Of a stretch of DNA of 64,000 bases, positions 1-64,000 are shown in pieces. Location of the stretch: IMG/VR virus record IMGVR_UViG_3300022921_000002, positions 157,448-221,447 of that record; one strand, given 5' to 3'. Both the position numbers and the translations under genes were made by a program. Every line of letters begins with the position of its first letter. Positions within the stretch are counted from its first letter, which is position 1. A model generated the notes under the pieces. The model was not told where the DNA came from. It did not search any database and was given only the letters and a program-made list of their open reading frames with translations.

Positions 1-1
1 T

Positions 2-280
2 TATCTGTGGTTTCATGGTTTATTTAATAATGTATTAGAAGACCCTGCTTGTCAGACAATGTGGAACAAAACTAAACCATGGCTGGCTAATCATAAACCG
101 CTTCCTGAAACACCTGACAACCCACATTGGTTTACACCATATAATGCCAGCCGATGGACAAAAATAAGAAAACAAGGATTGCCATTAACAGGACCTTGTT
201 ATAAATTAGCACATGGAACATCTAGGAGAATGATCCAAGAACCTACTATTATGAGGATATTTAATTATGAAAGTAAATAA
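2..280 (+). CDS. Partial CDS (5' end outside window), C-terminus of a putative capsular-polysaccharide-synthesis-type glycosyltransferase
   Basis: Frame is open from base 2 (YLWFHGLF...PHWF...PCYKL), resembling the Caps_synth C-terminus; adjacent to a GT25 gene. Confidence 0.4.
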   Translation, partial: YLWFHGLFNNVLEDPACQTMWNKTKPWLANHKPLPETPDNPHWFTPYNASRWTKIRKQGLPLTGPCYKLAHGTSRRMIQEPTIMRIFNYESK

Positions 281-1028
281 GTATTATATAATTTATACTA
301 ATGATAACCTATCAAAACAATACGCAAATGATGCTGCCGAGCAATGTAAAAAGCTTGGAGTAAATTATGAGTTATACGAAGGATGGAAACCACAAGGTGG
401 TCCTGGTCAAATGTGGAGAAAGTTTACCGCTGAAACAGGAATTCCAATCAAATCATTTAAAAGAATGATGGTTGGTGCTCATGGTTGTATGGCTTCTCAT
501 TTACAATTATGGCAAAGGATTGTTCAGAATAAAGAATGTGCTGTTATATTAGAACACGATGGGATGATGCTTCATAAAGTAAAGTTGGATATTCCTGATA
601 ACAAAATCGTTGCGTTAGGATACAAATATAGAGAATGGGAAAACTATGACTATAAAACCGCAGGTCAACCCGAAAGAATTAAAGATGTGAAATTTCATCC
701 AGGTTCTCATGCGTATGCTATTACACACATTACCGCGCAGAAAATGATTGATGAAGTAACAAAGGTAGGTGTTACCGAGGCAATTGATAATCGTTGGTTT
801 ATGAGCAGTCGGAAAAATTTTACTAAAATACCAATGGCTATTTGTGATCCTATAGCAGCAATTGGGTGGTTAAGATTATCAACTATTCAGAAATATAGTG
901 CCACTCATAATAATCATGCCGAAATGTTAGAATCTTTTAAGAACAACTTTAAAGGTCAGCTAAAGGAATCAATCGTTATACCCAAAGGGTCTGTAAATAT
1001 TATAAATAGAAACAAAATCAGAGAATAG
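267..1028 (+). CDS. Glycosyltransferase family 25-like protein
   Basis: GCMASHLQLW...VILEHDG and GSHAYAI motifs typical of GT25. Confidence 0.7.
   Translation: MKVNKYYIIYTNDNLSKQYANDAAEQCKKLGVNYELYEGWKPQGGPGQMWRKFTAETGIPIKSFKRMMVGAHGCMASHLQLWQRIVQNKECAVILEHDGMMLHKVKLDIPDNKIVALGYKYREWENYDYKTAGQPERIKDVKFHPGSHAYAITHITAQKMIDEVTKVGVTEAIDNRWFMSSRKNFTKIPMAICDPIAAIGWLRLSTIQKYSATHNNHAEMLESFKNNFKGQLKESIVIPKGSVNIINRNKIRE
1001..1008 (+). promoter_or_regulatory. T4-type late promoter
   Basis: TATAAATA about 30 nt upstream of the ATG at 1038. Confidence 0.7.
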
Positions 1029-1037
1029 AGGTATCTT

Positions 1038-4000
1038 ATGGCAGACGAAAGCAATAAGGACAAAAAGAAAAAGGTTAAGGGATTTAAAGAATTTGATCCT
1101 GGAAACTATATTGATATTGAACCTACTATCAATGAAGCAAAAGTAGGCGAGGTTGTTATTTCTTGGGGACGTATGAACCCTATTACAACTGGGCACGAAA
1201 AACTTATCAATAGAGTTTTAAATGTAGCAAAATCAAAGAATGCTATTCCTGCTGTATTTTTAACACATTCTCAAGATAAAACAAAAAATCCATTGTCATA
1301 TAATGATAAGATCAAATATGCCGAGGTAGCATTTGGTAAAATCATTAAAAGATCAACTGCCAAGACAATCATTCAATTAATGCAGCAGTTACAAAAGAAA
1401 TTTAAAAAGGTAACTCTCGTTGTTGGTTCTGACCGATATAAAGAGATGGATACATTGCTTAACAAATACAATGGTAAAGAATATAAATTTGATGAAATAG
1501 AAGTTGTATCCGCAGGTGCTAGAGATCCTGACGCTGAAGGTGTTAAAGGAATGTCAGCATCAAAAATGCGTGAGTATGCTGTTTCAGATAATATCAAAAA
1601 GTTTACTACAGGATTACCTAGTAAGCTAAAAACAAGCGCGGCCGACATTATGGCCAGCATTAAAAAGGGAATGGGAATGTCGGAAGAATATAACGAAGAT
1701 AACTTTATCGAAGAAGATGAATTAGACGAAGCTTTGACTCGACAGCAGCGTATTAAACGCGGCCGTCAAATGCGAAGAATGCGTGTTAAAATGAAACGAG
1801 GTCGGGAAAAGGCAAAGCGGCGCCGTGCCAATATTGATGTTTTGAAAAGAAGATCAAGAAAAGCAGCACGTAATATAATTAAAAAGCGTCTTGCTGGTAA
1901 TAAACGATATGCTGATATGGAGCCTGCGGAAAAGGAACGTATTGATAAACGCATTGAAAAGATTTCAAAACAACGTATTGATAACCTGGCAATTAAATTG
2001 TTACCTTCTGTTAAAAAGAAAGAACGTGAGAGATTACAAGCACGTCATAATAAGAATGAGTCTGTTGATCTGAATGAGATGTGGGGTGCATATGTAACTA
2101 AGCGACCACATATGCTTATGGATAAAAACAACAAACCAAAGTTTGATAAACGGTTTAAGATGTTTAAACCTAAACAAGTTACAGAGATGAATGAGTTTGA
2201 TATTGAAGATATCGTTGAACTTATGGAATCAGTTGAAAAATTTACCGAAACAACAGGTAAATATTACACAGGTGTTGCTAAAAATAAGAAAGATGACCGT
2301 GAAGATCATTTTGAACGTAATGCTAAAAAGGCTGATGATGATCCTTCAGCATATAGGCCAGCACCAGGTGATAAAGAAGCAAAGACAAAAGAATCAAAGC
2401 ATACAAAAAAAGCACGAGCGATGGGTTACACTGAAGAATTTGATTTTTTAGGTGAAGATGCCGCAGGCAAATCATTAGCTGATAAAGCAAAGAAATCTGA
2501 CATGCCTGCAGGGATTTTACGTAAAGTATATAACCGTGGTGTTGCCGCATGGAAAACAGGTCACCGCCCAGGAACAACACCTGAACAATGGGGACATGCT
2601 CGAGTAAATTCATTTATTACTAAATCCTCTGGTACATGGGGTAAGGCTGATAAAGACCTTGCTGCAAAGGTTAATGAATCAGTAGAAACAGTTAATGAAG
2701 TTAGGAGAAACGCTATGGCTGCCAAGCCTAAGAACACTAAAGCAGAACGTGAGAGTAGACTAGCACAGAATATGAAAAAATTAAAGGATATGCGTAAATC
2801 TGATAAGTCTTGGGGTAAATCAAGCGCATTTGATTATCACGAGGAAGTAGAACTTGACGAATTAACAGCAGCTGAGAAAAAGCTAGTAAATCAAATGTAT
2901 GATAAAAAAGGCAACCTCACACCACATGGTAAAAAAGTAATGAACCACGGTAAGAAAAAAGGTGATAAAGGTTTTGTTGAATCGTTAGATGATAAGTTTG
3001 AAGCATTCATCTCACTTAATGAAGCCGCAACGCCTCAAATGAAAAAGGCAGCTGCAAGTATCGAAGCATATGCAAAGAAAAGCGGTGGCATTGATAAAGC
3101 AGACTTTATGAAAGCAGCAAAGATGCTATCATCTGGTAATGCTGGTATAAAATTCGTTAAATTTGTAGATGATCTTGATACAGAACCACGCGAATGGTTA
3201 ATCACTAATCTTGCTAAGACTATGGGTAAACAAACAGTTGAAAAAATGTTTAAAGTTAAAATCCGTGAAGAAGTAGAACTAGATGAAGCCGAAATGAGCC
3301 TATATGATAAAATAAAGGCAGCAAGAGCAAACCCATCACCAGACAAGCCTGCAAGAGGTCGTGGATCAAAAAATCGTAATCCAAAAACTTATGACCCACG
3401 CAAAGCACTAGACAAAGAAGATGATCGTCTTCAAGGTATGGTAAAGAAAAAATTGAAAAAAGAAGAGTTTGAACTTGATGAAGATCTTACACACCAGACA
3501 GTAAAGCCACCGAATCATACTAAAAAGTTTTCTGGGAAAGATTCTCGTGACACACAAGACACATCGGCGAATGAGTGGGATGCGCCAGGTAATAAGCGTC
3601 ATACTGTAACGAGTAGTCAAGCAGATGCTCATGATAAAACTGCTGCACATCACAATGAGGTTGCGGATGCTCATACAAAGGCAGGCGAAAAATCTTCTAG
3701 TCCAACTTTACAAAGATTGCATCACCAAGCCTCAGTCCATCATAAGAAGGCAGCAGAAGCACACTTTAATGCTTCTCATTCTAGTTCAGGTGCAGATAAA
3801 GATGGTTCTATTCAAAAAAAGGCAAAGGATCTGCATATGGCATACCATCTAACTATGCATGCTAACAAGATGTCTCAAGAAGTAAGAAATAAGGGTTCTA
3901 AAGCAAAGCGTATCCTTGAAGAAGTAGAAGAGCTTGATGAAGATGCTAAAATGAAAAAGCAATCTGATGATAACCTAAAAAGTTTACATAAGCAATTCAA

Positions 4001-4301
4001 AGGTCAAGATCAAAAAATGCCATCAACTCAGCATATGATGAAGCGTATCACTAAAGAAATGAAACGCCGTAATATGGGTGAGTCTGAAGAAGCAGCAAAG
4101 TTAGCATCTGTTGCTAACGGTGGTGTTCAGGATAAAGAAGATAAATTTAGAAATGCATTAAACCGTGTTCGTAATAAAAAATCAATGAAAGATGAAAGCT
4201 CTTGTGGATCATCAAAGAAAAGAAATGAAGAAGCTGGCGCAGGCGAAGAAGGTACAGCTAAATTAGTTAAAAGACTAAAGAAGGATACACCTAATGCATA
4301 G
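1038..4301 (+). CDS. Putative head-packaged polyprotein: N-terminal HxGH-type (cytidylyl/adenylyl)transferase domain plus about 10 basic modules separated by acidic [LIV]xE linkers
   Basis: WGRMNPITTGHEKL...VVGSDR...MSASKMRE nucleotidyltransferase motifs; repeated EEVELDE/EEFELDE/xLNE linkers; late promoter. Confidence 0.7.
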   Translation: MADESNKDKKKKVKGFKEFDPGNYIDIEPTINEAKVGEVVISWGRMNPITTGHEKLINRVLNVAKSKNAIPAVFLTHSQDKTKNPLSYNDKIKYAEVAFGKIIKRSTAKTIIQLMQQLQKKFKKVTLVVGSDRYKEMDTLLNKYNGKEYKFDEIEVVSAGARDPDAEGVKGMSASKMREYAVSDNIKKFTTGLPSKLKTSAADIMASIKKGMGMSEEYNEDNFIEEDELDEALTRQQRIKRGRQMRRMRVKMKRGREKAKRRRANIDVLKRRSRKAARNIIKKRLAGNKRYADMEPAEKERIDKRIEKISKQRIDNLAIKLLPSVKKKERERLQARHNKNESVDLNEMWGAYVTKRPHMLMDKNNKPKFDKRFKMFKPKQVTEMNEFDIEDIVELMESVEKFTETTGKYYTGVAKNKKDDREDHFERNAKKADDDPSAYRPAPGDKEAKTKESKHTKKARAMGYTEEFDFLGEDAAGKSLADKAKKSDMPAGILRKVYNRGVAAWKTGHRPGTTPEQWGHARVNSFITKSSGTWGKADKDLAAKVNESVETVNEVRRNAMAAKPKNTKAERESRLAQNMKKLKDMRKSDKSWGKSSAFDYHEEVELDELTAAEKKLVNQMYDKKGNLTPHGKKVMNHGKKKGDKGFVESLDDKFEAFISLNEAATPQMKKAAASIEAYAKKSGGIDKADFMKAAKMLSSGNAGIKFVKFVDDLDTEPREWLITNLAKTMGKQTVEKMFKVKIREEVELDEAEMSLYDKIKAARANPSPDKPARGRGSKNRNPKTYDPRKALDKEDDRLQGMVKKKLKKEEFELDEDLTHQTVKPPNHTKKFSGKDSRDTQDTSANEWDAPGNKRHTVTSSQADAHDKTAAHHNEVADAHTKAGEKSSSPTLQRLHHQASVHHKKAAEAHFNASHSSSGADKDGSIQKKAKDLHMAYHLTMHANKMSQEVRNKGSKAKRILEEVEELDEDAKMKKQSDDNLKSLHKQFKGQDQKMPSTQHMMKRITKEMKRRNMGESEEAAKLASVANGGVQDKEDKFRNALNRVRNKKSMKDESSCGSSKKRNEEAGAGEEGTAKLVKRLKKDTPNA

Positions 4302-4566
4302 CTTCAAGCAACATTTGGAAGCATGCTGGTCTGATTACAAACAGGTTGGCATGAAGAAAAAAGGTGACAAGATGGTACCTAATTGTGTACCAAAGAATGA
4401 AAGTATTCCACCTGAAGTTGTGGGTGCGGCAATTGCTGCTCCTATGGTTGCACAAGGTATTAAGCATACCGCAAAAGGTGTTGCCAAAGCAGTTAAAGGT
4501 GCTATTAAGGCACGTAGAGCTATTAAGAATGCAGGTCAACGAATTGCTGATAAGGTAGTAAAATGA
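4294..4566 (+). CDS. Small basic putative internal head protein
   Basis: N-terminus MHSFKQHLEA (CTS-like); CWxxYKQVGMKKKGDKMVPNCVP motif. Confidence 0.6.
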   Translation: MHSFKQHLEACWSDYKQVGMKKKGDKMVPNCVPKNESIPPEVVGAAIAAPMVAQGIKHTAKGVAKAVKGAIKARRAIKNAGQRIADKVVK

Positions 4567-4850
4567 AAACATTTAAACAATATATCTTTGCTGAGCATAC
4601 ACAATGTGGAACACCTGATTGTTGTGGTGAATGTGATACCGCCGTTACCGAAGGCTCAGAAACCTGGGAAGCTGGATATAAGCGCCGTGTTGTAAAAACA
4701 ACTGATCCTGACCATAAAGAGGCAGGACATAATTGGCGTATTAAAGGTAAAGATAAATCTCATCTTACTATTAAATTATATAAAGAAAAGCCTTCACAAC
4801 AAGAATTCAATAAACAAATGAAAAGAGTTGCAGGACACGAGTTCGGATGA
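4563..4850 (+). CDS. Small putative internal head protein with Cys cluster
   Basis: N-terminus MKTFKQYIFAE; HTQCGTPDCCGEC motif; overlaps both neighbours. Confidence 0.6.
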   Translation: MKTFKQYIFAEHTQCGTPDCCGECDTAVTEGSETWEAGYKRRVVKTTDPDHKEAGHNWRIKGKDKSHLTIKLYKEKPSQQEFNKQMKRVAGHEFG

Positions 4851-5140
4851 AAAGCTTTAAGCAATATATTTCTGAAGGTATCATGGTTAAACTGATTCGT
4901 GGTAAAGGCCAGGATACTTTAAAAATGAAAGACACTAAAGAAAAGAGTTGGGTTGAATTACGCGGCAAACCTAATTTTGAAACTAAATATGATAAAAGGG
5001 ATCCGTTACATAAAGCAATTACGGCGCTAGGTAAATCGGCAAGCATATCTGATTTTATGAATGGTGATGAAGTAAGTATAAATCCAAACCATCCTGACGG
5101 TAAGAAAGCGTTGGCAACTATAAAGAAGTTAATGAAATGA
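4847..5140 (+). CDS. Small basic putative internal head protein
   Basis: N-terminus MKSFKQYISE; ATGA coupling. Confidence 0.6.
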   Translation: MKSFKQYISEGIMVKLIRGKGQDTLKMKDTKEKSWVELRGKPNFETKYDKRDPLHKAITALGKSASISDFMNGDEVSINPNHPDGKKALATIKKLMK

Positions 5141-5403
5141 AAACATTTAAACAACATATGGAAGCAACATACCAAGGTAAAGAGGTTAAGTTAAACAAAC
5201 CTATGGCGGGTGATGTTGCTAAATCAAAAGTATTCGTTGATCCTGATGGCGACGGTGTTGCTAAAAAAGTTAATTTTGGTGACAAGAATATGACAATTAA
5301 AAAGCATATTCCAGGTCGACGTAAATCTTTTAGAGCAAGACATAATTGCGATAATCCTGGGCCAAAAGATAAGGCACGATATTGGTCTTGTAAAGCCTGG
5401 TAA
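5137..5403 (+). CDS. Small basic putative internal head protein
   Basis: N-terminus MKTFKQHMEA; KKVNFGD...RRKSFRARHNC...ARYWSCKAW domain. Confidence 0.6.
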   Translation: MKTFKQHMEATYQGKEVKLNKPMAGDVAKSKVFVDPDGDGVAKKVNFGDKNMTIKKHIPGRRKSFRARHNCDNPGPKDKARYWSCKAW

Positions 5404-5407
5404 ATAT

Positions 5408-5415
5408 TATAAATA
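5408..5415 (+). promoter_or_regulatory. T4-type late promoter
   Basis: TATAAATA upstream of ORF 5442. Confidence 0.65.
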
Positions 5416-5441
5416 AAACAAACAGCAAATAGAGAAGTAAT

Positions 5442-5786
5442 ATGTATAGTTTTTCAGAACATAGTCTTATTGAACACGTTGAGGCACATCTCATTGAGAA
5501 TGATCTTGTACTTGATAATATAGATGACGAACAACTTGACGAAATCATCGGTATGGCCGCAAAGGCTGTAGGGGCAGTTGCTAAGGTAGGTGCAAAAGGT
5601 GTTCGACGAGCATTAACAAATAAACAAGGTCAATTCCGTTTATCAACTGCTGGGCGTAATACGGCACGTGCTAATAAAGCAAAACGTATTAATGATAGAG
5701 CAAATGCTATCCGTGATAGAAAAACCACAAAGGCGAATATTGACAAGGCCAGAGAAAACTTACGCAAAGCAAGAGAGGGAAAATAA
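5442..5786 (+). CDS. Putative internal head protein (acidic propeptide plus basic domain)
   Basis: Acidic N-terminal part ending QLDE, then an Arg/Lys/Ala-rich domain. Confidence 0.55.
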   Translation: MYSFSEHSLIEHVEAHLIENDLVLDNIDDEQLDEIIGMAAKAVGAVAKVGAKGVRRALTNKQGQFRLSTAGRNTARANKAKRINDRANAIRDRKTTKANIDKARENLRKAREGK

Positions 5787-5787
5787 A

Positions 5788-6351
5788 ATGGACACGAATA
5801 CAGTTAGAGAAGCAATTATTGATGCCCTCGGTCGAGTAGGTGAACTCGACGAAAAGAAAATGGATCCAGTGGGGCAGGCTGACGCAGATATTGATAACGA
5901 TGGAGACGTTGATAATTCAGATGAATATCTTCACAAACGTCGCAAAGCTATCAAAAAGGCTATGAAAGAAGAGCAAGAAGCTCGCTTAAATGAAGCAACA
6001 GCTATGACTGCTGGGCCAAAAGGTAGCTTAGGCGGAATTGGTAAAAAACCATCTATGCCTGCTCCTGGAGATAGTAAAAGAACTATTAATGCTCCAAAAG
6101 GAACCGCACGTCATCATGCCGATATGGCAGCAAAACATCAGCAGTCAGCTGAGCATCACGGAAGAAGAGCATCTGAACATGAGGATGAAGGAAATGATGA
6201 TAAAGCAGATCATCATTATGATAAAATGCAACATCACGATAATGCGGCTGATGCGCATCAGCATGCACAAGATATGATTAAGAAACACGGTTCCGATCAT
6301 CCTGAAGCTCAAAAAGCATCTAAAGAAGCTAATAAGCATAAATTATCATAA
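5788..6351 (+). CDS. Putative internal head protein with EF-hand-like loop and His-rich C-terminus
   Basis: ATG 5788 after GAGG; ELDE and RLNE sites; DADIDNDGDVDNSDE loop; dense His repeats. Confidence 0.55.
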   Translation: MDTNTVREAIIDALGRVGELDEKKMDPVGQADADIDNDGDVDNSDEYLHKRRKAIKKAMKEEQEARLNEATAMTAGPKGSLGGIGKKPSMPAPGDSKRTINAPKGTARHHADMAAKHQQSAEHHGRRASEHEDEGNDDKADHHYDKMQHHDNAADAHQHAQDMIKKHGSDHPEAQKASKEANKHKLS

Positions 6352-6388
6352 GAATAAATAAGAAACCCAAATAAGGAGATAAAAACAA

Positions 6389-6691
6389 ATGGCACTTTGG
6401 GGAAAAACCGACACATTAGCAGATGTTCCAAAATGGTTGGAAGACGACGCTAATAATACAAACAAATCAAATGATCGCGACAACGCGGTGTTTGTTGACC
6501 TTACAGAAGCTGGAGTTGCAGCTAACAGAGCAAAAGGTTTGACAGGTCCGGGCTGGTGGTTGTACCACACATCAAATGGCCGTCATTATGCAGAATGCTT
6601 GGTACCAATGAAAGTATCCGCGGGAGATGCAGGTGACCTTGGTGTAACAGGTGATACTGCTGTTGAAGACTTAATCGTAGCTGATACTTAA
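6389..6691 (+). CDS. Hypothetical, probable virion protein
   Basis: AATAAATA and AAGGAG upstream; MALWGKTD N-terminus. Confidence 0.5.
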   Translation: MALWGKTDTLADVPKWLEDDANNTNKSNDRDNAVFVDLTEAGVAANRAKGLTGPGWWLYHTSNGRHYAECLVPMKVSAGDAGDLGVTGDTAVEDLIVADT

Positions 6692-6707
6692 GTAAAGAAA
6701 ATATAAT

Positions 6708-7082
6708 ATGAAATTAACAGAATCAACCTTTCTGTTATTTGCCGCAAAACATTATGATAATCCACAATGCTCCGACGTATCAGAGTTTGAAGAGGATTTA
6801 AAACGTTTTCATTATTTACGAAAACTATTTGGCAGATATAGGCAAGATAAAGATTTAAAAGAAAGGTTGATTCTGAATCACCTGATAATCATATATAACG
6901 TATTCGGTGAACAAGCAACGAGTATTTTGTTTATGAGACTTTATGAATACCATGATTATTTAAAACCGTTTGTTGAATACTTAAACTTCATGCCTACGGT
7001 TATTGAATATGATGGGATTATTATACACAAGGATAGTATTGTGTCTGATAAGTGTATTAAAGAAAAACTCGAAGGAATTTGA
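6708..7082 (+). CDS. Conserved hypothetical protein of marine T4-like phages
   Basis: FAAKHYDNPQC...ERLILNHLIIIYNVFG pattern recalled from marine T4-like phages. Confidence 0.55.
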   Translation: MKLTESTFLLFAAKHYDNPQCSDVSEFEEDLKRFHYLRKLFGRYRQDKDLKERLILNHLIIIYNVFGEQATSILFMRLYEYHDYLKPFVEYLNFMPTVIEYDGIIIHKDSIVSDKCIKEKLEGI

Positions 7083-7085
7083 CCC

Positions 7086-8222
7086 ATGGTCGTTGATCTA
7101 TTTTTAGTTTACCAATTCATCCGCCGTTTGGCTACACCATTTAATAAGTGGGAAGCATATAAGCAAGGTATTATTGATAAAGATGGTAAAGTATTAATCA
7201 AATCAAAAGATTTTACAAAAGGTTCTCAACGTAAAGCGTGGGGAATTTTTGATAGAATGATTGCTAACCTTAAAAAGTTGTTGGCAAAGGTACCTGGCGG
7301 TAGTTCTCAGTTTGCATCATATGCTGCCGCATTGTTTCTAATTAAAGAATACAAACATTTTACCGATGAATCATTACTAAATGAAGAATGGACTGATGAA
7401 CAATTAGATGAATCAATGCATTTATTTCATATTAGATATAATCATTATACCATACTCTCCGAAAATGTCAATGGTTATTTTGATGAACTTGATGAAAAAC
7501 TTAAAGCATCAGATGATATGGGTGTGTGGGTAAAAGATTTTCAGAAATCAGATGCACCACAATTCAAAGGCAAATCTCAAAAGAAAAGACAACAAATGGC
7601 CGTTGCTGCAAAGCTTGACGCAATGGATGAAGAATTACAAGAAGGCGCATTTAAAAGAATAGCACAAGTGCAATCAAATAAAGCAGATCGTATGGCTTCA
7701 AACGACAAAAAAGGTTTGGATACGTATAAGAAAAAACCAAAAACTGAAATTAAAGAAGCTGCTTCTCCACGTTGGAAAAAAGCTGGACCAAACGGCGAAA
7801 TACAAGCCACTATTGGTGGAAAGAAATATCAAATAGAAAAATCCTTAGATCACAATGAACGCCATAAAGGTGAGTGGAAAGTTATGGTTTGGGATAAGCG
7901 TAGAAACAGCTGGGAGTGGGAAACCACTGAGTACGGTAAAGCCAACGCTAAAGATTGGATTATGGATAGACTAAAAGAATCAGCTACTAATATGCGTAAT
8001 ATAAAACTTGTTAATAAAATCAAGAAGTCTGGTGTTGTAAAATCTGGTTCTATGTCACAGAATGATCCCAAAAAATCTGTTGATACAAAACCTGAAATTA
8101 CAGAAGAAATGCCAGCCAATGCAGTAAGTACCGGTGCAATTGCTAATATGGATGCGTCGGGAATTGATAACAAAAAGAAAAAGAAAAAGATTAAGGATAT
8201 GATGAGGAGAACCCTACAATGA
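7086..8222 (+). CDS. Conserved N-terminal domain plus modular basic segments; second putative processed head protein
   Basis: TPFNKWEAYKQGIIDKDG N-domain; QLDE, ELDE, ELQE, EIKE, RLKE and ITEE boundaries. Confidence 0.55.
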   Translation: MVVDLFLVYQFIRRLATPFNKWEAYKQGIIDKDGKVLIKSKDFTKGSQRKAWGIFDRMIANLKKLLAKVPGGSSQFASYAAALFLIKEYKHFTDESLLNEEWTDEQLDESMHLFHIRYNHYTILSENVNGYFDELDEKLKASDDMGVWVKDFQKSDAPQFKGKSQKKRQQMAVAAKLDAMDEELQEGAFKRIAQVQSNKADRMASNDKKGLDTYKKKPKTEIKEAASPRWKKAGPNGEIQATIGGKKYQIEKSLDHNERHKGEWKVMVWDKRRNSWEWETTEYGKANAKDWIMDRLKESATNMRNIKLVNKIKKSGVVKSGSMSQNDPKKSVDTKPEITEEMPANAVSTGAIANMDASGIDNKKKKKKIKDMMRRTLQ

Positions 8223-9076
8223 TTACTATAGAGCAATTTAGCGCTATGATCCCAACTAACAAAGATCCACAACCGTGGTTTGATGCGGCAGTGGAAAAGT
8301 TTGATGAATATAACATTAATACTCCAAATAGAATTGCAGGCTTTATGGCACAGTGTGCTCATGAGTCAGCAGACTTTACACGTTTAACTGAAAACCTTAA
8401 CTATTCGGAAAAAGCATTGAACTCGGTGTTTAGTCGCTATTTCGGAAAAGGAAAACGAAATGCTAAAGAATACGCTCGAAACCAGGAAAAGATTGCAAAC
8501 TATGTCTATCAAGACGAGTTTAGATCCAAGCGAGGAGCTTTGGGAAACACTGAACCCGGGGATGGCTGGCTATTTAGGGGTAGAGGTATCAAACAGCTTA
8601 CGGGCAGAAATAATTACGCGGCTTTTGGAAAGTCCGTTGGAATGTCAGCCGAGGAAGCTGCAGAATATGTAGCAACACCAAAAGGTGCTATTGAGTCAGC
8701 ATGCTGGTTCTGGGCATCTAATAAACTCGACAAATATGCCGATAATGGTGATAATGTGGGGTTGACAAAAAAGATTAATGGTGGTACAATTGGATTAGAT
8801 GACCGTAACCGTCGTTGGGAATCAGCCTTAGCCATCCTCGGTGGTGAAATGCCTGCACCTAAAAAAGCAGCACCTAAGAAAGCTGCAGGTGTGCGTACAC
8901 TACGCAAAGGTATGAAAGGTGATGACGTTGCTAAAATGCAAAAGGCAATTGGTGTAGGAGCTGATGGCGATTTTGGATTTGGAACTCTTACTGCTGTTAA
9001 AAAATGGCAAAAGATGAACGGATTGGTTGCAGATGGTATTGTAGGTCCTGCTACACAAGCAAAGATGTTTAAATAA
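8219..9076 (+). CDS. Endolysin, GH19 (chitinase-like) domain plus C-terminal peptidoglycan-binding domain
   Basis: AQCAHES, ENLNYS, FRGRGIKQLTGRNNY, INGGTIGLDDR; C-terminal LRKGMKGDDV...ADGIVGPAT. Confidence 0.9.
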   Translation: MITIEQFSAMIPTNKDPQPWFDAAVEKFDEYNINTPNRIAGFMAQCAHESADFTRLTENLNYSEKALNSVFSRYFGKGKRNAKEYARNQEKIANYVYQDEFRSKRGALGNTEPGDGWLFRGRGIKQLTGRNNYAAFGKSVGMSAEEAAEYVATPKGAIESACWFWASNKLDKYADNGDNVGLTKKINGGTIGLDDRNRRWESALAILGGEMPAPKKAAPKKAAGVRTLRKGMKGDDVAKMQKAIGVGADGDFGFGTLTAVKKWQKMNGLVADGIVGPATQAKMFK

Positions 9077-9113
9077 ATAAATAAATGACGGAATTAAACA
9101 AAGGAGACACAAA

Positions 9114-9326
9114 ATGTCACTAGAGAAAATTGTAGAAGCGGCAATGTCTGAAAAGCCATTGGATCTGAAAGAAGCATTTGAAGCTGAAGTTGAAGAGCGT
9201 ATTATGGCTGCATTGGCAGAGAAATACAAAAAAGCAATGGAAGCAAAAGATGAAGACGACGACGATGAAGATGATGACGATGAGGACGAAGATGATGATG
9301 ACGATGAGGACGAAGACGAAAAGTAA
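9114..9326 (+). CDS. Prohead core protein gp67-like
   Basis: 70 aa; helical N-terminus (LEKIVEAAMSEKPLDLKEAFEAEVEERI) and long Asp/Glu tail, same architecture as T4 gp67. Confidence 0.6.
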   Translation: MSLEKIVEAAMSEKPLDLKEAFEAEVEERIMAALAEKYKKAMEAKDEDDDDEDDDDEDEDDDDDEDEDEK

Positions 9327-9339
9327 GTCTTCTTAACAT

Positions 9340-9789
9340 ATGGCAAAACTATATCTGTTACTTATTGTCTGTGGTTTAATTGGTGGTGTAGGATATGGTG
9401 CTAAATCATATTATGAATGGTCGGAAGCAACCATTTCAACACTTCGTACTAATAACGTTCAATTAGCATCTGCGGCGGAAACTCTACAAAATACTGTAGA
9501 CACAATGGCCGCAGATGCAGAACGTAACGAAAAACTCAATCAAAACCTGACAGCGCAACTAAATGAATCACGAGAGTATTTAAATACTTTGCGTGCTAAA
9601 TTTGCGCGAATTGATTTAACTATGGAAGCGCTAACTGACGCGCAAAATTTGGAAGAAAGGGTAAACAATGCTGTTGAAAGACTTATCAGTGATATTGCCG
9701 ATGAAACTACTCCTCCTAGTGCTGTTGATGATACTCCTAACAGCATGCTCGGGGAGGACAGTGGAACCGACAGTAGTAACGTCGACTGA
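9340..9789 (+). CDS. Inner-membrane spanin (Rz-like)
   Basis: N-terminal TM helix followed by coiled coil; downstream of endolysin; overlaps a lipoprotein gene. Confidence 0.75.
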   Translation: MAKLYLLLIVCGLIGGVGYGAKSYYEWSEATISTLRTNNVQLASAAETLQNTVDTMAADAERNEKLNQNLTAQLNESREYLNTLRAKFARIDLTMEALTDAQNLEERVNNAVERLISDIADETTPPSAVDDTPNSMLGEDSGTDSSNVD

Positions 9790-10045
9790 ATACATCCAGC
9801 AAAACATTCCTATTCAAGGTAGGCCGGCTAAAGTAGATTTTCCGCCTGTAGATTGGTATGTTATCACCGAAGAAAATTTGGAAGAAAAGATTGATGAAAT
9901 TGAAGCTCAACAAGGATCTGTTGTTGTTTTTGCTGTAACATCAAAAGGATACGAAAATCTTGCATTAGGTATTGCTGAATTGCGTCGCTATATTAATGAA
10001 CAAAAAGCGATAATTGTGTACTACGAGGAAGCATTAAAAGAATAA
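9701..10045 (+). CDS. Outer-membrane spanin lipoprotein (Rz1-like)
   Basis: MKLLLLVLLMILLTAC signal with lipobox LTAC; overlaps the 3' end of the i-spanin in another frame. Confidence 0.75.
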   Translation: MKLLLLVLLMILLTACSGRTVEPTVVTSTEYIQQNIPIQGRPAKVDFPPVDWYVITEENLEEKIDEIEAQQGSVVVFAVTSKGYENLALGIAELRRYINEQKAIIVYYEEALKE

Positions 10046-10158
10046 ATATTGACAATACTATAGATTTGTGATACATTTAAGGGGAGCATAGTGTTTGTTT
10101 TCTTTTTTTATTTAATCACAGGTGATTTGCAGGCACCTAAAGTAAAAAGGCTAGAAAA

Positions 10159-10647
10159 TTGGCACAATCTAATTGGGAAACAGATATCGCCCTAATAAAA
10201 TCGGATATCAAGCAAATACAAAAATTCTTTAACAGAGTTGAAGATTCTATGGACATGATGGCAGAACTGTCTAAAAACGTTGCTGTTCAAAATGAAGTCC
10301 TAGATAACACTAAAGATAAGTTAGATGATGTTGAAAAGCTGTGCGAAGAAACAAAACGCACCGATGAACTACGCATGAATGTTTTAAGTGATAGACTTGA
10401 AGAGTATAGACGATCTTCAAGAGAGGATCATCAACGTTTAGCAGATCATAATGCAGATAAGCGAAATAACCACGTCAAAGAAATATTAGACAAAATTGAC
10501 AACATGGAAAAATCAGTACATCAAAGAATTAACGACCAACAAAAAAAGATCAATCATCTTGAGAACTGGCGTTATTATATGATGGGTATTGGAGCTGTTG
10601 TTTTAATTTTCATTGCGAGAGTAAATTGGCCAGAATTATTTGGTTGA
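10159..10647 (+). CDS. Coiled-coil protein with C-terminal TM helix (XhlA/holin-like candidate)
   Basis: TTG start; heptad pattern; LENWRYYMMGIGAVVLIFIA TM segment. Confidence 0.5.
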   Translation: MAQSNWETDIALIKSDIKQIQKFFNRVEDSMDMMAELSKNVAVQNEVLDNTKDKLDDVEKLCEETKRTDELRMNVLSDRLEEYRRSSREDHQRLADHNADKRNNHVKEILDKIDNMEKSVHQRINDQQKKINHLENWRYYMMGIGAVVLIFIARVNWPELFG

Positions 10648-10704
10648 CAAACCTTTAAATCTGTAATATTATAGATTTATACATTAACAATTGAGCTTTA
10701 TATT

Positions 10705-11721
10705 ATGGTTGACTTTACAGAGCTGAAGTATGCCCAGATGTTATCTGGCCGACTCGAAAACTTCAGAATACGCAACACCAATCCTTACAAAATCAACTTT
10801 CGTTGTCCCATATGTGGAGACAGTCAAAAGTCACGTTCAAAATCACGTGGGTGGTTACTCGAGTCAAAAAATACGTTTCACTTCTATTGTCATAACTGTG
10901 CTTCAAGCCAAAGCTTTTCATTCTTTTTGAAAGGTCAGGATCAAGTATTGTATAATGACTATATAGCTGAAAAGTTTGTTGCGAATACTCATTCAAAATC
11001 TACTAAGGATGATGATAATACCGAACAGTTTAAAACTAAGGCACCAACCTTTAATAAGACTAACCCGCTATCAAAGATTAAAAAGGTTAGTCAACTAAAG
11101 TTCGACCACCCAGTCAAAAAATATATACAGCAACGGCAAATACCACCTCACCAACATTATCGTTTGTATTATGCTCCTAAGTTTAAAACATGGATTAATA
11201 GTGTAATACCAAACAAGTTTGAAAATGTTGGTAAAGATGAGCCACGCCTAATCATACCTTTTCTTGATAAGAACGGTAAATGTTTTGGCGTATCAGCTCG
11301 TGGGTTTAGTGATTACGGAATGCGTTATATAACTATTATGTTTGAGGACAGACCTAAGATATTTGGCCTTGACAAAGTAGACTTCAATGATGTATATTAT
11401 ATTACAGAAGGTGCAATTGATTCTTTCTTTTTACAGAATGCTGTAGCAATGGCAGGCGCCGAAGGTAATACAAAAGGTGTTGATAATACTGATAATGCCG
11501 TATTTGTTTTTGATGCTGAACCACGTAATAAAGAAATACACAAGCGTATGGAAAAGGTAATTGAGGCAGGTCTTGGTATCTGTATTTGGCCAAGTAATTT
11601 GCCGGGCAAAGACATTAATGAAATGGTTCTTGAAGGTATAAATGCCGAAAAGGTAATCGAAGAAAACACATATAGAGGCTTAACTGCAAAATTAAAATTT
11701 GCTGATTGGCGTAAAACATAG
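10705..11721 (+). CDS. DNA primase (T4 gp61-like)
   Basis: Zn finger CPICGDS...CHNC; TOPRIM YITEGAIDS, FVFDAEPRN, KDINEM. Confidence 0.95.
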   Translation: MVDFTELKYAQMLSGRLENFRIRNTNPYKINFRCPICGDSQKSRSKSRGWLLESKNTFHFYCHNCASSQSFSFFLKGQDQVLYNDYIAEKFVANTHSKSTKDDDNTEQFKTKAPTFNKTNPLSKIKKVSQLKFDHPVKKYIQQRQIPPHQHYRLYYAPKFKTWINSVIPNKFENVGKDEPRLIIPFLDKNGKCFGVSARGFSDYGMRYITIMFEDRPKIFGLDKVDFNDVYYITEGAIDSFFLQNAVAMAGAEGNTKGVDNTDNAVFVFDAEPRNKEIHKRMEKVIEAGLGICIWPSNLPGKDINEMVLEGINAEKVIEENTYRGLTAKLKFADWRKT

Positions 11722-11731
11722 AGGAACTAAA

Positions 11732-12400
11732 ATGAAAACCAGACTTATTGGATATACTCAACCTGTAGAAGGTGAAATCATTGGACTTGATAATGTTCAA
11801 GATTTGATTGCATACTGTGCTCGAGTATCAAACCCGAGTAATCAATTGAACCAAGAAACGGCACCTAAGTTGCTATCCTATCTTGCAAAGCATGCTCATT
11901 GGTCACCATTTGAAATGGCAAATGCGACATTAGAAATTGAAACAACGCGGGATATTGCGCGTCAGATGTTACGTCACCGTTCGTTTGCCTTTCAAGAATT
12001 TAGTCAACGATACGCCGATCCGAGAGATATGGATAACACTTTTGTAATGCGTGAAGCACGTCTACAGGATCTCAAAAACCGTCAGAACAGCATTGACTCA
12101 GATGATGAACGGTTGCAAATGATGTGGGAATCAAAGCAAGGTGAAGTTATCCGTGCTGCAAAGGATGCATACAATTGGGCCATTGAAAACGGTATTGCAA
12201 AAGAACAGGCACGTGCTGTATTACCCGAAGGTAATACCATTTCTCGTTTGTATATGCAAGGTTCTATTCGTTCATGGATCCATTATATTGAACTGCGTTC
12301 AGCAAACGGAACTCAAAAAGAACATATGGAAATTGCCCGTGAAGTTGCTTGCGCTATATCCAAAATATTTCCAGTGATTGATACTTATGTCCAAAAATAA
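11732..12400 (+). CDS. thyX: Flavin-dependent thymidylate synthase
   Basis: HWSPFE and RQMLRHRSFAFQEFSQRY ThyX motif; GAGG RBS before ATG 11732. Confidence 0.95.
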   Translation: MKTRLIGYTQPVEGEIIGLDNVQDLIAYCARVSNPSNQLNQETAPKLLSYLAKHAHWSPFEMANATLEIETTRDIARQMLRHRSFAFQEFSQRYADPRDMDNTFVMREARLQDLKNRQNSIDSDDERLQMMWESKQGEVIRAAKDAYNWAIENGIAKEQARAVLPEGNTISRLYMQGSIRSWIHYIELRSANGTQKEHMEIAREVACAISKIFPVIDTYVQK

Positions 12401-12551
12401 ATATTTTTATATACCGGAAAATGGTTTCTGGAATGATAAATATGAGTACCATGGCAATCTATGGTAAGAATAATCCCTATTAGCACAAAATATGCCACAT
12501 CCTCAAGGTGCGGTTTTTCTGTCCTTAACACATACGAAAGAGGTTCACCGA

Positions 12552-13826
12552 ATGTTTGACTCCCGAGCACTACCTAAAGATATAGTAAATTACGTTATTA
12601 AACGTGACGGATCAACAAAGAGTTTTGATTCAAGTAAGATTGCATATGCGGTTAATAATGCTATGAAAGCAATTGGTATTCGAGCAAAATCCTTACCTGG
12701 TGAAATTGCATTTGAAGTTACAAAAAGTATTAACGAAGATGCTGAGGATGTTATTGTTGATGTTGATACAGTACACAAAACAGTTGAGAACGTGATGATG
12801 GATATGGGATTACACGACTTAGCTCGTGAGTATATCCTTTTTCGTTTTAACAACCAACCTGACATTTTCCGTAAACGTACAAACCTTAAACCATATGAGT
12901 ATCCGCAACTCGTTGAGTATACTGATGCTATCCGACATTCATATTGGGTACATACCGAGTTTAATTATTCGTCCGATATCCAGGATATGAAAGTGCGTAT
13001 GACTGAGTCTGAGGTTGATATTGTTAAAAAAGCAATGCTTGCTATCTCACAAATTGAGGTACAGGTAAAAACATTTTGGGCAAAGATTGGTGATAAATTT
13101 CCTAAGCCTGAAGTACAAGGTGTTGGTGTAACATTTGGTGAATCAGAAGTACGCCATGCCGATGCCTATTCTAATCTCATTGAAATTATGGGTCTCAATG
13201 ATGAATTTGAAAAGGTTGTAGAAATTCCTGCAATGAAAAAACGCATTGCCTATCTTGAGCAATCAATTGCAGCACCTGTTGATAATAAGGATTACTTCCA
13301 TAAGATTATCCTATTCTCAATGTTTGTTGAAAACGTATCACTGTTTTCACAATTTCTAATTATGATGGCGTTTAATAAACATAGAAATTTACTTAAAGGT
13401 ATTTCTAATGCTGTTGAGGCAACATCAAAAGAAGAAGATATCCATGCTCGTTTCGGATTTGAGCTTGTAAACATTATCCGTGAAGAAAATCCTGATTGGT
13501 TTGACAAAGATAGTATTGCTGAAGTCAACCGCCTGTGCCGTGATGCATTTAAAGCAGAGTCTGCAATTGTTGATTGGATCTATGGTGATGCCGATCTCGA
13601 TTTTCTACCTAAAGCGACTGTCAAAGAATTCCTAAAGCATCGTTTCAATCAATCATTAAAGGCAATTGATATGAAGCCTTTATATGATGTTGACGAGGAA
13701 GCCGTAAAGAGTACTGATTGGTTTGTTGAAGAAATTTTGAGTACAAAGAATATTGACTTCTTTGTTAAACGCTCAACTGCATATTCAAAGAAAACCAAGG
13801 CATTCACCGAAGATGATTTATTTTAA
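12552..13826 (+). CDS. nrdB: Ribonucleotide reductase beta subunit with N-terminal ATP-cone (NrdBi / class Id-type)
   Basis: VIKRDG...FDSSKI ATP-cone; QIEVQVKTFW, ESEVRHADAY, FVENVSLFSQF and KEEDIH metal ligands. Confidence 0.9.
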   Translation: MFDSRALPKDIVNYVIKRDGSTKSFDSSKIAYAVNNAMKAIGIRAKSLPGEIAFEVTKSINEDAEDVIVDVDTVHKTVENVMMDMGLHDLAREYILFRFNNQPDIFRKRTNLKPYEYPQLVEYTDAIRHSYWVHTEFNYSSDIQDMKVRMTESEVDIVKKAMLAISQIEVQVKTFWAKIGDKFPKPEVQGVGVTFGESEVRHADAYSNLIEIMGLNDEFEKVVEIPAMKKRIAYLEQSIAAPVDNKDYFHKIILFSMFVENVSLFSQFLIMMAFNKHRNLLKGISNAVEATSKEEDIHARFGFELVNIIREENPDWFDKDSIAEVNRLCRDAFKAESAIVDWIYGDADLDFLPKATVKEFLKHRFNQSLKAIDMKPLYDVDEEAVKSTDWFVEEILSTKNIDFFVKRSTAYSKKTKAFTEDDLF

Positions 13827-13838
13827 AAGGAAAACACT

Positions 13839-15494
13839 ATGAGAGATTTTTATTGGCTAAACGAAGACTCAAGGACATTTTTATCAAGAGGTTATTTGAG
13901 TAAAGGTGAAACAGCTAAGCAACGAATTAGAGATATTGCTGATAAAGCTGAAGAGTACTTGGATATCAAAGGATTTAGTGACAAGTTTTATGGGTATATG
14001 AGTAAAGGTTATTATTCATTAGCGTCACCTGTGTGGGCAAATTATGGTAAAGAACGTGGTTTGCCTGTATCTTGTTTTGGATCATATATTGATGATAGTA
14101 TGCAATCAATTTTATTTGGGCATGCTGAAAATGGAATGCTAATGAAAAACGGTGGTGGCACGTCAGGTTACTTTGGTGCTGTCCGTGGGCGAGGTGCTGA
14201 AATCACAGATCAAGGTGAGTCGTCAGGTTCAGTACATTTTATGCAGATGTATGATACATTGGCATCAGTTGTATCACAAGGTTCTGTCCGTCGTGGTTTC
14301 TTTGCAGCATATCAAGATATTGAACACCCCGATGCTGATGAGTTCCTTGACATTGCAACAGAAGGTAATCCTATTCAAGGGTTAACAACAGGCATTACTG
14401 TTTCCGATAAGTTCATTAAAGAAATGAAAGATGGTGATCCACAGAAACGCGCATTGTGGGCAAAAGTTTTACAGCGCCGTTCTGAAGTTGGTTTTCCATA
14501 TATTCTGTATTCTGATAATGTAAACAATGGCCGTCCTGATGTTTATAAAGATAAGGATATGAAAGTACACGCATCTAATATGTGTGCTGAAATCGCATTA
14601 CCGTCAAGCGCCGAAGAAACATTTACTTGTGTTCTATCATCACTAAATTTATTACATTGGGATGAGATTAAAGAAACCGATGCAATTGAAACTTTGGTTA
14701 TGTTCCTTGATACTGTATGTCAAGAATTCATTAATAAGACTGAAGGTCAAATTTATATGAAACGTGCTCGTGACTTTGCTATGAACCATCGGGCATTAGG
14801 TGCAGGTGTACTAGGTTGGCATTCCTATTTGCAATCAAAGATGATTGCTTTTGAATCAAAAGAAGCAGCACAGCTCAATGTTGAAATTGCTAAAACATTC
14901 CATGATAGATCATACGCGGCATCTGCTGAACTTGCGGACAAACTTGGTGAACCACCTTTGCTAAAAGGTTATGGCCGTCGTAATTCAACAACAATGGCAA
15001 TTGCTCCGACTAAATCATCAAGCTTTATTTTAGGCCAAGTATCACAATCAATTGAACCTGAGTTTAGTAACTGTTATGTTAAAGACTTGGCAAAAATGAA
15101 AGTGACAATTAAGAACCCGTATCTTTTGAAACTGTTAAAGAAAAAAGATCAGGATAAATCAGAGGTTTGGGAATCAATTCGTAATGCTGATGGATCAGTA
15201 CAACATTTGATCTTTTTGTCTGAGGAAGAAAAAGAAGTATTCAAAACATTCTCAGAAATCAATCCATACACAATTATTGACCAGGCTGCTATTCGTCAAC
15301 AGTATATTGACCAATCACAAAGTTTAAACTTGATGCTTGATCCTGACCTTTCAGTTAAAGAAATCAATGCGTTGTACCTATATGCTCATGAGATGGGTGT
15401 TAAAAGTTTGTATTATAGTTATTCTATGTCAGCAGCACAATCATTAACACGGAAACGAGTTTCATCAATGGAGTGCGCAGCCTGCGAAGCATAA
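13839..15494 (+). CDS. nrdA: Ribonucleotide reductase alpha subunit, short, no ATP-cone (NrdAi-type)
   Basis: PVSCF, SNMCAEI, TCVLSS, AIAPTKSSS, KSLYY and C-terminal CAACEA. Confidence 0.95.
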   Translation: MRDFYWLNEDSRTFLSRGYLSKGETAKQRIRDIADKAEEYLDIKGFSDKFYGYMSKGYYSLASPVWANYGKERGLPVSCFGSYIDDSMQSILFGHAENGMLMKNGGGTSGYFGAVRGRGAEITDQGESSGSVHFMQMYDTLASVVSQGSVRRGFFAAYQDIEHPDADEFLDIATEGNPIQGLTTGITVSDKFIKEMKDGDPQKRALWAKVLQRRSEVGFPYILYSDNVNNGRPDVYKDKDMKVHASNMCAEIALPSSAEETFTCVLSSLNLLHWDEIKETDAIETLVMFLDTVCQEFINKTEGQIYMKRARDFAMNHRALGAGVLGWHSYLQSKMIAFESKEAAQLNVEIAKTFHDRSYAASAELADKLGEPPLLKGYGRRNSTTMAIAPTKSSSFILGQVSQSIEPEFSNCYVKDLAKMKVTIKNPYLLKLLKKKDQDKSEVWESIRNADGSVQHLIFLSEEEKEVFKTFSEINPYTIIDQAAIRQQYIDQSQSLNLMLDPDLSVKEINALYLYAHEMGVKSLYYSYSMSAAQSLTRKRVSSMECAACEA

Positions 15495-15497
15495 ATT

Positions 15498-16694
15498 ATG
15501 GAATATATGAAATTTTTTAAAGACACGGTTGCATCATTTAGAAGCGACGGAAGATATCGAGTATTTAATGATATTATCCGTGAAAAGGGTCAGTTTCCTA
15601 GGGCTATTTGGTATGGGAAATATGCACCAAAGAATATTGTTAATTGGTGCTCAAATGATTATTTGGGTATGGGTCAAAACCAATATGTCATAGATGCTAT
15701 GCATACTGCATTAGATCAAACAGGTTCAGGTTCCGGCGGTACGAGAAATATCGGCGGAACCTCAGTTTTCCATGTAACACTTGAACGTGAAATTGCAACA
15801 CTACACCAACGTGAAAACGCATTACTGTTTAGTAGTGCATACGTTGCCAATGAGTGGGCTCTAATTGCTCTTTCACGCATCATCCCAAACATTTGCTTTA
15901 TATCTGATAATAAAAACCATGCCTCAATCATTATGGGAGTAAAGCACAGCCGTGCACCTAAAATGATTTTTAAGCATAATGATATGGCAGATCTCGAGAA
16001 ATGTTTAAAGGCAGCAAAAAAGAATAAGCAAATTCCTTGCGTATTGTTTGAGTCCGTATATTCAATGGACGGTGATGTTGCGCCTATTAAAGAAATCGTT
16101 GAGTTATCACATAAATATAACGCAATGACTTATATAGATGAAGTCCATGCGGTTGGTTTGTATGGTCCTACAGGTGCAGGTTATTGTGAACATTTAAATT
16201 TATATTCCGATGATATTGATATTATCAACGGCACGTTAGGAAAAGCATATGGGGTACAAGGCGGGTATATTTCAGGTAAGCAAGAAGTTATTGATGCGAT
16301 TAGATTGGTTGCATCAGGGTTCATATTCACCACCTCCATGTCACCTGTTATATGTGCTGGGGCACTCGCCAGTATAAAATATCTCAAAGACCATTCTTGT
16401 CTAAGAGATCAACAACAAGAACGAGTAAAAAAGCTCAGACAAATGTTAGAAGAAGCAGGATTGAATATACATCCTAATGCTTGTACTCACATTATCCCAG
16501 TAATGATTAATGATGCCTTTAAATGTAAAGAAGCATCGGATAGATTACTAAACGAATTCGGTATATACATTCAACCGATTAATTCACCAACAGTAGAGGC
16601 AGGTACCGAAAGGTTACGTATTGCTCCTACACCATACCATACCGATTTGATGATGGTGGAATTAGTCGAAGCGCTGAAAGAAGTATTGAAATGA
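15498..16694 (+). CDS. hemA: 5-aminolevulinate synthase (PLP-dependent, Shemin pathway)
   Basis: [52 protein letters not shown] (PLP Lys), [20 protein letters not shown]. Confidence 0.92.
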
Positions 16695-16735
16695 ATCAAT
16701 TAGAAAATGCCTTCTTCAGTAAAAAGGAAAAAACT

Positions 16736-17155
16736 ATGAGTAAAGTAAAAAAGGCATTTTGGTTTTGCCTAGGAATTATTTTGGTAGGTGTGGCATATCT
16801 TGGTGTATTACTACCCGGTCTACCTTGGTCAACACCAATTCTAGGTGCAACATTCTGTTTTGCCAAATCAAGTGACAGACTGCATAATTGGATTATGAAT
16901 CATCCACGGTTCGGTCCATTTGTTAAAAACTGGGGTACATACCGTGTATATCCAACAGCGGCTAAATGGTTGATGGTTGCCGTAATGAGTACATCCTTGG
17001 CATTTATGTGGTTTGGTACAGGAAACGAAAAAGCAACATTATATCTGTTTATTACTTTTGCCTTAATTGTTACGTGGGCGTGGCGTTATCCAGGATCACA
17101 AGAAATTGCCGAAAAAAGAATTGCCGAAGGTAAAAAGATTGGTTGGCTAAAGTAA
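16736..17155 (+). CDS. YbaN/DUF454 family inner membrane protein
   Basis: LGVLLPGLPWSTPILGATFCFAKSSDRLHNWIMNHPRFGPFVKNW matches the DUF454 pattern. Confidence 0.8.
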   Translation: MSKVKKAFWFCLGIILVGVAYLGVLLPGLPWSTPILGATFCFAKSSDRLHNWIMNHPRFGPFVKNWGTYRVYPTAAKWLMVAVMSTSLAFMWFGTGNEKATLYLFITFALIVTWAWRYPGSQEIAEKRIAEGKKIGWLK

Positions 17156-17165
17156 ATAAATAAGA

Positions 17166-17360
17166 ATGGATCGCTGCAAAAAACAACACATTTTATTTGA
17201 AAAAATTAGTAATGGATCTTACAAAGCGATAGATACATGGTGTGGCAATGTGTTAGAAGATGAAACAGTTTGGTATTGCAGTGATGAATGTATGGAAAAA
17301 GGTGAAGAAGGAAAGCCTTTAAAATACAAGAAAGATTATAATGAAATAAGCATTGACTGA
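17166..17360 (+). CDS. Hypothetical small Cys-containing protein
   Basis: ORF fills the gap; WCG...YCSDEC. Confidence 0.4.
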   Translation: MDRCKKQHILFEKISNGSYKAIDTWCGNVLEDETVWYCSDECMEKGEEGKPLKYKKDYNEISID

Positions 17361-17371
17361 GGAGTTATACT

Positions 17372-18394
17372 ATGAAGCGAATACTAATCACTGGTGGCGG
17401 TGGATTTATTGCTCACCATTTAATTAACCAGGTACTTATCCGAACAGACTGGGAAATTGTAACACTTGATCGGTTAGATTACAGTGGCAATCTCAATCGA
17501 CTCCATGATTTACTTCAGGACCGAACTCCTGCCGAACGTAAACGTGTACGGACAATCTTCCATGATTTAAAAGCAGAAATCAACCCAATGCTTGAAGCAG
17601 ACATTGGTAAGGTTGATATTATTGCTCACCTTGCCGCAGGTTCCCACGTTGACCGTTCAATCGAGCGTCCTATGGAATTTGTCATGGACAATGTAGTGGG
17701 TACAGCTAATCTTTTAGATTATGGCCGTAGGCAGGATAACCTTGAAAGGTTCTTATACTTTTCAACTGATGAAGTATTCGGCCCTGCACCTGATGGTATT
17801 AAGTATGACGAGTACGACCGTTATAATTGTACTAATCCTTACTCAGCATCTAAAGCTGGTGCTGAGGAATTGGCTGTTGCATACCAAAATACTTATAATA
17901 TGCCAATCTATATTACGCATACTATGAACGTATTTGGACAACGGCAACATCCTGAAAAGTTTATTCCAATGACTATTAGGAATGTTCGAGATGGCGGTAT
18001 GGTAACTATTCACAGTGATGAAACAAAAACAATTCCAGGATCACGCCATTACATCCATGCTGAAGATGTAGCTGATGCAACAATGTTCTTATTGGAACAC
18101 AACCGCACATTGGATATGACAAACAACACAGGAATTAAATGCCCTAAGTTTAATATCTGTGGTGCTACGGAATTAAACAATTTGGAACTTGCACAGCTTA
18201 TCGCTGATTCCCAAGGAAAGGAATTGAATTATCAATTTATGGATTTCCACAGTAGCCGTCCTGGTCACGATCTTCGATATGCACTCAGCGGTGATAGAAT
18301 GGCGAATATGGGATGGACACCTCAACCTGTTGAGAAAAGACTTGATGAAGTAGTACATTGGACATTAGAAAATAAAAGGTGGCTTGACATATGA
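17372..18394 (+). CDS. NDP-sugar 4,6-dehydratase (RmlB-like extended SDR)
   Basis: ITGGGGFIA, HLAAGSHVDRSI, STDEVFG, YSASKA, RPGHDLRY. Confidence 0.9.
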   Translation: MKRILITGGGGFIAHHLINQVLIRTDWEIVTLDRLDYSGNLNRLHDLLQDRTPAERKRVRTIFHDLKAEINPMLEADIGKVDIIAHLAAGSHVDRSIERPMEFVMDNVVGTANLLDYGRRQDNLERFLYFSTDEVFGPAPDGIKYDEYDRYNCTNPYSASKAGAEELAVAYQNTYNMPIYITHTMNVFGQRQHPEKFIPMTIRNVRDGGMVTIHSDETKTIPGSRHYIHAEDVADATMFLLEHNRTLDMTNNTGIKCPKFNICGATELNNLELAQLIADSQGKELNYQFMDFHSSRPGHDLRYALSGDRMANMGWTPQPVEKRLDEVVHWTLENKRWLDI

Positions 18395-18954
18395 ATTGGG
18401 AAACATTTATAGAACAGAACTATGAGCATGCTTGCAATACAAAAACTGATATTGATGAGCATCTGCCAATCCTAAGAGCATTAGGTGACCAATGCGACCA
18501 TATTACAGAAATGGGTGTTAGGTTTGGTGCAAGTTCAAAAGCATTCTTATGCTGTGACGTAACACTTATTTCATATGATATTGAATATAACGAACAAGTA
18601 AATAGATTATTTGAAATTGCAAAAGATGCTGGTAAATCGGTTGAGTACATTATTCAAGATGTTCTCAAAACAGAAATTGTACCAACTGACTTGTTGTTTA
18701 TTGATACATGGCACTCAAACGAGCAATTGAGACAAGAACTTGCATTGCACGGAAATCAAGCACAGAAATTTCTAGTGTTCCATGATACACAAACTTATGG
18801 TCTTCAAGATGAAAGTTGGAATAAGATTAAACCGAGTGAACCGGGGTGTGGTTTGTTACCTGCCATTATTGATTTTATAATTGAAAATCCGCATTGGCAA
18901 TTCCATACACACCGAACAAATTGTAATGGACTGACTGTATTAGAGAGAAGATAA
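18391..18954 (+). CDS. Class I SAM-dependent methyltransferase-like protein
   Basis: TEMGVRFGAS, DLLFIDTWH, LVFHDT. Confidence 0.65.
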   Translation: MNWETFIEQNYEHACNTKTDIDEHLPILRALGDQCDHITEMGVRFGASSKAFLCCDVTLISYDIEYNEQVNRLFEIAKDAGKSVEYIIQDVLKTEIVPTDLLFIDTWHSNEQLRQELALHGNQAQKFLVFHDTQTYGLQDESWNKIKPSEPGCGLLPAIIDFIIENPHWQFHTHRTNCNGLTVLERR

Positions 18955-20501
18955 TGATTGTAGATTGCTTTCCGTTTTTTGCACCGACAAATGAAGAAAT
19001 ACTATATTTAAGAGTTAACCTACTCAAAGATGTTGTTGATAAATTTATTATTGTTGAAAGTAACAAAACTCATAGTGGTGAACCTGTTGAGCGTCGGTTC
19101 CTTGAGATTGCTCGTAATCAAGGTTTGCCGATGGAAAAGATCATTTATATTGAGCATGATATTCCTGAAACTGAAGATTTAAAAACATTAGCAATTGATA
19201 GAGTAAACGCAGGTACTAATAAAAATAATATTGATTCATTATATGCAAGAGTACGTGAGCGTTTACAAAAAGATGCTTGTATCAATGCTTTTAATCAATT
19301 TAATGATGATGACGTTTTTATCTATGGTGATGCCGATGAGATTATCAATCCTCAGCATGTGGAATGGTTAGCAAACCTGTGCCGCGCCAATACATCCGTG
19401 ATTTTAAAAATACCTCTTGTTTATTTACAAGGTCGTGCAGATCTGCGTGTCCATCACCGCAATGGTCAACCGCTTATTTGGATGCGTGCTATGTTCTTTG
19501 CAACAAAGGGACAGATATGGAAAAATGGTGGTTTTAATAATATTCGTTGTGGTAATATGCAGGATGATGTTAGATTTCCTATTCAAGATGGTAAAGTCAT
19601 ACAGGATCTTGGGTGGCATTTGGCATGGATGGGAACAAACGACCAACGTAATAAAAAAGCACGTTCATTTGCTCATGCCTTTGATAAATTCCAATGGATG
19701 AAGAAACAAGATGATTTTGTGAACGGTGGATACGAAAAACATTTCAATAGCAATGATCCAGTTGAAGGTGGTATTGCACCTGATGGAAATCCTGGGCATA
19801 TATTGAAAAGATATCCTCTCGATAAATTACCAAAAATGCTACTTGATACTCCATACCTTAGTAAATTCTTTTTACCTGAAGTTGATATAATGAAAGAGTT
19901 TACGTTTAATCACTGTGTTTGTTATTGGTGCCAAAAATTGGATTGGCCTTTGATGTATGATCTTGACGGCGATGGTAAAAAGACATGGTTTGAAATACCA
20001 CGGAGTTGTTCTGTCACAGTAAAAGAAAGTCATCCTAACCGCAAGCAAGTTAGCCAGGATGATCCTGAGTACAAAAATGCAAAAAAACCACTCATTATAT
20101 TTACAGAACCCGTTGAAAGGTTTTTGTCTTGTATGAACGTATATCTTGTACCAGGTCAACGGTATTACGATTATGGTAAAGATATTTTTAAATCATTTGA
20201 TGTTAATCTTGAAGATTGTACCAAACAAGAAAAGATTGATTATTTCTTTACACATTTAAATAAGGTGTGTTCTTATCATCAAGTACACCATTTCCATCCG
20301 CAAGTTAGATTTATTGATTTTGAAACATTTGATGAGTTTACGGTTATCAACAAACACGAAACAAGTAATTATCTTGGAACTGACCGTGTAATGAATAAAA
20401 CAACAAAAGAAATAAATGAAAGCGATTTAACCAAAGATCAACTTGACTTCATACGTTGGGTTTATCGAGAAGATTACGAGTTCTTTAAAAATTATGGCTA
20501 A
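18954..20501 (+). CDS. GT17-like glycosyltransferase fused to a C-terminal sulfotransferase-like domain
   Basis: IVDCFPFF, IVESNKTHSG, RERLQKD, GDADEI, GWHLAWMG (GT17); FEIPRSCSVT, EPVERFLS, HFHPQ, VYREDYEFF (Sulfotransfer_2-like). Confidence 0.7.
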   Translation: MIVDCFPFFAPTNEEILYLRVNLLKDVVDKFIIVESNKTHSGEPVERRFLEIARNQGLPMEKIIYIEHDIPETEDLKTLAIDRVNAGTNKNNIDSLYARVRERLQKDACINAFNQFNDDDVFIYGDADEIINPQHVEWLANLCRANTSVILKIPLVYLQGRADLRVHHRNGQPLIWMRAMFFATKGQIWKNGGFNNIRCGNMQDDVRFPIQDGKVIQDLGWHLAWMGTNDQRNKKARSFAHAFDKFQWMKKQDDFVNGGYEKHFNSNDPVEGGIAPDGNPGHILKRYPLDKLPKMLLDTPYLSKFFLPEVDIMKEFTFNHCVCYWCQKLDWPLMYDLDGDGKKTWFEIPRSCSVTVKESHPNRKQVSQDDPEYKNAKKPLIIFTEPVERFLSCMNVYLVPGQRYYDYGKDIFKSFDVNLEDCTKQEKIDYFFTHLNKVCSYHQVHHFHPQVRFIDFETFDEFTVINKHETSNYLGTDRVMNKTTKEINESDLTKDQLDFIRWVYREDYEFFKNYG

Positions 20502-20727
20502 AAGAGATAACAGCGCAAAAGTAATTCAAAAATTACAATATGACATTGACCAGGAAAAAAAGCAAAAGGCAATATATCGTAAAGAGATTGATGAGCTTCG
20601 GCAACAAAAGATGATGTTATTTGAAACAATGGTTGCACTTGTGGATGACGATACATATTGGTCAGATGATGCTAAACAGTCTGGTATTATAAACCGTTTG
20701 AAAAAAGTGCTACAACAAACCAAATAA
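20494..20727 (+). CDS. Hypothetical coiled-coil protein
   Basis: ORF coupled to the upstream gene. Confidence 0.45.
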   Translation: MAKRDNSAKVIQKLQYDIDQEKKQKAIYRKEIDELRQQKMMLFETMVALVDDDTYWSDDAKQSGIINRLKKVLQQTK

Positions 20728-20770
20728 CTATTGACATTACTAATAGAATCAGTTTATATTAGAATCATAA
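20725..20770 (+). promoter_or_regulatory. Early sigma70-type promoter element
   Basis: TTGACA 20731, 18 nt, TATATT 20755; GAATC at 20746 and 20762. Confidence 0.75.
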
Positions 20771-20792
20771 TAAATATAAACTTGAGGTAGTA

Positions 20793-21329
20793 ATGTTAAA
20801 TTTTGTCAAAAATACACCGATCGCAGTAACACAATCTGTTATCCGAATAATCCTTGTTCTAGGACTTGTAGTTGCTGCTAGCACAAGCCAAGCAGAAGCA
20901 CAACGGATTGTTGGATTTAATCCATTAGAATTCCCTGAAGAGCACTGTCTTGCCTTAAATATTTACTACGAAGCACGAGGTAGTAACCTGGCAGATAAAG
21001 CAGCTGTTGCTGATGTTGTTATAAATCGTATGAATGATACACGTTACCCAAATACAATTTGTGGTGTAGTACAAGACGGTTATGTTAAAGGTCGCCGTGA
21101 TTGCCAGTTTAGCTGGTACTGTGACGGAAAATCTGATGTTCCCATAGATCTTGACCGTTGGTCAGAAGCACAGAATATTGCGTTTGCAATGACAAAATGG
21201 AGTGAGTTCCGTGGCATCAGTGAAGGTGCAACTCATTACCATGCCGATTATGTACGTCCTTATTGGGCTTCAAGTCTACAACTTGTTGGTACAATCGGCC
21301 GTCACGTTTTTTACCGGTGGAATAAATAA
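20793..21329 (+). CDS. Cell wall hydrolase (SleB / Hydrolase_2 family) with signal or TM segment
   Basis: CLALNIYYEARG, VINR, PNTICGVV, CQFSWYCDG, GATHYHADYVRPYW, IGRHVFY. Confidence 0.9.
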   Translation: MLNFVKNTPIAVTQSVIRIILVLGLVVAASTSQAEAQRIVGFNPLEFPEEHCLALNIYYEARGSNLADKAAVADVVINRMNDTRYPNTICGVVQDGYVKGRRDCQFSWYCDGKSDVPIDLDRWSEAQNIAFAMTKWSEFRGISEGATHYHADYVRPYWASSLQLVGTIGRHVFYRWNK

Positions 21330-21460
21330 ATGATTGAAATAGTCGGAATATTCCGTGAAGAAGTAATTAAGAAAACATTCAAATGCCCTTTAGATGCAGG
21401 TGAGTTTAAAGATTTTCTTGATGCACAATACCCAATTAAAGTAATATGGAGGAAGATATA

Positions 21461-21772
21461 ATGTCAGAAGAAAGATACGTTGTTGTTACATCAGTTTCTC
21501 AATTTAGAATACGGCATGCTATTCCAATGAGTAAATTACAAGAACTCAATCCTGATATGCCTGTTGATCCCAAATGGGCTGAAGATACTGTTGTAATGAA
21601 TGAAGTAAAAGAATTTTCACAAACTCATCTTGGTGATACTATTATGGATACGTTTGTTCTTGATGAAGAAAGAGTACTTCAACTGTTTGACCGTGATAAT
21701 GATTATCTATCAGAATGGGATACAGAAAAGAAATTAAACTGGATCCATGATTGGAAGGAAAAACCACTGTGA
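21461..21772 (+). CDS. Hypothetical protein
   Basis: GGAGG upstream; intact ORF. Confidence 0.55.
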   Translation: MSEERYVVVTSVSQFRIRHAIPMSKLQELNPDMPVDPKWAEDTVVMNEVKEFSQTHLGDTIMDTFVLDEERVLQLFDRDNDYLSEWDTEKKLNWIHDWKEKPL

Positions 21773-21966
21773 CCCATTCCGTCGAAGAACTATATGAAAA
21801 GATAAATGTATTATATAACAAAGGAATAGAATTACACCGTGAAAGGTACCGTGTAGCAGGCAGTTATGATGAAATACAATGTCAGTATATGGTTGACGAT
21901 ATAAAAGCATTGGCACGCGAGATTGAACATGGTCCTATTGATTTAAATAGAGATTTTAGTAAGTAA
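21769..21966 (+). CDS. Hypothetical protein
   Basis: GTGA overlap with the upstream stop. Confidence 0.45.
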   Translation: MTHSVEELYEKINVLYNKGIELHRERYRVAGSYDEIQCQYMVDDIKALAREIEHGPIDLNRDFSK

Positions 21967-21967
21967 A

Positions 21968-22285
21968 ATGGAACATAAAGAATTAACACCTGACTGTTGG
22001 GTGGTAATAAGATCAAATAATACAGAGCCTCCGCATTATAGATTGCTTGTAGGTTTTGAAGAAAAAGATGAATATAAAGTTAGCACAAAGATTGAATCCT
22101 GTGAAGCTGTACAGAAAGATTATGTGTTTACAACCGACAAGGTAAAATATTTTTGTAATGACAAGAACCGTGGTTTAAGACCAGTTATTAACCACGTATA
22201 TCTTTCAATGGTTGACTCAAGTCAGCATGACATAACATTAGTCAGAAACGATGAGTATTTCTCACTACTACATTATATGGAATAA
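21968..22285 (+). CDS. Hypothetical protein
   Basis: Tightly packed ORF; TPDCWVVI N-terminal motif. Confidence 0.5.
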   Translation: MEHKELTPDCWVVIRSNNTEPPHYRLLVGFEEKDEYKVSTKIESCEAVQKDYVFTTDKVKYFCNDKNRGLRPVINHVYLSMVDSSQHDITLVRNDEYFSLLHYME

Positions 22286-22288
22286 AAT

Positions 22289-23056
22289 ATGAAAATTTTG
22301 ATATGCGGCCATGGTTTCGTTGGTAAGGCTCACGGGTTATTTTTATCATCACACCATGATATTAAAGTGTATGATCCACAATTGGGTTATAAAGATACTA
22401 CAGTATTTAATGATGCTGACGCAGTTATTATTGCCGTTTCCACTCCCGAAGGTGAAGATGGTCAATGCGATATGTCAAATGTGTATGACACAATCGAGCG
22501 CATTATGCCAGGAACACCTGTTCTTATAAAATCAACGGTCAGTCTTGAAGGTTGGCGGTTGATTAACCGTGCCTATCCAAATGAATTTATTACCTTTTCT
22601 CCCGAATACCTCCGAGCAGATTATGCTATGGAAGATTTTAAAAATCAAAAAAGTATAGCTGTAGGTGGCGGTGATGTTAATTTATGGGTTGGTATATTAT
22701 CAGAATCATTAGAAATACGTGTTGATATTATGAACCCCGAGGTACTTATTTTAAACAAGTATTTTAGAAATGCGTTTTTGGCAATGAAAGTTGCCTTCTT
22801 TGAACAGATGTATGATATGGCGATTACGTCAGGTGTTGATCCGCACGAATTATTGGCAACTGTTTCAGATGATAAACGTATTGGTAAAAGTCATACATAT
22901 ATTAATACAAATGACCGAGGTTTCGGTGGTCATTGTTTCCCAAAAGATACATCAGCTTTATTGGCAACAGGCCATCAAATGGGTTACGACTTGTCCATCT
23001 TATCCGAGGCAATGCAATACAATGAAAGGTTGCGAAATGAGAAAAATAATATATGA
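22289..23056 (+). CDS. UDP-glucose/GDP-mannose dehydrogenase family protein (short form)
   Basis: GHGFVG, AVSTP, IKSTV, FSPEYLR, KYFRNAFLAMKV, GFGGHCFPKD. Confidence 0.85.
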   Translation: MKILICGHGFVGKAHGLFLSSHHDIKVYDPQLGYKDTTVFNDADAVIIAVSTPEGEDGQCDMSNVYDTIERIMPGTPVLIKSTVSLEGWRLINRAYPNEFITFSPEYLRADYAMEDFKNQKSIAVGGGDVNLWVGILSESLEIRVDIMNPEVLILNKYFRNAFLAMKVAFFEQMYDMAITSGVDPHELLATVSDDKRIGKSHTYINTNDRGFGGHCFPKDTSALLATGHQMGYDLSILSEAMQYNERLRNEKNNI

Positions 23057-23246
23057 CAATATCTGCGAAGTCGTAAGTACACGGACCGATGTTATAGTTG
23101 AAGCTGAAGCCGATAATATGAGACCAGGAGTTTCATTTGAAGCATATGTAGCAAACAATAAAATTAAAATGAAATGGAACGGCAAGATTTACGTTGGTAA
23201 TGTGTCAGGTATGGAATTTACATCAACAGGACCTAAAGAACTATGA
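23037..23246 (+). CDS. Hypothetical protein
   Basis: AAAGG upstream; ends in ATGA overlap with the next gene. Confidence 0.5.
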   Translation: MRKIIYDNICEVVSTRTDVIVEAEADNMRPGVSFEAYVANNKIKMKWNGKIYVGNVSGMEFTSTGPKEL

Positions 23247-23650
23247 AGGTGGGGTTTACTGCATCGGCATTTGATTTACTCCACGCAGGACACGTTCAAA
23301 TGTTAAGAGATGCAAGAGAACAATGTGACTTTTTGATATGCGGATTGCAAATTGATCCGACATTAGACCGAGCCGATAAGAATGCTCCTGTGCAAAATAT
23401 AGTTGAAAGATATACACAATTAAAAGCAATTAGTTACGTTGATGAGATCATTCCGTATTTGACAGAATCAGATCTTTGTGATATATTATCAATGTACCAC
23501 ATAGATGTTCGTATTCTAGGTGTTGAGTACAAAGAAAAAGATTTCACAGGTAAAGACATATGCCGCAAACGTGGCATTGATTTATATTTTAATAAACGAG
23601 ATCACCGTTTTAGTACAAGTGATTTAAGAAGGAGAGTTTGTAATGACTGA
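23243..23650 (+). CDS. Cytidylyltransferase (TagD / glycerol-3-phosphate cytidylyltransferase-like)
   Basis: SAFDLLHAGHV, YVDEIIPY, RDHRFSTSDLR. Confidence 0.85.
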   Translation: MKVGFTASAFDLLHAGHVQMLRDAREQCDFLICGLQIDPTLDRADKNAPVQNIVERYTQLKAISYVDEIIPYLTESDLCDILSMYHIDVRILGVEYKEKDFTGKDICRKRGIDLYFNKRDHRFSTSDLRRRVCND

Positions 23651-23822
23651 TGGACCATTTAAAGCGGCATTTGATGCAGATACTACCGGCGTAGTGCATC
23701 GTGAGATTATAACCTATCGTATGAAGAACGGTATGATGGTAAAAGAAACCGCATGCCGTGATTACTATAAATCTGGTGATTACCATGATAGCATATCAAC
23801 ACAACCGTTGGTGCAACGATGA
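23643..23822 (+). CDS. Hypothetical small protein (59 aa)
   Basis: Manually translated MTDGPFKAAFDAD...QPLVQR; AGGAG RBS; fills the gap. Confidence 0.5.
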   Translation: MTDGPFKAAFDADTTGVVHREIITYRMKNGMMVKETACRDYYKSGDYHDSISTQPLVQR

Positions 23823-24001
23823 GTGATGAGCAATGGCAAATAGATTCTGATATGCTGATTCAACTTCATAATACCGCAAGGATTATGGAACAATCCGATA
23901 ATACGGCAGGTAATGAACTCCGACAAATTGCCGACCGTTTTAGTACACTAATTAAAAATGCACATAGTCGAAGACATTGGTGCAATGGGAATGAGAAATA
24001 A
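23819..24001 (+). CDS. Hypothetical protein
   Basis: ATGA-coupled ORF. Confidence 0.45.
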   Translation: MSDEQWQIDSDMLIQLHNTARIMEQSDNTAGNELRQIADRFSTLIKNAHSRRHWCNGNEK

Positions 24002-24166
24002 TGTTTAAATTGTTTAAATCTAATACAGACGCAGAAATTGATTTTGGGCAAGATGTATCAATGGTACCACAGATTGAAATAGTACCTGAGCCATCATTAT
24101 CAGATATGCTCAAATTGGTTGAAGAACGTCTTGACCGTATTGAAAGTAAAATTGACAAACTACTCA

Positions 24167-25537
24167 ATGAGTAAGGTTTGGTTAGGTATAAGTGAAGGCT
24201 TCCATGATGCCGGTGTAAGTATGATTTGGAACGGGCAAATATTGTCGGCAACTCATGCTGAACGGTTTAGTCGTAAAAAGAATGACCGTTGGGTTCATCC
24301 TATGCAGTATCCGCAAGGTATTAATAACGGATATGATAAGATTGCTTTTTATGAAAAACCTTGGTTGAAAACAACGCGTCAGCTATGGGCAGGTCAAGGT
24401 TTAAAACCAAAACGTACTAAATACAACAAGTCATTCCATCACCATGAGTCTCATGCTGCCGCAGGGTTTTATACTTCAAAGTTTGATTCCTGTAATATTT
24501 TAGTTATTGATGCAATTGGTGAATGGGATACTGTTTCCGTTTGGAAAGCATGGACGAAGAACGGTATACCAAAAATGATTAAATTAAAATCATATAAGTA
24601 TCCGTTTTCAGTGGGTTTGTTTTATTCAGCAATTACTAAATCAATTAAATTGAAGCCACAGGAAGATGAATATATTACCATGGGTATGGCAGCATACGGC
24701 GAGCCAATTTATACCGATGAGCTCAAAGAAATAATGCTACACAAAAATTGCCATAAAGGAATAGCGCAATTTCAATATGCAAAAGATGAAGATATTGCGG
24801 CATCAGCACAAAAGGTTGTTGAAGATTTCATTATTGAAATGGTAAAAGATTATTGCCCACACGAAAACCTGATTATGATGGGTGGTGTGGCATTGAATTG
24901 TGTTGCGAATACAAAGGTTGCTGAACTTGGTAAAAACATTTGGATTATGCCAAATCCTGGTGATTGTGGATCTTCATTAGGTGCTGCGGCACTAGGTTAT
25001 GGAAAGAAATTGATATGGGAAGATCCATATCTTGGAACGGAGATTAAAAATGAAGTACAAATTAGTGGCGTTGTTCAGCATCTTATTGATAATTCCTATT
25101 GCGGTATTGCGAATGGCCGCGCTGAGTTTGGCCCTCGTGCCCTTGGCAATCGTAGCCTTATCGCTGACCCTCGACGAGATGTTAAAGATACCGTTAACGA
25201 AATTAAACGTAGACAAAAATTTCGACCCTTTGCACCTGCGATCCTGGAAGAATTTGCTAATGAATATTTCCAAGGACCAATGAATGAGTATATGCAATTT
25301 GTGGCGCAAGCCAAACACGACTATAAATCTGTAACCCACGTTGATGGTTCAGCACGTGTTCAAATTGTAAAACCAAACTGTAAATCTATATTACGCCCAA
25401 TACTTGAGGAATGGTATGAAAAGACAGGTTGTCCAATGTTATTGAATACGAGTTTAAATATTAAAGGTCAACCGATGGTTGATACTTGGGAACACGCATT
25501 AGAATTTGAAAAGAAATATAATGTTAAAGTCTTCTAA
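24167..25537 (+). CDS. O-carbamoyltransferase (NodU/CmcH/TobZ family)
   Basis: GFHDAG, ERFSRKKND, HHESHAAAG, IDAIGE, EYITMGMAAYG, GGVALNCVAN, EFGPRALGNRS, RPFAP, HVDGSARVQ, LLNTSLN. Confidence 0.92.
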   Translation: MSKVWLGISEGFHDAGVSMIWNGQILSATHAERFSRKKNDRWVHPMQYPQGINNGYDKIAFYEKPWLKTTRQLWAGQGLKPKRTKYNKSFHHHESHAAAGFYTSKFDSCNILVIDAIGEWDTVSVWKAWTKNGIPKMIKLKSYKYPFSVGLFYSAITKSIKLKPQEDEYITMGMAAYGEPIYTDELKEIMLHKNCHKGIAQFQYAKDEDIAASAQKVVEDFIIEMVKDYCPHENLIMMGGVALNCVANTKVAELGKNIWIMPNPGDCGSSLGAAALGYGKKLIWEDPYLGTEIKNEVQISGVVQHLIDNSYCGIANGRAEFGPRALGNRSLIADPRRDVKDTVNEIKRRQKFRPFAPAILEEFANEYFQGPMNEYMQFVAQAKHDYKSVTHVDGSARVQIVKPNCKSILRPILEEWYEKTGCPMLLNTSLNIKGQPMVDTWEHALEFEKKYNVKVF

Positions 25538-26372
25538 ATATATTCTTGCAACAGGCTGCAGTTATACGGATTTAGAATATCGTTCTCCTCATTATGACAT
25601 TAAACCATGGCCTATGTGGCCTGAACTTGTTGGTGACTATTTAAGTTTGCCTGTTAAAAATATTGCAAAGTGCGGTGCAGGAAATGATTTTATGTTGGAT
25701 CAACTTATTCCTATAATTGCAAAAGATCATATGAATATTGATTGCGTTATGATACAATGGTCGGCAATAGACCGATGGTCAGTTTATAGTGATGATATAT
25801 TTTTAAATAACCCAAAATCTGATATTCAAAATGAGAATACACAAGATCCTCATAAGTTGGTTAGTAAAGAACGGGCAGGATATTATGAGCGTTTAGAATA
25901 TTCAAAATATTTAATGAAAAGAATTAATGCTAAAGGAACTATAACACTTGTACAGTTATTCTTTCAGCAATGTTTGACTATTGAAAGATTATGCCGTGCG
26001 CTTGGGATCAAATGCGTACACCTACAAGCATGTGGTCATATAGGTTTAAGTTATGTAAACTCTGCATTAAAAATAATGGGTGAAAAATTTACTTCACACG
26101 AGCAACATATGGAATGGATGAAACAAGTAAGTTCATTACCTGAATACAAAGAATTGTATAATGAAAAAACTACAATGATTAACTTTCCCAAAACAAGTTC
26201 TATTCCTTTAGTAAAAGTATCGGATGATCCAATATATTGGTCAGTACAGCACTTGTTTAATTCAAACCGAGATAAATATCGCATCGGACCATTAGATAGT
26301 CATCCTTCTGAAGATGGTCAGAATTTGATGGCTGAAATGTTTTACTTGAAATATAATGAGGTTTATGGATAA
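25521..26372 (+). CDS. SGNH/GDSL hydrolase-like protein, paralogue 1
   Basis: LATGCSYT, WP, NIAKCGAGND, DSHP. Confidence 0.6.
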   Translation: MLKSSKYILATGCSYTDLEYRSPHYDIKPWPMWPELVGDYLSLPVKNIAKCGAGNDFMLDQLIPIIAKDHMNIDCVMIQWSAIDRWSVYSDDIFLNNPKSDIQNENTQDPHKLVSKERAGYYERLEYSKYLMKRINAKGTITLVQLFFQQCLTIERLCRALGIKCVHLQACGHIGLSYVNSALKIMGEKFTSHEQHMEWMKQVSSLPEYKELYNEKTTMINFPKTSSIPLVKVSDDPIYWSVQHLFNSNRDKYRIGPLDSHPSEDGQNLMAEMFYLKYNEVYG

Positions 26373-27193
26373 TGCTACTTGCTGCTGGTTGTAGTTATAC
26401 TGACGAAAATTTTACCTCGGTACTTCATCCTGAATATGATACTTCATATAAAAAATGGCCTGAGATAGTTGCTGATAAACTTGGTGTAATGCATAAGAAC
26501 CTAGGTGCCTGTGGTGCAGGTAATGATTATATCACAAAGCAACTGACAATGGAAATACTTAAAAATCATAAAAACATTACTGCCGTTATGGTTGGATGGA
26601 CTGAAATACATCGCTTTACTATCTTTGACTTTTATCGCTGTAATCCGTTCGCAACTGTTGCAAACCATAAAGTACCTTCTATGAAAACATATAAAAAATT
26701 TGAAACTTCTCAGGAAGAACGGGCATTGTTACCGTTCTATGATCTATTATATAGTTATGGTTTATTTGACAAACCAAGCAACGGTGGTAATACTCAAAAC
26801 CTTTTCGTTTATATGGTGAGGCAACTTTTAGATGGTATGTTTCAAATACAGGAATTATGCTCTACCTTTAATATACCTTACATCGGTGGACAGCTATGCG
26901 GATATACTGACCGTGAAAAGTGGCACACGTTGTCAAAAATATATGGCGACATTCCATTTTCAGAATCAGCATGGACAAGTATGTTTGGTGAATTAGAAGA
27001 ACTGTGGAGACTTAAACCAAACAGCCATATTGGATATCCGTTTATGAAAACACTAGGTGGTTATAGTATTAATAGTTTATTAACATACGACCAAGGACAT
27101 AAGGTTTCAGAGATAGACTCTCATCCAAATGAAAAAGGTCACCAATTTATAGCGGATTTATACTATGACAAATATAGAAAAACTTATTCTTAA
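26372..27193 (+). CDS. SGNH/GDSL hydrolase-like protein, paralogue 2
   Basis: LAAGCSYT, WP, NLGACGAGND, DSHP. Confidence 0.6.
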   Translation: MLLAAGCSYTDENFTSVLHPEYDTSYKKWPEIVADKLGVMHKNLGACGAGNDYITKQLTMEILKNHKNITAVMVGWTEIHRFTIFDFYRCNPFATVANHKVPSMKTYKKFETSQEERALLPFYDLLYSYGLFDKPSNGGNTQNLFVYMVRQLLDGMFQIQELCSTFNIPYIGGQLCGYTDREKWHTLSKIYGDIPFSESAWTSMFGELEELWRLKPNSHIGYPFMKTLGGYSINSLLTYDQGHKVSEIDSHPNEKGHQFIADLYYDKYRKTYS

Positions 27194-27293
27194 ATTAAAA
27201 TTTAAATGGTTGTATTTTAAACTACGATTTAAAAAAGATGTAATCAAAGATGAAGATGTAGACATTTACATATACGAGGCTGACGATGATTAG
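27165..27293 (+). CDS. Hypothetical 42-aa protein
   Basis: Manually translated MTNIEKLILKLKFKWLYFKLRFKK...IYIYEADDD; fills the gap. Confidence 0.35.
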   Translation: MTNIEKLILKLKFKWLYFKLRFKKDVIKDEDVDIYIYEADDD

Positions 27294-27993
27294 ATATATT
27301 TTTGACGTTGATGGTACACTAACACCGAGTCGTCAAAAGATGGACCGTAAGTTTAAAAAGTTCTTTTTGAAATTTATGGAAACTCATAAGGTGTGGATTG
27401 TAACAGGATCGGACTATGCCAAAACAAAGGAACAACTAGGTGCTGATATTACCGAAAATGTTGTTACTTGTTATAATTGTTCTGGCAACGAAACAAGGCA
27501 TAGAGGACAAATTGTAAACGCATCAACCTGGGAATTACCTGATGAAGTACGAGCATTTCTCAACCTTCAGTTGACTATTTCAGAATTTGTTTTGAGAACA
27601 GGTAATCACATTGAAGAACGGCGAGGTTGTGTTAACTTTAGTGTCGTTGGTAGAAATGCCACACTCGGTGAACGTAAACTCTATATTGAATATGATAAGA
27701 AAACAAATGAAAGACGCAATCTTGCCAATAACTTTAATTATGTTTTTGGATCAGAATCAATGGGTCTTCATGCCGTGATTGGCGGTGATACTGGATTAGA
27801 CATATATCCTATCGGTAAAGATAAATCACAAATACTTCAAGATTTTAATGCTGATGATGATATACAGTTCTTTGGTGATAAAATGGATATCGGAGGTAAT
27901 GATTATCCTTTAGCACGTGTTAATAAGGCAGGAACAAATCATCACGTTAAAGATTGGCGTGAAACTTGGGAGATACTAAAATGTTTACCATAG
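27286..27993 (+). CDS. HAD-IIB phosphomannomutase-like protein
   Basis: FDVDGTLTPSRQ, VTGSD, IEERRGCVNFSVVGRNA, FFGDKMDIGGNDY. Confidence 0.8.
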   Translation: MIRYIFDVDGTLTPSRQKMDRKFKKFFLKFMETHKVWIVTGSDYAKTKEQLGADITENVVTCYNCSGNETRHRGQIVNASTWELPDEVRAFLNLQLTISEFVLRTGNHIEERRGCVNFSVVGRNATLGERKLYIEYDKKTNERRNLANNFNYVFGSESMGLHAVIGGDTGLDIYPIGKDKSQILQDFNADDDIQFFGDKMDIGGNDYPLARVNKAGTNHHVKDWRETWEILKCLP

Positions 27994-28217
27994 AAATGGA
28001 CTGGGATGAAACTGCAGTTCAAGTATTAGATCAAAGTGGCCATTATGAAGATGTTGAATATATTATCTATGAGGATATTGTTTACATTAGGCAATGGGAT
28101 GAAGATCTTCAAAGATATAGTGTAATCGCTATGACTGCTGAAATGTTTAGGGATTTTGGTTTTGCCCTCGACTTACCTGAAGGTGCATACATAACAAAAA
28201 GGAAAGAAGATGATTGA
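27981..28217 (+). CDS. Hypothetical acidic protein
   Basis: GGAG RBS before ATG 27981. Confidence 0.5.
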   Translation: MFTIEMDWDETAVQVLDQSGHYEDVEYIIYEDIVYIRQWDEDLQRYSVIAMTAEMFRDFGFALDLPEGAYITKRKEDD

Positions 28218-28458
28218 AATTTACGGAACACCAACTTGCGGATATTGTTTGAGAGCAAAAAGACTTGCACAGTCTCACGATATTGTGACAGAATATAAAG
28301 ATATAACCTTTACAAATTTTAGAGAGGAATTGCTTGAACGCAAATCTGATTATACAACGGTTCCTCAAATTTGGTGGCACGGAAAATATATTGGCGGTTA
28401 TAATGAATTAGCTAATGAAATCGAGAACACGAGAAATTTTGGAGATGGTCCTTTTTAA
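28210..28458 (+). CDS. Glutaredoxin
   Basis: CGYC active site, TVPQI, IGGY. Confidence 0.9.
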   Translation: MIEIYGTPTCGYCLRAKRLAQSHDIVTEYKDITFTNFREELLERKSDYTTVPQIWWHGKYIGGYNELANEIENTRNFGDGPF

Positions 28459-28512
28459 CTATTGACATTCCTGTTCTAATAGTGTAGATTAGAATCATCA
28501 AATAAAGGAATC
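28455..28512 (+). promoter_or_regulatory. Early sigma70-type promoter element
   Basis: TTAACTATTGACA, 17 nt, TAGATT (TG just upstream), then AGAATCATCAAATAAAGGA shared with other copies. Confidence 0.8.
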
Positions 28513-28517
28513 ATATT

Positions 28518-28760
28518 ATGACATACACCGTTGAACTCGACATTTCATCCGAAGCTGACCACAAAGAAGTTGTACAATTCGCAGCTGAACATGGCTGCCG
28601 TGTAATTATGCGTGTTGAAGAAGGTCCTGCTGGAGGAAATCCTCTTTACACATTTGGTTCTGAAAATTTTGATATGATCCAAGAATTAACCGAACAAGTA
28701 CTCGGTGCAGGCCACGGATTTGATGAAGAAGAACTTAAAACTATGATCGTGGAGGTATAA
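28518..28760 (+). CDS. Hypothetical early protein
   Basis: Directly behind the promoter element; GPAGGNP motif. Confidence 0.55.
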   Translation: MTYTVELDISSEADHKEVVQFAAEHGCRVIMRVEEGPAGGNPLYTFGSENFDMIQELTEQVLGAGHGFDEEELKTMIVEV

Positions 28761-28762
28761 TA

Positions 28763-28930
28763 ATGTTAGATCAAATGGAATTCGCAAAACGTTTACGTGG
28801 CTTAGCTCGTCGCTCAGATAATTTTGGTAAAGACCGTGAAACTATTCTTGAAGAAATCATTATGATGGCTGAGCATTACGAAACTTGGGCTGAACGTATT
28901 GAAAAGCAAATGGAAATGGAGGCAGCTTAA
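28763..28930 (+). CDS. Hypothetical early protein (55 aa)
   Basis: GGAGG RBS; MLDQMEFAKRLRGL...MEAA. Confidence 0.5.
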   Translation: MLDQMEFAKRLRGLARRSDNFGKDRETILEEIIMMAEHYETWAERIEKQMEMEAA

Positions 28931-29259
28931 TGTCCATGCATATGGTTCGTGGTGTACAAGTCCACGGTAATTCAAAAAAGAAATTAACACCACGTGATAA
29001 AAAAGCGGCGGTCGAGCATGAGAAATGGTTGGCAAAGATGGGTGTTGGTAAAACAAAGGCACGTAATACTAATACTATTCCTGATTATGACACAGGACCA
29101 CGTATGACCTCTGATAAGGTTGCTGGTAACGGTGCTAAAAAAGAAGCAACACAATATACTGGTAATTATATTATCGGTATTGGTCAAATGCATAAATCTA
29201 ACGGTGTTCCTATCACTCGTAAAGAAGATGCGGTTGCAATCGCAAGTATGAGGCGCTAA
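28930..29259 (+). CDS. Hypothetical basic protein
   Basis: YTGNYIIGIGQMHKSNGVPI motif; GGAGG RBS. Confidence 0.55.
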   Translation: MSMHMVRGVQVHGNSKKKLTPRDKKAAVEHEKWLAKMGVGKTKARNTNTIPDYDTGPRMTSDKVAGNGAKKEATQYTGNYIIGIGQMHKSNGVPITRKEDAVAIASMRR

Positions 29260-29462
29260 TGAAACTTACAACTGATATGATTATTGATGATGAGTACATT
29301 ATGTTTGGTGACAAAGTTACTCGTTTTGAGGTTGTGGATAATAAAGGCCGCGCCTATGTAAAACACCGTGTACAAGAGCTAAAGTTTCAACTACAAGATG
29401 ATGGTAGAACACTTAAAGCATTTGTGCGATTTGAAGAAGAGGAGGAAATATCAAATGACTAA
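29259..29462 (+). CDS. Hypothetical protein
   Basis: Coupled ORF; VTRFEVVD motif. Confidence 0.5.
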   Translation: MKLTTDMIIDDEYIMFGDKVTRFEVVDNKGRAYVKHRVQELKFQLQDDGRTLKAFVRFEEEEEISND

Positions 29463-29586
29463 ACTTATTTATGGAACAGCAATAGCATTTGCTCTGGTAC
29501 TATCTAGTTGGTATCTGATCCACATTTGGTCGGATTGTCTTAATGAAAATTCAGTATTTACCTGTATGAGGATGTTAAGTAAATGA
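29455..29586 (+). CDS. Small membrane protein
   Basis: GAGG RBS; single hydrophobic helix. Confidence 0.45.
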   Translation: MTKLIYGTAIAFALVLSSWYLIHIWSDCLNENSVFTCMRMLSK

Positions 29587-30704
29587 AGATAATTATGAAT
29601 ACCGAATCAATCTATAAACGCGATTCAAAAGAAGCAATCCGTGTATGGTTTGGTGAAGTAGGAGTAGATGGTGATACCTATGGTTGGCGCAGTACAGCAG
29701 GTTTGTTGGACGGCAAAAAAGTCACGTCAGGTTGGAAAATAGTTGAGCAAAAAAATGTCGGTAAGGCAAATGAAACCTCACTTGAGGAACAGGCTGTATC
29801 TGAAATGAACTCAGACTATGATAAAAAACTTGAACGTGGCTATTTCAAAACCATTGCTGATATTGATAAATTCACTAAGATCAAACCAATGTTGGCTGCA
29901 AAGTATGAAGATGTTACAATTAACTTTGAAACTCAAAGATATTATACTCAACCAAAATTAGATGGTATTCGGTGTATTGCTCGAGCGGATGGATTGTGGT
30001 CTCGTGGGTTTAAAGAAATCATTAGTGTACCTCATATCCATGAAAGTTTAAAATGGTATTTTGATAAACATCCTGATGCTATTCTTGATGGTGAGTTATA
30101 CAACCATGACCTCCGTGAAAACTTTAATAAGATCACATCGTTGGTCCGCAAAACAAAACCAGAACCTTGGGACATTAAAGACTCAAAAAGATTGGTAGAA
30201 TATCACGTTTATGATCTAATCAGTTCAAATGAAGTATTTTCAAAACGAATTGATGAATTATGCCTATTGGAATTTGACCCGTGTATTCAAGTTGTTAAAA
30301 CAGAAGAAGTACATAGCTTTGAAGAAATTGACGCTAAATATGGTGGATACCTTGAAGCAGGTTACGAAGGACAAATGGTCCGTGCTGATAATGTTTACCA
30401 ACAAAACAAACGGTCAAAGTTTTTACTTAAACGTAAAGAGTTTCTAACTGATGAGTTTACAGTTATCGGTGTTGAAGAAGGTAAAGGTAATTGGTCAGGA
30501 CATATCAAACGGTTTATCCTTGAATTAAAAGATGGTACTCAATTTGGTGCAGGTGTACGTGGCAATCAAGCATTACTTAAAGAAATGTATAACAACAGTG
30601 ATAAACCTAATTGGTGTACTTTACGTTACTTTGCACCAACACCTGATGGCATTCCAAGGTTTCCTGTAGTAATTGATTGGGGAAACGGCGTTCGTGAGGA
30701 CTGA
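29583..30704 (+). CDS. ATP-dependent DNA ligase
   Basis: PMLA, QPKLDGIRC, LDGELY, YEGQMVR, LLKRK, GIPRFP. Confidence 0.92.
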   Translation: MKIIMNTESIYKRDSKEAIRVWFGEVGVDGDTYGWRSTAGLLDGKKVTSGWKIVEQKNVGKANETSLEEQAVSEMNSDYDKKLERGYFKTIADIDKFTKIKPMLAAKYEDVTINFETQRYYTQPKLDGIRCIARADGLWSRGFKEIISVPHIHESLKWYFDKHPDAILDGELYNHDLRENFNKITSLVRKTKPEPWDIKDSKRLVEYHVYDLISSNEVFSKRIDELCLLEFDPCIQVVKTEEVHSFEEIDAKYGGYLEAGYEGQMVRADNVYQQNKRSKFLLKRKEFLTDEFTVIGVEEGKGNWSGHIKRFILELKDGTQFGAGVRGNQALLKEMYNNSDKPNWCTLRYFAPTPDGIPRFPVVIDWGNGVRED

Positions 30705-30731
30705 CATAAATAACTCTATCAAAGGAGTTAT
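30705..30731 (+). promoter_or_regulatory. Late promoter overlapping an RBS-sequestering hairpin
   Basis: CATAAATA 30705-30712; stem ATAACTCT (30710-17) pairs with GGAGTTAT (30724-31), which contains the SD. Confidence 0.6.
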
Positions 30732-30734
30732 ATT

Positions 30735-31157
30735 ATGTGGTTTCATAAAGGTGAAGAATTTACCTCAGAAATGATTAAAGACTATATTGGATTTGTTTAC
30801 TGTATTACGGACAAATCCAATGATAAGAAATACATTGGCAAAAAATTGCTAATGTCAAAAAGGCGCCTACCACCTCTTAAAGGTAAAACCCGTCGACGTA
30901 TTAAAATCGTTGAGACTGATTGGCAAAAATATTATGGTTCATCTGAAGAAGTCAAACTGATGGTTGAAGAAAAAGGCGCCGACAATTTTCATAGAGAAAT
31001 ACTACACCTATGCCATAAGAAAGGTGAGCTCGGATATTTAGAACTCCGGGAGCAAATCTTACGTGATGTTTTATTGCGTGACGATTATTATAATGGAATT
31101 GTCCAAGCAAAAATTCACCGAAACCACATAAAGTCATTGACATATCTTATAGAATAG
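30735..31157 (+). CDS. GIY-YIG family endonuclease
   Basis: GFVYCITDKSNDKKYIGKK...YYGSS...YYN. Confidence 0.8.
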   Translation: MWFHKGEEFTSEMIKDYIGFVYCITDKSNDKKYIGKKLLMSKRRLPPLKGKTRRRIKIVETDWQKYYGSSEEVKLMVEEKGADNFHREILHLCHKKGELGYLELREQILRDVLLRDDYYNGIVQAKIHRNHIKSLTYLIE

Positions 31158-31180
31158 ATTATTATAGTCTAGAATCACAA
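31137..31180 (+). promoter_or_regulatory. Early sigma70-type promoter
   Basis: TTGACA 31137, 17 nt, TATTAT; AGAATCA at 31171. Confidence 0.6.
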
Positions 31181-31190
31181 GGAGATACCA

Positions 31191-31421
31191 ATGATTATCA
31201 AACGCAAATCAGCATACACCGGTCTTACTCGGTCAAAGGATATTCCTGTTGACCCACAAGGCTGGGCAATGTATCAGTCAGGTTACGGCAGTGTTGATGA
31301 ATGTCTTCCGTATCTTACTGATGAAGACCGTGACTTTATTTTGTCAGGTATGATGCCTGATGAATGGAACACTGCTATCAGTGCCGAACTAAAACTAATT
31401 GTGGAAGATACTTTTATATGA
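31191..31421 (+). CDS. Hypothetical protein
   Basis: AAGGAG RBS; PYLTDEDRDFILSG motif. Confidence 0.55.
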   Translation: MIIKRKSAYTGLTRSKDIPVDPQGWAMYQSGYGSVDECLPYLTDEDRDFILSGMMPDEWNTAISAELKLIVEDTFI

Positions 31422-32101
31422 TATTCCTATTTAACGGACCACCCAAATCAGGCAAAGATGCTGCCGCTGATTATTTTAAAGAAAAAGGTTATAAGCACCT
31501 TTCTTTTAAATATCAGTTATATAAAGAAACTTGTAATTACTTTGGATGTAATTATGATTGGTTCATGGAACGATATGACGACCGCTTAGTAAAAGAAGTA
31601 CCTCATATGGATATCGGACATATGTCTTGCCGTGAAGCAATGATCTATGTTTCTGAAATAGTTGTCAAACCAAGAAAAGGTTTGGATTACTTTGGTTTGC
31701 AGGTGGCAAATGAAATTGATTTATCAAAGGATTATGCTATCTCAGATGGCGGTTTTGTTGACGAATTAAAACCTGTTATAAATACTATTGGTTCCGATAA
31801 TTTTATCTTGGTCCAATTGACTCGCGATGGATGTGACTATTCAACCGATTCAAGACGGTATTTTAATGGTAAAGTTGTAGAAGAAATTGTTAACTCTTAT
31901 GCAACACCAATCCAGGCCAAATATGTTTTAGATTATAAGTTTGATGTTAAAACGTACAGGATACATAATAATGGCACGCTCGGAGCTTTTCATAGTGCAT
32001 TAGAAAATATTTATGAAAAGGAAGTAACATATAAAAATGTCAAAGAGCAAAAGTTCAAATGCGACCAAGAAGGAAAAATACTCGAGTCGGATATTCTATG
32101 A
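31418..32101 (+). CDS. Deoxynucleoside monophosphate kinase-like P-loop protein
   Basis: FNGPPKSGKD, HLSFK, ISDGGF. Confidence 0.7.
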   Translation: MIFLFNGPPKSGKDAAADYFKEKGYKHLSFKYQLYKETCNYFGCNYDWFMERYDDRLVKEVPHMDIGHMSCREAMIYVSEIVVKPRKGLDYFGLQVANEIDLSKDYAISDGGFVDELKPVINTIGSDNFILVQLTRDGCDYSTDSRRYFNGKVVEEIVNSYATPIQAKYVLDYKFDVKTYRIHNNGTLGAFHSALENIYEKEVTYKNVKEQKFKCDQEGKILESDIL

Positions 32102-32279
32102 AAATCCATATGACATTGAAACATTTTTCGAAGCTCTTGGTATCGCAGCCGACCACGGTAAAGAATTGCAATACGTAGATCAATTTATTGCACGTATGAA
32201 ATCTGAACCGACGAATGATACGGCAACCACCTGCTTTGAAATCTTAAGAGATTTTGAACTGATTAAATTTGAAGATTAA
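32037..32279 (+). CDS. Hypothetical protein
   Basis: Intact ORF overlapping the upstream gene end. Confidence 0.45.
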   Translation: MSKSKSSNATKKEKYSSRIFYENPYDIETFFEALGIAADHGKELQYVDQFIARMKSEPTNDTATTCFEILRDFELIKFED

Positions 32280-32305
32280 CTAAACTAAAATAGAAAGATT
32301 ATATT

Positions 32306-32557
32306 ATGGACAAGAATGAAATTATTAATGCACTTAAAGTCGGTGTATGCGAAATTACTTTCACAAAAAAGAATGGTGATGAGCGACTAATGTTTGCAAC
32401 ACTCAGTGAAGAGATGTTGCCACCTCAAAAAGATATTGAGGAACAAATCCAAAAGAAAAAACCTAACAGTGATGTTCTCGCGGTTTATGACGTGAAGGCA
32501 CCAGGATGGCGTTCTTTTCGTTGGGATTCATTAAAAGAATTTACAAAAGGAGTTTAA
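32306..32557 (+). CDS. SH3/WYL-like small protein (DUF2693-like)
   Basis: ITFTKKNGDERLMFATL...VYDV...GWRSFR. Confidence 0.65.
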   Translation: MDKNEIINALKVGVCEITFTKKNGDERLMFATLSEEMLPPQKDIEEQIQKKKPNSDVLAVYDVKAPGWRSFRWDSLKEFTKGV

Positions 32558-32560
32558 TAA

Positions 32561-33520
32561 ATGAGCTGTATCTATAAAGGTGTGGTTGAGGAGTCTGAAC
32601 TATCAGGTAAATCCAAAGGTGGTACTGAAATGATGAGAGCACGCCTTATGGACGGAGTAGATCCTGCACTGTTGCAGGAATATGCTATCCACTTGTCACG
32701 TCCGCGTGATATGAAAGGTGATGTTAAAAATATCCTATGGTGCCATGATCTTGCCGAGGATCCTGAAAACAAAATTCTAAAAGAAAAAGGTTGGAATAAT
32801 TTTGACCATATTGTTTTCGTTTCACAATGGCAACGAGATCAGTATATCACTTATTATGGTATACCGCACTCAATGTGCTCGGTAATTCCTAATGCTATTG
32901 AAAAGGATTACAAACCTTCGGAAGAAAAAGATTATGAAACTATTCGTTTTGTATATCATACAACTCCGCACCGTGGTTTGGAATTACTTATTCCTATCTT
33001 TGAACAATTAGCAAAAGAATTTGATAACATCCATCTTGATGTGTTTTCGTCATTTGGTATATATGGTTGGGGTCATAGAGATGAACCTTACCAACCGTTG
33101 TTTGATAAAATTGAAGCACATCCTAAGATGACTTATCATGGATCGGTAAATAACCGTCTTGTATTGGATACATTGGATAAATCTCATATTTTCCTATATC
33201 CAAATACATGGAAAGAAACATCTTGCATCTCGTTAATTGAGGCAATCAAATCAGGTTTGGTTTGTATTCACCCCAACCTTGGCGCACTTACTGAAACCGC
33301 AAGCGGTGCAACAATTTCTTATGATTTCCATGAGAATGCCACACAACATGCGAACGTAGCATATTCTGTCGCAAAAGGTGTACTTAATATGCAACAATCC
33401 GATCCTGACTTTATTCGCCGTTTCACAACAAGTGATAGGTTCAATTTAGCCAGAAATAATATAAATACTTTTACAACAACATGGACACAGCTCCTACGAG
33501 CATTGGCAGTAAATGACTGA
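32561..33520 (+). CDS. GT-B glycosyltransferase (GT4-like)
   Basis: GGTE, LWCHD, FVSQWQ, VIPNAI, PHRGL, ETSCISLIEA. Confidence 0.8.
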   Translation: MSCIYKGVVEESELSGKSKGGTEMMRARLMDGVDPALLQEYAIHLSRPRDMKGDVKNILWCHDLAEDPENKILKEKGWNNFDHIVFVSQWQRDQYITYYGIPHSMCSVIPNAIEKDYKPSEEKDYETIRFVYHTTPHRGLELLIPIFEQLAKEFDNIHLDVFSSFGIYGWGHRDEPYQPLFDKIEAHPKMTYHGSVNNRLVLDTLDKSHIFLYPNTWKETSCISLIEAIKSGLVCIHPNLGALTETASGATISYDFHENATQHANVAYSVAKGVLNMQQSDPDFIRRFTTSDRFNLARNNINTFTTTWTQLLRALAVND

Positions 33521-33872
33521 CAACATCATAGAATTCCCTAAAGTCAATACAAACGTCGAGTCTTTGACGAAAGAACAGTTGCGTTCAGTACTTGACGAGT
33601 ATAAAGAAGAAGTAGCTAATGAAATGTCGGAATTTTTGTTTCGGCACGTCATTGGTGAATTAACAAGGGTGGGGCATAGCTTTGATAAAAATATGGAATA
33701 TTTTATGCCTTCTATGATGATGGTCCTAGAATCAATAAGGTCGTTAGCTTTACAGGCACACGGAATTGAGCACGACTTTCAATCAATCGCAAAAGATATA
33801 CTTGAAATTGAAACAAAAGATATTAACAGTTTTAAAGAAAAAATGGTTGACATTGAGGAAGAGTTAGATTAA
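33513..33872 (+). CDS. Hypothetical protein
   Basis: DNIIEFP N-terminus; coupled ORF. Confidence 0.5.
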   Translation: MTDNIIEFPKVNTNVESLTKEQLRSVLDEYKEEVANEMSEFLFRHVIGELTRVGHSFDKNMEYFMPSMMMVLESIRSLALQAHGIEHDFQSIAKDILEIETKDINSFKEKMVDIEEELD

Positions 33873-33910
33873 TATAGTTTATATAAATCAAATTGAAATG
33901 AGAAAACACA

Positions 33911-34771
33911 ATGGCAATATTAGTAGATTACAACCAAGTTATCCTTGCCTCGCTATTTGCGAGCATCGGTAACCATACGAACATTGATGTAGATGAAAAT
34001 CTTATTCGGCATATGTTCTTAAATTCAATTCGTTCTAACCGTAAAAAGTTTACAAAAGAATACGGTGAGATCGTTATATGTGCTGACGGCAAAAATTCAT
34101 GGCGCCGTGAAGCATTTCCTTATTATAAGGCAAACCGTCGCAAATCACGAGATGAGTCTGAACTCGATTGGAATGTATTATTTGGTATTATGAATACCAT
34201 CCGAGATGAGTTGAAAGAATTCTTTCCATATAAAGTAATTCATATGGATCACTGTGAAGCTGATGATATTATTGGCACTATCTGCCATGACGAAGGTACT
34301 GATTTAAATATCGGTAATGAAAAATACCTTGTTCTATCAGGTGATAAAGATTATATCCAATTACAATCCTATGTGAACGTAGATCAGTATGATCCTGTTC
34401 GTAAACGTTGGATCCGTAATGATAATCCTACAAATTATCTCAATGAGCATATCCTTCGTGGTGATAAAGGTGACGGTGTACCAAATGTCCTGAGTCCTGA
34501 CAATTGCCTTGCAGTAGGCACACGTCAAAAGGCAATGACAAAACCGCGCCTTGAGAAATTACTCAAAGGTACGTCTGAAATGGATGAAGAAACATTGCGT
34601 TGCTTCCACCGTAATAAAATGATGATTGACCTAAGTCAAATCCCTGCTAATTACGTAGAACAAATTCGTTCTGAATGGAAACAACCAAAAGACATCGGAC
34701 GGCAATATCTATTTGATTATTTTGTCAAGCGTAAATTGAAAAACTTAATTACAGATATACAGGATTTTTAA
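33911..34771 (+). CDS. rnh: RNase H / 5'-3' exonuclease (T4 rnh-like)
   Basis: ILVDYNQ, WRREAFPYYKANR, EADDIIG, SGDKDYIQL, GDKGDGVPN. Confidence 0.92.
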   Translation: MAILVDYNQVILASLFASIGNHTNIDVDENLIRHMFLNSIRSNRKKFTKEYGEIVICADGKNSWRREAFPYYKANRRKSRDESELDWNVLFGIMNTIRDELKEFFPYKVIHMDHCEADDIIGTICHDEGTDLNIGNEKYLVLSGDKDYIQLQSYVNVDQYDPVRKRWIRNDNPTNYLNEHILRGDKGDGVPNVLSPDNCLAVGTRQKAMTKPRLEKLLKGTSEMDEETLRCFHRNKMMIDLSQIPANYVEQIRSEWKQPKDIGRQYLFDYFVKRKLKNLITDIQDF

Positions 34772-34775
34772 TAAG

Positions 34776-35204
34776 ATGGCAAAAAAATTAGCAATTTCAG
34801 AAATCATTTCTGAGCTCGGTAATATGGGTAAACCTGAAGAAAAGATTGAGTGGTTGCTGAAAAATGATTCGCAACCACTCCGTGAAATCTTACGGTTGAC
34901 TTATGACAAATCAGTTAAGTGGTTACTACCTGACACTGCTCCGCCTTGGAAAGAAAACGAATATGAAGATGAAGCACGTTTGATGCTTTACCGTGAAATG
35001 CGGCGTATGAAAATCTTTCTTGAAGGTGGCGGATATGACAATTTGAATCAAGTCAAAAGAGAAGGTTTATTCATAAGTTTGCTTGAAGATATATATAATG
35101 AAGATGCCAAACTTTTGGCCAACTATGTTATAGCACAAAAATCATTTAAAGGACTGCGTAAGTCAACCGTAGTCAAAGCATTTCCTGATCTAATAAAAGA
35201 GTAA
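34776..35204 (+). CDS. Conserved hypothetical protein
   Basis: KREGLFISLLE...AFPDLI pattern recalled from marine T4-like phages. Confidence 0.55.
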   Translation: MAKKLAISEIISELGNMGKPEEKIEWLLKNDSQPLREILRLTYDKSVKWLLPDTAPPWKENEYEDEARLMLYREMRRMKIFLEGGGYDNLNQVKREGLFISLLEDIYNEDAKLLANYVIAQKSFKGLRKSTVVKAFPDLIKE

Positions 35205-35209
35205 GAATA

Positions 35210-35386
35210 ATGGCAAAAACGTTTAAGAAATTCCGCGAAGATTATATGGATGATGAATGGGGTGATGAAGACGAAACAGTTACCAACAAGGAACGTCGTA
35301 TGAAGAACCGCCGTGATAGGAAAAAAACTAAACGCAATGAACGCAATGAAACATTTTTAGAAAAAAATGATTTAAAAAGAAATTAA
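35210..35386 (+). CDS. Small charged protein (58 aa)
   Basis: Manually translated MAKTFKKFREDYMDDEW...DLKRN. Confidence 0.5.
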   Translation: MAKTFKKFREDYMDDEWGDEDETVTNKERRMKNRRDRKKTKRNERNETFLEKNDLKRN

Positions 35387-35446
35387 CTATTGACATTTGA
35401 GTACAAATAGTGTAGATTGATTCTATAAGGTAAAACAAAAGGAATC
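35368..35446 (+). promoter_or_regulatory. Early promoter element with TTAA-N7-TTAAC site
   Basis: TTAA 35372, N7, TTAAC 35383; TTGACA 35390, 17 nt, TAGATT 35413; GANTC at 35419 and 35442. Confidence 0.75.
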
Positions 35447-35452
35447 AATCTT

Positions 35453-35839
35453 ATGGGTACTTCATCAATGATCGCAAACTACAACGAAGACGGTACAGTT
35501 ACAGCAACATATTGCCATTACGATGGTTATCTTGCTTATAACGGCCGTCTTCTTTTTGAATCATATAACACTCCTGAAAAAGCAAAAGCTGTTGCTAATG
35601 CAGGTTATATCTCAGCTTTAAAAGAAGACTTGCAAACATCTTTAGATGAGTCAGTACATTCAAACCAATCTCCTGTAACATACAATTCAGTTGAAGATTT
35701 TCTGGCAAATGGCCGTGAATACGCTTGTGCTGATTACCTTTACCTGTTTGATGGTGACGCATGGTTCTTTGTTTCAACTATGAATGAAGGTCCATGGTTG
35801 ATGGAAGAAGTTGAAATGAATTTAGCGGTGGAGGCATAA
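35453..35839 (+). CDS. Hypothetical early protein
   Basis: MGTSSMI...YCHYDGY...YLYLF motif; behind the promoter. Confidence 0.6.
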   Translation: MGTSSMIANYNEDGTVTATYCHYDGYLAYNGRLLFESYNTPEKAKAVANAGYISALKEDLQTSLDESVHSNQSPVTYNSVEDFLANGREYACADYLYLFDGDAWFFVSTMNEGPWLMEEVEMNLAVEA

Positions 35840-35915
35840 ATTTGAAATTAAATCAAATTAACCATTGACATTCTCCGTAGAATCAGTTATATTAGAATCA
35901 TCAAATAAAGGAAAA
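35839..35915 (+). repeat. 77-bp promoter/stem-loop repeat, copy 1
   Basis: 72/77 identical to 44950-45026; contains AATTTGA/TCAAATT stem, TTGACA-17-TATATT, two GAATC and the SD. Confidence 0.9.
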
Positions 35916-35920
35916 ACCAA

Positions 35921-36286
35921 ATGACTACACAATTTAAAAACTTTGATCGCAAAAACCTGAAATCACTTCGTCAAGAAATGAGTGCACTACTTGCATCTTA
36001 TGGTGTATCAAGCAACCTTGATATTGAAGTTGGCAATATGTCTTTCAGTGATGCTGAAGTAAATATCAAAGTTTCAGCAAAAGTTAAAGGTGCGGTTACT
36101 ATGACTGATCGCATTCTTCAAATGGAAGTTGACCGTTTGGGTCTTTCTATGAAAAACCGTGATGGTGATGAACTCATTGAGTACAAATCCCGCTCACCAA
36201 AATATGCCTTTGTTTTCCGTTGTGGTAAAACTGGCAAAATGTTTAAAACCGATGAGCGTTCTGCAATCCGGCGGTTCGCATCCTAA
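35921..36286 (+). CDS. Hypothetical early protein
   Basis: Directly behind the repeat promoter and RBS. Confidence 0.6.
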   Translation: MTTQFKNFDRKNLKSLRQEMSALLASYGVSSNLDIEVGNMSFSDAEVNIKVSAKVKGAVTMTDRILQMEVDRLGLSMKNRDGDELIEYKSRSPKYAFVFRCGKTGKMFKTDERSAIRRFAS

Positions 36287-36301
36287 GAAAGGAAATATAT
36301 T

Positions 36302-36883
36302 ATGAATAAACGTGAAAAATTAATTTTAGTCGACTGTGATGGTGTATTGCTTGATTGGCAATACTCCTTCTATCAATGGATGGAAGCTCGTGGTCATTAC
36401 GCAAAAGACATTGCTGAATATGATATGGGTCAAGTTTTTGATATGTCATATGACAAAGCAAAAGAAATGTGTGAGTACTTTAACTGCTCTGCTGCAATCG
36501 GTTGGTTATCACCATTCCGTGATGCAAAGAAATATGTTAAAAAACTCAATGAAGATCACGGGTACATCTTCCATTGTATCACTTCACTGTCGACTGACAA
36601 ATATGCTGGTAAGCTTCGGATGAAAAACCTTGAAGCAGTATTCGGTAAAAAAGTGTTTGAAGAACTTATCTGCCTACCATGTGGTGGTGATAAAGATAGT
36701 GCTCTTGAAGCATACCGTGACTCAGGTTGTTTTTGGGTTGAAGATAAACCTGAGAACGCCGTAACCGGTTCTAAATTTGGTCTTGAATCACTGTTGATTG
36801 AACATCCACACAATAAAGATTTTTCTCACACTGATGTGGTAAATGTTAAAAATTGGCGTGAAATCTATGATCTTATTGTATAA
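36302..36883 (+). CDS. HAD-superfamily 5'(3')-nucleotidase-like protein
   Basis: LVDCDGVLLDW, CITSLS, WVEDKPEN. Confidence 0.75.
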   Translation: MNKREKLILVDCDGVLLDWQYSFYQWMEARGHYAKDIAEYDMGQVFDMSYDKAKEMCEYFNCSAAIGWLSPFRDAKKYVKKLNEDHGYIFHCITSLSTDKYAGKLRMKNLEAVFGKKVFEELICLPCGGDKDSALEAYRDSGCFWVEDKPENAVTGSKFGLESLLIEHPHNKDFSHTDVVNVKNWREIYDLIV

Positions 36884-36886
36884 ATA
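36879..36886 (+). promoter_or_regulatory. T4-type late promoter
   Basis: TATAAATA upstream of the phoH-PAAR-fibre block. Confidence 0.65.
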
Positions 36887-36915
36887 ATGCTAACAGATGT
36901 TAGTTAGATTATGTG

Positions 36916-36942
36916 AAGGCAATCTGTTAAGGTTGCCTTTTT
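36916..36942 (+). terminator. Intrinsic terminator-like hairpin
   Basis: AAGGCAATC-TGTTAA-GGTTGCCTT followed by TTT. Confidence 0.55.
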
Positions 36943-36961
36943 CCATTTTAAAGGAGTATGA

Positions 36962-37222
36962 ATGCCTGTATATAGTTTTGAGAATAAAGAAACGAATGAA
37001 CAATTTGAATTGACAATGAGTATGGCTGAACGAGAGCCGTACCTAGAAGCAAACCCCAATATAAAACAGATATTTACGAAATTTCCGGGAATCGGTGACC
37101 CGGCACGTCTCGGCATTAAAAAAGTTGACGACGGTTTTAAAGATGTGCTTAAAAATGTAAAGAAGCATCATCCAGGTTCAATTAAAAAGGATGGTGCAAA
37201 AAATAAAATTAACACATGGTAA
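36962..37222 (+). CDS. FmdB-like small protein
   Basis: MPVYSFENKETNEQFE...YLEANP; AAGGAG RBS. Confidence 0.55.
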   Translation: MPVYSFENKETNEQFELTMSMAEREPYLEANPNIKQIFTKFPGIGDPARLGIKKVDDGFKDVLKNVKKHHPGSIKKDGAKNKINTW

Positions 37223-37241
37223 TACACCATTAGGAGGTTTC

Positions 37242-37991
37242 ATGGCTAAACAGCGAAGATTATCCCGCAAAGAAAAAAGAAGAGCAGAACGTGAACAGGA
37301 TTATATGATGGGCATTTTAAACACTAAGTTTTCAATGCGAAAGATTCAACCACTCACACCATCACAATCTGATCTATTTCAATCTTATAATAAAGGATAC
37401 AATATCGCAGCTATCGGAACAGCAGGTACAGGAAAAACAATGTGTGCTACATACTTGGCACTCAATGATGTACTACAGAAAGGAGAGTATGAAAAGATCA
37501 TCATTATTAGATCTGCAGTTCAGACACGCGAGCAGGGCTTTATGCCCGGATCACAAGCACAAAAAGAAGCGGTATTTGAATCACCATATACCGATATTGT
37601 GAATGACTTATTTGGAAGAAAGGATGCTTATCAAGTTCTAAAAACAAAAGGAATGATTGAGTTTAAAACTTCATCATTTGTCCGAGGATTAACTTTTGAC
37701 AATGCAATTATTATCGTGGACGAATGTCAATCAATGACATACCATGAACTTGACAGCATTATTACTCGTGTCGGAGAATCATCAAAGATTGTATTTTGTG
37801 GTGACACAAAACAAGATGATCTACAACAATCTAAAAACCGTGCCGATATTTCAGGATTAGTAAGCTTTGTTAAAGTACTAAATGCTATACCGTCCTGTGA
37901 TGTTGTAAAATTTGGAGTGGAAGATATTGTCCGCTCGGGATTGGTAAAAGAATATATAATTGCAAAAGAGAAACTATTAGAGGCCGCATAA
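37242..37991 (+). CDS. phoH: PhoH family ATPase
   Basis: GTAGTGKT, GFMPG, FVRGLTF, IVDECQ, FCGDTKQDD, DIVRSGLVK. Confidence 0.92.
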   Translation: MAKQRRLSRKEKRRAEREQDYMMGILNTKFSMRKIQPLTPSQSDLFQSYNKGYNIAAIGTAGTGKTMCATYLALNDVLQKGEYEKIIIIRSAVQTREQGFMPGSQAQKEAVFESPYTDIVNDLFGRKDAYQVLKTKGMIEFKTSSFVRGLTFDNAIIIVDECQSMTYHELDSIITRVGESSKIVFCGDTKQDDLQQSKNRADISGLVSFVKVLNAIPSCDVVKFGVEDIVRSGLVKEYIIAKEKLLEAA

Positions 37992-38290
37992 TGCCAGCAG
38001 TTATAAGAAAAGGGATAGATAGTCATATTGGACATTTCAGTACGACTCCTAACCCTTTTCATAAAACTAAATATGTTGTTGCAGGACAAGGTAAGGTTAC
38101 CGCTCAGGGTGGCCTTGCCGTAACAACAGGTGGATCAACAGCCTGCGGTGATGATGCCGTGGGCGGTTCATCAAAAGTAACTGCAGGTGGATACGCCGTC
38201 CATAGAACTGGTGATGCCACAAGTGGTCATGGTAGTTATGTTGCAAATGCCGCTTCGGCAGGTTCAGACAAGGTTACCGCCGGCGGATAA
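37991..38290 (+). CDS. PAAR-like spike tip protein (T4 gp5.4-like)
   Basis: 99 aa, Gly-rich; MPAVIRKG.DSHIGH, TACGD, VHRTGDATSGH, GSxKVTAGG repeats. Confidence 0.7.
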   Translation: MPAVIRKGIDSHIGHFSTTPNPFHKTKYVVAGQGKVTAQGGLAVTTGGSTACGDDAVGGSSKVTAGGYAVHRTGDATSGHGSYVANAASAGSDKVTAGG

Positions 38291-38297
38291 ATAACGC

Positions 38298-38528
38298 ATG
38301 GCAAATCCAAATTACGCATCCTTATTAGCACAAATTGCAGCGGAGACCGATCCCGTTGCTAAAGCAGCTTTGGAAGCACAACTTGTCATTGTCGCAGAAC
38401 TTACAGAAGAAGAAATAGAATTATTTGAGTATACCGCATTTGACTATATTGAATTTAACCCGGGTTATAATAACGAGTTCAAATCATATGTTGGCCAATA
38501 CTTTAATGACGACGGAGATTCAACCTAA
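38298..38528 (+). CDS. Hypothetical acidic virion-associated protein
   Basis: Between PAAR and fibre genes, coupled to the fibre. Confidence 0.5.
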   Translation: MANPNYASLLAQIAAETDPVAKAALEAQLVIVAELTEEEIELFEYTAFDYIEFNPGYNNEFKSYVGQYFNDDGDST

Positions 38529-41500
38529 TGGCTATTACCAAAAGAAGCACTAAAGGCACCTCATTAACATATAATGAGATGGACGATAACTTTGAAGCAA
38601 TCGCACCGAGAACATCCGCGGAAGGTTCACTGCAATTACCATCAGGTTCAACATCCCAACGAGATACAACACCGATTAATGGCTATATACGATATAACAG
38701 TACACTGAACCAATTTGAAGGTTATGTGAGTGGGCAATGGGAACGGGTTGAGTCAACAACACAAGTTGGTACAGCAAACCAAAATGCGTTTTCTGAATTT
38801 ATTATTGCAGGACAAACAAGTATTCTGGCGGATGCTGTCACTGATAGTATTACTTTTGCAAACAATGCTGGTATTTCTATTACGACCGATCCGTTAACCT
38901 CAACAATAACTTTTGAAAACACATCTATTCAAGATTTTGCTTTCTCAAGTTTAACAGGCGTACCAACAACAATTAGCGGTTATGGTATTACCGATGCATT
39001 TGACGGTGACTATACGAACTTAACAAATAAACCTACCATACCGACTAATAACAATGAGCTATTAAACGGTGCAGGATATATCAGTTCGTTTACAGAAACC
39101 GATCCTATATTCTCAGCATCCGCTGCTGCAAATATCATTTCGTCACAAGTTAGTAATTGGGATACTGCTTATGGTTGGGGTGACCATTCTATTCAAGGAT
39201 ATATCACTACCGAATCAAATGACTTAACTGTTGGTGTTACGTGGGTAACAGTTCCTGATCTTTATATTGCCAACACCGCGGTTGTTCAACACCAGGCTGA
39301 CTTATCAATTACTGAAAGTCAAATATCTGATCTTGGATCATATATTACTGAGGTACCTTCTGAATATTTAACCGAGACTGAAGGTGATGCTCGATATGTT
39401 ACTACCGAGACTGATCCTGTATTTAGTGCGCATACAACTTCAAATATTGTTGATGGCACAGGCTATCTTTATAATAACGGTAGCGGAACATGGATTTACG
39501 GTATACCAGGTGGTGGCGGTGGATCTGAGGTAAACGATTTAACAAGTGTAGTTACATGGACAACAGTTCCTGACGCATATATTTCAGAATCAAGTGTTAC
39601 ACAACACCAAGCCGCATTATCAATTACTGAAAGTCAAATATCTGATTTTGGTAGTTACCTTGCCGACGATTATACTTATACCGAAACTGATCCTATATTC
39701 TTGGCATCACCAGTTGGATCGGTAACAACAACACAAGTTAGTAATTGGGATACTGCTTATGGTTGGGGTGACCACTCAACACAAGGATATATTACAGGTG
39801 GATCAATTACTGAAACTGATCCTGTCTTTACCGCAGCGACAGTTAGTAGTATTACTGATGGCACAGGTTATCTTACAAACGATGGGTCAGGTAATTGGTC
39901 TTATGTTTCACCAAGTACTTTTATTACTCAAGGTAATGAAACAGTCACAACTTTAACTGCTGATTCAGTAAATCAAAAATTGGTATATACCGATGAAGAT
40001 GGTACACAAAATGATGTTGATTTATCTTGGACAATTGATGATACCAATCTTGCAAGACTTACATCGGGATCCGTTAATTCTAACACAAAGATTGCCACAT
40101 TTACTCGAGATGATGCCTCAACCTTTACAATAGATTTTAGTTCAATTGCCGCACCTTTAACAGGTTTGGTTGATGGTGACTTCACATCGGAAGGTTTGAT
40201 GAAAAGAGGTCAAAATGCTGGTGATTATGAAATCATAACCGATAATTCTAGTAATTGGAATACTGCTTATGGTTGGGGAGATCACAGTACAGCAGGTTAT
40301 AGCACTACATCTTATTCTGACTCCGATGTTGATACGCACTTAAATCAAGGTTCTGCATCCGCAGGTCAACTCCTGAGTTGGAACGGATCAGATTATCAAT
40401 TTACTGATCCACCTGCAAGTGGTATTGCACTTACTGATTTTAGTGTAATTCAAAATACTCCAGGTACACCTACTTTATCTTATAATAATTCAACAGGCGC
40501 ATTTACTTATACTCCACCAGATTTAAGTTCTTACCTAACAAGTGAAACGTCACACGCCGACGTTGTTGTTGATGGCGACTTTGCAACTACAGGATTGATG
40601 AAAAGAGGTGTAAGCGCAGGATCTTATACAACAATTACAGATAATTCTGGCAATTGGGATACTGCTTATGGTTGGGGTGACCACTCGCAAGCAGGTTATG
40701 CAACAGGTACTCTTTATACCGATAGTGATGTTGATAGCCATTTAAATAGTTCAACCGCAACTGTCAACCAAGTATTATCATGGACAGGCGCAGATTATGA
40801 TTGGATAACATTAGCAACATCAAGTTATGGTGATAATGATGTCAACCTGCACTTAAATCAAGCATCCGCTGGAACAAACAATGTTTTAATTTGGGATGGT
40901 TCTGACTATGCATGGACAACACAAGTATCAGGTGGCATCGCCTCGGTTAATGATGATACTTCTCCATCATTAGGCGGTAACTTAAATCTTAACGGCTATA
41001 ACATTACTGGTACACAAATTAACCTTAACGCATCAAGTTTTGTTGGTATTCCTCCAACAACTCTCGATGGCGGTAGGCTTGTGTTTAACCAAGGGCAAAC
41101 AGGTACGCCATCATCAAGCAACACCAATTGGTCTTATATTGAGGTTGAACGCGGTAACTCTACAAACGTATCTCTTCGTTGGCATGAAGGTCTGGACAGA
41201 TGGGAATTTACAAATAATGGTACCACCTGGGAAGAAATGGGATCAGCAACACCTGATTGGACAGATATTCAAAATACTCCTACAACCATTGCAGGATACG
41301 GAATTACCGACGCGTATGATGATTCCGCTGTTGATACACACTTAAACCGCAATACTGCTCAAATAAACGAAGTACTTACTTGGGATGGTTCTGACTATGC
41401 ATGGTCACAAGCAACAGGTGGTGCAGCTGCAACTGAAAATGTTAATTATGTTACCATATCAGGATCAACAACAATTCTTCTTGCTAACGAAGGTCATTTT

Positions 41501-43789
41501 AACTTAAGCATTACAAGTGCATCAAACGGAGCAACCATTTTCCTTTCAGGTACAGGATTTAATCCATCGGACGAGTTCCATGAATTTTATGTTTTATATG
41601 TTAGATCAACAAGTACAAGCCCTGTTATTACCTGGGACTCAAATATCTTTTGGGCATATCCAGGCGGTGCACCTGCCTTACCTGATTTTGGTAAAAGTAC
41701 TCTTTTAAGATTTGTTAGTTATAATGCAAATGCCACATCACCAGCTGTACCTTATTATACTGCTTTTATTGAAGTAGAAAACATATTACCCGACGGCCGC
41801 GGCGGACAAACTTTGGGATCATTTAATTATAGTGTCGCATACACTGGTGTTTTACCTTTGAAATTTGGTGGAGCGGTTTCACCTGAACCCGGTATACAGG
41901 ATGGTAATGTTTATGGGTCAGGAAACTTTGGTGATGGCGCGCATTGGTTTAATATTGATGGCGATACTCCTGGATATATTTGGGGCCATGCATCCGGCGC
42001 TTTATATTGTGTTGCTACACAACAATTTGGTGGTGGTGCTTATCAGCCTGGTACTGAGTCAATGTTTGAAAGTAGCCAACATAGAGACTTAACTTCTACT
42101 GCAGCAAATTCACCGTTTATGAGTCCAGACGGACTTAATTATTACAAAATTACTAACGATTACTCTCAATCTCCTGCCGGATATAAACTTCAACAGCATA
42201 CCGTAGGTACTGCATTTGATTTAAGTACGATAGCTACAAGTCCAACCAACACTATTACAGTTACCGATTCGGCAACAAACCAAAACTTCTATGATTCAAG
42301 TGGAAATTGGGGACGGCCTACTTTTATAAATTTTTCAAGTGATGGCACAAAGTTGTTTATTGGCGGAAGAATTGCAGTATTAGCAAGATATGATTTAAGC
42401 GTAGCTTGGGATATTTCCACCATAACTTTTTCATCAGGTACTATTGCTCAAGCAGATCAATCGGTACGGTTCCAATCCTCAAATTCGGCAACAAGTAGTG
42501 GAAGCTGGTTTATGACAGGAGATGGATCTCAGGTTTGGTTCCAAAACAACGGAACCGGCACCATTATGAGTGTTGATATTCCAACACCTTATGATTTATC
42601 TTCAGTAACAAACCCAACTACGGATCCGGTATCACAAGGTAACTATTCTAATGAATCAACAGCTTGGCCGTCAAATGGTTATCCTGCTGCTTTACTATGG
42701 AGTGAGGCAACCGCAACAGAAGCAGCAGGTAAATATTTCTTTATAATAAGAAATACCTCGGGGGCATGCCCAACGTGCCATCGTGGAACTTGTAGTACTC
42801 CATACGATTTATCTACAATTACCTGGGATGACATTTTACCTACAGGTAGTAATATAGGAGCGTTAAGGGATCAAAACGATAGTAATGAAATCTCTTTAAA
42901 CATTAGTATGGAAGATGGCATATATTTTAGAAACGAAAGTCAAGCAAGCACCAATGATAATTATGTTGTGGTTTTGGCATATGTGAACTCTAACAATGGG
43001 TTAGAGAGATGGGTACATTCAATAACTGACGGTAAGATTAATACAATAAATCCAACATTTTATGCTAAAGATAGTAATTATGATGGAACGGAATACCGAA
43101 CGTTTGGTTTAGACTTTACTCAAACTGAACAAATGGTATTTTTGGAAAGAAGAAGATATGGCAGTCCTTCTAATTATAATTGGTATATAAGTTATTGCAA
43201 TTTGCAAATTGGAAGTGGTTCATCTACGTTACCTGGAATTTCACGTAAAGATATTACAAGCGTGATAACCGAAGGTGGCTCATTGGCAACAAACCTTTCT
43301 ACAATATATGTAGTCGGTTTACAGTTAAGAAAAGATCAGCTTTGGGCAAGCAACGGCAACCCTGAAATGTATGTCTTGAAAATGGTTCAGTCAACAGAGG
43401 TTTATCTCCAAAGAATTGTTAATACGTCAGGTAGAACATCGGCAAATAACACTAATAGCGGTTGGTCAACTGCCACCCCTTACGTAGTATTAGATTTATA
43501 TAACTTAACGAACTATCCTCAAGATTCTAGGATTGCTGATTTTGTTATAACTCCTGACGGTACGAGACTTATTTGTGTATTTGAAGATGCATCTTTACAT
43601 CAGTGGTCAATGTCCACAGCTTGGGATATTACAAGTACAATTACTCACGACGGAACACAGTATATACCGATTAAACGAGGAACTGCTCATATGCCTACAC
43701 ATATCCGTTTTAATTCAGACGGTACATTAGTTTACATTGTGAATAGAGATAGCATGGTTTATCAATATTCAGTTCTATTAGATATTTAA
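38528..43789 (+). CDS. Long tail fibre / receptor-binding protein
   Basis: 1753 aa, Thr/Ser/Gly-rich; GYIRYNSTLNQFEGY; shaft repeats (NWDTAYGWGDHS, TETDPxF, DxHLN); C-terminal beta-propeller-like repeats (xxDGTxL, LSxAWDIST); followed by a chaperone gene. Confidence 0.8.
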   Translation: MAITKRSTKGTSLTYNEMDDNFEAIAPRTSAEGSLQLPSGSTSQRDTTPINGYIRYNSTLNQFEGYVSGQWERVESTTQVGTANQNAFSEFIIAGQTSILADAVTDSITFANNAGISITTDPLTSTITFENTSIQDFAFSSLTGVPTTISGYGITDAFDGDYTNLTNKPTIPTNNNELLNGAGYISSFTETDPIFSASAAANIISSQVSNWDTAYGWGDHSIQGYITTESNDLTVGVTWVTVPDLYIANTAVVQHQADLSITESQISDLGSYITEVPSEYLTETEGDARYVTTETDPVFSAHTTSNIVDGTGYLYNNGSGTWIYGIPGGGGGSEVNDLTSVVTWTTVPDAYISESSVTQHQAALSITESQISDFGSYLADDYTYTETDPIFLASPVGSVTTTQVSNWDTAYGWGDHSTQGYITGGSITETDPVFTAATVSSITDGTGYLTNDGSGNWSYVSPSTFITQGNETVTTLTADSVNQKLVYTDEDGTQNDVDLSWTIDDTNLARLTSGSVNSNTKIATFTRDDASTFTIDFSSIAAPLTGLVDGDFTSEGLMKRGQNAGDYEIITDNSSNWNTAYGWGDHSTAGYSTTSYSDSDVDTHLNQGSASAGQLLSWNGSDYQFTDPPASGIALTDFSVIQNTPGTPTLSYNNSTGAFTYTPPDLSSYLTSETSHADVVVDGDFATTGLMKRGVSAGSYTTITDNSGNWDTAYGWGDHSQAGYATGTLYTDSDVDSHLNSSTATVNQVLSWTGADYDWITLATSSYGDNDVNLHLNQASAGTNNVLIWDGSDYAWTTQVSGGIASVNDDTSPSLGGNLNLNGYNITGTQINLNASSFVGIPPTTLDGGRLVFNQGQTGTPSSSNTNWSYIEVERGNSTNVSLRWHEGLDRWEFTNNGTTWEEMGSATPDWTDIQNTPTTIAGYGITDAYDDSAVDTHLNRNTAQINEVLTWDGSDYAWSQATGGAAATENVNYVTISGSTTILLANEGHFNLSITSASNGATIFLSGTGFNPSDEFHEFYVLYVRSTSTSPVITWDSNIFWAYPGGAPALPDFGKSTLLRFVSYNANATSPAVPYYTAFIEVENILPDGRGGQTLGSFNYSVAYTGVLPLKFGGAVSPEPGIQDGNVYGSGNFGDGAHWFNIDGDTPGYIWGHASGALYCVATQQFGGGAYQPGTESMFESSQHRDLTSTAANSPFMSPDGLNYYKITNDYSQSPAGYKLQQHTVGTAFDLSTIATSPTNTITVTDSATNQNFYDSSGNWGRPTFINFSSDGTKLFIGGRIAVLARYDLSVAWDISTITFSSGTIAQADQSVRFQSSNSATSSGSWFMTGDGSQVWFQNNGTGTIMSVDIPTPYDLSSVTNPTTDPVSQGNYSNESTAWPSNGYPAALLWSEATATEAAGKYFFIIRNTSGACPTCHRGTCSTPYDLSTITWDDILPTGSNIGALRDQNDSNEISLNISMEDGIYFRNESQASTNDNYVVVLAYVNSNNGLERWVHSITDGKINTINPTFYAKDSNYDGTEYRTFGLDFTQTEQMVFLERRRYGSPSNYNWYISYCNLQIGSGSSTLPGISRKDITSVITEGGSLATNLSTIYVVGLQLRKDQLWASNGNPEMYVLKMVQSTEVYLQRIVNTSGRTSANNTNSGWSTATPYVVLDLYNLTNYPQDSRIADFVITPDGTRLICVFEDASLHQWSMSTAWDITSTITHDGTQYIPIKRGTAHMPTHIRFNSDGTLVYIVNRDSMVYQYSVLLDI
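39144..39774 (+). repeat. Intragenic direct repeats in the fibre gene
   Basis: 43-bp exact repeat at 39144-39186 and 39732-39774; 30-bp repeat at 39302-39331 and 39617-39646. Confidence 0.85.
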
Positions 43790-43801
43790 GGAAAGAGAAT
43801 A

Positions 43802-44233
43802 ATGCTTATACGAGTTAATGAAGATGGTACAATAATATATCCAGTAGAAGGTAAGGACATTCAAAAGTACGTTGAATTAGAAGGACTTGAGATTGAAGAT
43901 TTTACTGATTTGGATCTCTCAACAATTAGGATATATCCAGTTGACATACAAAATCCTGTAGGTACTGAAACGCAATCTGCCGTGCAGCATACCGAACCGA
44001 CATTGGTTGATGGCAATTGGGTTTTAGGATTTGATTTAGTATACCATTCTAATGAGGAATTAATTCAAAGCGCAAGTATTAAAAGGTGGAGACTATTATC
44101 TGAAACCGATTGGATGGCATGCTCGGATGTAACCATGAGCGATAATTGGAAAACCTATCGACAAGCACTACGTGATATTACTGAACAGGATGGATATCCT
44201 CAAACTATCAATTGGCCAACAAAACCTATTTGA
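43802..44233 (+). CDS. Tail fibre assembly chaperone
   Basis: RWRLLSETDW...WKTYRQALRDITEQDGYP..INWPTKP. Confidence 0.85.
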   Translation: MLIRVNEDGTIIYPVEGKDIQKYVELEGLEIEDFTDLDLSTIRIYPVDIQNPVGTETQSAVQHTEPTLVDGNWVLGFDLVYHSNEELIQSASIKRWRLLSETDWMACSDVTMSDNWKTYRQALRDITEQDGYPQTINWPTKPI

Positions 44234-44270
44234 CAAGTTCCTACTTCTATGATATTATACAATAGAATCA
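44230..44270 (+). promoter_or_regulatory. Early sigma70-type promoter
   Basis: TTGACA 44230, 17 nt, TATTAT; GAATC at 44265. Confidence 0.6.
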
Positions 44271-44285
44271 GATAAAGGATATATT

Positions 44286-44951
44286 ATGTTTAACCATGTT
44301 GACCACGGTGTTGTTTTACCTAAAATTACACGAGGTGCAGTAAACGGTCACCGCAAGTACTACACACCTGAAGGTAATGCTTACCCATCAATCACAACAG
44401 TTTTATCCATACTTTCAAAAGAAGGAATTATGGAATGGCGTAAACGTGTTGGTGAAGAGGAAGCAAATAAGATTTCTCGTCAAGCAGCAACTCGTGGTAC
44501 AGCAGTACACAAACTTGCTGAAGATTACCTTAACAATGATCCAAATTGGCAAGGTAAACAAATGCCCGCTAATTTAAATTCATTTAATGATTTGAGAAAG
44601 ATTATCGACGGTCGTTTAGATAACGTGTGGATGCAAGAAGAGTTTCTTTATAGTGATAAACTTAAGACTGCAGGTCAGGTTGATTGTATTGCCGAATATG
44701 ATGGTGAACTATCAGTAATTGATTTTAAAACAAGTCGTAAACCAAAAAAGGCAGAATGGATTGAAGGTTACTTTATTCAAGCATCATTTTATGCCGCGGC
44801 ATTCCTTGAAAGAACAGGTATACCAATCAAACAAGCAGTAATCCTTATTACAGTTGATGGCCATGAGGCACAAGTATTTAAGATCAGAACATTTGATTAT
44901 CTTGAACACTTCCTTGCAGTCCGTAAAAAATATGCTGAAATAAATGAATAA
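44286..44951 (+). CDS. PD-(D/E)xK exonuclease
   Basis: YPSITTVL, RGTAVH, AGQVDCIAEY, IDFKTS, YFIQ. Confidence 0.85.
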   Translation: MFNHVDHGVVLPKITRGAVNGHRKYYTPEGNAYPSITTVLSILSKEGIMEWRKRVGEEEANKISRQAATRGTAVHKLAEDYLNNDPNWQGKQMPANLNSFNDLRKIIDGRLDNVWMQEEFLYSDKLKTAGQVDCIAEYDGELSVIDFKTSRKPKKAEWIEGYFIQASFYAAAFLERTGIPIKQAVILITVDGHEAQVFKIRTFDYLEHFLAVRKKYAEINE

Positions 44952-45026
44952 TTTGAAATTAAATCAAATTAACCATTGACATTTGGAATAGAATCAGTTA
45001 TATTAGAATCATCAAATAAAGGAAAA
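44950..45026 (+). repeat. 77-bp promoter/stem-loop repeat, copy 2
   Basis: 72/77 identical to 35839-35915. Confidence 0.9.
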
Positions 45027-45031
45027 CTACT

Positions 45032-45376
45032 ATGACAAAATTCGACAAAACAAAATTTAGCTTTCACGGCGGTTACTTGACATACACAGGTGATTATGAA
45101 GGTCGTCCTGTCTATAAAGAAGGTAAAAATGTTCATCCTTCAAATGTAGGTCGTGGCATTGATTTGTTTATTGCTCGTTTCAAGTACAGTGGTACACCAA
45201 TCACAAAAGCAAAATTTCTTAAAGAACTGATTAGAAATTTTACTGTTGAAGAATATGTTGCAGCTCGTAACGGTCACGAAGTTTCGCCATTAGGAGTTCT
45301 TGATAACAAAAACCCAGGTTGGTCCGATAAGATTGTAGTAGCTTGGCGTGAAAAGCGAGGTATGAAAACTCTATGA
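45032..45376 (+). CDS. Hypothetical early protein
   Basis: Behind the repeat promoter; FIARFKY motif. Confidence 0.6.
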   Translation: MTKFDKTKFSFHGGYLTYTGDYEGRPVYKEGKNVHPSNVGRGIDLFIARFKYSGTPITKAKFLKELIRNFTVEEYVAARNGHEVSPLGVLDNKNPGWSDKIVVAWREKRGMKTL

Positions 45377-45942
45377 ATATATTTGTCCTTGATGAAAACC
45401 CCAAAATCGCGGCACAGATGGTCTGTGATAAGCATTGCTCGAAGATGATTATTGAGTCAGGGCAAATGCTTTCTACGGCCCATAGAATGCTTGACGGCTA
45501 TATAGAACCGCGACCTTCTAAATCAGGAAAACGTATCGTAAAATATTACGTTCATCCTGACACTGAAATGGAGAATGTTCTATACAAAGCGGTACATCAT
45601 TATCATCCTTGCACCGTTTGGTCGACGTTATCAAAAGCTAATTATATATGGCATTATGAGCACTTTCTAGGGCTCATAGAAGAATTCTCAGTGCGGTACA
45701 AAAAGTATCATATGACTGCGAGTAAGCTTAAAGATATCCTTGCTAGTCCTCCGCAGAATATACCGGATATTGGTATAACAGAATTTCCGCAAGCAATGAA
45801 TAATTTTCCTTTATGTAAGGTTGAAGGTAATCCTGTTAGTGCATATCGTAAGTATTATAGTATGACTAAACATTTTGCAAAATGGGAAAAAGGTCGTGAA
45901 GCGCCATCGTGGTGGCAAGGATTTATAGGATACCCAGCGTGA
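45373..45942 (+). CDS. Pyrimidine dimer DNA glycosylase / endonuclease V-like protein
   Basis: MNIFVLD...CDKHCSKMIIESGQMLSTAH...HPCTVW...AYRKYY. Confidence 0.75.
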   Translation: MNIFVLDENPKIAAQMVCDKHCSKMIIESGQMLSTAHRMLDGYIEPRPSKSGKRIVKYYVHPDTEMENVLYKAVHHYHPCTVWSTLSKANYIWHYEHFLGLIEEFSVRYKKYHMTASKLKDILASPPQNIPDIGITEFPQAMNNFPLCKVEGNPVSAYRKYYSMTKHFAKWEKGREAPSWWQGFIGYPA

Positions 45943-46265
45943 GATATATTCTGTTAGATCAAGATGCTGGTATTTTTTTAGGTACACACCGTGTTCCTTT
46001 AGGTAACAATGAGTACGAAGGTTTTGTTATATTTTCATTAAACAATCCGTTTGGAATAACAAAGGCATATTCGTTTGATAATATAAAAGATGCTGAACTC
46101 TATATGCGGGCTTTTTTAATTAACGAATTTCCTGATATCCGTGTACTTGAAATTGAATGTCAAAACAAATACGTTGATGTTGTTGACCTACTCAAAAACG
46201 GTCTTGATGAGTTTACCTTTGATATGATTGATAATATTCCAATGATAAATGATACAGTTCATTAA
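45939..46265 (+). CDS. Hypothetical protein
   Basis: GTGA coupling; intact ORF. Confidence 0.5.
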   Translation: MRYILLDQDAGIFLGTHRVPLGNNEYEGFVIFSLNNPFGITKAYSFDNIKDAELYMRAFLINEFPDIRVLEIECQNKYVDVVDLLKNGLDEFTFDMIDNIPMINDTVH

Positions 46266-46344
46266 TTTCTTTTTAAATCAAATTAACTATTGACATTTGG
46301 TTTAGAATCAGTTATATTATTAATATAACAAATGAAAAGGAATC
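46262..46344 (+). promoter_or_regulatory. Early promoter element with stem-loop and TTAA-N7-TTAA
   Basis: TTAA 46262, N7, TTAA 46273; TTGACA 46290, 17 nt, TATATT 46313; GAATC at 46305 and 46340. Confidence 0.8.
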
Positions 46345-46348
46345 AGTT

Positions 46349-46678
46349 ATGACAACTCAAACTCAAAAATTTTGGAAAGAAACACCACTTGCAAACGTAG
46401 CTTCATTAGTCGCAACTTTTCGTGGTTACGCTGCCCAGGAGGCTGATCTTGCTGATCTGTATAATTCAGACGCAGATGATTTTCATAAAGCAATTGTTCT
46501 TTTTCGTCAGTCGGACTCTGAAGGTCTTTCACAATACGTTTCAGAAATGGATACTTCTGCTCGTGAAGACTTGGTTGAAGCTTTTTGGTTTGACTGTGGT
46601 AACGATTTCGTTGAAAATGTTCTTGGTTTTTCAATGAGTAAATCTTGGATTAGAGAGAATACTCAGCAAGCTGCATAA
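46349..46678 (+). CDS. Hypothetical early protein, similar to a module of the 1038-4301 polyprotein
   Basis: YA...DxxDFxKA...VxxxDTxxRExL shared pattern. Confidence 0.6.
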   Translation: MTTQTQKFWKETPLANVASLVATFRGYAAQEADLADLYNSDADDFHKAIVLFRQSDSEGLSQYVSEMDTSAREDLVEAFWFDCGNDFVENVLGFSMSKSWIRENTQQAA

Positions 46679-46713
46679 TAACTATTGACAAATGCTTTAG
46701 AATCAGATATATT
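46678..46713 (+). promoter_or_regulatory. Early sigma70-type promoter
   Basis: TTGACA 46685, 17 nt, TATATT 46708; GAATC at 46700. Confidence 0.8.
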
Positions 46714-46749
46714 AAATATATCGTAACAAACAAACTTAGGAAAAATATC

Positions 46750-47703
46750 ATGGCACACGAACTTGAAATGGTAAACGGCGAAGCACAAATGGCATATCGC
46801 AAAAGTCAAGGATTACCTTGGCACGGTCTAGGCACACCAGTTGATGATAATATGTCACCACAGGAAATGATGCAAGCCGCAGGACTTGATTGGTCAGTTG
46901 AAGAAGTAGAATGTTTTGCCCCTTGGAAAGGTGAGAATATTGCCACAGGAACAAAGGCACTTATCCGTTCAACTGATGGTAAAGTACTAACGCAAGTCGG
47001 TAAGAATTGGAACCCAGTTCAGAATTCCGACGCATTTGATTTCTTTACTGAATTTGTATCAAACGGTGATATGCAGATGGATACTGCAGGATCACTTAAA
47101 GATGGCCAACTTGTATGGGCAATGGCAGACGTGAATGACGGTTTCTCATTGTTTAACGGTGATGAGGTAAACGGTTACTTGTTGTTTTCAAACCCACATA
47201 TGTATGGTAAAGCAATTGATATTAAATTCGTAATGGAACGTGTTGTATGTAACAATACATTGGCAGTGGCGTTAAATGAAAAAGGTCAGCCATCCGTTCG
47301 CATGAACCACCGTTCAGTTTTTGATCCTGTAAAGGTTAAAGAAATTCTTGGTCTTGGTCATAACAAGGTTCAGCAATTCAAAGAAGCAGCAAACTTCTTA
47401 GGTACTCGTCGCTATACTGATGAGAAGCTTACAGAATTCTTTGGTGTTGTATTTGGCAAATCAACAAAGGAAAAAGAAATCCTTGCACGTACAGCAAAAG
47501 AAGCAATGGCATTGGTTGAAGATCAACCAGGTGCAGATTTTGCGCCAGGCACATGGTGGAATGCTTACAATGCCGTTACTTATATGACTGACCACAAACT
47601 AGGTCGTTCTACCGACTCACGCATGGCATCAGCATGGTTTGGTGGCAATGCAAAACGTAAAGTTGATGCACTTGATACAGCATTGGAAATGGCAAATGCT
47701 TGA
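46750..47703 (+). CDS. DUF932 family protein
   Basis: MAHELE, PWHGLG, AGLDW, TAGSL, RVVCNNTL, GTWWNAYNAVT. Confidence 0.85.
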   Translation: MAHELEMVNGEAQMAYRKSQGLPWHGLGTPVDDNMSPQEMMQAAGLDWSVEEVECFAPWKGENIATGTKALIRSTDGKVLTQVGKNWNPVQNSDAFDFFTEFVSNGDMQMDTAGSLKDGQLVWAMADVNDGFSLFNGDEVNGYLLFSNPHMYGKAIDIKFVMERVVCNNTLAVALNEKGQPSVRMNHRSVFDPVKVKEILGLGHNKVQQFKEAANFLGTRRYTDEKLTEFFGVVFGKSTKEKEILARTAKEAMALVEDQPGADFAPGTWWNAYNAVTYMTDHKLGRSTDSRMASAWFGGNAKRKVDALDTALEMANA

Positions 47704-47723
47704 TATTAAATCAGTTATAATTT

Positions 47724-47752
47724 GGGGAGTAGCTTGCGGGCTACTCCTTATT
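47724..47752 (+). terminator. Hairpin, probable terminator
   Basis: GGAGTAGC-TTGCGG-GCTACTCC then TTATT. Confidence 0.55.
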
Positions 47753-47797
47753 CTCGCTGATCCATTAATGATTATCCGACCACTATAGGAGCACTAA

Positions 47798-48166
47798 ATG
47801 AATTACTCATTATTATTTTCAGTTTGCCATCTTGTAAGTATTTCAATGTATTCTTATTTGCAAGATGAACGTTATTTAATTATCGCAGGCGCAATGCTTG
47901 TTTGGTCACTTTTTAATTTTATCAAAGTTGGTGCGTTAGTTCTATCACCACAATTTGAAATATCTCTCGATTTGAATGAAGATATTCCTTTATCTTATAA
48001 GTATTTGCTAATCTGTGCATCAGCATTATCAGCATACGCAATATGGTCTATAGGCTATAGTTTTTTCGCAGGGTTTTCTGCCGTTTATATTATAACTGTA
48101 TTTGTATCTTTAACTATCCAACTATTTGATATTGATATGACAACTACAGATGAGGATGAAGAATGA
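47798..48166 (+). CDS. Hypothetical membrane protein
   Basis: About four hydrophobic segments; AGGAG RBS. Confidence 0.6.
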   Translation: MNYSLLFSVCHLVSISMYSYLQDERYLIIAGAMLVWSLFNFIKVGALVLSPQFEISLDLNEDIPLSYKYLLICASALSAYAIWSIGYSFFAGFSAVYIITVFVSLTIQLFDIDMTTTDEDEE

Positions 48167-48588
48167 AGATTTTAATATTTGGCTTGCCGGGTTCAGGTAA
48201 AACCTGGCTTGCCGAACGACTACAAAAGCGTTTGAATTGCGCTTGGTTCAATGCCGATAAAATCCGTGAAATGGCAAACGACTGGGAATTCAGTGAAGCT
48301 GCTCGTTTACGCCAAGCTTATCGCATGAAAGGTATTGCTGATTACGAAAAAGAAATGAGACGAATGGTTATCTGTGATTTCGTTTGTCCACTTGAAGAAA
48401 CAAGAGAAATCTTTGATGCCGATTATACCGTATGGATGGATACTATCCAAGAAGGTCGATTTGGTGATACTAATAAAATGTTTCAAAAACCTTCAGAGGT
48501 TAATTACCATGTAGAAAAATGGTTTGATAACACAGATGAAGGTTTAGCAGATGCTATTGAAAGACATATAAGGATTAATAATGTTTGA
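48163..48588 (+). CDS. Adenylyl-sulfate (APS) kinase-like P-loop kinase
   Basis: GLPGSGKT, FNADKIR, FSEAARLRQ, ICDFVCP, FQKP. Confidence 0.65.
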   Translation: MKILIFGLPGSGKTWLAERLQKRLNCAWFNADKIREMANDWEFSEAARLRQAYRMKGIADYEKEMRRMVICDFVCPLEETREIFDADYTVWMDTIQEGRFGDTNKMFQKPSEVNYHVEKWFDNTDEGLADAIERHIRINNV

Positions 48589-48988
48589 TTACAAGAAACC
48601 AACAGTACAGATGCTAGGTCGATGGCAACCTTGGCATGATGGTCACACCGAACTATTTAAACGTGCTCATTCAATCACAGGTCAAGTTGTTATTATGGTC
48701 CGTGACGTATTTAACTTTGACGGTGATGCAGGTGCAGGTCGTACCGCAACACAAGATGATAATCCTTTTGGTATTATTGACGTTATTAATAATATTGAAG
48801 CAGGTCTTAGACTACACGGATTTGAAAATGGTTATGAGTATTTGATTTTAGAAGTACCTAACATTGTTGATATTAGTTACGGTCGTGGTGTTGGATATAC
48901 ATTTACCGAACACGATTTGGGTAAAGACATCCATGACATATCAGCAACAAAAATTCGTCAACAAATGCGAAAAGAAGGAAAACTCTAA
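48581..48988 (+). CDS. HxGH nucleotidyltransferase (cytidylyltransferase-like)
   Basis: LGRWQPWHDGH, DNPF, ISATKIR. Confidence 0.7.
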   Translation: MFDYKKPTVQMLGRWQPWHDGHTELFKRAHSITGQVVIMVRDVFNFDGDAGAGRTATQDDNPFGIIDVINNIEAGLRLHGFENGYEYLILEVPNIVDISYGRGVGYTFTEHDLGKDIHDISATKIRQQMRKEGKL

Positions 48989-49332
48989 TGGAAGCCCCAG
49001 TTTTTGAAAAGGGATACCCAAGCTATGACGCGGTCAACCGTGATAGAATGGGTGATATGAAATTTACAACAGCAGGAGATATTATGGCAGCACAAGACAC
49101 ATATCAAGTAACAGCAGATGAAATTCGTTCTTTTATTGAACGGTTTGAGCGTCTGCAAACAGAAAAGCAAGACATTCAAGATGCTCAAAAAGAAGTGATG
49201 GTTGAGGCAAAAGGACGAGGTTATGATACTAAGGTTCTACGTAAAGTCATTGCAATTCGTAAACGTAACCGTGACGATGTAGATAATGAGAATGCTGTAA
49301 CTCAAATGTATATGGAAGCATTGGGAATGTAA
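48988..49332 (+). CDS. GapR / DUF2312 DNA-binding protein
   Basis: ADEIRSFIERFERLQTEK...EAKGRGYDTKVLRKVIAIRK...YMEALGM; true start may be further downstream (e.g. 49048). Confidence 0.85.
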   Translation: MEAPVFEKGYPSYDAVNRDRMGDMKFTTAGDIMAAQDTYQVTADEIRSFIERFERLQTEKQDIQDAQKEVMVEAKGRGYDTKVLRKVIAIRKRNRDDVDNENAVTQMYMEALGM

Positions 49333-49355
49333 TTTACAAGTTACAATCTGGCATT

Positions 49356-49382
49356 AAAAAAGGAGGGGAAAATCCCCTCCTT
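49356..49382 (-). terminator. Intrinsic terminator downstream of the major capsid gene
   Basis: AAGGAGGGGA/TCCCCTCCTT stem with a U-tract on the minus strand; sits at the convergence of the two transcription directions. Confidence 0.8.
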
Positions 49383-49419
49383 AGTAGTATCGTTAACCGA
49401 TATCTTATTATTATTGTTC

Positions 49420-50745
49420 TTAGAACAAGTTAGATACCAATACACGGCGGTAGTACAAGTTGGTGTTTGCTGTAAGAGCACCAAGACCTTGTGAGTCGTG
49501 GTCACCTTCAGCATATGGGTTAGCAACCATACCGTAGCGAGTCTTAAACCCGATTTTTGGTTGGAAGCTGTTTTCACCAACGGCACGAACCATTTGCAAC
49601 GGTACGTATGGGCAATAGAACAAGCCAGCATCAAATGCACTTGAACCTTTATAACCGACAACCAAATAGTTGCTGCCTGCATATGGGTCAATATACACTC
49701 TGTAACGACCGTTAAGAACACCGGCGAATGTGTTGCCTGTATCATCAACTGCCAAGTTGTTACCGTTAAGTGCTGGTGTGTAGTCGAGTACACCGGCCAT
49801 TTGCAATGCTGATGCAACATCAGAAGAACAGATAACCATGTTACCTTTACCACGACGTGTACCTTTTGCGATTGCGTTTGCTTCTTGTTCAATTTGGAAC
49901 ATCAAGCCCTTGAACTTCTCAACAGACCAACGTCCGTTTGCATCAACGTCAAGATCGAATGTACCAGGAGTAGCTGTAGCTGTTGCACCTGCTTTAGCAG
50001 TTGTGTAAATTGTACGAACTAATTCACGGTTGATTTCGACCAAGATTTCTGATTGCAGAATGTTTGCCAGCTCTGTTTCAGCATCCAAACCGTGTACGGC
50101 TTTAAGATCCTGAGCAAGTTCTGTTGTGTATTCTGCTTTCAATGCGCGTGATTTTGCAGTTACGGCAACTTTCTCGATTGAGAATGCCATTTCAGCAAAT
50201 CCTGCACCTACACCGTCGCCCAATGCTTCAGCTGCTGCTGTTGTCATACCTGTACCAGTATTAGCAGTTGCAGCGGAACCAACAGTACCCGCAGATGCGC
50301 CAGCACCTGAGAAGCCTGTTGCTGCTTCGTTGTAGAATGCTTCGTCACCAGCTTGGCTGGTGTAATGCGAACGCATTGCGAAGATCAAGCCTGTTGGGCC
50401 TGTCATAGGTTGAACACCAGCAATGTCATATGCCATCAAGTTTGGCATAGCACGGCGTACCAATGAAATCAGGATAGGATCGTAACCTGCAACAGGACCT
50501 GCTGCAGTTGCGCCTGAACTGAAACCTGCTGGTGCGGAACCTGCAGCATTGGTTGGTGCGGCTTCTGACAACAAGGAGCTCATGCCCACTTGTGTGTCGC
50601 CTGACTCCATAAGAGCCTTTTCTGTGTTTTCAAGAATTGTAGCGGTTACGCTTTTCTTGTGCTGATCGGCGATTGGTGAAAAAGAATCGTGCTCAAGAAT
50701 TGGGCCCCACTTCTCCACAAGCGCTTGATAGTTTGACTGAGTCAT
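49420..50745 (-). CDS. Major capsid protein (T4 gp23-like)
   Basis: LVRRAMPNL, GVQPMTGPTGLIFAMR, AKSRALKAEYT, FYCPYVPLQ, FQPKIGFKTRYG. Confidence 0.98.
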   Translation of the reverse strand: MTQSNYQALVEKWGPILEHDSFSPIADQHKKSVTATILENTEKALMESGDTQVGMSSLLSEAAPTNAAGSAPAGFSSGATAAGPVAGYDPILISLVRRAMPNLMAYDIAGVQPMTGPTGLIFAMRSHYTSQAGDEAFYNEAATGFSGAGASAGTVGSAATANTGTGMTTAAAEALGDGVGAGFAEMAFSIEKVAVTAKSRALKAEYTTELAQDLKAVHGLDAETELANILQSEILVEINRELVRTIYTTAKAGATATATPGTFDLDVDANGRWSVEKFKGLMFQIEQEANAIAKGTRRGKGNMVICSSDVASALQMAGVLDYTPALNGNNLAVDDTGNTFAGVLNGRYRVYIDPYAGSNYLVVGYKGSSAFDAGLFYCPYVPLQMVRAVGENSFQPKIGFKTRYGMVANPYAEGDHDSQGLGALTANTNLYYRRVLVSNLF

Positions 50746-50782
50746 ATCTGTCTATCTCCTTGTTTTGGTTTTCTTCTGGATA

Positions 50783-50790
50783 TATTTATA
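50783..50790 (-). promoter_or_regulatory. T4-type late promoter for the gp23-like gene
   Basis: TATAAATA on the minus strand; further copies at 51800, 52539, 57829 and 63757. Confidence 0.75.
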
Positions 50791-50797
50791 AAAGTTA

Positions 50798-51763
50798 TTA
50801 TTTCAAATGTGTTTTAGCATTAAGAGCCTCGACGAGAGCATTAACTGTATAATAATCCGATGCAGGTTTAGCTACAACGGTATCTTCTACAATGATTTCG
50901 TCTTCCTCAACATTAGCATCTTCCGTTACGGCTTTTGCTTCTGCAAAGAATGATTCCTTAAGAGTATTAAGGTTTGCGGTGTACTCTTCGATATTATTAA
51001 AATCGAGCTTTTCAGCAAGAACCTTCATTCTTTCCTGTTGGGTCAGAGTAAGATCCTCAGTGACTTCTGCGAACACTTTTCCGGCTTGCAAAGAAGTGAT
51101 CTCTTTTTGCAATGCAATGTTCTCGTCAATACGAGTATTTGCATCAGTTTTCAATCCTTCAACTTCTTCTTCAAGCTCAGCAACAACATCAATGGTATCT
51201 TCATTGATTGCAATGTTGTGCTCTTCAAAAAGTCCTTTCAGACCGTCCATCAACGATTCTGCCATTTCAACCTTAATGCCGGCTTCGATAGCAACTTCGT
51301 TTTCTGTCATCCACTCTTCTACAACATAGTCGAGATAGGAATCTAGGTTTTCAACAAGGCCATTGACAGTTGAGTCAATTGAAGATTTCATTTCTTCATC
51401 AAGCTGTGTTGAATATTCTTCATTCATTTTGGCAGCTTTTGCCGCAGCACTTTCATTTACTGCTGCTTCAAATACCAAAGTTACTTTTGATTTAAACTCT
51501 TCTGAAAGATCCATGCCTTCAAACATTGCTGAGATTGATTCGTCAAGTTCAACGACTTCTTCTACAACAACTTCTGCATCAGCAGATTCTGCATCTTCTT
51601 TCATTCCAGGTGTTACTGCTGCAATTTTTTCAGGTGTTGGATCAACCTTCTTTGCTACATCAGCCTTGTGTTTTTTTGCCGTACCGCCTTTTGGTGTAAC
51701 AGGATCTTCAACTGAAGAAACACCATCGTCGGCTACAAACTTTTCTTGTAGTTCATCTGACAT
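50798..51763 (-). CDS. Prohead core scaffold protein (gp22-like)
   Basis: Acidic coiled coil; LSEEFKSK, FEAAV, YLDYVVEEWM; synteny. Confidence 0.92.
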   Translation of the reverse strand: MSDELQEKFVADDGVSSVEDPVTPKGGTAKKHKADVAKKVDPTPEKIAAVTPGMKEDAESADAEVVVEEVVELDESISAMFEGMDLSEEFKSKVTLVFEAAVNESAAAKAAKMNEEYSTQLDEEMKSSIDSTVNGLVENLDSYLDYVVEEWMTENEVAIEAGIKVEMAESLMDGLKGLFEEHNIAINEDTIDVVAELEEEVEGLKTDANTRIDENIALQKEITSLQAGKVFAEVTEDLTLTQQERMKVLAEKLDFNNIEEYTANLNTLKESFFAEAKAVTEDANVEEDEIIVEDTVVAKPASDYYTVNALVEALNAKTHLK

Positions 51764-51811
51764 GCTTACTACTCCTTTTGTTATATTCTTTATACCTAAT
51801 ATTTATAATTT

Positions 51812-52513
51812 TCATTTTCTGAGTGATTCGATAAATTTATTCAACATAGCAGCTGCTTGTGCTTCATCAATCCGCTTGACAACTGTTTTGTATTGTGTTT
51901 CAACTTCTTGTTGAATTTCTTCAATCACTTCAGCAACCTGTTCTTGAACCTGCGCAGGCAACCAAGAAGATGAAGCAATGTCATAAAAGTATTCAACATT
52001 TTCCATAATACCATTTACGAAACAATTAGGGCCAGACGGATCGGTTACAACATCAACAGTAGCTAAATGGAAATCTGATTGAACTTCCATGATACCATCT
52101 TTTGTTGGTTTAACTGAACCAAGTCCACGTGTTGATACACCGACCTGAACTCCTTCGTCAATGAATGTCTTAACAATTTCACCCATTGGAGTACCAAGCA
52201 ATTTTGCTTTACCCATAAAGTTTGAACCATCTCTCCTCATTTCAGTAATCAAATGAGATACACGGTCGCCGTTTACGGTTGGTCCATCAGGGTGACCAAG
52301 TTCCCCAAGAGCTCGTTTGGTTTCAACAAAATCTTTATTGTATCGAACCATTTCTTTCTCAAGGATTTCGGATGGGTAACATCTACCGTTGCGATTGTTA
52401 ATGTCACCTTGCATAAAGATACCTTCAATGAAGTAGGACTTTTTGCCAGTTTCTTCATTTAATTCTGTGCTCGTTGAGGCACTTTCGTTAAAAATTTCTG
52501 TAATAAGTTTCAT
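51812..52513 (-). CDS. Prohead protease (gp21-like)
   Basis: MKLITE, IEGIFMQ, NRNGRCY, ALGELGHP, GVSTRGLGS, DVVTDPS. Confidence 0.96.
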   Translation of the reverse strand: MKLITEIFNESASTSTELNEETGKKSYFIEGIFMQGDINNRNGRCYPSEILEKEMVRYNKDFVETKRALGELGHPDGPTVNGDRVSHLITEMRRDGSNFMGKAKLLGTPMGEIVKTFIDEGVQVGVSTRGLGSVKPTKDGIMEVQSDFHLATVDVVTDPSGPNCFVNGIMENVEYFYDIASSSWLPAQVQEQVAEVIEEIQQEVETQYKTVVKRIDEAQAAAMLNKFIESLRK

Positions 52514-52567
52514 ATCATTAGGTCCTTTATTTGTAATATATTTATAATATTATTACCTTTTAATCCT

Positions 52568-53776
52568 TTATTGAAGTGCTTCTCTTGCAAATCCTACAAT
52601 TTCGTCAAAACCTGCTTGATCTTTTTTCATAACGGATTCCATTTGTTTACGGTTTTTTGTATTCAAACCTTTAAACATTGAATTAAGCAATTTTGCATCT
52701 TGAGGTGAAATCCTAGTTGATTTACCGTTGTCAAATTTAAAATTACCAGATTTTACTGCTTCGTCAATCGTAGCTGCTTCATTTTTCTCCCAAGGGGCTT
52801 TTTTCAATGTGACTGCTTTTTTACCCTCTTTGGATGGCGCTGTTGCCTTATCCAATTCTTTTGCAAGTGCAGCACTTTGGCTTTCTTTAACACCACCGCC
52901 AAGAGCCTTTTTGATTAACTCATTTGCTTTAACTTTTTTGACTTCCGACATTTTATCCATGCCATGGTCATCTGTTTGTTTTGCTCTTGTTGTTCTCATA
53001 ACTGTGCGAGTTTTGCCATCAGGACCAGTCATAGTTACTGGTTTTTTTGTAGCAGCTTGAGTTGTTTCCTCAAGTTCTTCGCCCATTGACATTACTTCGG
53101 CTGTTGCATAACTGTAAAGTGTTTGCATTTCTTTTGCCACACCTGCCAATTTGTTTTGAAACCATTCTTCAGGATCTGATGTTTTTGACACATATGCCGC
53201 AATACCTTGCATTGCGTGTGACATTGAACGCAAAGCATTCATCATCATTGGCTTTTCTTCCATTGGGTTTTCAGCAAGATCAACATCTTCTTTCATAGAA
53301 TTTTTATATAGATCCAATGCTTTTGCATATTTTGGATTTTTCATCATACGTTTTGATTCACCGTGATCTGGATTATCGTGTGCCATACGGACCGTAGGCT
53401 CATCCAAGGAATGCTTTTTCATATGTTTCTTATATGCATCAAACTTCTTAGGATCGACGGTCTTGCCAAAGGATTTACTCATTGGTTTCATTGAACGTGA
53501 GATCTCATCAATTTGTTTTGCTTCTTCGCCTAACTTACGACCGCCACCTGCATCTGAACCAGTTTTCTTGATATATGCTGAGTCATATTTTGCATCGGTG
53601 CCATCATCGGCAGGGCGCTTTTTCATAGTTTTACCTTTGATTTCACCAGTAAAAACTGCGTCAGGTGCAACCGGGTGTTTAACTGTTTCAGCATCGTGCA
53701 TATCTTTAAAGCGATTATTTTCATCGGAGCGGTTATGCTTCGATACTTCAGCTAGTTTTTGTTTAAAAGACTTCAT
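52568..53776 (-). CDS. Modular prohead core / internal protein at the gp67-gp68 position
   Basis: Between portal and protease; MKSFKQKLAE N-terminus; QIDE, DLAE, ELEE and TIDE boundaries. Confidence 0.65.
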   Translation of the reverse strand: MKSFKQKLAEVSKHNRSDENNRFKDMHDAETVKHPVAPDAVFTGEIKGKTMKKRPADDGTDAKYDSAYIKKTGSDAGGGRKLGEEAKQIDEISRSMKPMSKSFGKTVDPKKFDAYKKHMKKHSLDEPTVRMAHDNPDHGESKRMMKNPKYAKALDLYKNSMKEDVDLAENPMEEKPMMMNALRSMSHAMQGIAAYVSKTSDPEEWFQNKLAGVAKEMQTLYSYATAEVMSMGEELEETTQAATKKPVTMTGPDGKTRTVMRTTRAKQTDDHGMDKMSEVKKVKANELIKKALGGGVKESQSAALAKELDKATAPSKEGKKAVTLKKAPWEKNEAATIDEAVKSGNFKFDNGKSTRISPQDAKLLNSMFKGLNTKNRKQMESVMKKDQAGFDEIVGFAREALQ

Positions 53777-53814
53777 AACGCCTCTCCTAAATTGATTTAA
53801 TTCTATTTATCATT

Positions 53815-55332
53815 TTATTCTTCTGCAGGCTCATCAGGGTATTCAGCTTTTTCAGCTTCAATCTGTTCCTTCATATCTTTCATTTCATCATCTGACATCT
53901 GAAGGACGTTACGGATAACCCATTCTCTTGAATAATAAACACCAACATGGTCTTCAACATCACGTAGTGTTTGCATACGTTCACGGATAATTTCTGCTTC
54001 TTTTAATTCTTCAAAGTAATTATCATTAATAAAATCGTAACGAATAGCATTTTTGATCTGTGCAAATTCTTCAGGTGTCATAATGCCTTTAAGGATCATT
54101 TGTCTTTCGAGCATAATAGTAAACAATCCAGCAAACCGTGATCTAACACGGCGAATCATTTTAGTAAACTTCAATTCGTCACGAGTAATCTCTGTACTTC
54201 TACCAAAAGTATTCATTGTTTCAGGCTCAAGACGTGTTAACGGTACACGTAATGATTTAAACAACTTGTTCTTAAAGTATTGCATATTTTCATCAGTACT
54301 TAGTGCCTGAGATGAACCTCCTGCAAGTGTATCAACTTCTGTTGACCTTTCACCGCCTCTACGAGGGAACCAAAAGTCTTCAGTCATTGTCATCATTTTG
54401 CGGGCATCACTAATTTCACCAGTACTTGAATTATATTGTAACTTATTCTTATGGCGAACCATCATATCACGTAGATATTGTTCAGCCTTTGATTTCGGCA
54501 AGTTACCAACATCAATATAGAAAATACGGCGTTCAGGTGCTCTCGTTAATGTATAGATAACGGTTGCATCTTCCAACATTCTCAACTGATTGAGTGGTTT
54601 AATTGCGGGATGTAGATATGACAAAACAAGGGAATTAGTTTCATTCATAAGACCTGAAGTAACTCGAGCAACCGAGTCCTTAGCAATTTTGTAGCCTTGT
54701 GTACCTTGAGTTGCTGATGATGATCTATCGGCACCAAATCCATTTTCAGAATACATATAATATTCTGCTTTTACTTTTTTAACTGGGATACCGCTATGTG
54801 TATCCTTTTGACGTTTATCAACCTCACGAATAAGTTTAAGTTTCCGTGGATCAACATATCTTACCTCAACAATACCTTGCTTAAGGTCTTCATTATCAAT
54901 CATCATATGATAATTTAATCTTCCGTCTACATAGAACTTGGAAAATATTTCATATGCGGTATTTTGAAAATCCAATAACGTCAGGACATTTTCAAATTCT
55001 TCAGTAACTTTATTCTTAACTTTGTCGGGAAGATCGGTATCATCTAATACGATCTCGACAATTTTATCATCTGATGAGATACTAATTGCTTCATTAATAA
55101 CTTCATCAATGCCCTGAGTAATTTCAGGTTGCATTGCCATAACTCTATATTTTGTAACAAGCTCGGATTCTGTTTTGGCATTCCCTTCCATATCGAGGAA
55201 TGTACCATAAAAGCCACCCATAGCATTGCCGACGGTAATAGCACCGTCATCATTTTGCGGTTCAGCAAAGGAGACTGGAACATTGTCCGCCTCCTCTACC
55301 TCACGCTTGATTTCAAAACCAAAAATTCTCAT
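53815..55332 (-). CDS. Portal vertex protein (gp20-like)
   Basis: NQLRMLEDA, RAPERRIFYIDVGNLPK, EDFWFPRRGG, EITRDELKF. Confidence 0.97.
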   Translation of the reverse strand: MRIFGFEIKREVEEADNVPVSFAEPQNDDGAITVGNAMGGFYGTFLDMEGNAKTESELVTKYRVMAMQPEITQGIDEVINEAISISSDDKIVEIVLDDTDLPDKVKNKVTEEFENVLTLLDFQNTAYEIFSKFYVDGRLNYHMMIDNEDLKQGIVEVRYVDPRKLKLIREVDKRQKDTHSGIPVKKVKAEYYMYSENGFGADRSSSATQGTQGYKIAKDSVARVTSGLMNETNSLVLSYLHPAIKPLNQLRMLEDATVIYTLTRAPERRIFYIDVGNLPKSKAEQYLRDMMVRHKNKLQYNSSTGEISDARKMMTMTEDFWFPRRGGERSTEVDTLAGGSSQALSTDENMQYFKNKLFKSLRVPLTRLEPETMNTFGRSTEITRDELKFTKMIRRVRSRFAGLFTIMLERQMILKGIMTPEEFAQIKNAIRYDFINDNYFEELKEAEIIRERMQTLRDVEDHVGVYYSREWVIRNVLQMSDDEMKDMKEQIEAEKAEYPDEPAEE

Positions 55333-55355
55333 TTATTTCACCTTGTCATATTATA

Positions 55356-55889
55356 TTAAGTGGTTGGGATACCGGTATTGCCTTCAACTCTCCATAAATC
55401 ATATTGGAAGGTAACACCGAATTCTTCGATGGTATCCTGCTGTTGCCAATCCATTTGAATTCCTTCAATTGCAGTTGGGAACATTCCTTCAAAAACATAT
55501 GTTCTGAGAACTGAACCATTTTTACTGAATTGAGTAATCAACCCATTTGACTTGTAATCCTGTGGCAACCCACGGACATTCGAGTCGTGTGAGTTGATTG
55601 AATTTGACCAAGCTTCCATAGCATTACGGATAGCAAAATCTTCATCGTTGATAATTGTGACCGACCAATCTGCGAATACTCTATCACCTGCGTACTTTAC
55701 TTCTCTTCCAAAGTATGGTACAACATACTGACCTACTGTCGATTCTGGAATTCCCGCAGAACGGACCATGAATGGCACTTTAAAGTCAGCACCCGGAGCG
55801 ACCGGGTTAGTGATTTGAACTTCGAATAGCGTAGGACGAGCACCACCACCAACTAGCTCCGATTTGAACTGATTGATATTAAATGCCAT
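55356..55889 (-). CDS. Tail tube protein (gp19-like)
   Basis: GGARPTLFEV, GREVKYAGDRVF, INDEDFAIR, IEEFGVTFQYD. Confidence 0.95.
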   Translation of the reverse strand: MAFNINQFKSELVGGGARPTLFEVQITNPVAPGADFKVPFMVRSAGIPESTVGQYVVPYFGREVKYAGDRVFADWSVTIINDEDFAIRNAMEAWSNSINSHDSNVRGLPQDYKSNGLITQFSKNGSVLRTYVFEGMFPTAIEGIQMDWQQQDTIEEFGVTFQYDLWRVEGNTGIPTT

Positions 55890-55918
55890 TTTCTATTCTC
55901 CTTTTATTAATCTATTTA

Positions 55919-57778
55919 TTAAGTTAGCTGACCAACAATTTCGTCAAACTCAATACCTGTTCTTGTTGCGATAAATGTCAATTCAATAACATTAATAGAA
56001 CGAGCAGGCTTGATAAAGATGCTTGCACGGAATTTGTTTTGATCTACAATTTCAGGAGTGTTCACAGTAGAGTCAGAAATTACTCTATAGTCAATAATAC
56101 CACGTCTTCCTTGAATGTCACGTAGGAACGGATCAACAATATTTTTAAATTGTGTTTGAGTAAACTCGTCGTTTAGCTCGAATAAGAACCCTTCCGCCGC
56201 GGTAGCAATTGCTTTCTCAACTGCAATAAACAGCCTACGAACATTGATGCGGTCAAATGCCGATGCGAATGTCTGAGATGTTTTATCACCGAACAACAAT
56301 ACTCCTTGTCCGATTTGAGACATTACTGGGTTAATTCCTTGACTATATAGCTGATCTCGTTGTGCTTTACTTGGATTAAATGCAAGCTTAACAACATTCT
56401 TAATCAAACCTTTTCTAAATCCTGCAGGTGATTCCCATACTTCAACTCTTGATGCAAGACCTGCCATGTCACCGTTTAATGGTACCCAGCGATATTGGTC
56501 GTTATATTTATCATAGCGATACTTATATCCGCTATCCATAAACATATATGAGTTCAATGGGCTAATTTTATTTTTGTGTGCAATAATTTTAGTCATTTTG
56601 GCATTTGGTTTATTTTCATCAACTGCGGCTAGTTTTGATGGTGAAACATACATTACGCAATCTTTACGTACGTCAACAATATTTGACATAATGTAGCTTG
56701 CGTGTGTACCAGCATCATCACTTTTACCAACAAGGATACTTGAAATATCAATTTCGTTTGTATTTACGAATTTGTCATATGCGCCGCCAATTGCTGCAAG
56801 TGTTGTATTTGCTTCATCAGTTGCATTTGATCCACCGTTCATTGTTTCGTAAACAGTAATGTTTGTATTAGCGGTTCCGATAGTTGCGGTATTTGCAACA
56901 TTAATCCAAGATGAATTGTTTTCAATTACAGTATCGTAATATTTTAATGTACCGTCTGCTCTTGTTGCGCCTACTGTAGTTGATAAGTTTTCAAATGTTT
57001 CCAGGATAGTATTTGCTTTTCCTGAAATATTTCCTGAATTATCAATAACTGCAACGTGAATATGAAACGCGTCGGGTGCACCATTGAACAAGCTATTATA
57101 TGCCCACTTAGTTTCCATTGAGATGGTAGGTAGTGCGGTTGCAGCCAATGTGTATGCATTACCAAACCCCATGGTATACGCATAACCTGTTACTGTATTT
57201 GCTTCGATAATTTCTGATTCTGCAACGGAAGCAACACTAAGGTTTTGATAACCTACGCTATCGTTACCTACGGTAAGTATATCACCCGCAGTTACAGTTG
57301 TAATTCTGTCAGCAGGTACAACTTCAAAAATAACGCTTGTGGCGCCAAACTCAATAGTTTGCTGAACTGCTGGGTTTGAAATTTTATTTGTTGGAATATC
57401 GCCTGCAACAATTTCAACATTACCAAATCCTTCTGAGGAACAATAAGCAACACTCAATGAGTCGCCTAGAACACCCGGATATTTTGCTGTGAAATTTGTG
57501 TTTGCAGCGGTGTTTGAACTGTCGTCGGCACGTACTACCCACAATGCATTTGAATATGCAAGGAAGTCAGCAGCAGTAAACCATGTTTCGTAGTTTTCAT
57601 CACCTGGTTTACCAAAACGGTCTGCCAATTGCGTTTCTGCTGAGATTAAGATCGGCTCGTTAATTGGACCCCAATTAAAAATGCCAGCTATCGCAGCAGG
57701 TGGTGTACTGATGGCCGGGACAACCGCCGATGCGTCGATTTCTCGAACGATGACCGAAGGACTTACGGAAAAAGCCAT
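55919..57778 (-). CDS. Tail sheath protein (gp18-like)
   Basis: SPSVIVREID, DSGYKYRYDKYND, SPAG, FDRINVRRLF, IKPARSIN. Confidence 0.96.
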   Translation of the reverse strand: MAFSVSPSVIVREIDASAVVPAISTPPAAIAGIFNWGPINEPILISAETQLADRFGKPGDENYETWFTAADFLAYSNALWVVRADDSSNTAANTNFTAKYPGVLGDSLSVAYCSSEGFGNVEIVAGDIPTNKISNPAVQQTIEFGATSVIFEVVPADRITTVTAGDILTVGNDSVGYQNLSVASVAESEIIEANTVTGYAYTMGFGNAYTLAATALPTISMETKWAYNSLFNGAPDAFHIHVAVIDNSGNISGKANTILETFENLSTTVGATRADGTLKYYDTVIENNSSWINVANTATIGTANTNITVYETMNGGSNATDEANTTLAAIGGAYDKFVNTNEIDISSILVGKSDDAGTHASYIMSNIVDVRKDCVMYVSPSKLAAVDENKPNAKMTKIIAHKNKISPLNSYMFMDSGYKYRYDKYNDQYRWVPLNGDMAGLASRVEVWESPAGFRKGLIKNVVKLAFNPSKAQRDQLYSQGINPVMSQIGQGVLLFGDKTSQTFASAFDRINVRRLFIAVEKAIATAAEGFLFELNDEFTQTQFKNIVDPFLRDIQGRRGIIDYRVISDSTVNTPEIVDQNKFRASIFIKPARSINVIELTFIATRTGIEFDEIVGQLT

Positions 57779-57847
57779 ATTTTTCTCCTTTATGTATTAG
57801 AAACTTGTTTTTGTTTTATCACTGTTTCTATTTATAAATGTTCCGAT

Positions 57848-59443
57848 TTACAGCACCAACCCATTATCATCGTCAGCCCAATCTCCGCCTGTATCAATAA
57901 ACCCAAATGGAAGCATTTCCTCATCTATTTGTTCTTCGGTTTTTTCTCTAAGCTTTGCTAACGTGTGTATATCAGATAATTCTCTAAAATAGTCTTGGCT
58001 AGTAAACCAAGCAAATATTACCAAGTTCATTACCAGGTCATCGTGTGCACCTGGCTCTGCCTCATATGAATTTCCTTTCCGTGAAAACCGAGACAGTTCT
58101 TGTATTGTGTCATAATCCCGTAGTAATACTTGATCTTGCTCTACTAAAAGTTTTAGCATTTGGCAACCAGTACCCTTTACGAGTTTTGTTGTTCTTATTC
58201 CATTGTCTAATCTTTTACCACCAAATCCTGACGAGACACGTTTACCTTTGGCGCCTGCGTTTTCGGTGTATAATAAGTTTTCATAACCCAGATCCATTAA
58301 AAGAACATCACTCACTTGTTCTCCAATGTCATTAATTTCTATTAAAACGCTTGCTTCATTATAAAGATTACCTATTCTATATATAATAGATGCAAAATCT
58401 ACAGGTGTAACAAAGTTATCTCTATACACGCAAACCTGCTCATACGGCATAGTTGTAGCATCAAGTACTGTAAATGTTGAGTAATCTAATCCTTTACCTC
58501 GAGATACGTCAACTGTCATTACATATGAGTGTTCAGCAATTGGTTTTGCATATTGAGAAATACCTTCAGCCTGATGTAAAGGTTGGTCATATGCTAAGGT
58601 TTTAAGTTTTGCACCACTAATAAGTGTACCTGAACTGCCTAGAAACTGGCAACAGTATTCTTGGTTGAACTTTTCTTCATCATAATCAAGTGCCTCGAGT
58701 GTTTCCTGTTTCCATTTCTCATCACGTCCTGGAACATCATCCCACATAACTTCAGTATACTCATAACCGTTTGTACCTTCTTTTGCACCTTTACAAGTTT
58801 TCCAAAAATGGTTTAACCCATTAGGTGTAGAAGTCATCAGAAGTTTTGTTGACTCGCCAGACGAAATAGTAGGATAAACAGATGCGAAAAATTCGTCGTA
58901 TCCTTCAATAAATGCAACCTCATCAAGGTATAGAAAATTAACAGACTTACCACGAATTGCGCTCGAAGACGTAGTACCTGCCACCACTTGGCAACCATTT
59001 TCAAGTGCAATGTTTCCTTTGTTCCATTCTTCAATTCCTTGTTGAAGCCATTTAGGTAATGCTTCATATGCTAACTTGACTCGAGCCATAACTTCCCTTG
59101 AAGCATCACCTTTGTTTGCCAAAATAGCAACTGTTTTAAATTCATTAAACAAAATATAGTGTAAAATGATAGCAACCGCAGTTGTTGTTTTACCTGACTG
59201 ACGCGCTGTTAATACCGCGACGCGGCGATTATTTGTAATCTTTTCAACAATTTCTTCTTGATAGTTATACATATCAAACGGTACAAGACCACGGTCAACA
59301 TGGACGATTTTAATATATTCCTTTGCGAAATAAATTGGATCATCCGCACATTTGGTGTACTCCTGAATAAGTTCGGCATTCCATTCAATACCTTCACCAA
59401 CACGTTTAAGATGTGAGTTACCTAAGTACCCTTTATCCATCAT
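57848..59443 (-). CDS. Terminase large subunit (gp17-like)
   Basis: ARQSGKTT, YLDEVAF, STPNGLNHF, DVSRGKGLDYS, HDDLVM; start taken at ATG 59443 (ORF track starts 59452). Confidence 0.97.
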   Translation of the reverse strand: MMDKGYLGNSHLKRVGEGIEWNAELIQEYTKCADDPIYFAKEYIKIVHVDRGLVPFDMYNYQEEIVEKITNNRRVAVLTARQSGKTTTAVAIILHYILFNEFKTVAILANKGDASREVMARVKLAYEALPKWLQQGIEEWNKGNIALENGCQVVAGTTSSSAIRGKSVNFLYLDEVAFIEGYDEFFASVYPTISSGESTKLLMTSTPNGLNHFWKTCKGAKEGTNGYEYTEVMWDDVPGRDEKWKQETLEALDYDEEKFNQEYCCQFLGSSGTLISGAKLKTLAYDQPLHQAEGISQYAKPIAEHSYVMTVDVSRGKGLDYSTFTVLDATTMPYEQVCVYRDNFVTPVDFASIIYRIGNLYNEASVLIEINDIGEQVSDVLLMDLGYENLLYTENAGAKGKRVSSGFGGKRLDNGIRTTKLVKGTGCQMLKLLVEQDQVLLRDYDTIQELSRFSRKGNSYEAEPGAHDDLVMNLVIFAWFTSQDYFRELSDIHTLAKLREKTEEQIDEEMLPFGFIDTGGDWADDDNGLVL

Positions 59444-59873
59444 CTTTGTCACCTTTAAGCATTTTCAATAAATCAGCGGTGGACAAAATTAAATTATTAT
59501 TAGTTACGTTTTGCTGGTCAGGTTTACCGCCATTCTTTTCTTCTTGTGCGTATTTCTTTTTAGTGGAAATATCAACATAATCTTTATTGGCATCAAGCAA
59601 GGTTTTCATTAATGTTGAAACAACCTCAAATGCCCGTGGTGACTCAGATTGCTTTGCAATTTCAACCATTTCTTTAACAGCATCATCACCCATTTCAATT
59701 ATGTTCTTGACATTCTTTCTTGCCAATTCCATATCAGAAACATTCTCATCATCAGATGCAATAGCAGGAACCGATGGTTCTTCAATTGGTGCTGGGACAA
59801 TTTCATTAACTTCATCTTGTATTTCACTCAAAGGTCGAATACCTAATGCCTTTGAAATATGGTCATCATTCAT
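59433..59873 (-). CDS. Terminase small subunit (gp16-like)
   Basis: SESPRAFEV, NNNLILSTADL; synteny. Confidence 0.9.
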   Translation of the reverse strand: MNDDHISKALGIRPLSEIQDEVNEIVPAPIEEPSVPAIASDDENVSDMELARKNVKNIIEMGDDAVKEMVEIAKQSESPRAFEVVSTLMKTLLDANKDYVDISTKKKYAQEEKNGGKPDQQNVTNNNLILSTADLLKMLKGDKDDG

Positions 59874-60688
59874 TATGTATCTTCCTCATCTATAATTGTT
59901 ATGATTCCCCAATCATCTTCAAAGTCAATTTCGGTATATGGAACCGTTTGGGCAATATCCGTTGTTGCAACATTAGCAGCGGTCATACCTGGCTGAAGTG
60001 TTACTTTTTCCAATAAAGGACTTGTTATATCAGAGTCCGGGGCAAACTTTGCATCAATAAATTTAATAACTTTCTTAGTTCTTTCAGGGCCGTAATACCA
60101 ACCTTTAAGTGTAAAACTCAATGTATATAGAATAGCACGCCGTTCGGTATATTCACCTTCATATAAATCTTCTGTTATAACACTCTGTAAAACAACAGGA
60201 ACATCAATAGGTGGCAAATCAGGAATTAGCCTAGCACTTACAGTCCAATCAGGTTGAAAGAATGGTAGAATTTGTTCTAATATTTTTGTTGCGTCTTCTT
60301 GATACTTTGTCATAATATATAATGAAAAGTCAAGGTTATAAGGTGCACCGCTATAAACATAACTTTTTGAGTCGTTAGTATCACCTACTGCTTTTGATTT
60401 CATAACTCGTTGGGTTGTACCAATTTTGCGCTCACCGTCATAAGACATACTTGTCATTTCAAATGACATTCGTGGTAATGTGATTGCTGACCTGCGGTTT
60501 AAACCAGGATCTTGTTCAACTCTTGATAATATTTTTTGCATTGGTGCATATGAAATAGGAACAATCATAGATTGCTTCGTTACACCTGCGTTGTCGCTTC
60601 TTTCAATTGTTAACTGATTAAACAAGGTACCAAATATTGCTACATATTTTCTTGTAAGACCGTTGTAAAAATGATTTGCTATTGCCAT
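59873..60688 (-). CDS. Tail sheath stabiliser / completion protein (gp15-like)
   Basis: FGTLFN, VPISYAP, LPRMSFE, EQILPFFQP. Confidence 0.92.
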   Translation of the reverse strand: MAIANHFYNGLTRKYVAIFGTLFNQLTIERSDNAGVTKQSMIVPISYAPMQKILSRVEQDPGLNRRSAITLPRMSFEMTSMSYDGERKIGTTQRVMKSKAVGDTNDSKSYVYSGAPYNLDFSLYIMTKYQEDATKILEQILPFFQPDWTVSARLIPDLPPIDVPVVLQSVITEDLYEGEYTERRAILYTLSFTLKGWYYGPERTKKVIKFIDAKFAPDSDITSPLLEKVTLQPGMTAANVATTDIAQTVPYTEIDFEDDWGIITIIDEEDT

Positions 60689-60689
60689 G

Positions 60690-61361
60690 TTAATCGCCTA
60701 TGCTTATGTTTTCACTAAACGGATCAATCTCTGAGAAGTCAAGGATACCGTCACCTTCAGTTTCAAAGAATGTATTCTGTGCAATTGGATCGGTGTTTGC
60801 CAATGCCGTAAGTGTTGTTGGTGTAGTAGGATCAATAGCATCAAAGAACGTATCAATGTTTTCAACACCTGTCTCAAATCTTTCACCGCTGTATTCCATC
60901 AATTCGCATCTAAGGTCATATACCTGTAACGCACCGGTTTGATAAAATACACTTTCGTGCTCGACGTGCATAATTTTGAATATCTTTTCATTCAATGGGA
61001 AGTAAATACAGTCACCTTCAAGCGGCCTTGTCTTTACTGGGTTTTCACGAGTTGCAAATCTTTCAAATGTTCGGAATGCTACTGTGAATGTAATTGAGTC
61101 TCTGATCTGTAAACCAAATCTTGACAGGAAGTCACCTTCACCTTCAAATCCATCTACGTTTTTAACATACATTTCCATCTGATAGGTTTCGTTAAAGATT
61201 GACAAATCATCTTCGTTGAGTATTTCATCTTTTGCTTGAAATGCCCTTGAGATATAGATAGTGTCAAGACCGTAGATTTGAATTGATTCAATAACTAGGT
61301 CATCTACGAGATTTTGCTCATATGTGTTATCGTAATTTTGAAAATAAAGATTTGTCGCCAT
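60690..61361 (-). CDS. Neck protein (gp14-like)
   Basis: EQNLVDDLVIESIQIYG, FLSRFG, RPLEGDCIYFP. Confidence 0.92.
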   Translation of the reverse strand: MATNLYFQNYDNTYEQNLVDDLVIESIQIYGLDTIYISRAFQAKDEILNEDDLSIFNETYQMEMYVKNVDGFEGEGDFLSRFGLQIRDSITFTVAFRTFERFATRENPVKTRPLEGDCIYFPLNEKIFKIMHVEHESVFYQTGALQVYDLRCELMEYSGERFETGVENIDTFFDAIDPTTPTTLTALANTDPIAQNTFFETEGDGILDFSEIDPFSENISIGD

Positions 61362-61363
61362 GG

Positions 61364-62107
61364 TTACCCAATGAAGTTATAAGTAAGTGGTTGAAGACTT
61401 TGTATAGCATCCTCTTCCATTCTTAACTTATCTTCTCTCGCCTCCGCTAAAATTTGCTCACCGTTAAAAGACACACCGCCAACAAGCTGCATATTATTAA
61501 ACTTGGTGAGGTTTAAACCCCATTGTTCTCTTACTAAAACTGCAGCATAATTTTGCAGCCAACGGTCCGACCAAACATCTTCATAAAAATCTTCATCTAC
61601 AATGTCATATGCTTCAACGATAATATATGTACCTACAACCCATCTCGATGGATCATTATCAATATAAAGTTTATTAACGTGTTTGTTATAGCGGATGAGA
61701 GGTTTACCGACAAGGATCTCTTGCATAAATTCAATATGCTGCATAGTCATAAAATAATTCTGTACAGAGTAACTTGTTAGTTCGGTGATATTATTTAAAA
61801 CGAATTGATATTGGACATTAAACATACCAGACCCAGTGGCAATACTTGTATCAAAATCAAATACTTTTGAAATACCGAGTAATTTTTGCGGCAATTGAAT
61901 ATAACCGTTATCTTTATCAGCTTGTGTAATTTGATGTTTTAGATATATAAGTTGACTGCCGTTGTAATGGTAATCTCTCCAAAATGAAATTGCTTCATCA
62001 ACGCGGTCATCTACTTGTTCGTCCGACACGTTAATCTGAATAACTGGCGCGCCAATCTTTCTTAAAATATGTTCTTTAAATTCATCTCTTGTTGTTGGCT
62101 GTGCCAT
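61364..62107 (-). CDS. Neck protein (gp13-like)
   Basis: ILRKIGAPVIQINV, QWGLNLTKF, GGVSFNG. Confidence 0.92.
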   Translation of the reverse strand: MAQPTTRDEFKEHILRKIGAPVIQINVSDEQVDDRVDEAISFWRDYHYNGSQLIYLKHQITQADKDNGYIQLPQKLLGISKVFDFDTSIATGSGMFNVQYQFVLNNITELTSYSVQNYFMTMQHIEFMQEILVGKPLIRYNKHVNKLYIDNDPSRWVVGTYIIVEAYDIVDEDFYEDVWSDRWLQNYAAVLVREQWGLNLTKFNNMQLVGGVSFNGEQILAEAREDKLRMEEDAIQSLQPLTYNFIG

Positions 62108-62117
62108 GGTTGTCCCC

Positions 62118-62450
62118 TTATGCCAGCTCTGATCTTACAATGATCTTAATGTAGCCAGTGTTTGGAAATGTTTCTGATGTTCCGTTTGTATAATCAATTT
62201 GGAATTCTGCCGAGTGAATACCTGTGTTTGCAGTATCACCTGGTTGCCAATCATATTTGACTATTCCTTTTGATGCATTAACAACTGCACCGGTTCCGTC
62301 TGTGACAATAGATGTTCCACCTTCGGAAGTCATATGAAATTTTATAGCAGATGCATTTGTCATGGATCGTGCTCTTCCAGTTGCGTCGGTTAAAACGGCC
62401 TCAATAGAAGGAGCTGTATCGTTTTGTTTAATGTAAAAACTAGCCGCCAT
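62118..62450 (-). CDS. Virion structural protein (BppU N-terminal-like)
   Basis: FYIKQNDTAP...YDWQPGDT...AEFQI...ETFPN. Confidence 0.6.
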   Translation of the reverse strand: MAASFYIKQNDTAPSIEAVLTDATGRARSMTNASAIKFHMTSEGGTSIVTDGTGAVVNASKGIVKYDWQPGDTANTGIHSAEFQIDYTNGTSETFPNTGYIKIIVRSELA

Positions 62451-62492
62451 TGTACTTTCTCCAAGTCTTTTGTTTTTATTTATTCAATGTCT

Positions 62493-63290
62493 TTAGTAGC
62501 TTTTTACTAAACGACCTTGTGATGGTCTTACGAGTGTTTCGTTTCTATAATCACGGCTGATAATTTTAACTCCTGTTCTTAAATCAATATAGTTATTATC
62601 ATCAATTCTTACACCGTTTTCACCGCTTTTTGTTGTTCGTAATCCATTCAAACTATTTAATATGTTTAACTCATTCTGTCCATCATTTCCATTACGAAAT
62701 GCAAGACCATTTAATCCTGTCCTGCTATATTCTCTTGTTGAATCATTGATTGCAACTGATGAGAGTAAAAATGGTACAACAGTATCACCTTCAAATTCTG
62801 ATACTTGCGCCATTCTTGATGAAAGGCCAATTTCAAATACCTTATCAAAAATACCTTTGACGGGTACTTCACCTGTGCCTGTTGTAGTAAATGATGTTTT
62901 AGGTTTACCCCGGGCCGATACTAATACACCTGTTTGGAAATCCGTTATGAAATCAAGTGTAGTGTTTACAGTACCACGGTTTGGTACATCAACTTCAGTA
63001 TCTGTTGTAAATGTAACTGTCTGGTCCAATGCACCTTTGATTGGTGCTATTCCTGTTGCATCTAAAATAAATGGTACGAGCACATCACCATCAAAGGCGC
63101 CTGTTGCTACGGAAGATGATGTTGATACCCCAAATGAGATACCGACATCAGCACTACCAACAATTGGATTAAATGCTGTTGATGAAAAGGTAAAAGGTAA
63201 AGTAAATGCTAGATTACCAGATGCTGGTACTCTTACACCGTATGAAACAACGGAAAAATCTAGTGTATTACTTGAGGTCCCTGTTGCCAT
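62493..63290 (-). CDS. Putative virion structural protein, beta-rich
   Basis: Thr/Gly/Phe-rich quasi-repeats; structural operon context. Confidence 0.55.
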   Translation of the reverse strand: MATGTSSNTLDFSVVSYGVRVPASGNLAFTLPFTFSSTAFNPIVGSADVGISFGVSTSSSVATGAFDGDVLVPFILDATGIAPIKGALDQTVTFTTDTEVDVPNRGTVNTTLDFITDFQTGVLVSARGKPKTSFTTTGTGEVPVKGIFDKVFEIGLSSRMAQVSEFEGDTVVPFLLSSVAINDSTREYSRTGLNGLAFRNGNDGQNELNILNSLNGLRTTKSGENGVRIDDNNYIDLRTGVKIISRDYRNETLVRPSQGRLVKSY

Positions 63291-63308
63291 GGAACGTCAC
63301 CTCCAGGC

Positions 63309-63716
63309 TTATGCACCGCCCGCAGTGATTGTGAATGAAGTAATAGAAATTTGCTGTCCAACAGCAATACTTGTGTTATCGAGTTCCATATCACCGCCGC
63401 CTGAGGTTACTGTGATTGATCCTTGCATATGGCATGATGTGCCACCAGAATTGTGTATTCGGAAATAACCTGCAACACCTGTTGAGTCAGCAGATAAATC
63501 TTGCCATGAACCTAATAGGTTTACAACACCACTCGAAGGTGTACCTAAAAAGTCAGAAGGTAATGTCATGGTTGCAAGAACGGTACCTGTGTTTGCTGAA
63601 GCACAATTAGTAGGTGGTGATCCTGTTGAAATTGTGAGTATTGGACTAACGCCTGTTGTTGTTTCTATTGCGGCAAGTGTCGCATTTCTAACGTCGTCGG
63701 ATAATTGAAACGCCAT
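63309..63716 (-). CDS. Putative virion structural protein
   Basis: Late promoter at 63757 and AAGGAG RBS; Ser/Thr/Gly-rich. Confidence 0.55.
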   Translation of the reverse strand: MAFQLSDDVRNATLAAIETTTGVSPILTISTGSPPTNCASANTGTVLATMTLPSDFLGTPSSGVVNLLGSWQDLSADSTGVAGYFRIHNSGGTSCHMQGSITVTSGGGDMELDNTSIAVGQQISITSFTITAGGA

Positions 63717-63765
63717 TTCTTTCTCCTTTTAAATAAGAATTGTACTGTGTTCCAACTATTTATAA

Positions 63766-63999
63766 TTAGTTACGCCTTTCAATATCATCTTCTGATAATG
63801 TATCGCCCATCCATACTTCAATCACCTTTACAGGTGTTTTACCGACGTTTTTAGCCAAATGCCATGTCTTTACAGGAATGTCGATACTGTCACCGGTTGA
63901 GTAAACCTTAGATGTTTTGTATCCATTTGGAAACTCAAGATTCATTTCAAGTTTACCATCAACAATATGCCAGTGTTCTGAGCGAACAAAATGTCTTTG
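63766..63999 (-). CDS. Partial CDS: mannose-6-phosphate isomerase type II cupin C-terminus
   Basis: Manually translated QRHFVRSEHWHIVDG...WH...IEVWMGDTLSEDDIERRN*. Confidence 0.75.
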   Translation of the reverse strand, partial: QRHFVRSEHWHIVDGKLEMNLEFPNGYKTSKVYSTGDSIDIPVKTWHLAKNVGKTPVKVIEVWMGDTLSEDDIERRN

Positions 64000-64000
64000 G

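What the first reader, a model, noticed from the sequence alone, without database searches (positions are those of the whole stretch)
3024..3266. A polyprotein module has a stand-alone paralogue under an early promoter (46349-46678)
Seen: the module IEAYAKKSGGIDKADFMKAAKML...FVDDLDTEPREWL aligns by eye with FRGYAAQE...SDADDFHKAIVLF...YVSEMDTSAREDL, sharing YA, DxxDFxKA and VxxxDTxxRExL. One copy is late and putatively packaged; the other is free and sits directly behind an early promoter. Inference: the domain acts at the very start of infection, first delivered from the capsid and then newly synthesised. This supports the modules being functional effectors rather than scaffold filler.
Basis: partly seen in the sequence, partly recalled or inferred. 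Interest (0 to 1): 0.7.

Follow-up and report, generated by a model that had tools for sequence, protein, structure and literature searches.

The report
Packaged-polyprotein module with early free paralogue
A small helical domain inside a late polyprotein of a marine T4-like phage, probably packaged in the capsid, does have a distant free-standing relative behind an early promoter, but the two copies differ enough that they probably do not do the same job.

Summary
Residues 663-743 of the 1087-aa protein (window 1038-4301) and the 109-aa protein (46349-46678) are distant homologues.

- **Homology.** BLASTP finds nothing. Family profiles match at hhalign probability 97.9%, E 5e-13. Each family's HMM picks the other as its only hit in the window. 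The whole 221-kb phage genome holds exactly these two copies.
- **Fold.** The AlphaFold models share the same helix order. Both have the same top hit among 2.3 million AFDB clusters.
- **Timing.** The free gene follows a TTGACA-N17-TATATT promoter kept in all 18 related loci. The polyprotein follows TATAAATA, as do the head genes.
- **Packaging.** This is inferred but well supported. The linkers (EEVELDE) copy a site in the scaffold protein. In a related phage the module sits in the protein encoded between portal and prohead protease. Homologous cytidylyltransferases occur in cyanophage virion proteomes.
- **Against a simple relay.** The module's invariant GGIDK loop is missing from the free copy. 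The free family is uniformly acidic (pI about 4.3), while the module is neutral to basic.

The closest precedent is T4 Alt (packaged) versus ModA/ModB (early). The domain has no known family or fold, and its biochemical function remains unknown.

The parts
1001..1008 (+). T4-type late promoter TATAAATA, 30 nt upstream of the polyprotein start codon
   Evidence: The same motif lies at the same distance upstream of gp23, gp22, gp21 and gp18, and upstream of polyprotein homologues in L023, L024 and L025. Genome-wide, 23 of 32 copies lie within 60 nt of an ORF start.
1038..4301 (+). 1087-aa polyprotein. It holds an N-terminal cytidylyltransferase (about residues 38-231), a basic segment, DUF5824 (408-540), the module, and three further segments separated by (D/E)L(D/N)E linkers.
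   Evidence: Six of the 15 [DE]L[DN]E motifs in the whole genome fall in this one protein.
1038..1136 (+). Possible N-terminal propeptide (residues 1-33), ending in the conserved ...EPT(I/L)(D/N)E|A site just before the enzyme domain
   Evidence: The N-termini of family members are aligned by eye. That this is a targeting or cleavage signal is inference.
3009..3020 (+). SLNE, an (I/L)xE-type putative prohead-protease site directly upstream of the module
   Evidence: The Glu is conserved in at least 90% of sequences in the module alignment (E13). An [LI]xE lies within 25 aa upstream in 71% of 167 module instances.
3021..3266 (+). The module (residues 662-743; predicted helices at 666-738), with the conserved signature YAKKSGGIDKxDFMKA ... 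LDTEPRE
3267..3287 (+). EEVELDE linker at the C-terminal edge of the module; putative prohead-protease site
   Evidence: The same VELDE string occurs in scaffold gp22. Codons differ between linkers, so the constraint is on the peptide.
46290..46318 (+). Early (sigma-70-type) promoter TTGACA-N17-TATATT with the phage-specific TAGAATCAG spacer
   Evidence: It is conserved upstream of all 18 homologous loci. There are 20 such sites genome-wide, none before structural genes.
46336..46342 (+). Ribosome-binding site AAAGGAA, 6 nt before the ATG
   Evidence: It is conserved in related loci.
46349..46678 (+). 109-aa free paralogue: acidic (pI 4.2), five core helices plus two flanking helices
   Evidence: dN/dS is 0.28-0.59 against seven homologues.
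51812..52513 (-). gp21-type prohead protease, the presumed processing enzyme
   Evidence: phrog_207, E 1.7e-73. In the syntenic L026, Pfam Peptidase_S77 hits the gene in the matching position.
50798..51763 (-). gp22 scaffold protein carrying ...EEVVELDES..., the same motif as the polyprotein linkers
52568..53776 (-). 402-aa protein encoded between portal and protease, starting MKSFKQKLAE (like a T4 capsid-targeting sequence). Its orthologue in another phage carries the module.

Best explanation
The window belongs to a 221-kb marine T4-like myovirus. The two sequences are ancient paralogues of one small five-helix domain that has no described family.

**Late copy.** This copy is one cassette of a late-transcribed polyprotein. 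Its cassettes are separated by (I/L)xE sites of the kind the gp21 prohead protease cuts. Most likely the protein is taken into the prohead, cut into pieces, kept with the DNA and ejected into the next host. T4 handles Alt and the internal proteins this way.

**Early copy.** This copy is made in the cytoplasm from a strong early promoter. It keeps the fold and the helix-capping motifs (DxxDF.KA and DTxPRE). It has lost the cassette's invariant SGGIDK loop and has become strongly acidic.

The pair therefore resembles T4 Alt (late, packaged) versus ModA/ModB (early). The scaffold is related and both act in the first minutes of infection, but the activities have diverged and are not redundant.

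Shown: homology, the shared predicted fold, the promoter motifs and their conservation, the linker motif and its enrichment, and the differences in charge and loop. Inferred: timing of expression, cleavage, packaging, ejection and any target.
For: Homology and fold:
- Profile-profile probability 97.2-97.9%, E 3.6e-11 to 5.4e-13, with shuffle controls.
- Reciprocal exclusive HMM hits in the window, and only two copies in the genome.
- The invariant residues of both families coincide at D37/D41, D40/D44, D65/D68 and T66/T69, plus the following P-R-E.
- Helix order matches. The module has H17-33, 35-49, 55-63, 66-80, 82-89. The free protein has H15-30, 32-53, 57-66, 69-83, 85-92.
- Both models have the same top AFDB cluster, A0A2D7XFQ3 (TM 0.74/0.89 for the free protein, 0.53/0.58 for the module). 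They also share the same ESM Atlas clusters.

Timing:
- The early promoter is conserved in 18 of 18 loci.
- TATAAATA precedes the polyprotein here and in three related loci, and precedes the head genes.

Packaging:
- This is a T4-type head module with a gp21 protease.
- The linker motif is identical to a gp22 scaffold site, and the capsid protein has LLSE|AAPT.
- Six of 15 genome-wide [DE]L[DN]E motifs lie in this protein.
- Module boundaries are enriched 3-4 fold for the acidic site across 167 instances.
- P0103, the orthologue of the window's portal-protease intergenic protein (46% identity, E 7e-113), carries the module and sits between portal and protease in L026.
- Some short module-bearing proteins start MKSFKKYLGE or MELLEKYLGE.
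- Cytidylyltransferases and kinases are repeatedly detected in cyanomyovirus virions (PMC10665884).
- T4 gp21 cuts after Glu, for example Alt at ITE-6 and LTE-619 (PMC5694885).

Precedent: Alt is packaged and late, and ModA/ModB are its early paralogues (PMC5512222; PMC2988021).

Divergence:
- The free family has median pI 4.3 and net charge -11. The module is about neutral. The polyprotein segments have pI 8.2-11.7.
- The GGIDK loop is absent from the free family.

Co-occurrence: both genes are on one 210,790-bp TARA scaffold.
Against: - No transcript, protein or virion data exist for this phage.
- The polyprotein's N-terminus does not resemble the 10-residue T4 capsid-targeting sequence. Only a conserved (I/L)xE|A at residue 33 is present.
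- (I/L)xE is a short motif, and 15 occur in the protein against about 8 expected by shuffling. Site assignment is therefore not proof of cleavage.
- The authors of the virion proteomics themselves warn that abundant cytoplasmic proteins may co-purify.
- The shared motifs sit at helix N-termini and may be purely structural, so they say nothing about a shared activity.
- No fold or family match gives a biochemical function.
Confidence: 0.5

Rival explanations
1. The free protein and the packaged cassette perform the same effector function on the same target. The injected copy acts before any gene expression, and the early gene then tops it up.
For: The homology, the opposite promoter classes and the plausible packaging are as in the best explanation. 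Both genes co-occur in a related genome. Five invariant positions are shared.
Against: The most conserved element of the cassette (G34, G35, I36, K38 of SGGIDK) has no counterpart in the free family, which has a six-residue-longer helix there. Net charge is inverted in every member. Identity is about 24%. Even in the T4 precedent, Alt and ModA differ in target range.
Confidence: 0.2
2. The cassette has no effector role. It is head-core or scaffold material, or a DNA-associated internal peptide that is cut up and largely discarded or serves packing. The early protein is an exapted copy of the fold with an unrelated cytoplasmic function.
For: The linkers match a site in the scaffold protein gp22, which T4 gp21 chops into fragments. 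In L026 the cassette sits in the gene at the position of the T4 core proteins gp67/gp68. The polyprotein segments are basic, as expected for DNA-associated filler.
Against: The cassette is a well-conserved autonomous domain with invariant non-structural-looking residues (GGIDK). It is found in 241 representative proteins and many architectures, next to enzymes (cytidylyltransferase, zeta/AAA_33 kinases). Filler would not be expected to keep such a signature.
Confidence: 0.17
3. The polyprotein is not packaged or cleaved at all. It is a late cytoplasmic multidomain enzyme, and the EEVELDE strings are merely flexible acidic linkers. The paralogue pair then has no link to capsid delivery.
For: No direct data on processing exist. 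The N-terminus is unlike the T4 capsid-targeting sequence. Neighbouring genes are glycosyl- and sulfotransferases and an endolysin-like protein, not head genes. The proteomics authors caution about co-purification.
Against: The linker is identical to the gp22 site. Codons vary but the peptide is fixed. The motif is enriched at cassette boundaries. The same cassette occurs inside a protein encoded within the head operon that has a T4-CTS-like start.
Confidence: 0.11
4. The resemblance is chance similarity between two lysine/aspartate-rich helical peptides.
For: BLASTP finds nothing. The single-sequence phmmer E-value is only 0.009.
Against: The profile-profile E-value is 5e-13 with shuffle controls. 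HMM hits are reciprocal and exclusive. Helix order is the same, and both models share the same nearest structural neighbour.
Confidence: 0.02

Closest known systems
Phage T4 Alt versus ModA/ModB (paralogous ADP-ribosyltransferases)
   Same: One paralogue is made late, taken into the head, trimmed by gp21 at (I/L)xE and injected with the DNA. The others are early gene products. All act in the first minutes of infection, and the paralogues are only distantly similar.
   Different: The fold here is a small all-helical domain with no sign of enzymatic activity. The late copy is one cassette of a multi-cassette polyprotein, not a single protein. The conserved loop of the packaged copy is absent from the early copy, and the charge is inverted.
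T4 internal proteins (IPI, IPII, IPIII) and core proteins gp67, gp68 and gp22
   Same: These are late, head-internal substrates of the gp21-type protease cut after Glu. The internal proteins are a diverse, fast-evolving cargo. The window's 402-aa protein between portal and protease has an MKSFKQKLAE start, similar to my recollection of the T4 capsid-targeting sequence.
   Different: There is no sequence similarity to any T4 internal protein. The polyprotein gene lies outside the head operon, and its N-terminus differs from the T4 capsid-targeting sequence.
Polyvalent proteins of phages and conjugative elements (Iyer et al. 2017, PMC5512222)
   Same: Many unrelated domains are strung together in one late-encoded polypeptide that is proposed to be packaged and delivered with the DNA, sometimes after proteolysis.
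   Different: None of the hallmark domains of that class was detected (MuF, Tox-ART, metallopeptidase, DarB-type methylase-helicase, ParB-like). Processing here would be by the prohead protease at repeated linker sites, not by a built-in peptidase.
Virion-associated cytidylyltransferases and kinases of T4-like cyanophages
   Same: The N-terminal domain belongs to the same family (565 phage records match, mostly Synechococcus phages). Such proteins are found in virion proteomes.
   Different: No GenBank phage record contains the module or the free paralogue, apart from records of this genome or its near relatives, which the tool may withhold. Both are known only from uncultured marine contigs.

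Membership tests
T4-type head-internal (ejection) proteins processed by the gp21 prohead protease | Encoded by a phage with a gp21 (Peptidase S77) protease and a T4-type head module | tested here: met
   gp23, gp22, gp21, gp20, gp19, gp18 and gp17 homologues lie at 49.4-59.5 kb on the minus strand. In the syntenic locus, Peptidase_S77 hits the gene in the matching position.
T4-type head-internal (ejection) proteins processed by the gp21 prohead protease | Late transcription | tested here: inconclusive
   TATAAATA lies 30 nt upstream and is conserved in three related loci and before the head genes. This is a motif only. No RNA data exist.
T4-type head-internal (ejection) proteins processed by the gp21 prohead protease | N-terminal capsid-targeting sequence ending in (I/L)xE | tested here: inconclusive
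   A conserved ...EPT(I/L)(D/N)E|A lies at residue 33, but it does not resemble the 10-residue T4 sequence. Other module-bearing proteins do start MKSFKKYLGE or MKKFSQIISE.
T4-type head-internal (ejection) proteins processed by the gp21 prohead protease | Cleavage after Glu in (I/L)xE, and presence in mature virions | not testable with these tools
   Indirect only: the linker is identical to the gp22 site, the motif is enriched, and homologues occur in cyanophage virion proteomes.
Alt/ModA/ModB-type pair (packaged plus early paralogues) | The two proteins are homologous | tested here: met
   hhalign probability 97.9%, E 5.4e-13, and reciprocal HMM hits.
Alt/ModA/ModB-type pair (packaged plus early paralogues) | Opposite temporal classes | tested here: inconclusive
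   The promoter motifs of the two classes are conserved across relatives. Transcription was not measured.
Alt/ModA/ModB-type pair (packaged plus early paralogues) | Shared functional (active-site) residues | tested here: not met
   The cassette's invariant G34, G35, I36 and K38 loop is absent from the free family. Only helix-cap positions are shared.
Polyvalent proteins (Iyer et al. 2017) | Two or more distinct domains in one late, packaging-associated polypeptide | tested here: met
   The protein holds a cytidylyltransferase, DUF5824, the module and further segments.
Polyvalent proteins (Iyer et al. 2017) | Presence of the class's hallmark domains (MuF, ART, MPTase, DarB-like, ParB-like) | tested here: not met
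   A Pfam scan at E <= 1 gives only PF19141 and PF01467.
Any described protein domain family or solved fold | A significant match to Pfam, NCBIfam, PHROGs with a function, PDB sequences or PDB folds | tested here: not met
   Searches found nothing. The only structural neighbours are uncharacterised proteins.

The most novel reading that the evidence does not exclude
Marine T4-like phages carry a previously undescribed cargo system. It would be a late polyprotein of interchangeable cassettes (enzymes plus small helical domains) separated by prohead-protease sites, which is cut up inside the head and ejected with the DNA. For at least this cassette, the phage also keeps a charge-inverted early copy. 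That copy may act as an intracellular partner, successor or antagonist of the injected cassette, for example by competing for the same host or phage ligand or by displacing basic internal proteins from the incoming DNA.
Probability: 0.2. Interest if true: 0.75.

Novelty: new variant of a known kind. Interest (0 to 1): 0.5.

Why it matters
The proteins that phages carry in the capsid and inject with their DNA are the first weapons used in an infection. Outside T4, P1 and a few jumbo phages they are almost unknown, and abundant ocean phages are among the least studied.

This locus gives a concrete, testable case. A conserved but undescribed domain is found in at least 241 representative proteins. 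It travels as a cassette between head-associated polyproteins, and it has an early-expressed relative in the same genome.

If cleavage and packaging are confirmed, three things follow:
- The EEVELDE-type linkers would give a sequence rule for finding injected cargo in uncultured T4-like phages.
- It would explain why cytidylyltransferases and kinases keep turning up in cyanophage virions.
- The Alt/Mod logic (inject one paralogue, express another) would extend to a non-enzymatic fold.

If it is not confirmed, the result is still a new domain superfamily with two well-defined branches.

Tried and rejected
- **Pairwise BLASTP** of the two proteins found no significant alignment. It is too insensitive here and was superseded by the profile comparisons.
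- **GenBank phages.** Megablast with the window and tblastn with either protein found no match. The family is known only from uncultured contigs.
- **PDB fold searches** (Foldseek, and VIA-align over the wide set), BFVD and AFDB gave only generic helical-bundle matches (best Z 6.0, E > 0.1). The exception is one uncharacterised 91-aa protein.
- **Profile searches of PDB sequences** gave no usable match for the free family. The module profile gave a 26-residue local match to uteroglobin fusion constructs (E 6.6e-5, with no single stretch passing). No fold search supports it, so I treat it as a helix-cap coincidence.
- **NCBIfam** added nothing. The ESM Atlas feature search gave only unnamed viral clusters below the reliable score.
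- **Complex prediction** of cassette plus free protein returned no answer (score 0.01). This is no evidence either way.
- **Contexts of short stand-alone module proteins** (P0227, P0236) were on contigs too short to inform.
- **Further pairs.** A jackhmmer search of the genome's ORFs with each polyprotein segment found only this module-to-free-protein pair.
- **DNA-level repeats.** I considered whether the linkers are recombination repeats and rejected it, because the codons differ between linkers.
- **Direct superposition** of the two AF2 models could not be done, because the model coordinates are not exposed.
Full report
**What the window is.** The 64-kb window is the last 64 kb (157448-221447) of a 221,447-bp virus record that is estimated to be complete.

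- It encodes a T4-type morphogenesis block on the minus strand. This comprises major head protein gp23, scaffold gp22, prohead protease gp21, portal gp20, tail tube, sheath and large terminase.
- The capsid protein is 64-67% identical to those of Sinorhizobium phages phiM12 and phiN3, Stenotrophomonas phage DLP_6, Synechococcus phage S-WAM1 and the Methylophilales Melnitz phages.
- GC content is 35-42%.
- No GenBank phage matches at the DNA level.

- Window 3024-3266 is residues 663-743 of the 1087-aa ORF 1038-4301.
- Window 46349-46678 is a 109-aa ORF.
- All quoted motifs are present.

At the single-sequence level the similarity is marginal.

- BLASTP reports nothing.
- A gapped Smith-Waterman alignment scores 48. 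Shuffles average 24 +/- 4.6, giving p about 0.001-0.004.
- phmmer with filters off gives E 0.009 against the genome's 273 ORFs.

With homologues the picture is clear.

- The module has 112 relatives in long proteins. It occurs in 241 representative proteins overall.
- The free protein has 57 clusters of relatives.
- hhalign of the two family alignments gives probability 97.2%, E 3.6e-11. With the broader free-protein alignment it gives 97.9%, E 5.4e-13 over 75 columns.
- The real score was 63.4. Column-shuffled module profiles scored at most 17.7 and the reversed profile 13.2.
- Against all 606 six-frame ORF segments of the window, each family's HMM finds the other as its only non-self hit (E 9.5e-7 and 6e-5; next best 0.19 and 0.14).
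- A genome-wide search finds just these two copies.
- The positions invariant in both families coincide. These are the two Asp of DxxDF.KA and the Asp-Thr of DTxPRE, followed by P-R-E.

**Predicted folds.**

- AlphaFold2 with the family alignments gives a confident model for the free protein (pLDDT 91.4, pTM 0.82).
- The module model is fair (pLDDT 76 overall, 82-90 in the core).
- The helix order is the same. The module has helices at 17-33, 35-49, 55-63, 66-80 and 82-89. The free protein has helices at 15-30, 32-53, 57-66, 69-83 and 85-92. The second helix is longer in the free protein because of its six-residue insertion.
- I could not superpose the two models directly.
- Among 2.3 million AFDB clusters both models have the same top hit, an uncharacterised 91-aa protein (TM 0.74/0.89 for the free protein and 0.53/0.58 for the module).
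- In the ESM Atlas both hit the same 88-aa viral cluster and the same 95-aa cluster.
- No solved structure or named family matches either model.

**Promoters.**

- The free gene is preceded by TTGACA-N17-TATATT at 46290-46318 and by an AAAGGAA ribosome-binding site.
- The promoter belongs to a phage-specific family with a TAGAATCAG spacer.
- There are 20 strong sites genome-wide, none before structural genes.
- The promoter is present upstream of the homologue in all 18 related loci examined, down to 49% protein identity.
- The polyprotein is preceded by TATAAATA at 1001-1008, 30 nt from its ATG. The same motif at the same spacing precedes gp23, gp22, gp21 and gp18 here, and precedes polyprotein homologues in three other contigs.
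- That TATAAATA marks T4-type late promoters, and that sigma-70-like promoters mark early genes, is established knowledge of T4-like phages. Expression itself was not measured.

**Is the polyprotein packaged and cut?** The protein has an N-terminal cytidylyltransferase domain and DUF5824. Six (D/E)L(D/N)E strings divide it into segments. The points in favour are:

1. T4 gp21 cuts after Glu, for example Alt at ITE-6 and LTE-619 (PMC5694885).
2. The scaffold protein gp22 of this phage contains the same ...EEVVELDE... string, and the capsid protein has LLSE|AAPT.
3. Six of the 15 such strings in the whole proteome are in this one protein.
4. The linker peptide is fixed while its codons vary.
5. 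In 167 unique instances of the module from other proteins, an [LI]xE lies within 25 residues upstream in 71% and at the downstream edge in 81%. The acidic form is 3-4 times more frequent there than in random windows of the same proteins.
6. The window's 402-aa protein between portal and protease starts MKSFKQKLAE, which resembles the T4 capsid-targeting sequence (from memory, MKTYQEFIAE). Its orthologue P0103 (46% identity, E 7e-113) carries this very module. P0103 sits between portal and protease in another phage.
7. Cytidylyltransferases and kinases recur in virion proteomes of T4-like cyanophages, though the authors caution about co-purification (PMC10665884).

Against these points, the polyprotein's own N-terminus has only a conserved (I/L)xE|A at residue 33, not a T4-like signal. 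The gene also lies among transferase genes, not head genes. I rate packaging and cleavage at about two in three.

**How the two copies differ.**

- The module family's strongest signature is the SGGIDK loop between helices 1 and 2 (G34, G35, D37 and K38 invariant; I36 at 90% or more). In the free family only the Asp has a counterpart. There the segment is replaced by a longer stretch with its own invariant Tyr.
- All 30 free-family members are acidic (pI 4.1-4.9, median net charge -11). The module is about neutral, and every polyprotein segment after the 33-residue N-terminal stretch is basic (pI 8.2-11.7).
- The shared motifs sit at helix N-termini and could be structural caps.
- The free gene is under moderate purifying selection (dN/dS 0.28-0.59).
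- Both genes are present on one 210,790-bp TARA scaffold, so the pairing is conserved in at least one relative.

**Interpretation.** The best-supported reading is an Alt/Mod-like arrangement (PMC5512222; PMC2988021). One fold has one copy as late, protease-released capsid cargo and one copy as an early cytoplasmic protein, and the two have diverged in function.

- A scaffold or filler role for the cassette is made less likely by its conserved signature and its spread through many architectures next to enzymes.
- Chance similarity is excluded.
- A heterodimer test gave no answer.
- The biochemical function of the domain remains unknown.

**Novelty.** The domain has no Pfam, NCBIfam or PDB counterpart. 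Neither branch occurs in the GenBank phage collection searched. The logic of injecting one paralogue and expressing another is known from T4. Multidomain packaged proteins are known as polyvalent proteins. The variant here is a cassette polyprotein whose linkers copy prohead-protease sites, with one cassette having an early, charge-inverted relative. I searched the literature only partially and found no description of this architecture.

Noticed in passing
window 52568-53776 (-): A 402-aa protein between the portal and prohead-protease genes starts MKSFKQKLAE, like a T4 capsid-targeting sequence, and has several (I/L)xE sites. It has no PHROG hit. Its orthologue in L026 is 773 aa because extra cassettes are inserted, including the module.
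   Followed up: partly
G000:C1:152350-153579 (+), about 5 kb upstream of the window: A 409-aa ORF starts MKKFSTLLNE|A. This is another capsid-targeting-like N-terminus, so it is possibly another packaged protein.
   Followed up: no
window 5668-6351 (+): A 227-aa protein shares a His-rich helical segment with polyprotein residues 816-912 (BLASTP E 0.002). It also carries a DIDNDGDVD...YLHKRRKA motif. That motif occurs next to the module in other phages' proteins (P0215, P0118), so cassettes are reused across genes.
   Followed up: partly
window 48163-48588 and 48581-48988 (+): The two halves of one kinase family (phrog_10255, positions 2-118 and 124-229 of 230) lie in two ORFs that overlap by 8 nt. 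The same two-ORF split is seen in related contigs L001-L003. It is therefore a conserved split or a programmed frameshift, not a sequencing error.
   Followed up: no
window 44973-45005, 46287-46319, 46682-46714, 35865-35893; also genome-wide: The early promoters share an extended motif of about 33 bp (CTATTGACA..TG.TTTAGAATCAG.TATATTA). The conserved TAGAATCAG in the spacer is unexplained.
   Followed up: partly
window 46319-46348 and homologous loci L002, L006-L016: The 5' untranslated leader of the free gene (ATTAATATAACAAATGAAAAGGAATCAG) is almost invariant across loci whose proteins are only 63-75% identical. This may be a regulatory RNA element or a translational operator.
   Followed up: no
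window 3200-3260 (module residues about 703-729): The module profile gives a 26-residue local match (E 6.6e-5) to uteroglobin fusion constructs in the PDB, across the DTxPRE helix. No fold search supports it.
   Followed up: partly
G000:C1:7792-17151 (-) and 29675-40675 (-): Two giant ORFs of 3119 and 3666 aa, each with TATAAATA 26-33 nt upstream, lie elsewhere in the genome.
   Followed up: no
window 8219-9076 (+): A 285-aa endolysin-like protein (phrog_181, E 4e-73) with a C-terminal region matching further endolysin families lies about 4 kb downstream of the polyprotein, in the same strand block. It may be virion-associated, since endolysins were found in the S-CREM2 virion proteome.
   Followed up: no

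What the first reader, a model, noticed from the sequence alone, without database searches (positions are those of the whole stretch)
2841..3941. Near-identical DNA linkers between polyprotein modules suggest cassette shuffling
Seen: GAGGAAGTAGAACTTGACGAA (2841-2861), GAAGAAGTAGAACTAGATGAA (3267-3287), GAAGAGTTTGAACTTGATGAA (3462-3482) and GAAGAAGTAGAAGAGCTTGATGAA (3918-3941) flank mutually unrelated modules, all in frame. Inference: these about 21-nt microhomologies could allow in-frame gain, loss and swapping of cargo modules, behaving like an integron-style array inside a single ORF.
Basis: partly seen in the sequence, partly recalled or inferred. Interest (0 to 1): 0.6.

Follow-up and report, generated by a model that had tools for sequence, protein, structure and literature searches.

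The report
Protease-site linkers in phage cargo polyprotein
The repeated 21-base stretches encode a short acidic peptide that most likely marks where a marine T4-like phage's head protease cuts a 1087-residue packaged polyprotein into separate basic cargo proteins, and related phages have reshuffled those cargo modules with the joins falling on these linkers.

Summary
All four copies sit in frame at the stated coordinates in ORF 1038-4301, and a fifth lies at 1710-1730. No such matches are expected by chance.

The window comes from a 221-kb marine T4-like myovirus. The linkers encode K-E-E-V-E-L-D-E, which ends in the I/L-x-E signature cut by T4-type prohead protease gp21. The protease gene is in the window. 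The scaffold protein gp22 carries the same motif. The linkers fall in low-confidence gaps between confidently folded, basic domains. The homologue of the first module was detected in cyanophage virions.

The DNA likeness equals the codon-usage expectation: 34 identical codons observed against 34.4 expected. It is therefore a by-product of the conserved peptide.

More than 5000 homologues show about 50 module orders. Fifty-seven percent of sharp homology breakpoints lie at such sites, against 11% by chance. DNA blocks 98-99.7% identical to the window begin and end inside linker codons.

It is not integron-like, since the genome has no integrase and no attC. Cleavage and packaging are inferred, not shown. 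I read it as a polyprotein variant of the T4 internal-protein system.

The parts
1038..4301 (+). Polyprotein ORF of 1087 aa (P0001). Order: N-propeptide, cytidylyltransferase-like M1, very basic M2a, DUF5824 region M2b-M2d, then M3a, M3b, M4, His-rich M5 and M6.
   Evidence: An identical ORF occurs on an independent metagenome contig, L003.
1128..1136 (+). I-N-E site ending a 33-residue N-terminal propeptide. It is conserved as [IL]-x-E followed by A in relatives.
   Evidence: AF2 pLDDT is below 50 for residues 1-32.
1710..1730 (+). Fifth linker copy, EEDELDE (aa 225-231), between M1 and M2a.
   Evidence: The low-pLDDT segment 217-230 covers it.
2070..2078 (+). Candidate weaker site, D-L-N-E followed by M (aa 345-347).
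   Evidence: The low-pLDDT segment 341-359 covers it.
2448..2456 (+). Candidate weaker site, F-L-G-E followed by D (aa 471-473).
   Evidence: The low-pLDDT segment 458-473 covers it.
2673..2699 (+). Degenerate linker NESVETVNE (aa 546-554), where relatives have RKEEVELDE or RKEEVEMDE. The 98% identity blocks with L030 and L031 end at its first codon.
2841..2861 (+). Linker 1, EEVELDE (aa 602-608). The 98.75% identity block with L030 starts at 2851, inside it.
3015..3023 (+). L-N-E followed by AATPQ (aa 660-662), between M3a and M3b. Relatives have EEVELDE or IDE here. Identity blocks end at 3010 and start at 3016 and 3020.
3267..3287 (+). Linker 2, EEVELDE (aa 744-750), at the end of the highly conserved M3b module. 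L029 stops matching L006 at its last base.
3462..3482 (+). Linker 3, EEFELDE (aa 809-815), between M4 and M5.
   Evidence: A low-pLDDT stretch runs from residue 810.
3918..3941 (+). Linker 4, EEVEELDE (aa 961-968), between M5 and M6. Identity blocks of 97-98% with L030, L031 and L018 start at 3927, inside it.
4294..5786 (+). Array of five small, mostly overlapping genes with T4-CTS-like N-termini ending in [LIM]-x-E: 4294-4566, 4563-4850, 4847-5140, 5137-5403 and 5442-5786.
   Evidence: (34-nt repeat D5).
4847..4877 (+). CTS-coding repeat at which an HD-domain gene cassette present in L030 and L031 is absent here. The junction lies in a 5-nt stretch inside two repeats that are 24/32 identical.
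51812..52513 (-). Prohead protease, a T4 gp21 homologue (Peptidase_S77).
   Evidence: 125.7 bits, over the curated cut-off.
50798..51763 (-). Head scaffolding protein (gp22-like). It carries the same extended motif, EEVVELDE, at 51539-51562.
   Evidence: (phrog_237, E = 2e-70).
52568..53776 (-). 402-aa internal-protein-like gene between portal and protease. Its N-terminus ends in L-A-E in the CTS pattern. Residues 207-276 share a module with polyprotein tails of relatives.
49420..50745 (-). Major capsid protein (gp23-like), with an L-S-E followed by AA site at about residue 61.

Best explanation
The window belongs to a 221-kb marine T4-like myovirus. ORF 1038-4301 encodes a polyprotein of capsid-internal (injected) cargo proteins.

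The repeated roughly 21-nt strings encode a conserved peptide linker with consensus K/R-E-E-V-E-L-D-E, usually followed by Ala. Its last three residues are the I/L-x-E signature after which T4-type prohead protease gp21 cuts.

Inferred mechanism. The polyprotein is taken into the prohead core. The phage's gp21 homologue then cuts at 5 strong and about 5 weaker sites. This releases a cytidylyltransferase-like enzyme, a very basic 14-kDa peptide, a DUF5824 domain and several small basic proteins of unknown function. These would stay with the DNA and enter the host on infection.

The nucleotide similarity follows from the conserved peptide plus the genome's strong codon bias (GAA 79%, GAT 74%). 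Because each module works only after release, module order is free, so the array evolves combinatorially.

Relatives show gain, loss, tandem duplication, permutation and replacement of modules, with joins at the linkers, mostly between the EEVE half and the LDE half. The joins arise through homologous recombination in shared modules and probably through short-homology recombination in the linker-coding or CTS-coding repeats. Selection then keeps only in-frame joins that retain a cleavable site.

Shown here: the motif and its enrichment, its position between predicted domains, the presence of the protease, the variation in architecture and the positions of the breakpoints. Inferred: packaging, cleavage, injection and the recombination mechanism.
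For: - Lineage and protease. The Peptidase_S77 (gp21) and Gp23 families are found in the window. The closest phages are Pelagibacter phage HTVC008M, Melnitz and cyanomyoviruses.
- Specificity. T4 gp21 cuts after Glu in I/LxE motifs (PMC12991175). In the T4 capsid targeting sequence, residues 8 and 10 govern processing (PMC9026906).
- Motif conservation. The motif logo from 93 distinct sites in relatives has Glu invariant at P1, Leu/Ile/Met at P3, acidic residues at P4, P6 and P7, and Ala favoured at P1'.
- Motif elsewhere in the genome. The same extended motif occurs in the scaffold gp22, and ELDE is almost confined to these two proteins.
- Structure. In the AF2 model every strong linker lies in or at the edge of a low-confidence stretch (mostly pLDDT below 50) between confident domains. 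Folded alone, M3b is a helical bundle (pLDDT 88) with a disordered linker tail.
- Charge. All predicted fragments except the N-propeptide are basic, with pI 7.8-11.7, as T4 internal proteins are.
- Stand-alone modules. Separate-gene versions of modules in relatives start with CTS-like peptides ending in the same [LIV]-x-E.
- Virion evidence. The Syn19 homologue of M1 (T4-GC190) has a CTS-like N-terminus ending L-N-E. GC190 was detected in purified S-SM1 virions (PMC3037559 text and supplement).
- Neighbouring genes. A CTS-bearing small-gene array follows the polyprotein. The 402-aa head-module protein shares a module with polyprotein tails of relatives.
- Codon test. Observed 34 identical codons against 34.4 expected.
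- Shuffling.
Against: - No experiment shows that this protein is packaged or cleaved. The virion evidence is for a 42%-identical cyanophage homologue of one module only.
- The extreme N-terminus of P0001 is not a canonical T4-type CTS. An FKEF core sits behind a Lys-rich extension.
- T4 gp21 needs few determinants, so the strong conservation of the extra EEVE part needs a further reason, such as targeting, docking or recombination. That reason is not identified.
- The Leu codon of the linker is CTN in 16 of 17 distinct contexts against about 50-60% background. This small DNA-level residual may reflect common descent of the linkers, or some DNA-level constraint.
- The protease-substrate complex prediction never ran (8 calls from 57 to 96).
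Confidence: 0.75

Rival explanations
1. The linkers are conserved primarily as DNA. The roughly 21-nt microhomologies act as recombination sites that drive in-frame cassette gain, loss and swapping, like an integron array inside one ORF.
For: - Breakpoints between 98-99.7% identical genomes fall inside linker codons.
- L020 has a tandem duplication of a module plus linker, with unit borders at the linkers.
- The spacer between EEVE and LDE varies by 0-3 residues, as imprecise joins would give.
- In the adjacent small-gene array, an HD-gene indel has its junction inside two roughly 30-nt CTS-coding repeats.
- The Leu codon is biased to CTN.
Against: - Synonymous similarity among the copies equals the codon-usage expectation.
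- E, V and D codons in 20 distinct linker contexts follow background usage.
- The peptide is conserved where the DNA is not.
- The same peptide occurs in the scaffold protein, where no shuffling is at issue.
- The genome has no integrase and the region has no attC.
- The one resolvable recent exchange used a 104-nt identical tract, mostly module sequence.
- Selection for cleavable in-frame joins would place surviving breakpoints at linkers whatever the mutational mechanism.
Confidence: 0.15
2. The linkers are uncleaved acidic spacers or docking motifs in a large multidomain protein. They might be flexible hinges, or motifs that bind the scaffold or DNA-binding partners. The protein would then act as one chain.
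For: - The linkers are predicted to be disordered and acidic, between basic domains.
- The EEVE part is more conserved than gp21 specificity alone requires.
Against: - Strict conservation of Glu at P1 and Leu/Ile/Met at P3, with Ala favoured at P1', fits a protease site better than a spacer.
- The same modules occur as separate genes whose N-terminal peptides end in the same [LIV]-x-E.
- Module order is freely permuted, which is hard to reconcile with one cooperative multidomain machine.
Confidence: 0.08
3. The repeats are chance low-complexity matches in an acid-rich, AT-rich coding region.
For: The genome is 37% G+C, and Glu and Asp codons are strongly biased.
Against: - Zero of 100 DNA shuffles give any match.
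- Residue shuffles give 0.047 expected against 5 observed.
- The motif is conserved at module borders across hundreds of relatives.
Confidence: 0.01

Closest known systems
T4 internal proteins (IPI, IPII, IPIII, Alt) with the N-terminal capsid targeting sequence, processed by prohead protease gp21
   Same: - A gp21-family protease is encoded in the genome.
- The I/L-x-E cleavage signature is present at module borders.
- The cargo is small, basic and highly diverse.
- The adjacent small genes and the stand-alone module homologues carry CTS-like N-termini.
- The cargo locus is hypervariable between close relatives (PMC3012670, PMC9026906).
   Different: - Here up to about ten cargo modules are concatenated in one 1087-residue ORF and separated by internal sites.
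- The internal site is an extended acidic motif (KEEVELDE), not the T4 N-terminal 10-mer.
- Cleavage would leave the acidic tail on the upstream fragment.
- Neither packaging nor cleavage has been shown.
PeSL (promoter-stem-loop) cassettes and the PeSL-like elements at T-even IP loci (Arbiol et al. 2010, PMC2839356; Repoila et al. 1994, as cited there)
   Same: - Short conserved repeats flank variable cassettes in hyperplastic regions of T4-type genomes.
- Indels between near-identical phages have junctions in the repeats.
- The authors themselves drew the integron analogy.
   Different: - PeSLs are intergenic regulatory elements made of a promoter plus a stem-loop.
- Here the repeats are coding, in frame and conserved as peptide.
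- Their DNA similarity is no more than codon usage predicts.
Extensively processed inner-body and ejection proteins of giant phages (phiKZ, 201phi2-1, SPN3US)
   Same: - A gp21-related protease cuts many head-internal proteins after Glu at a short motif.
- Propeptides can hold several sites (PMC5694885, PMC9026906).
   Different: - Their motif is S/A/G-x-E or A-x-E.
- Processing there mostly removes N-terminal propeptides from single proteins.
- It is not described as cutting apart a string of unrelated, shuffled modules.
Integron gene-cassette arrays
   Same: An ordered array of unrelated cargo units is bounded by short repeated elements, and the content varies among relatives.
   Different: - There is no IntI-type recombinase.
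- There is no attC or attI.
- The units are not separate ORFs.
- Expression is by one translation product plus proteolysis, not by a common promoter.

Membership tests
T4-type capsid-internal proteins processed by gp21 | A gp21-family (Peptidase_S77) prohead protease is encoded by the same phage. | tested here: met
   125.7 bits, over the curated cut-off, at window 51812-52513 (-).
T4-type capsid-internal proteins processed by gp21 | Cleavage signature I/L-x-E, with the cut after Glu, at the borders of the mature products. | tested here: met
   Five ELDE sites plus INE, LNE (twice) and VNE lie at module borders in P0001. The logo from 93 distinct sites in relatives agrees. The specificity is cited from PMC12991175.
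T4-type capsid-internal proteins processed by gp21 | An N-terminal capsid targeting sequence of about 10 residues ending in the cleavage site. | tested here: inconclusive
   P0001 has a 33-residue N-terminal peptide ending I-N-E, with an FKEF core behind a Lys-rich extension. This is not the canonical form. Stand-alone homologues (Syn19_174, L012, L026) and the neighbouring small genes do have the canonical form.
T4-type capsid-internal proteins processed by gp21 | Physical presence in the virion. | not testable with these tools
   Only indirect evidence exists. The M1 homologue family T4-GC190 was detected in purified S-SM1 virions (PMC3037559).
T4-type capsid-internal proteins processed by gp21 | Actual proteolytic processing at the sites. 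| not testable with these tools
   The complex prediction of protease with linker never ran (8 calls from 57 to 96). Testing this needs mass spectrometry or an in vitro cleavage assay.
Integron | An IntI tyrosine recombinase. | tested here: not met
   no PF00589 match in the 221-kb genome, which CheckV rates as 100% complete. The control search hit 14 of 14 reference genomes.
Integron | attC recombination sites bounding promoterless cassette ORFs. | tested here: not met
   no Rfam family reaches its gathering score in bases 1-9000. The units lie in frame inside one ORF.
PeSL cassettes of T4-type phages | An intergenic early promoter plus a stem-loop flanking each cassette. | tested here: not met
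   The repeats are coding and in frame. No promoter or terminator scan was run.
Cytidylyltransferase-like nucleotidyltransferases (module M1 only) | A match to PF01467 with the H-x-G-H nucleotide-binding motif. | tested here: met
   PF01467 at 23.7 bits against a cut-off of 21, over residues 43-143. T-T-G-H is seen at residues 50-53. phrog_3041 matches at E = 4e-83.

The most novel reading that the evidence does not exclude
Marine T4-like phages carry a previously undescribed way of organising injected cargo. Unrelated effector modules are strung into one polyprotein and separated by a dual-purpose linker. The linker peptide is the prohead-protease cut site and possibly also the packaging signal. 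Its coding sequence, together with highly conserved portable modules such as M3b, serves as the in-frame joint at which modules are exchanged between phages. The result would be a combinatorial effector array that evolves like a cassette system without any dedicated recombinase.
Probability: 0.4. Interest if true: 0.75.

Novelty: new variant of a known kind. Interest (0 to 1): 0.62.

Why it matters
T4 internal proteins are injected with the DNA, and some disarm host defences. IPI*, for example, inhibits a restriction enzyme (PMC3012670).

If this reading is right, the very abundant marine T4-like phages package a much larger and more fluid repertoire of injected proteins than gene counts suggest. 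That repertoire would be hidden inside genes annotated as "cytidyltransferase" or "NMN adenylyltransferase". The word search returned 5114 homologues from 8000 scored candidates.

The linker motif gives a simple sequence rule for cutting these polyproteins into candidate effectors. It also gives a way to recognise other packaged proteins in metagenomes. The rule makes testable predictions for virion proteomics.

The finding also offers a clean natural case for asking whether short conserved coding motifs steer recombination, or only filter its products.

Tried and rejected
- Complex prediction. Complex prediction for the gp21 homologue with residues 589-628 of the polyprotein came back busy eight times and never ran, so there is no result either way.
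- Function of the most mobile module, M3b. The feature search in the ESM Atlas gave only unnamed viral clusters at scores of 0.80 or below. phmmer of the whole protein against PDB sequences gave nothing. Foldseek of the M3b model against PDB gave no match with E below 2.5. Its function stays unknown.
- Gapped BLAST for mapping module borders was abandoned, because it ran alignments through non-homologous stretches. Ungapped HSPs were used instead.
- My first display of one junction was out of register because of 3 gaps (first panel). It was redone with MAFFT.
- Chance or low complexity was rejected.
- An integron was rejected.
- Alternative genetic codes were not needed. The ORF is open under table 11.
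- Literature. Searches for polyprotein with prohead protease, and for DUF5824, found no prior description. This library misses most subscription journals, so absence is weak evidence.
Full report
**Observation**

All lie in the frame of one ORF, 1038-4301 on the + strand, which encodes 1087 residues (P0001). They encode EEVELDE, EEVELDE, EEFELDE and EEVEELDE.

A consensus 21-mer with up to three mismatches finds exactly these four places in the 64-kb window. It finds none in 100 dinucleotide-preserving shuffles.

A fifth copy, EEDELDE, lies at 1710-1730. Weaker sites of the same type lie at 1128-1136, 2070-2078, 2448-2456, 2673-2699 and 3015-3023. These weaker sites have a hydrophobic residue, any residue and then Glu, behind acidic residues.

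E[LI]DE occurs five times in the protein against 0.047 expected from residue shuffles. In the whole proteome of the genome, ELDE occurs eight times. Five are in this protein and one is in the head scaffold protein. The modules between the linkers are not related to each other.

**Where it sits**

The window is the last 64 kb of a 221,447-bp IMG/VR virus record. It is a T4-like myovirus.

- The window holds a Gp23 major capsid gene.
- It holds a Peptidase_S77 (gp21) prohead protease at 51812-52513.
- It holds a gp22-type scaffold gene at 50798-51763, plus a portal gene and likely tail sheath and tube genes, which were not scanned.

The nearest cultured phages by tblastn are Pelagibacter phage HTVC008M, Methylophilales phage Melnitz and many cyanomyoviruses.

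P0001 starts with a cytidylyltransferase-like domain (PF01467; phrog_3041, E = 4e-83). It contains DUF5824 at residues 408-540. The rest has no family.

**What the linkers are**

The peptide consensus was built from 93 distinct sites in 121 family members. It is K/R-E-E-V-E-L-D-E, usually followed by Ala. Glu is invariant at the last position, and Leu, Ile or Met sits two residues before it.

That is the signature of T4 gp21, which cuts after Glu in I/LxE motifs (PMC12991175). In the T4 capsid targeting sequence, residues 8 and 10 govern processing (PMC9026906).

Several further observations fit a protease site.

- The same extended motif, EEVVELDE, occurs in this phage's own scaffold protein. 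The T4 counterparts of this scaffold and of the major capsid protein are head proteins processed by gp21 (gp23 in PMC9026906; gp22 from general knowledge).
- The major capsid protein has L-S-E followed by AA at about residue 61.
- The 402-residue protein encoded between portal and protease starts with a 10-residue peptide of the T4 CTS pattern, ending L-A-E.
- In an AlphaFold2 model built on 76 homologues, the confident domains are 34-216, 235-340, 474-550, 609-637 and 663-745.
- The segments with pLDDT below 50 include 1-32, 217-230, 341-359, 458-473, 551-568, 585-607, 810-923 and 960-977. Four of the five strong linkers and most weak sites therefore lie in those flexible gaps. Linker 2 (744-750) sits at the edge of M3b, where mean pLDDT is about 61.
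- Folded alone, module M3b is a five-helix bundle (pLDDT 88) whose last four residues, in the linker, are disordered.
- Cutting at the ten sites would give a 3.8-kDa acidic N-terminal peptide (pI 5.3) and ten fragments of 6-22 kDa. All ten are basic, with pI 7.8 to 11.7, as T4 internal proteins are.

**Evidence that the family is packaged**

Evidence that the family is packaged is indirect.

- Syn19_174 is the cyanophage homologue of module M1 (42% identity, T4-GC190). It begins with a 10-residue peptide ending L-N-E followed by A, the same pattern as the T4 CTS.
- Sullivan et al. 2010 detected the GC190 "citidylyltransferase" in purified S-SM1 virions. The supplementary table marks it as detected (PMC3037559).
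- In relatives where modules are separate genes, those genes start with CTS-like peptides ending in [VI]-E-E (L008, L010, L012, L026).
- Directly after the polyprotein lie five small genes, from 4294 to 5786. Their products start with the pattern M-[KHY]-[ST]-F-[KS]-[QE]-[YH], followed after one to three residues by [LIM]-x-E. This is what a T4-type internal-protein locus looks like.
- The head-module 402-residue protein shares a 70-residue module (53-60% identity, E about 1e-15) with the polyprotein tails of relatives.

**Is the DNA more alike than the peptide requires?**

It is not. I compared codons at positions carrying the same amino acid among the five copies.

- Thirty-four of 61 codon pairs are identical.
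- The genome's codon usage predicts 34.4.
- Redrawing codons 20,000 times gives P = 0.55.

Across 20 distinct linker contexts from related contigs, the Glu, Val and Asp codons follow background usage.

There is one residual. The Leu codon is CTN in 16 of 17 contexts, against about 50-60% in comparable contexts. These sites are not independent, so I treat this as weak.

**Do relatives differ at the linkers?**

They do. The word-based protein search returned 5114 homologues of 0.55-1.75 times the query length, from 8000 scored candidates.

Among 236 non-redundant proteins and ORFs, about 50 different module orders occur.

- The front end (propeptide, M1, M2a, M2b, M2c) is fairly constant.
- The tail is variable. 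M3a, M3b, M4, M5 and M6 are present, absent or permuted. The usual order is M3b-M3a, but here it is M3a-M3b.
- The tail modules are interspersed with modules that this genome lacks.
- Some relatives encode M1, M2a or M3b as separate genes.

I collected sharp homology ends from ungapped HSPs with at least 80% identity. I removed small indels and counted each junction context once. Of 787 junctions, 57% lie from 9 residues before to 2 residues after the Glu of an acidic [LIMV]-x-E site. Random positions give 11%. The conserved linker itself will extend HSPs by a few residues, so the resolution is "within the linker" and no finer.

**DNA-level breakpoints**

Three contigs are 98-99.7% identical to the window over long blocks. 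Those blocks begin or end as follows.

| Window position | Where it falls |
|---|---|
| about 2672-2688 | First codon of the degenerate linker at 2673-2699 |
| 2851 | Inside linker 1 |
| 3010, 3016, 3020 | Around the LNE site at 3015-3023 |
| 3269 | Start of linker 2 |
| 3927 | Inside linker 4 |

Only one boundary, 2296 in L004, is not at a site in this genome. There the relative carries a linker (KEEVEMDE) at the break.

The identity usually starts at the L-D-E codons. The joint therefore lies between the EEVE half and the LDE half. Consistent with this, the spacer between the two halves varies from 0 to 3 residues in about 20% of distinct sites.

One relative, L020, has a tandem duplication of a 74-residue module plus linker (88% identity), with the unit borders at the linkers.

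**How the joins arise**

One recent event can be resolved with three genomes.

- L029 equals L006 (99.75%) up to the last base of linker 2.
- L029 equals the window (99.7%) from the site before M3b onward.
- Informative sites place the crossover in window 3171-3274.
- That is a 104-nt tract identical in all three genomes, made of the 3' part of M3b and the first 8 nt of the linker.

This is ordinary homologous recombination in a shared module. M3b is unusually conserved: 84-99% identical in polyproteins that are otherwise about 50% identical. It can therefore act as portable homology.

A second event lies in the small-gene array. L030 and L031 carry an extra 188-residue HD-domain gene with a CTS-like start. 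The window lacks it. The junction lies in a 5-nt stretch inside two CTS-coding repeats that are 24/32 identical. Short conserved coding motifs at this locus do therefore coincide with in-frame cassette gain or loss.

I cannot tell whether the 21-nt linker sequence raises the rate of such events. The alternative is that only joins keeping a cleavable linker survive.

**Comparison with known systems**

The closest system is the T4 internal-protein, CTS and gp21 system. Its internal proteins are highly diverse and share only the targeting sequence (PMC3012670). Its loci are hypervariable, with more than 30 variants flanked by PeSL-like elements (PMC2839356).

The differences here are the concatenation of many modules in one ORF, the extended internal acidic motif, and repeats that are coding rather than regulatory.

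Giant-phage inner-body proteins are also cut many times after Glu, but at A/S/G-x-E, and mostly to remove propeptides (PMC5694885).

An integron is excluded. The genome has no tyrosine recombinase, bases 1-9000 have no Rfam hit, and the units are not separate ORFs.

I found no description of such polyproteins in the searchable library. That library is incomplete.

**Verdict**

- The claim that the DNA similarity is special is not supported.
- The integron analogy fails on its defining features.
- The most likely function of the linkers is proteolytic processing of a packaged cargo polyprotein by the phage's gp21-type protease. I put this at about 0.75. It is inferred from sequence, structure prediction, genomic context and literature on homologues. 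It has not been shown experimentally.

**Limits of this analysis**

- No reads-based test could be run.
- No complex prediction could be run (8 calls from 57 to 96).
- All translations used table 11.

Noticed in passing
window 4294-5786: There is an array of five small, mostly overlapping genes whose products start with a T4-CTS-like peptide ending in [LIM]-x-E. A 34-nt repeat (4552-4585 and 5126-5159, 88% identical) covers the ribosome-binding site and the CTS codons of two of them. It looks like an internal-protein locus.
   Followed up: partly
window 4847-4877; L030 6174-6740; L031 6588-7154: Contigs 98% identical to the window carry an extra 188-aa HD-domain gene with a CTS-like start between the 95-aa and 97-aa genes. 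The indel junction lies inside the CTS-coding repeat.
   Followed up: yes
window 3024-3287 (module M3b): This 88-residue module is 84-99% identical among polyproteins that are otherwise about 50% identical. It also occurs in separate genes in some relatives. It folds as a five-helix bundle with no PDB match, and its function is unknown. It may be spreading horizontally or be under very strong constraint.
   Followed up: partly
window 52568-53776 (-): A 402-aa protein is encoded between portal and prohead protease. It has no PHROG match, a CTS-like N-terminus and several acidic L/I-x-E sites. Residues 207-276 are homologous to a module in the polyprotein tails of relatives.
   Followed up: partly
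window 5668-6351 and 7086-8222: Two further ORFs contain ELDE. The first matches phrog_764, which is annotated as cytidyltransferase, and resembles the start of Syn19_175. That protein is a second polyprotein-like cyanophage gene with EEQLDE and EEVELLDE sites. Neither ORF was analysed further.
   Followed up: no
window 1-1028 and G000 about 155700-158475 (upstream of the window): A cluster of two sulfotransferases, a Caps_synth/Gly_transf_sug glycosyltransferase and a Glyco_transf_25-like gene lies directly upstream of the polyprotein and is conserved in L003, L004, L030 and L031. L029 instead carries a methyltransferase, a Gly_transf_sug gene, one sulfotransferase and a weak Glyco_transf_25 match. 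These genes might modify DNA or a virion glycan.
   Followed up: no
G000 152351-153580 (about 4-5 kb upstream of the window): A 409-aa gene has a CTS-like N-terminus ending L-N-E followed by A. Its homologues lie next to the polyprotein gene in L012, L014 and L026.
   Followed up: no
L020 (IMGVR_UViG_3300035135_000885), residues 603-749 of its 1254-aa polyprotein: There is a tandem in-frame duplication of a 74-residue module plus linker (88% identity), with the unit borders exactly at the linkers.
   Followed up: yes
linker Leu codons: window 2853-2855, 3279-3281, 3474-3476, 3933-3935, and relatives: The Leu codon of the linker is CTT or CTA in 16 of 17 distinct contexts, against about 50-60% CTN in comparable contexts genome-wide. 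This is the only DNA-level residual beyond codon bias. The sites are not phylogenetically independent.
   Followed up: partly
window 38528-43789 (+): There is a 1753-aa ORF, the largest in the window. It was not examined.
   Followed up: no

What the first reader, a model, noticed from the sequence alone, without database searches (positions are those of the whole stretch)
1038..4301. Candidate virion cargo polyprotein cut into about 11 effector-sized modules by the prohead protease
Seen: the 1087-aa late protein alternates Lys/Arg-rich modules of roughly 40-150 aa with short acidic linkers ending in [LIV]-[DNG]-E: PTINE, EDELDE, SVDLNE, FDFLGE, VETVNE, EEVELDE (twice), ISLNE, EEFELDE, EEVEELDE. 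Known: T4 gp21 cleaves head proteins after (I/L)-x-E; this window encodes a gp21 homologue, and its capsid protein has such a site (LLSE/AAP). Inference: the protein is packaged in the prohead and matured into many separate small proteins, which are injected with the DNA. This would be a polyprotein delivery strategy for anti-defence, host-takeover or DNA-condensing factors.
Basis: partly seen in the sequence, partly recalled or inferred. Interest (0 to 1): 0.85.

Follow-up and report, generated by a model that had tools for sequence, protein, structure and literature searches.

The report
Head-cargo polyprotein of a marine T4-like phage
A late gene of an uncultured marine T4-like phage strings about a dozen small basic protein cassettes, one of them an enzyme, behind one capsid-targeting leader; every cassette ends in the cutting motif of the phage's head protease, so one gene probably loads many separate cargo proteins into the virion.

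Summary
ORF 1038-4301 (+) encodes 1087 aa in which basic modules are separated by acidic linkers ending in [LIV]-x-E; ELDE occurs 5 times against 0.03 expected.

The interpretation survives every test I could run:
- The phage's own scaffold carries EEVVELDE|S before its conserved core.
- The capsid site LLSE|A aligns with the T4 gp23 maturation site.
- In about 120 homologues the modules behave as cassettes that change order and partners, joined at [LIVM]xE.
- Two modules (M5/DUF5824 and M8) also occur as stand-alone small proteins whose T4-type capsid-targeting leader ends where the polyprotein has its linker. A tail fused to P0001-like proteins in 31 homologues is a separate leader-bearing gene here.
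- The P0001 N-terminus resembles the T4 IPI leader.
- A TATAAATA late promoter sits 30 nt upstream, as it does before the head genes.
- In the AlphaFold2 model no confident domain spans a linker.
- Cyanophage homologues of the enzyme module have been detected by MS in purified virions.

Not shown: actual cleavage, injection, or any effector function. Only one module has a recognisable activity, a nucleotidyltransferase fold.

Verdict: a probable multi-cassette internal-protein polyprotein, a new variant of T4 CTS/gp21 cargo loading. Confidence about 0.6.

The parts
1001..1008 (+). TATAAATA, T4-type late promoter -10 element, 30 nt upstream of the ATG
   Evidence: The same octamer sits 26-51 nt upstream of the capsid, scaffold, protease and sheath genes on the - strand. 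It is found within 80 nt upstream of 17/61 homologous genes, against 1.3% of background windows.
1038..4301 (+). Whole ORF, 1087 aa (P0001): predicted cargo polyprotein
1038..1136 (+). Residues 1-33: Lys-rich leader + KGFKEF + 11 aa + INE|A, predicted capsid-targeting propeptide (T4 IPI type)
   Evidence: T4 ipI begins MKTFKEF..ITE|A. P29 and E33 are invariant in 70 homologues. pLDDT is below 50 over 1-16 and 24-35.
1137..1730 (+). M2, residues 34-231: HIGH-superfamily nucleotidyltransferase ('cytidylyltransferase'), ends EEDELDE|A
   Evidence: PF01467 and phrog_3041/395. Foldseek matches NaMN adenylyltransferase and PPAT. GRMNPxxxGH and SxxKMR are invariant, as is E231.
1731..2078 (+). M3, residues 232-347: very basic (net +29) helical module, ends VDLNE|M
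   Evidence: Ten-residue block means of pLDDT are about 88-96 over 241-330, helices 235-337. The end site is not Glu in many homologues.
2079..2249 (+).
   Evidence: M4a and M4b stand in the opposite order in most homologues.
2250..2456 (+). M4b, residues 405-473, ends FDFLGE|D
   Evidence: N-terminal part of the Pfam DUF5824 match.
2457..2699 (+). M5, residues 474-554: conserved core of DUF5824, ends ETVNE|V
   Evidence: Stand-alone ~83-aa versions start with a CTS-like decapeptide ending [ILMV]xE where this module begins.
2700..2861 (+). M6, residues 555-608, ends EEVELDE|L
2862..3023 (+). M7, residues 609-662 (LTAAEKK...), ends ISLNE|A
   Evidence: 19 different upstream contexts in homologues.
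3024..3287 (+). M8, residues 663-750 (AATPQMKK...), ends EEVELDE|A
   Evidence: 15 upstream and 14 downstream contexts, all with an [LIVM]xE| junction. It is mostly 90-98% identical (range 84-99% over the full-length hits) in proteins whose core is ~55% identical. Stand-alone forms P0122 and P0124 carry CTS-like leaders. pLDDT ~90.
3288..3482 (+). M9, residues 751-815, ends EEFELDE|D
3483..3941 (+). M10, residues 816-968, His-rich and mostly disordered in the model, ends EEVEELDE|D
3942..4298 (+). M11, residues 969-1087, basic C-terminal module
   Evidence: In 31 homologues it continues ...DTPME|SIPPE..., a tail that is a separate gene here.
4294..5786 (+). Array of five small (88-114 aa) basic proteins with T4-CTS-like N-termini: MHSFKQHLEA, MKTFKQYIFAE, MKSFKQYISE, MKTFKQHMEA, MYSFSEHSLIE. 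A second TATAAATA lies at 5408-5415.
   Evidence: The first one carries the SIPPE tail that is fused to the polyprotein in other phages.
7086..8222 (+). 378-aa protein that shares cassettes with homologues of P0001
51812..52513 (-). gp21-type prohead protease, the predicted processing enzyme
   Evidence: phrog_207, E 1.7e-73; T4 H85 and S140 conserved.
51539..51562 (-). EEVVELDE (scaffold residues 68-75), the same motif as the polyprotein linkers, directly before the conserved scaffold core
   Evidence: Conserved as EEV[IV]E[LIVF]xE|S in relatives. Homology to other scaffolds begins at residue 76-77.
50563..50574 (-). LLSE (capsid protein residues 58-61), predicted maturation site
   Evidence: Aligns with T4 gp23 FLTE|AE.
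52568..53776 (-). 402-aa Lys-rich protein between portal and protease, starts MKSFKQKLAE|V, shares a cassette with homologues of P0001
   Evidence: P0123 joins one of its modules to an M8-type module through NLDE|A.

Best explanation
P0001 is a late-expressed internal head (cargo) polyprotein of a T4-like marine myovirus.

Proposed mechanism:
1. The 33-residue N-terminal leader (Lys-rich stretch, KGFKEF, spacer, INE|A) acts like the T4 IPI capsid-targeting sequence and brings the whole chain into the prohead core.
2. The gp21-type prohead protease cuts after Glu of each [LIVMF]-x-E linker, most of them of the extended form EE-V-E-L-D-E.
3. This releases the leader plus about 11 separate basic proteins of 54-198 aa: a nucleotidyltransferase (M2), a strongly basic helical protein (M3), the DUF5824 core (M5), and eight others without known relatives.
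4. These stay in the DNA-filled head and most likely leave it with the DNA.

One leader thus loads an equimolar set of cassettes. The cassettes are exchanged between phages at the linkers, and they interconvert with stand-alone genes that have their own 10-residue leader.

Shown by sequence: the motif and its excess; cassette behaviour; leader similarity; the late promoter; the protease and its other substrate sites.
From the literature: virion presence of homologues; the T4 rules for targeting and cleavage.
Inferred: targeting, cleavage, retention and ejection of this particular protein, and the function of every module.
For: 1. Motif excess, conserved at peptide level and not at DNA level.

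2. The phage's own gp21 substrates carry the motif: scaffold EEVVELDE|S, conserved across 43 distinct related scaffolds, and capsid LLSE|A aligned to the T4 gp23 cleavage site.

3. Cassette test. Modules cut at the proposed sites hit homologues end to end, in different orders and combinations. [LIVMF]xE stands exactly at the boundary in 103/127 distinct start contexts and 63/87 distinct end contexts, against a background of 2.5% per position. In a whole-protein BLAST that does not use the proposed sites, 48-58% of internal HSP ends lie within 8 aa of a site, against 17% expected.

4. Stand-alone forms. 67 of 79 short-leader stand-alone DUF5824 proteins begin with M-x-x-F-x-x-[YF]-[ILMV]-x-E, ending where P0001 has FLGE|D. 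Stand-alone M8 forms do likewise. The SIPPE tail is fused in 31 homologues but is a separate gene with its own leader here.

5. Leaders compared with T4 sequences from NC_000866: ipII/ipIII MKTYQEFIAE, ipI MKTFKEF..ITE|A. The T4 rules are L/I-X-E cleavage, CTS residues 4 and 7 for targeting, 8 and 10 for processing (PMC9026906).

6. Many homologous nucleotidyltransferase ORFs in IMG/VR start with such a leader directly before the enzyme domain. S-CREM2 gp154, detected by MS in CsCl-purified virions, starts MKNFSSFLTE|A and has TATAAATA upstream. S-SZBM1 gp140 was also detected in virions.

7. Late promoter.

8. AlphaFold2 model: confident domains at 36-216, 232-339, 474-555, 607-636 and 662-746.

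9. 18 of 20 [LIV]xE tripeptides lie within 10 aa upstream of a boundary. Module interiors hold 0.3 per 100 aa, against 1.9 in the other ORFs of the window.
Against: - There is no direct evidence of cleavage or packaging for this protein; the phage is uncultured.
- The complex prediction of protease with a linker peptide gave no answer.
- The gene lies 47 kb from the head module, next to glycosyltransferase and lysis genes.
- The leader is not a canonical 10-residue CTS at the very N-terminus: 13 extra residues precede KGFKEF.
- The closest cultured relative, HTVC008M gp130, has few acidic linkers.
- Some homologous nucleotidyltransferases have no leader at all.
- The M3/M4 site is not Glu in many homologues.
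- In the model, helices run through sites 554 and 750.
- The MS support in cyanophages is 2-3 peptides, and the authors themselves allow for contamination.
- Counts over homologues are not phylogenetically independent.
Confidence: 0.6

Rival explanations
1. The protein is packaged and cut as proposed, but it is a core or DNA-organising component and not a set of injected effectors. The fragments act like T4 gp22/gp67/gp68 pieces or IPIII: they help head assembly, neutralise or condense DNA, or leave the head before packaging.
For: - T4 core proteins are the ones cut into many fragments (PMC9026906).
- The modules are Lys/Arg-rich with no recognisable effector domain except M2.
- A cassette is shared with the 402-aa protein encoded between portal and protease, the position of T4 gp67/gp68.
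Against: - T4 core fragments that leave the head are acidic, whereas these are neutral to basic.
- One module is an enzyme whose homologues are found in mature virions.
- Rapid cassette turnover and near-identical cassettes in diverged backbones look more like arms-race cargo than like a structural scaffold.
Confidence: 0.17
2. The protein is packaged through its leader but stays largely in one piece, cut only after residue 33 and perhaps 231. The acidic EEVELDE stretches would then be flexible spacers, or contacts with the scaffold core or with the basic modules, and not cleavage sites.
For: - In T4 a short motif is necessary but not sufficient for cutting, and many L/I-x-E tripeptides are not cut.
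- Helices run through sites 554 and 750 in the model.
- N4 vRNAP and some polyvalent proteins are packaged uncut (PMC5512222).
Against: - Stand-alone modules have their leader's [ILMV]xE exactly at the position of the linker, so both contexts would give the same mature N-terminus.
- The same heptad precedes the conserved scaffold core.
- The motif is nearly absent inside modules.
Confidence: 0.13
3. The protein is not a virion protein at all. It would be a cytoplasmic multidomain enzyme (nucleotidyltransferase with a long charged tail) whose linkers are ordinary disordered spacers. The resemblance to T4 leaders and gp21 sites would be coincidental, or would reflect recombination junctions.
For: - The gene sits among metabolic and glycosyltransferase genes.
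- It is annotated everywhere as an auxiliary metabolic gene.
- Some homologues lack any leader.
Against: - Late promoter shared with the head genes.
- MS detection of homologues in virions.
- CTS-like leaders on homologues and on neighbouring genes.
- Linker codons vary, so they are not DNA recombination signals.
Confidence: 0.08

Closest known systems
T4 internal proteins IPI, IPII, IPIII and Alt (capsid-targeting sequence plus gp21 processing)
   Same: - Late expression.
- N-terminal leader of the MKT[YF].EF...[LI]xE| type.
- Cleavage motif L/I-x-E.
- A gp21 homologue in the genome.
- Small basic mature products.
- Hypervariable gene content between related phages.
- One enzyme cargo (Alt in T4, the nucleotidyltransferase here).
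   Different: - T4 cargo proteins are single genes, each with one leader and one (Alt: two) cuts. Here about 11 cargo units are concatenated behind one leader and separated by internal sites.
- The leader has a 13-residue Lys-rich extension.
- The linkers share an extended acidic form (EEVELDE) that is also present in the scaffold.
- There is no sequence similarity between the mature parts and the T4 IPs.
Polyvalent proteins of phages and conjugative elements (Iyer, Burroughs, Anand, de Souza, Aravind 2017, PMC5512222)
   Same: - Many unrelated modules in one polypeptide.
- Predicted to be packaged and delivered with the DNA.
- Mosaic, fast-changing architectures.
- The authors themselves draw the analogy to viral polyproteins.
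   Different: - Those proteins are built from recognisable enzymatic effector domains and are released, where they are released at all, by embedded peptidase domains (zincin-like MPTase and others). None of that repertoire and no peptidase domain is found here.
- Release here is predicted in trans by the prohead protease at a defined motif.
- That survey reports a paucity of polyvalent proteins in cyanobacteria; marine T4-like phages do not appear in the passages I read.
Inner-body and ejection proteins of phiKZ-like giant phages (201phi2-1, phiKZ, SPN3US)
   Same: - A gp21-related prohead protease cuts many head proteins after Glu of a three-residue motif.
- Some substrates are cut at several sites.
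- The products stay in the head and are ejected.
   Different: - The motif is S/A-x-E.
- Multiple cuts mostly remove propeptides with redundancy and do not release a string of unrelated cassettes.
- The phage lineage and proteins are unrelated.
T4 prohead core proteins gp22, gp67, gp68
   Same: Cut into several fragments by gp21. The scaffold of this phage carries the same acidic site as the polyprotein.
   Different: They are acidic, encoded in the head cluster, and are structural scaffolds whose fragments mostly leave the head. P0001 is basic, encoded elsewhere, and holds an enzyme.
Cyanophage 'cytitidyltransferase' / NMNAT-like auxiliary metabolic gene (T4-like cyanophages, HTVC008M gp130)
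   Same: Homologous M2 domain: 29% identity to S-CREM2 gp154, 42-46% to cyanophage and HTVC008M proteins. Detected in virion proteomes.
   Different: It is treated in the literature as a metabolic gene. I found no mention of its leader or of protease-delimited C-terminal cassettes. The cyanophage versions checked here are 286-362 aa, not 1087.

Membership tests
T4-type CTS-targeted internal head proteins | N-terminal capsid-targeting sequence (aromatic at position 4, Phe at 7, L/I at P3 and Glu at P1 of the cut) | tested here: inconclusive
   P0001 has KGFKEF + 11 aa + INE|A, parallel to T4 ipI MKTFKEF + 9 aa + ITE|A, but it is preceded by 13 extra residues. Canonical decapeptide leaders are present on homologues, on neighbouring genes and on stand-alone modules.
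T4-type CTS-targeted internal head proteins | Late transcription together with head genes | tested here: met
   TATAAATA lies 30 nt upstream, and the same element precedes the capsid, scaffold, protease and sheath genes; it is enriched upstream of homologues. This is sequence evidence only; there are no expression data.
T4-type CTS-targeted internal head proteins | A gp21-type prohead protease in the same genome | tested here: met
   phrog_207, E 1.7e-73; His85 and Ser140 equivalents conserved.
T4-type CTS-targeted internal head proteins | Cleavage after L/I-x-E by the protease | not testable with these tools
   Motifs are present and conserved at cassette junctions. The complex prediction gave no answer.
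T4-type CTS-targeted internal head proteins | Presence in the mature virion and ejection into the host | not testable with these tools
   Only homologues have been examined: S-CREM2 gp154 and S-SZBM1 gp140 detected by MS in CsCl-purified virions. Ejection has not been examined anywhere.
Polyvalent proteins (Iyer et al. 2017) | Several recognisable conflict-related effector domains in one polypeptide | tested here: not met
   Pfam and PHROGs find only CTP_transf_like and DUF5824. The other modules have no named relatives.
Polyvalent proteins (Iyer et al. 2017) | Embedded peptidase for self-release (in the processed members) | tested here: not met
   No peptidase domain found.
HIGH-superfamily nucleotidyltransferases (PF01467), module M2 only | (H/T)xGH and ISxxxxR-type motifs on a Rossmann-like fold | tested here: met
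   PF01467 at 23.7 bits against a cut-off of 21. GRMNPxxxGH and SxxKMR invariant in 70 homologues. Foldseek matches NaMNAT, PPAT, FAD synthetase and GCT with probability 1.0 and target TM-score 0.57-0.69. Substrate and activity were not tested.
T4 prohead core/scaffold proteins (gp22/67/68) | Acidic coiled-coil protein encoded in the head cluster and homologous to gp22/67/68 | tested here: not met
   P0001 is basic, lies 47 kb from the head cluster, and has no PHROG or Pfam match to scaffold families.

The most novel reading that the evidence does not exclude
Marine T4-like phages use a modular 'cargo train'. A single capsid-targeting leader pulls a string of up to a dozen interchangeable internal-protein cassettes into the prohead, and the prohead protease uncouples them at a shared acidic EEVELDE-type site that it also uses on the scaffold. 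Cassettes move freely between phages, between positions in the train, and between the train and stand-alone leader-bearing genes. The result is a fast-evolving injected arsenal that includes a nucleotidyltransferase and is present in thousands of variants in ocean viromes. Under this reading a gene long annotated as a metabolic 'cytitidyltransferase' is in fact the head of the T4-like phages' internal-protein system.
Probability: 0.4. Interest if true: 0.85.

Novelty: new variant of a known kind. Interest (0 to 1): 0.72.

Why it matters
Internal, injected proteins are the first phage products to meet host defences. In T4 they include an anti-restriction protein (IPI) and an RNA polymerase modifier (Alt). 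Outside a few model phages they are almost unknown, because they evolve too fast to recognise by homology.

If this reading is right, it gives a sequence rule: leader plus [LIVM]xE-delimited cassettes. That rule would identify the virion cargo of a very abundant group of ocean phages directly from metagenomes (more than 5000 relatives, more than 800 stand-alone DUF5824 proteins).

It would also:
- reinterpret the widespread cyanophage 'cytitidyltransferase' auxiliary metabolic gene as packaged cargo;
- show that tailed phages can use a polyprotein strategy processed in trans by the head protease;
- supply natural leaders and linkers for loading several foreign proteins into T4-type capsids in fixed proportion.

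Tried and rejected
- DNA-level repeat or recombination-signal explanation of the linkers: rejected, because the codons differ among copies.
- Near-identical DNA in isolated phages: none.
- tblastn of the 402-aa head-cluster protein against isolated phages: no match.
- Sequence search of M2 against PDB chains: no hit. Only the fold search placed it.
- Protease plus linker-peptide complex prediction: no answer; not used as evidence either way.
- Pfam on the small neighbouring proteins, the 378-aa protein and the 402-aa protein: nothing.
- Atlas look-up of M8: only unnamed viral clusters at scores below 0.9.
- Literature searches for 'cytitidyltransferase' with 'virion', and for 'DUF5824': no papers.
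- A first whole-protein BLAST without composition correction gave uninformative long low-complexity alignments. It was replaced by module-wise and composition-corrected searches.
- Testing whether cut sites fall in low-pLDDT segments using all 20 [LIV]xE tripeptides is weak, since by inspection of the segments only about half lie strictly inside such segments. I rely on the cassette junctions instead.
- Not done: co-variation of scaffold site and linker motif within the same contigs (the genes lie about 47 kb apart and flanks are limited to 10 kb), and a look at the 1021-aa S-RIM2 homologue seen.


Full report
**What is there.** The window comes from an uncultured T4-like marine myovirus.
- It holds a complete T4-type head and tail module on the - strand: capsid 49420-50745, scaffold 50798-51763, gp21-type protease 51812-52513, portal 53815-55332, tube, sheath and large terminase.
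- Its nearest isolated relatives by protein are Pelagibacter phage HTVC008M, the Methylophilales Melnitz phages and T4-like cyanophages. No isolated phage is close at the DNA level.
- ORF 1038-4301 (+) is intact and encodes 1087 aa (P0001).
- Pfam sees a cytidylyltransferase-like domain (residues 43-143) and DUF5824 (408-540). PHROGs places the first 300 residues in the phage 'cytidyltransferase' families.

- ELDE occurs five times against 0.03 expected from shuffles; E[LIV][DNG]E five times against 0.19.
- In the whole window that tetrapeptide occurs 14 times in 98 ORFs, five of them here.
- The five copies use different codons, so the conserved object is a peptide and not a DNA repeat.

**The motif is used by this phage's known protease substrates.**
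- The scaffold protein carries EEVVELDE|S at residues 68-75. Homology to other T4-type scaffolds begins at residue 76-77.
- In 43 distinct related scaffolds from IMG/VR the same position reads EEV[IV]E[LIVF]xE|S[IV], directly before the conserved core.
- The capsid protein site LLSE|AAP (cut after E61) aligns column for column with T4 gp23 FLTE|AE, the classical maturation site.
- The protease keeps the T4 His85 and Ser140 positions.
- The T4 rule, taken from the literature, is cleavage after L/I-X-E. Core proteins are cut into many fragments, and virion proteins lose N-terminal propeptides (PMC9026906).

**The modules behave as cassettes with junctions at the motif.** The family is large: more than 5000 proteins of 600-1250 aa in marine metagenomes.
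- I cut P0001 at the proposed sites and searched each piece against 119 homologues. The hits cover the pieces end to end and appear in different orders and combinations.
- M8 (AATPQMKK...EEVELDE) has 15 different upstream and 14 different downstream neighbours, always with [LIVM]xE| at the junction. It is mostly 90-98% identical (range 84-99% over the full-length hits) in proteins whose N-terminal core is only about 55% identical.
- Over all modules, [LIVMF]xE stands exactly at the boundary in 103 of 127 distinct start contexts and 63 of 87 distinct end contexts. The background is 2.5% per position.
- M4 proved to be two cassettes, M4a and M4b, which stand in the opposite order in most homologues. 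This adds a boundary at FTE|T (residue 404).
- In a whole-protein BLAST that does not use the proposed sites, 48-58% of internal alignment ends fall within 8 residues of a site, against 17% expected.
- Caveat: these counts are over related sequences and are not independent events.

**The same modules exist as stand-alone genes with T4-type capsid-targeting leaders.** The T4 sequences from NC_000866 read MKTYQEFIAE for ipII and ipIII, and MKTFKEF..ITE|A for ipI. In T4, residues 4 and 7 of the leader target the protein and residues 8 and 10 direct processing (PMC9026906).
- Among the 79 stand-alone DUF5824 proteins with short leaders (most about 83 aa), 67 begin M-x-x-F-x-x-[YF]-[ILMV]-x-E. This decapeptide ends where P0001 has FLGE|D, so both contexts would give the same mature N-terminus.
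- Stand-alone M8 proteins begin MKTFLQLKEE...KLDE|VATPAMKK or MAKTILELRE|A.
- In 31 homologues the polyprotein continues past the P0001 stop as ...DTPME|SIPPE.... In this window that tail is a separate overlapping gene (4294-4566) with its own MHSFKQHLEA start.
- Four more small basic genes follow it: MKTFKQYIFAE, MKSFKQYISE, MKTFKQHMEA and MYSFSEHSLIE.
- The 402-aa Lys-rich protein between portal and protease starts MKSFKQKLAE|V and shares a cassette with P0001 homologues. So does the 378-aa protein at 7086-8222.

**P0001 itself.** Its N-terminus is a 13-residue Lys-rich stretch, then KGFKEF, eleven residues, and INE|A. This parallels T4 ipI (KTFKEF, nine residues, ITE|A). P29 and E33 are invariant in 70 homologues, as is E231.
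- Among 80 IMG/VR loci, many homologous nucleotidyltransferase ORFs start with a canonical 10-12-residue leader directly before the enzyme domain (for example MKTFNNFISE|AK). A minority have no leader.
- A TATAAATA element lies 30 nt upstream of the ATG. The same octamer lies 26-51 nt upstream of the capsid, scaffold, protease and sheath genes.
- It occurs within 80 nt upstream of 17 of 61 homologous ORFs, against 1.3% of background windows.

**Structure.** The AlphaFold2 model built on 70 homologues has mean pLDDT 62.5.
- Confident domains are at 36-216, 232-339, 474-555, 607-636 and 662-746.
- No confident domain spans a linker, although predicted helices pass through 554 and 750.
- M2 matches nicotinate-mononucleotide adenylyltransferase, phosphopantetheine adenylyltransferase, FAD synthetase and glycerol-3-phosphate cytidylyltransferase folds. 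The substrate is open.
- DUF5824 is a promiscuous viral domain. It also occurs stand-alone or fused to Zeta-toxin/AAA kinases and PAP2 phosphatases.
- 18 of the 20 [LIV]xE tripeptides lie within 10 residues upstream of a boundary. Module interiors hold 0.3 per 100 aa, against 1.9 in the other ORFs of the window. Against composition-matched shuffles the depletion is only marginal, and the clustering count is partly circular.

**Literature.**
- Homologues of M2 were detected by mass spectrometry in CsCl-purified virions of T4-like cyanophages: S-CREM2 (gp154, 3 peptides) and S-SZBM1 (gp140, 2 peptides). The same is reported for S-SCSM1 and S-CBWM1. The authors caution that contamination is possible (PMC10665884, PMC9146016).
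- I fetched S-CREM2 gp154. It starts MKNFSSFLTE|A, has TATAAATA upstream, and is 29% identical to P0001 residues 28-256.
- Three genes downstream of it (gp155, gp156, gp160) are also in that virion proteome.
- In the two cyanophage papers I read there is no mention of a leader or of protease-delimited cassettes; both treat the gene as a metabolic or regulatory protein.
- The nearest published concept is the 'polyvalent protein', a multidomain packaged effector sometimes released by an embedded peptidase (PMC5512222). P0001 has neither those effector domains nor a peptidase.

**Most likely mechanism (confidence about 0.6).**
1. Late expression.
2. Targeting of the whole chain into the prohead core by the IPI-like leader.
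3. Cutting by the gp21 homologue after the Glu of each linker.
4. Retention of the basic products with the DNA.

Targeting, cutting, retention and ejection are inferred for this protein. So is any role in defence or takeover.

**Rivals.**
- The same processing but a core or DNA-organising role (0.17).
- Packaging with few or no internal cuts (0.13).
- A cytoplasmic multidomain enzyme (0.08).

**Novelty.** This is a new variant of a known kind. The T4 system of capsid-targeting leaders and gp21 processing is well known. Concatenating about a dozen shufflable cargo cassettes behind one leader, interchangeable with stand-alone leader-bearing genes, was not found in the literature I could search.

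Noticed in passing
window 4294-5786 (+): Five consecutive small basic genes (88-114 aa) start with T4-like capsid-targeting leaders (MHSFKQHLEA, MKTFKQYIFAE, MKSFKQYISE, MKTFKQHMEA, MYSFSEHSLIE), with a second TATAAATA at 5408-5415. This looks like an internal-protein gene array analogous to T4 ipI-III.
   Followed up: partly
window 52568-53776 (-): A 402-aa Lys-rich protein lies between portal and protease, the position of T4 gp67/gp68. It has no PHROG, Pfam or isolated-phage match. It starts MKSFKQKLAE|V, has several [LI]DE| sites, and shares a cassette with P0001 homologues.
   Followed up: partly
window 50798-51763 (-), residues 1-75: The scaffold has a variable 75-residue N-terminal extension that ends in EEVVELDE|S. 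The site is conserved in most related scaffolds, but in a few it is replaced by E-Y-E-A|G or H-D-A|S, which lack the P1 Glu.
   Followed up: partly
window 51812-52513 (-), residues 1-20: The protease N-terminus MKLITE|IFNE|...ELNE| resembles the T4 Alt leader MELITE|LFDE| and carries three candidate self-cleavage sites. T4 gp21 has LIE at residue 9.
   Followed up: no
window 5788-6351 (+) and P0001 residues 816-968: Both hold His-rich stretches of the AHH..HH..AH type that are predicted disordered. A short similar stretch occurs in a P0001 homologue (P0062). Possibly metal-binding; function unknown.
   Followed up: no
window 4294-4566 and 5442-5786 (+): Gly/Ala/Lys-rich amphipathic-looking tails (SIPPEVVGAAIAAPMVAQG...; IIGMAAKAVGAVAKVGAKG...) follow an [LI]xE or NE| junction. 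In other phages the first of these forms the C-terminus of the polyprotein.
   Followed up: partly
window 23243-23650 (+) and 48581-48988 (+): Two further small (135 aa) proteins have HIGH-type nucleotidyltransferase N-termini (..LLHAGH.., ..GRWQPWHDGH..) and no leader. The genome therefore appears to encode three enzymes of this superfamily, of which only one is cargo-like.
   Followed up: no
window 267-1028 (+): The gene directly upstream of P0001, separated by 9 nt, is a family-25 glycosyltransferase (LPS biosynthesis type). The late promoter of P0001 lies inside its 3' end.
   Followed up: no
Atlas clusters: DUF5824 is fused in other viruses to Zeta-toxin/AAA kinases, PAP2 phosphatases, DUF6321, DUF5661 and, in Nucleocytoviricota, DUF5754. 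It may be an adaptor or DNA-binding unit and not an effector.
   Followed up: no
L004 (S-CREM2) 2609-7236: The locus is partly syntenic with the window: late sigma factor, leader-bearing cytidylyltransferase, then several virion-detected hypothetical proteins. gp159 is homologous to window ORF 6708-7082.
   Followed up: partly
L010 (IMG/VR contig IMGVR_UViG_3300022921_000002, 221 kb): This contig holds a scaffold gene identical to the window's, so it is probably the same or a near-identical genome. That would make the phage about 221 kb, large for a T4-like phage.
   Followed up: no
BFVD hit M4PQB5: Synechococcus phage S-RIM2 encodes a 1021-aa cytidyltransferase-like protein, so long versions exist in cultured cyanophages. 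These could be tested directly by virion proteomics.
   Followed up: no
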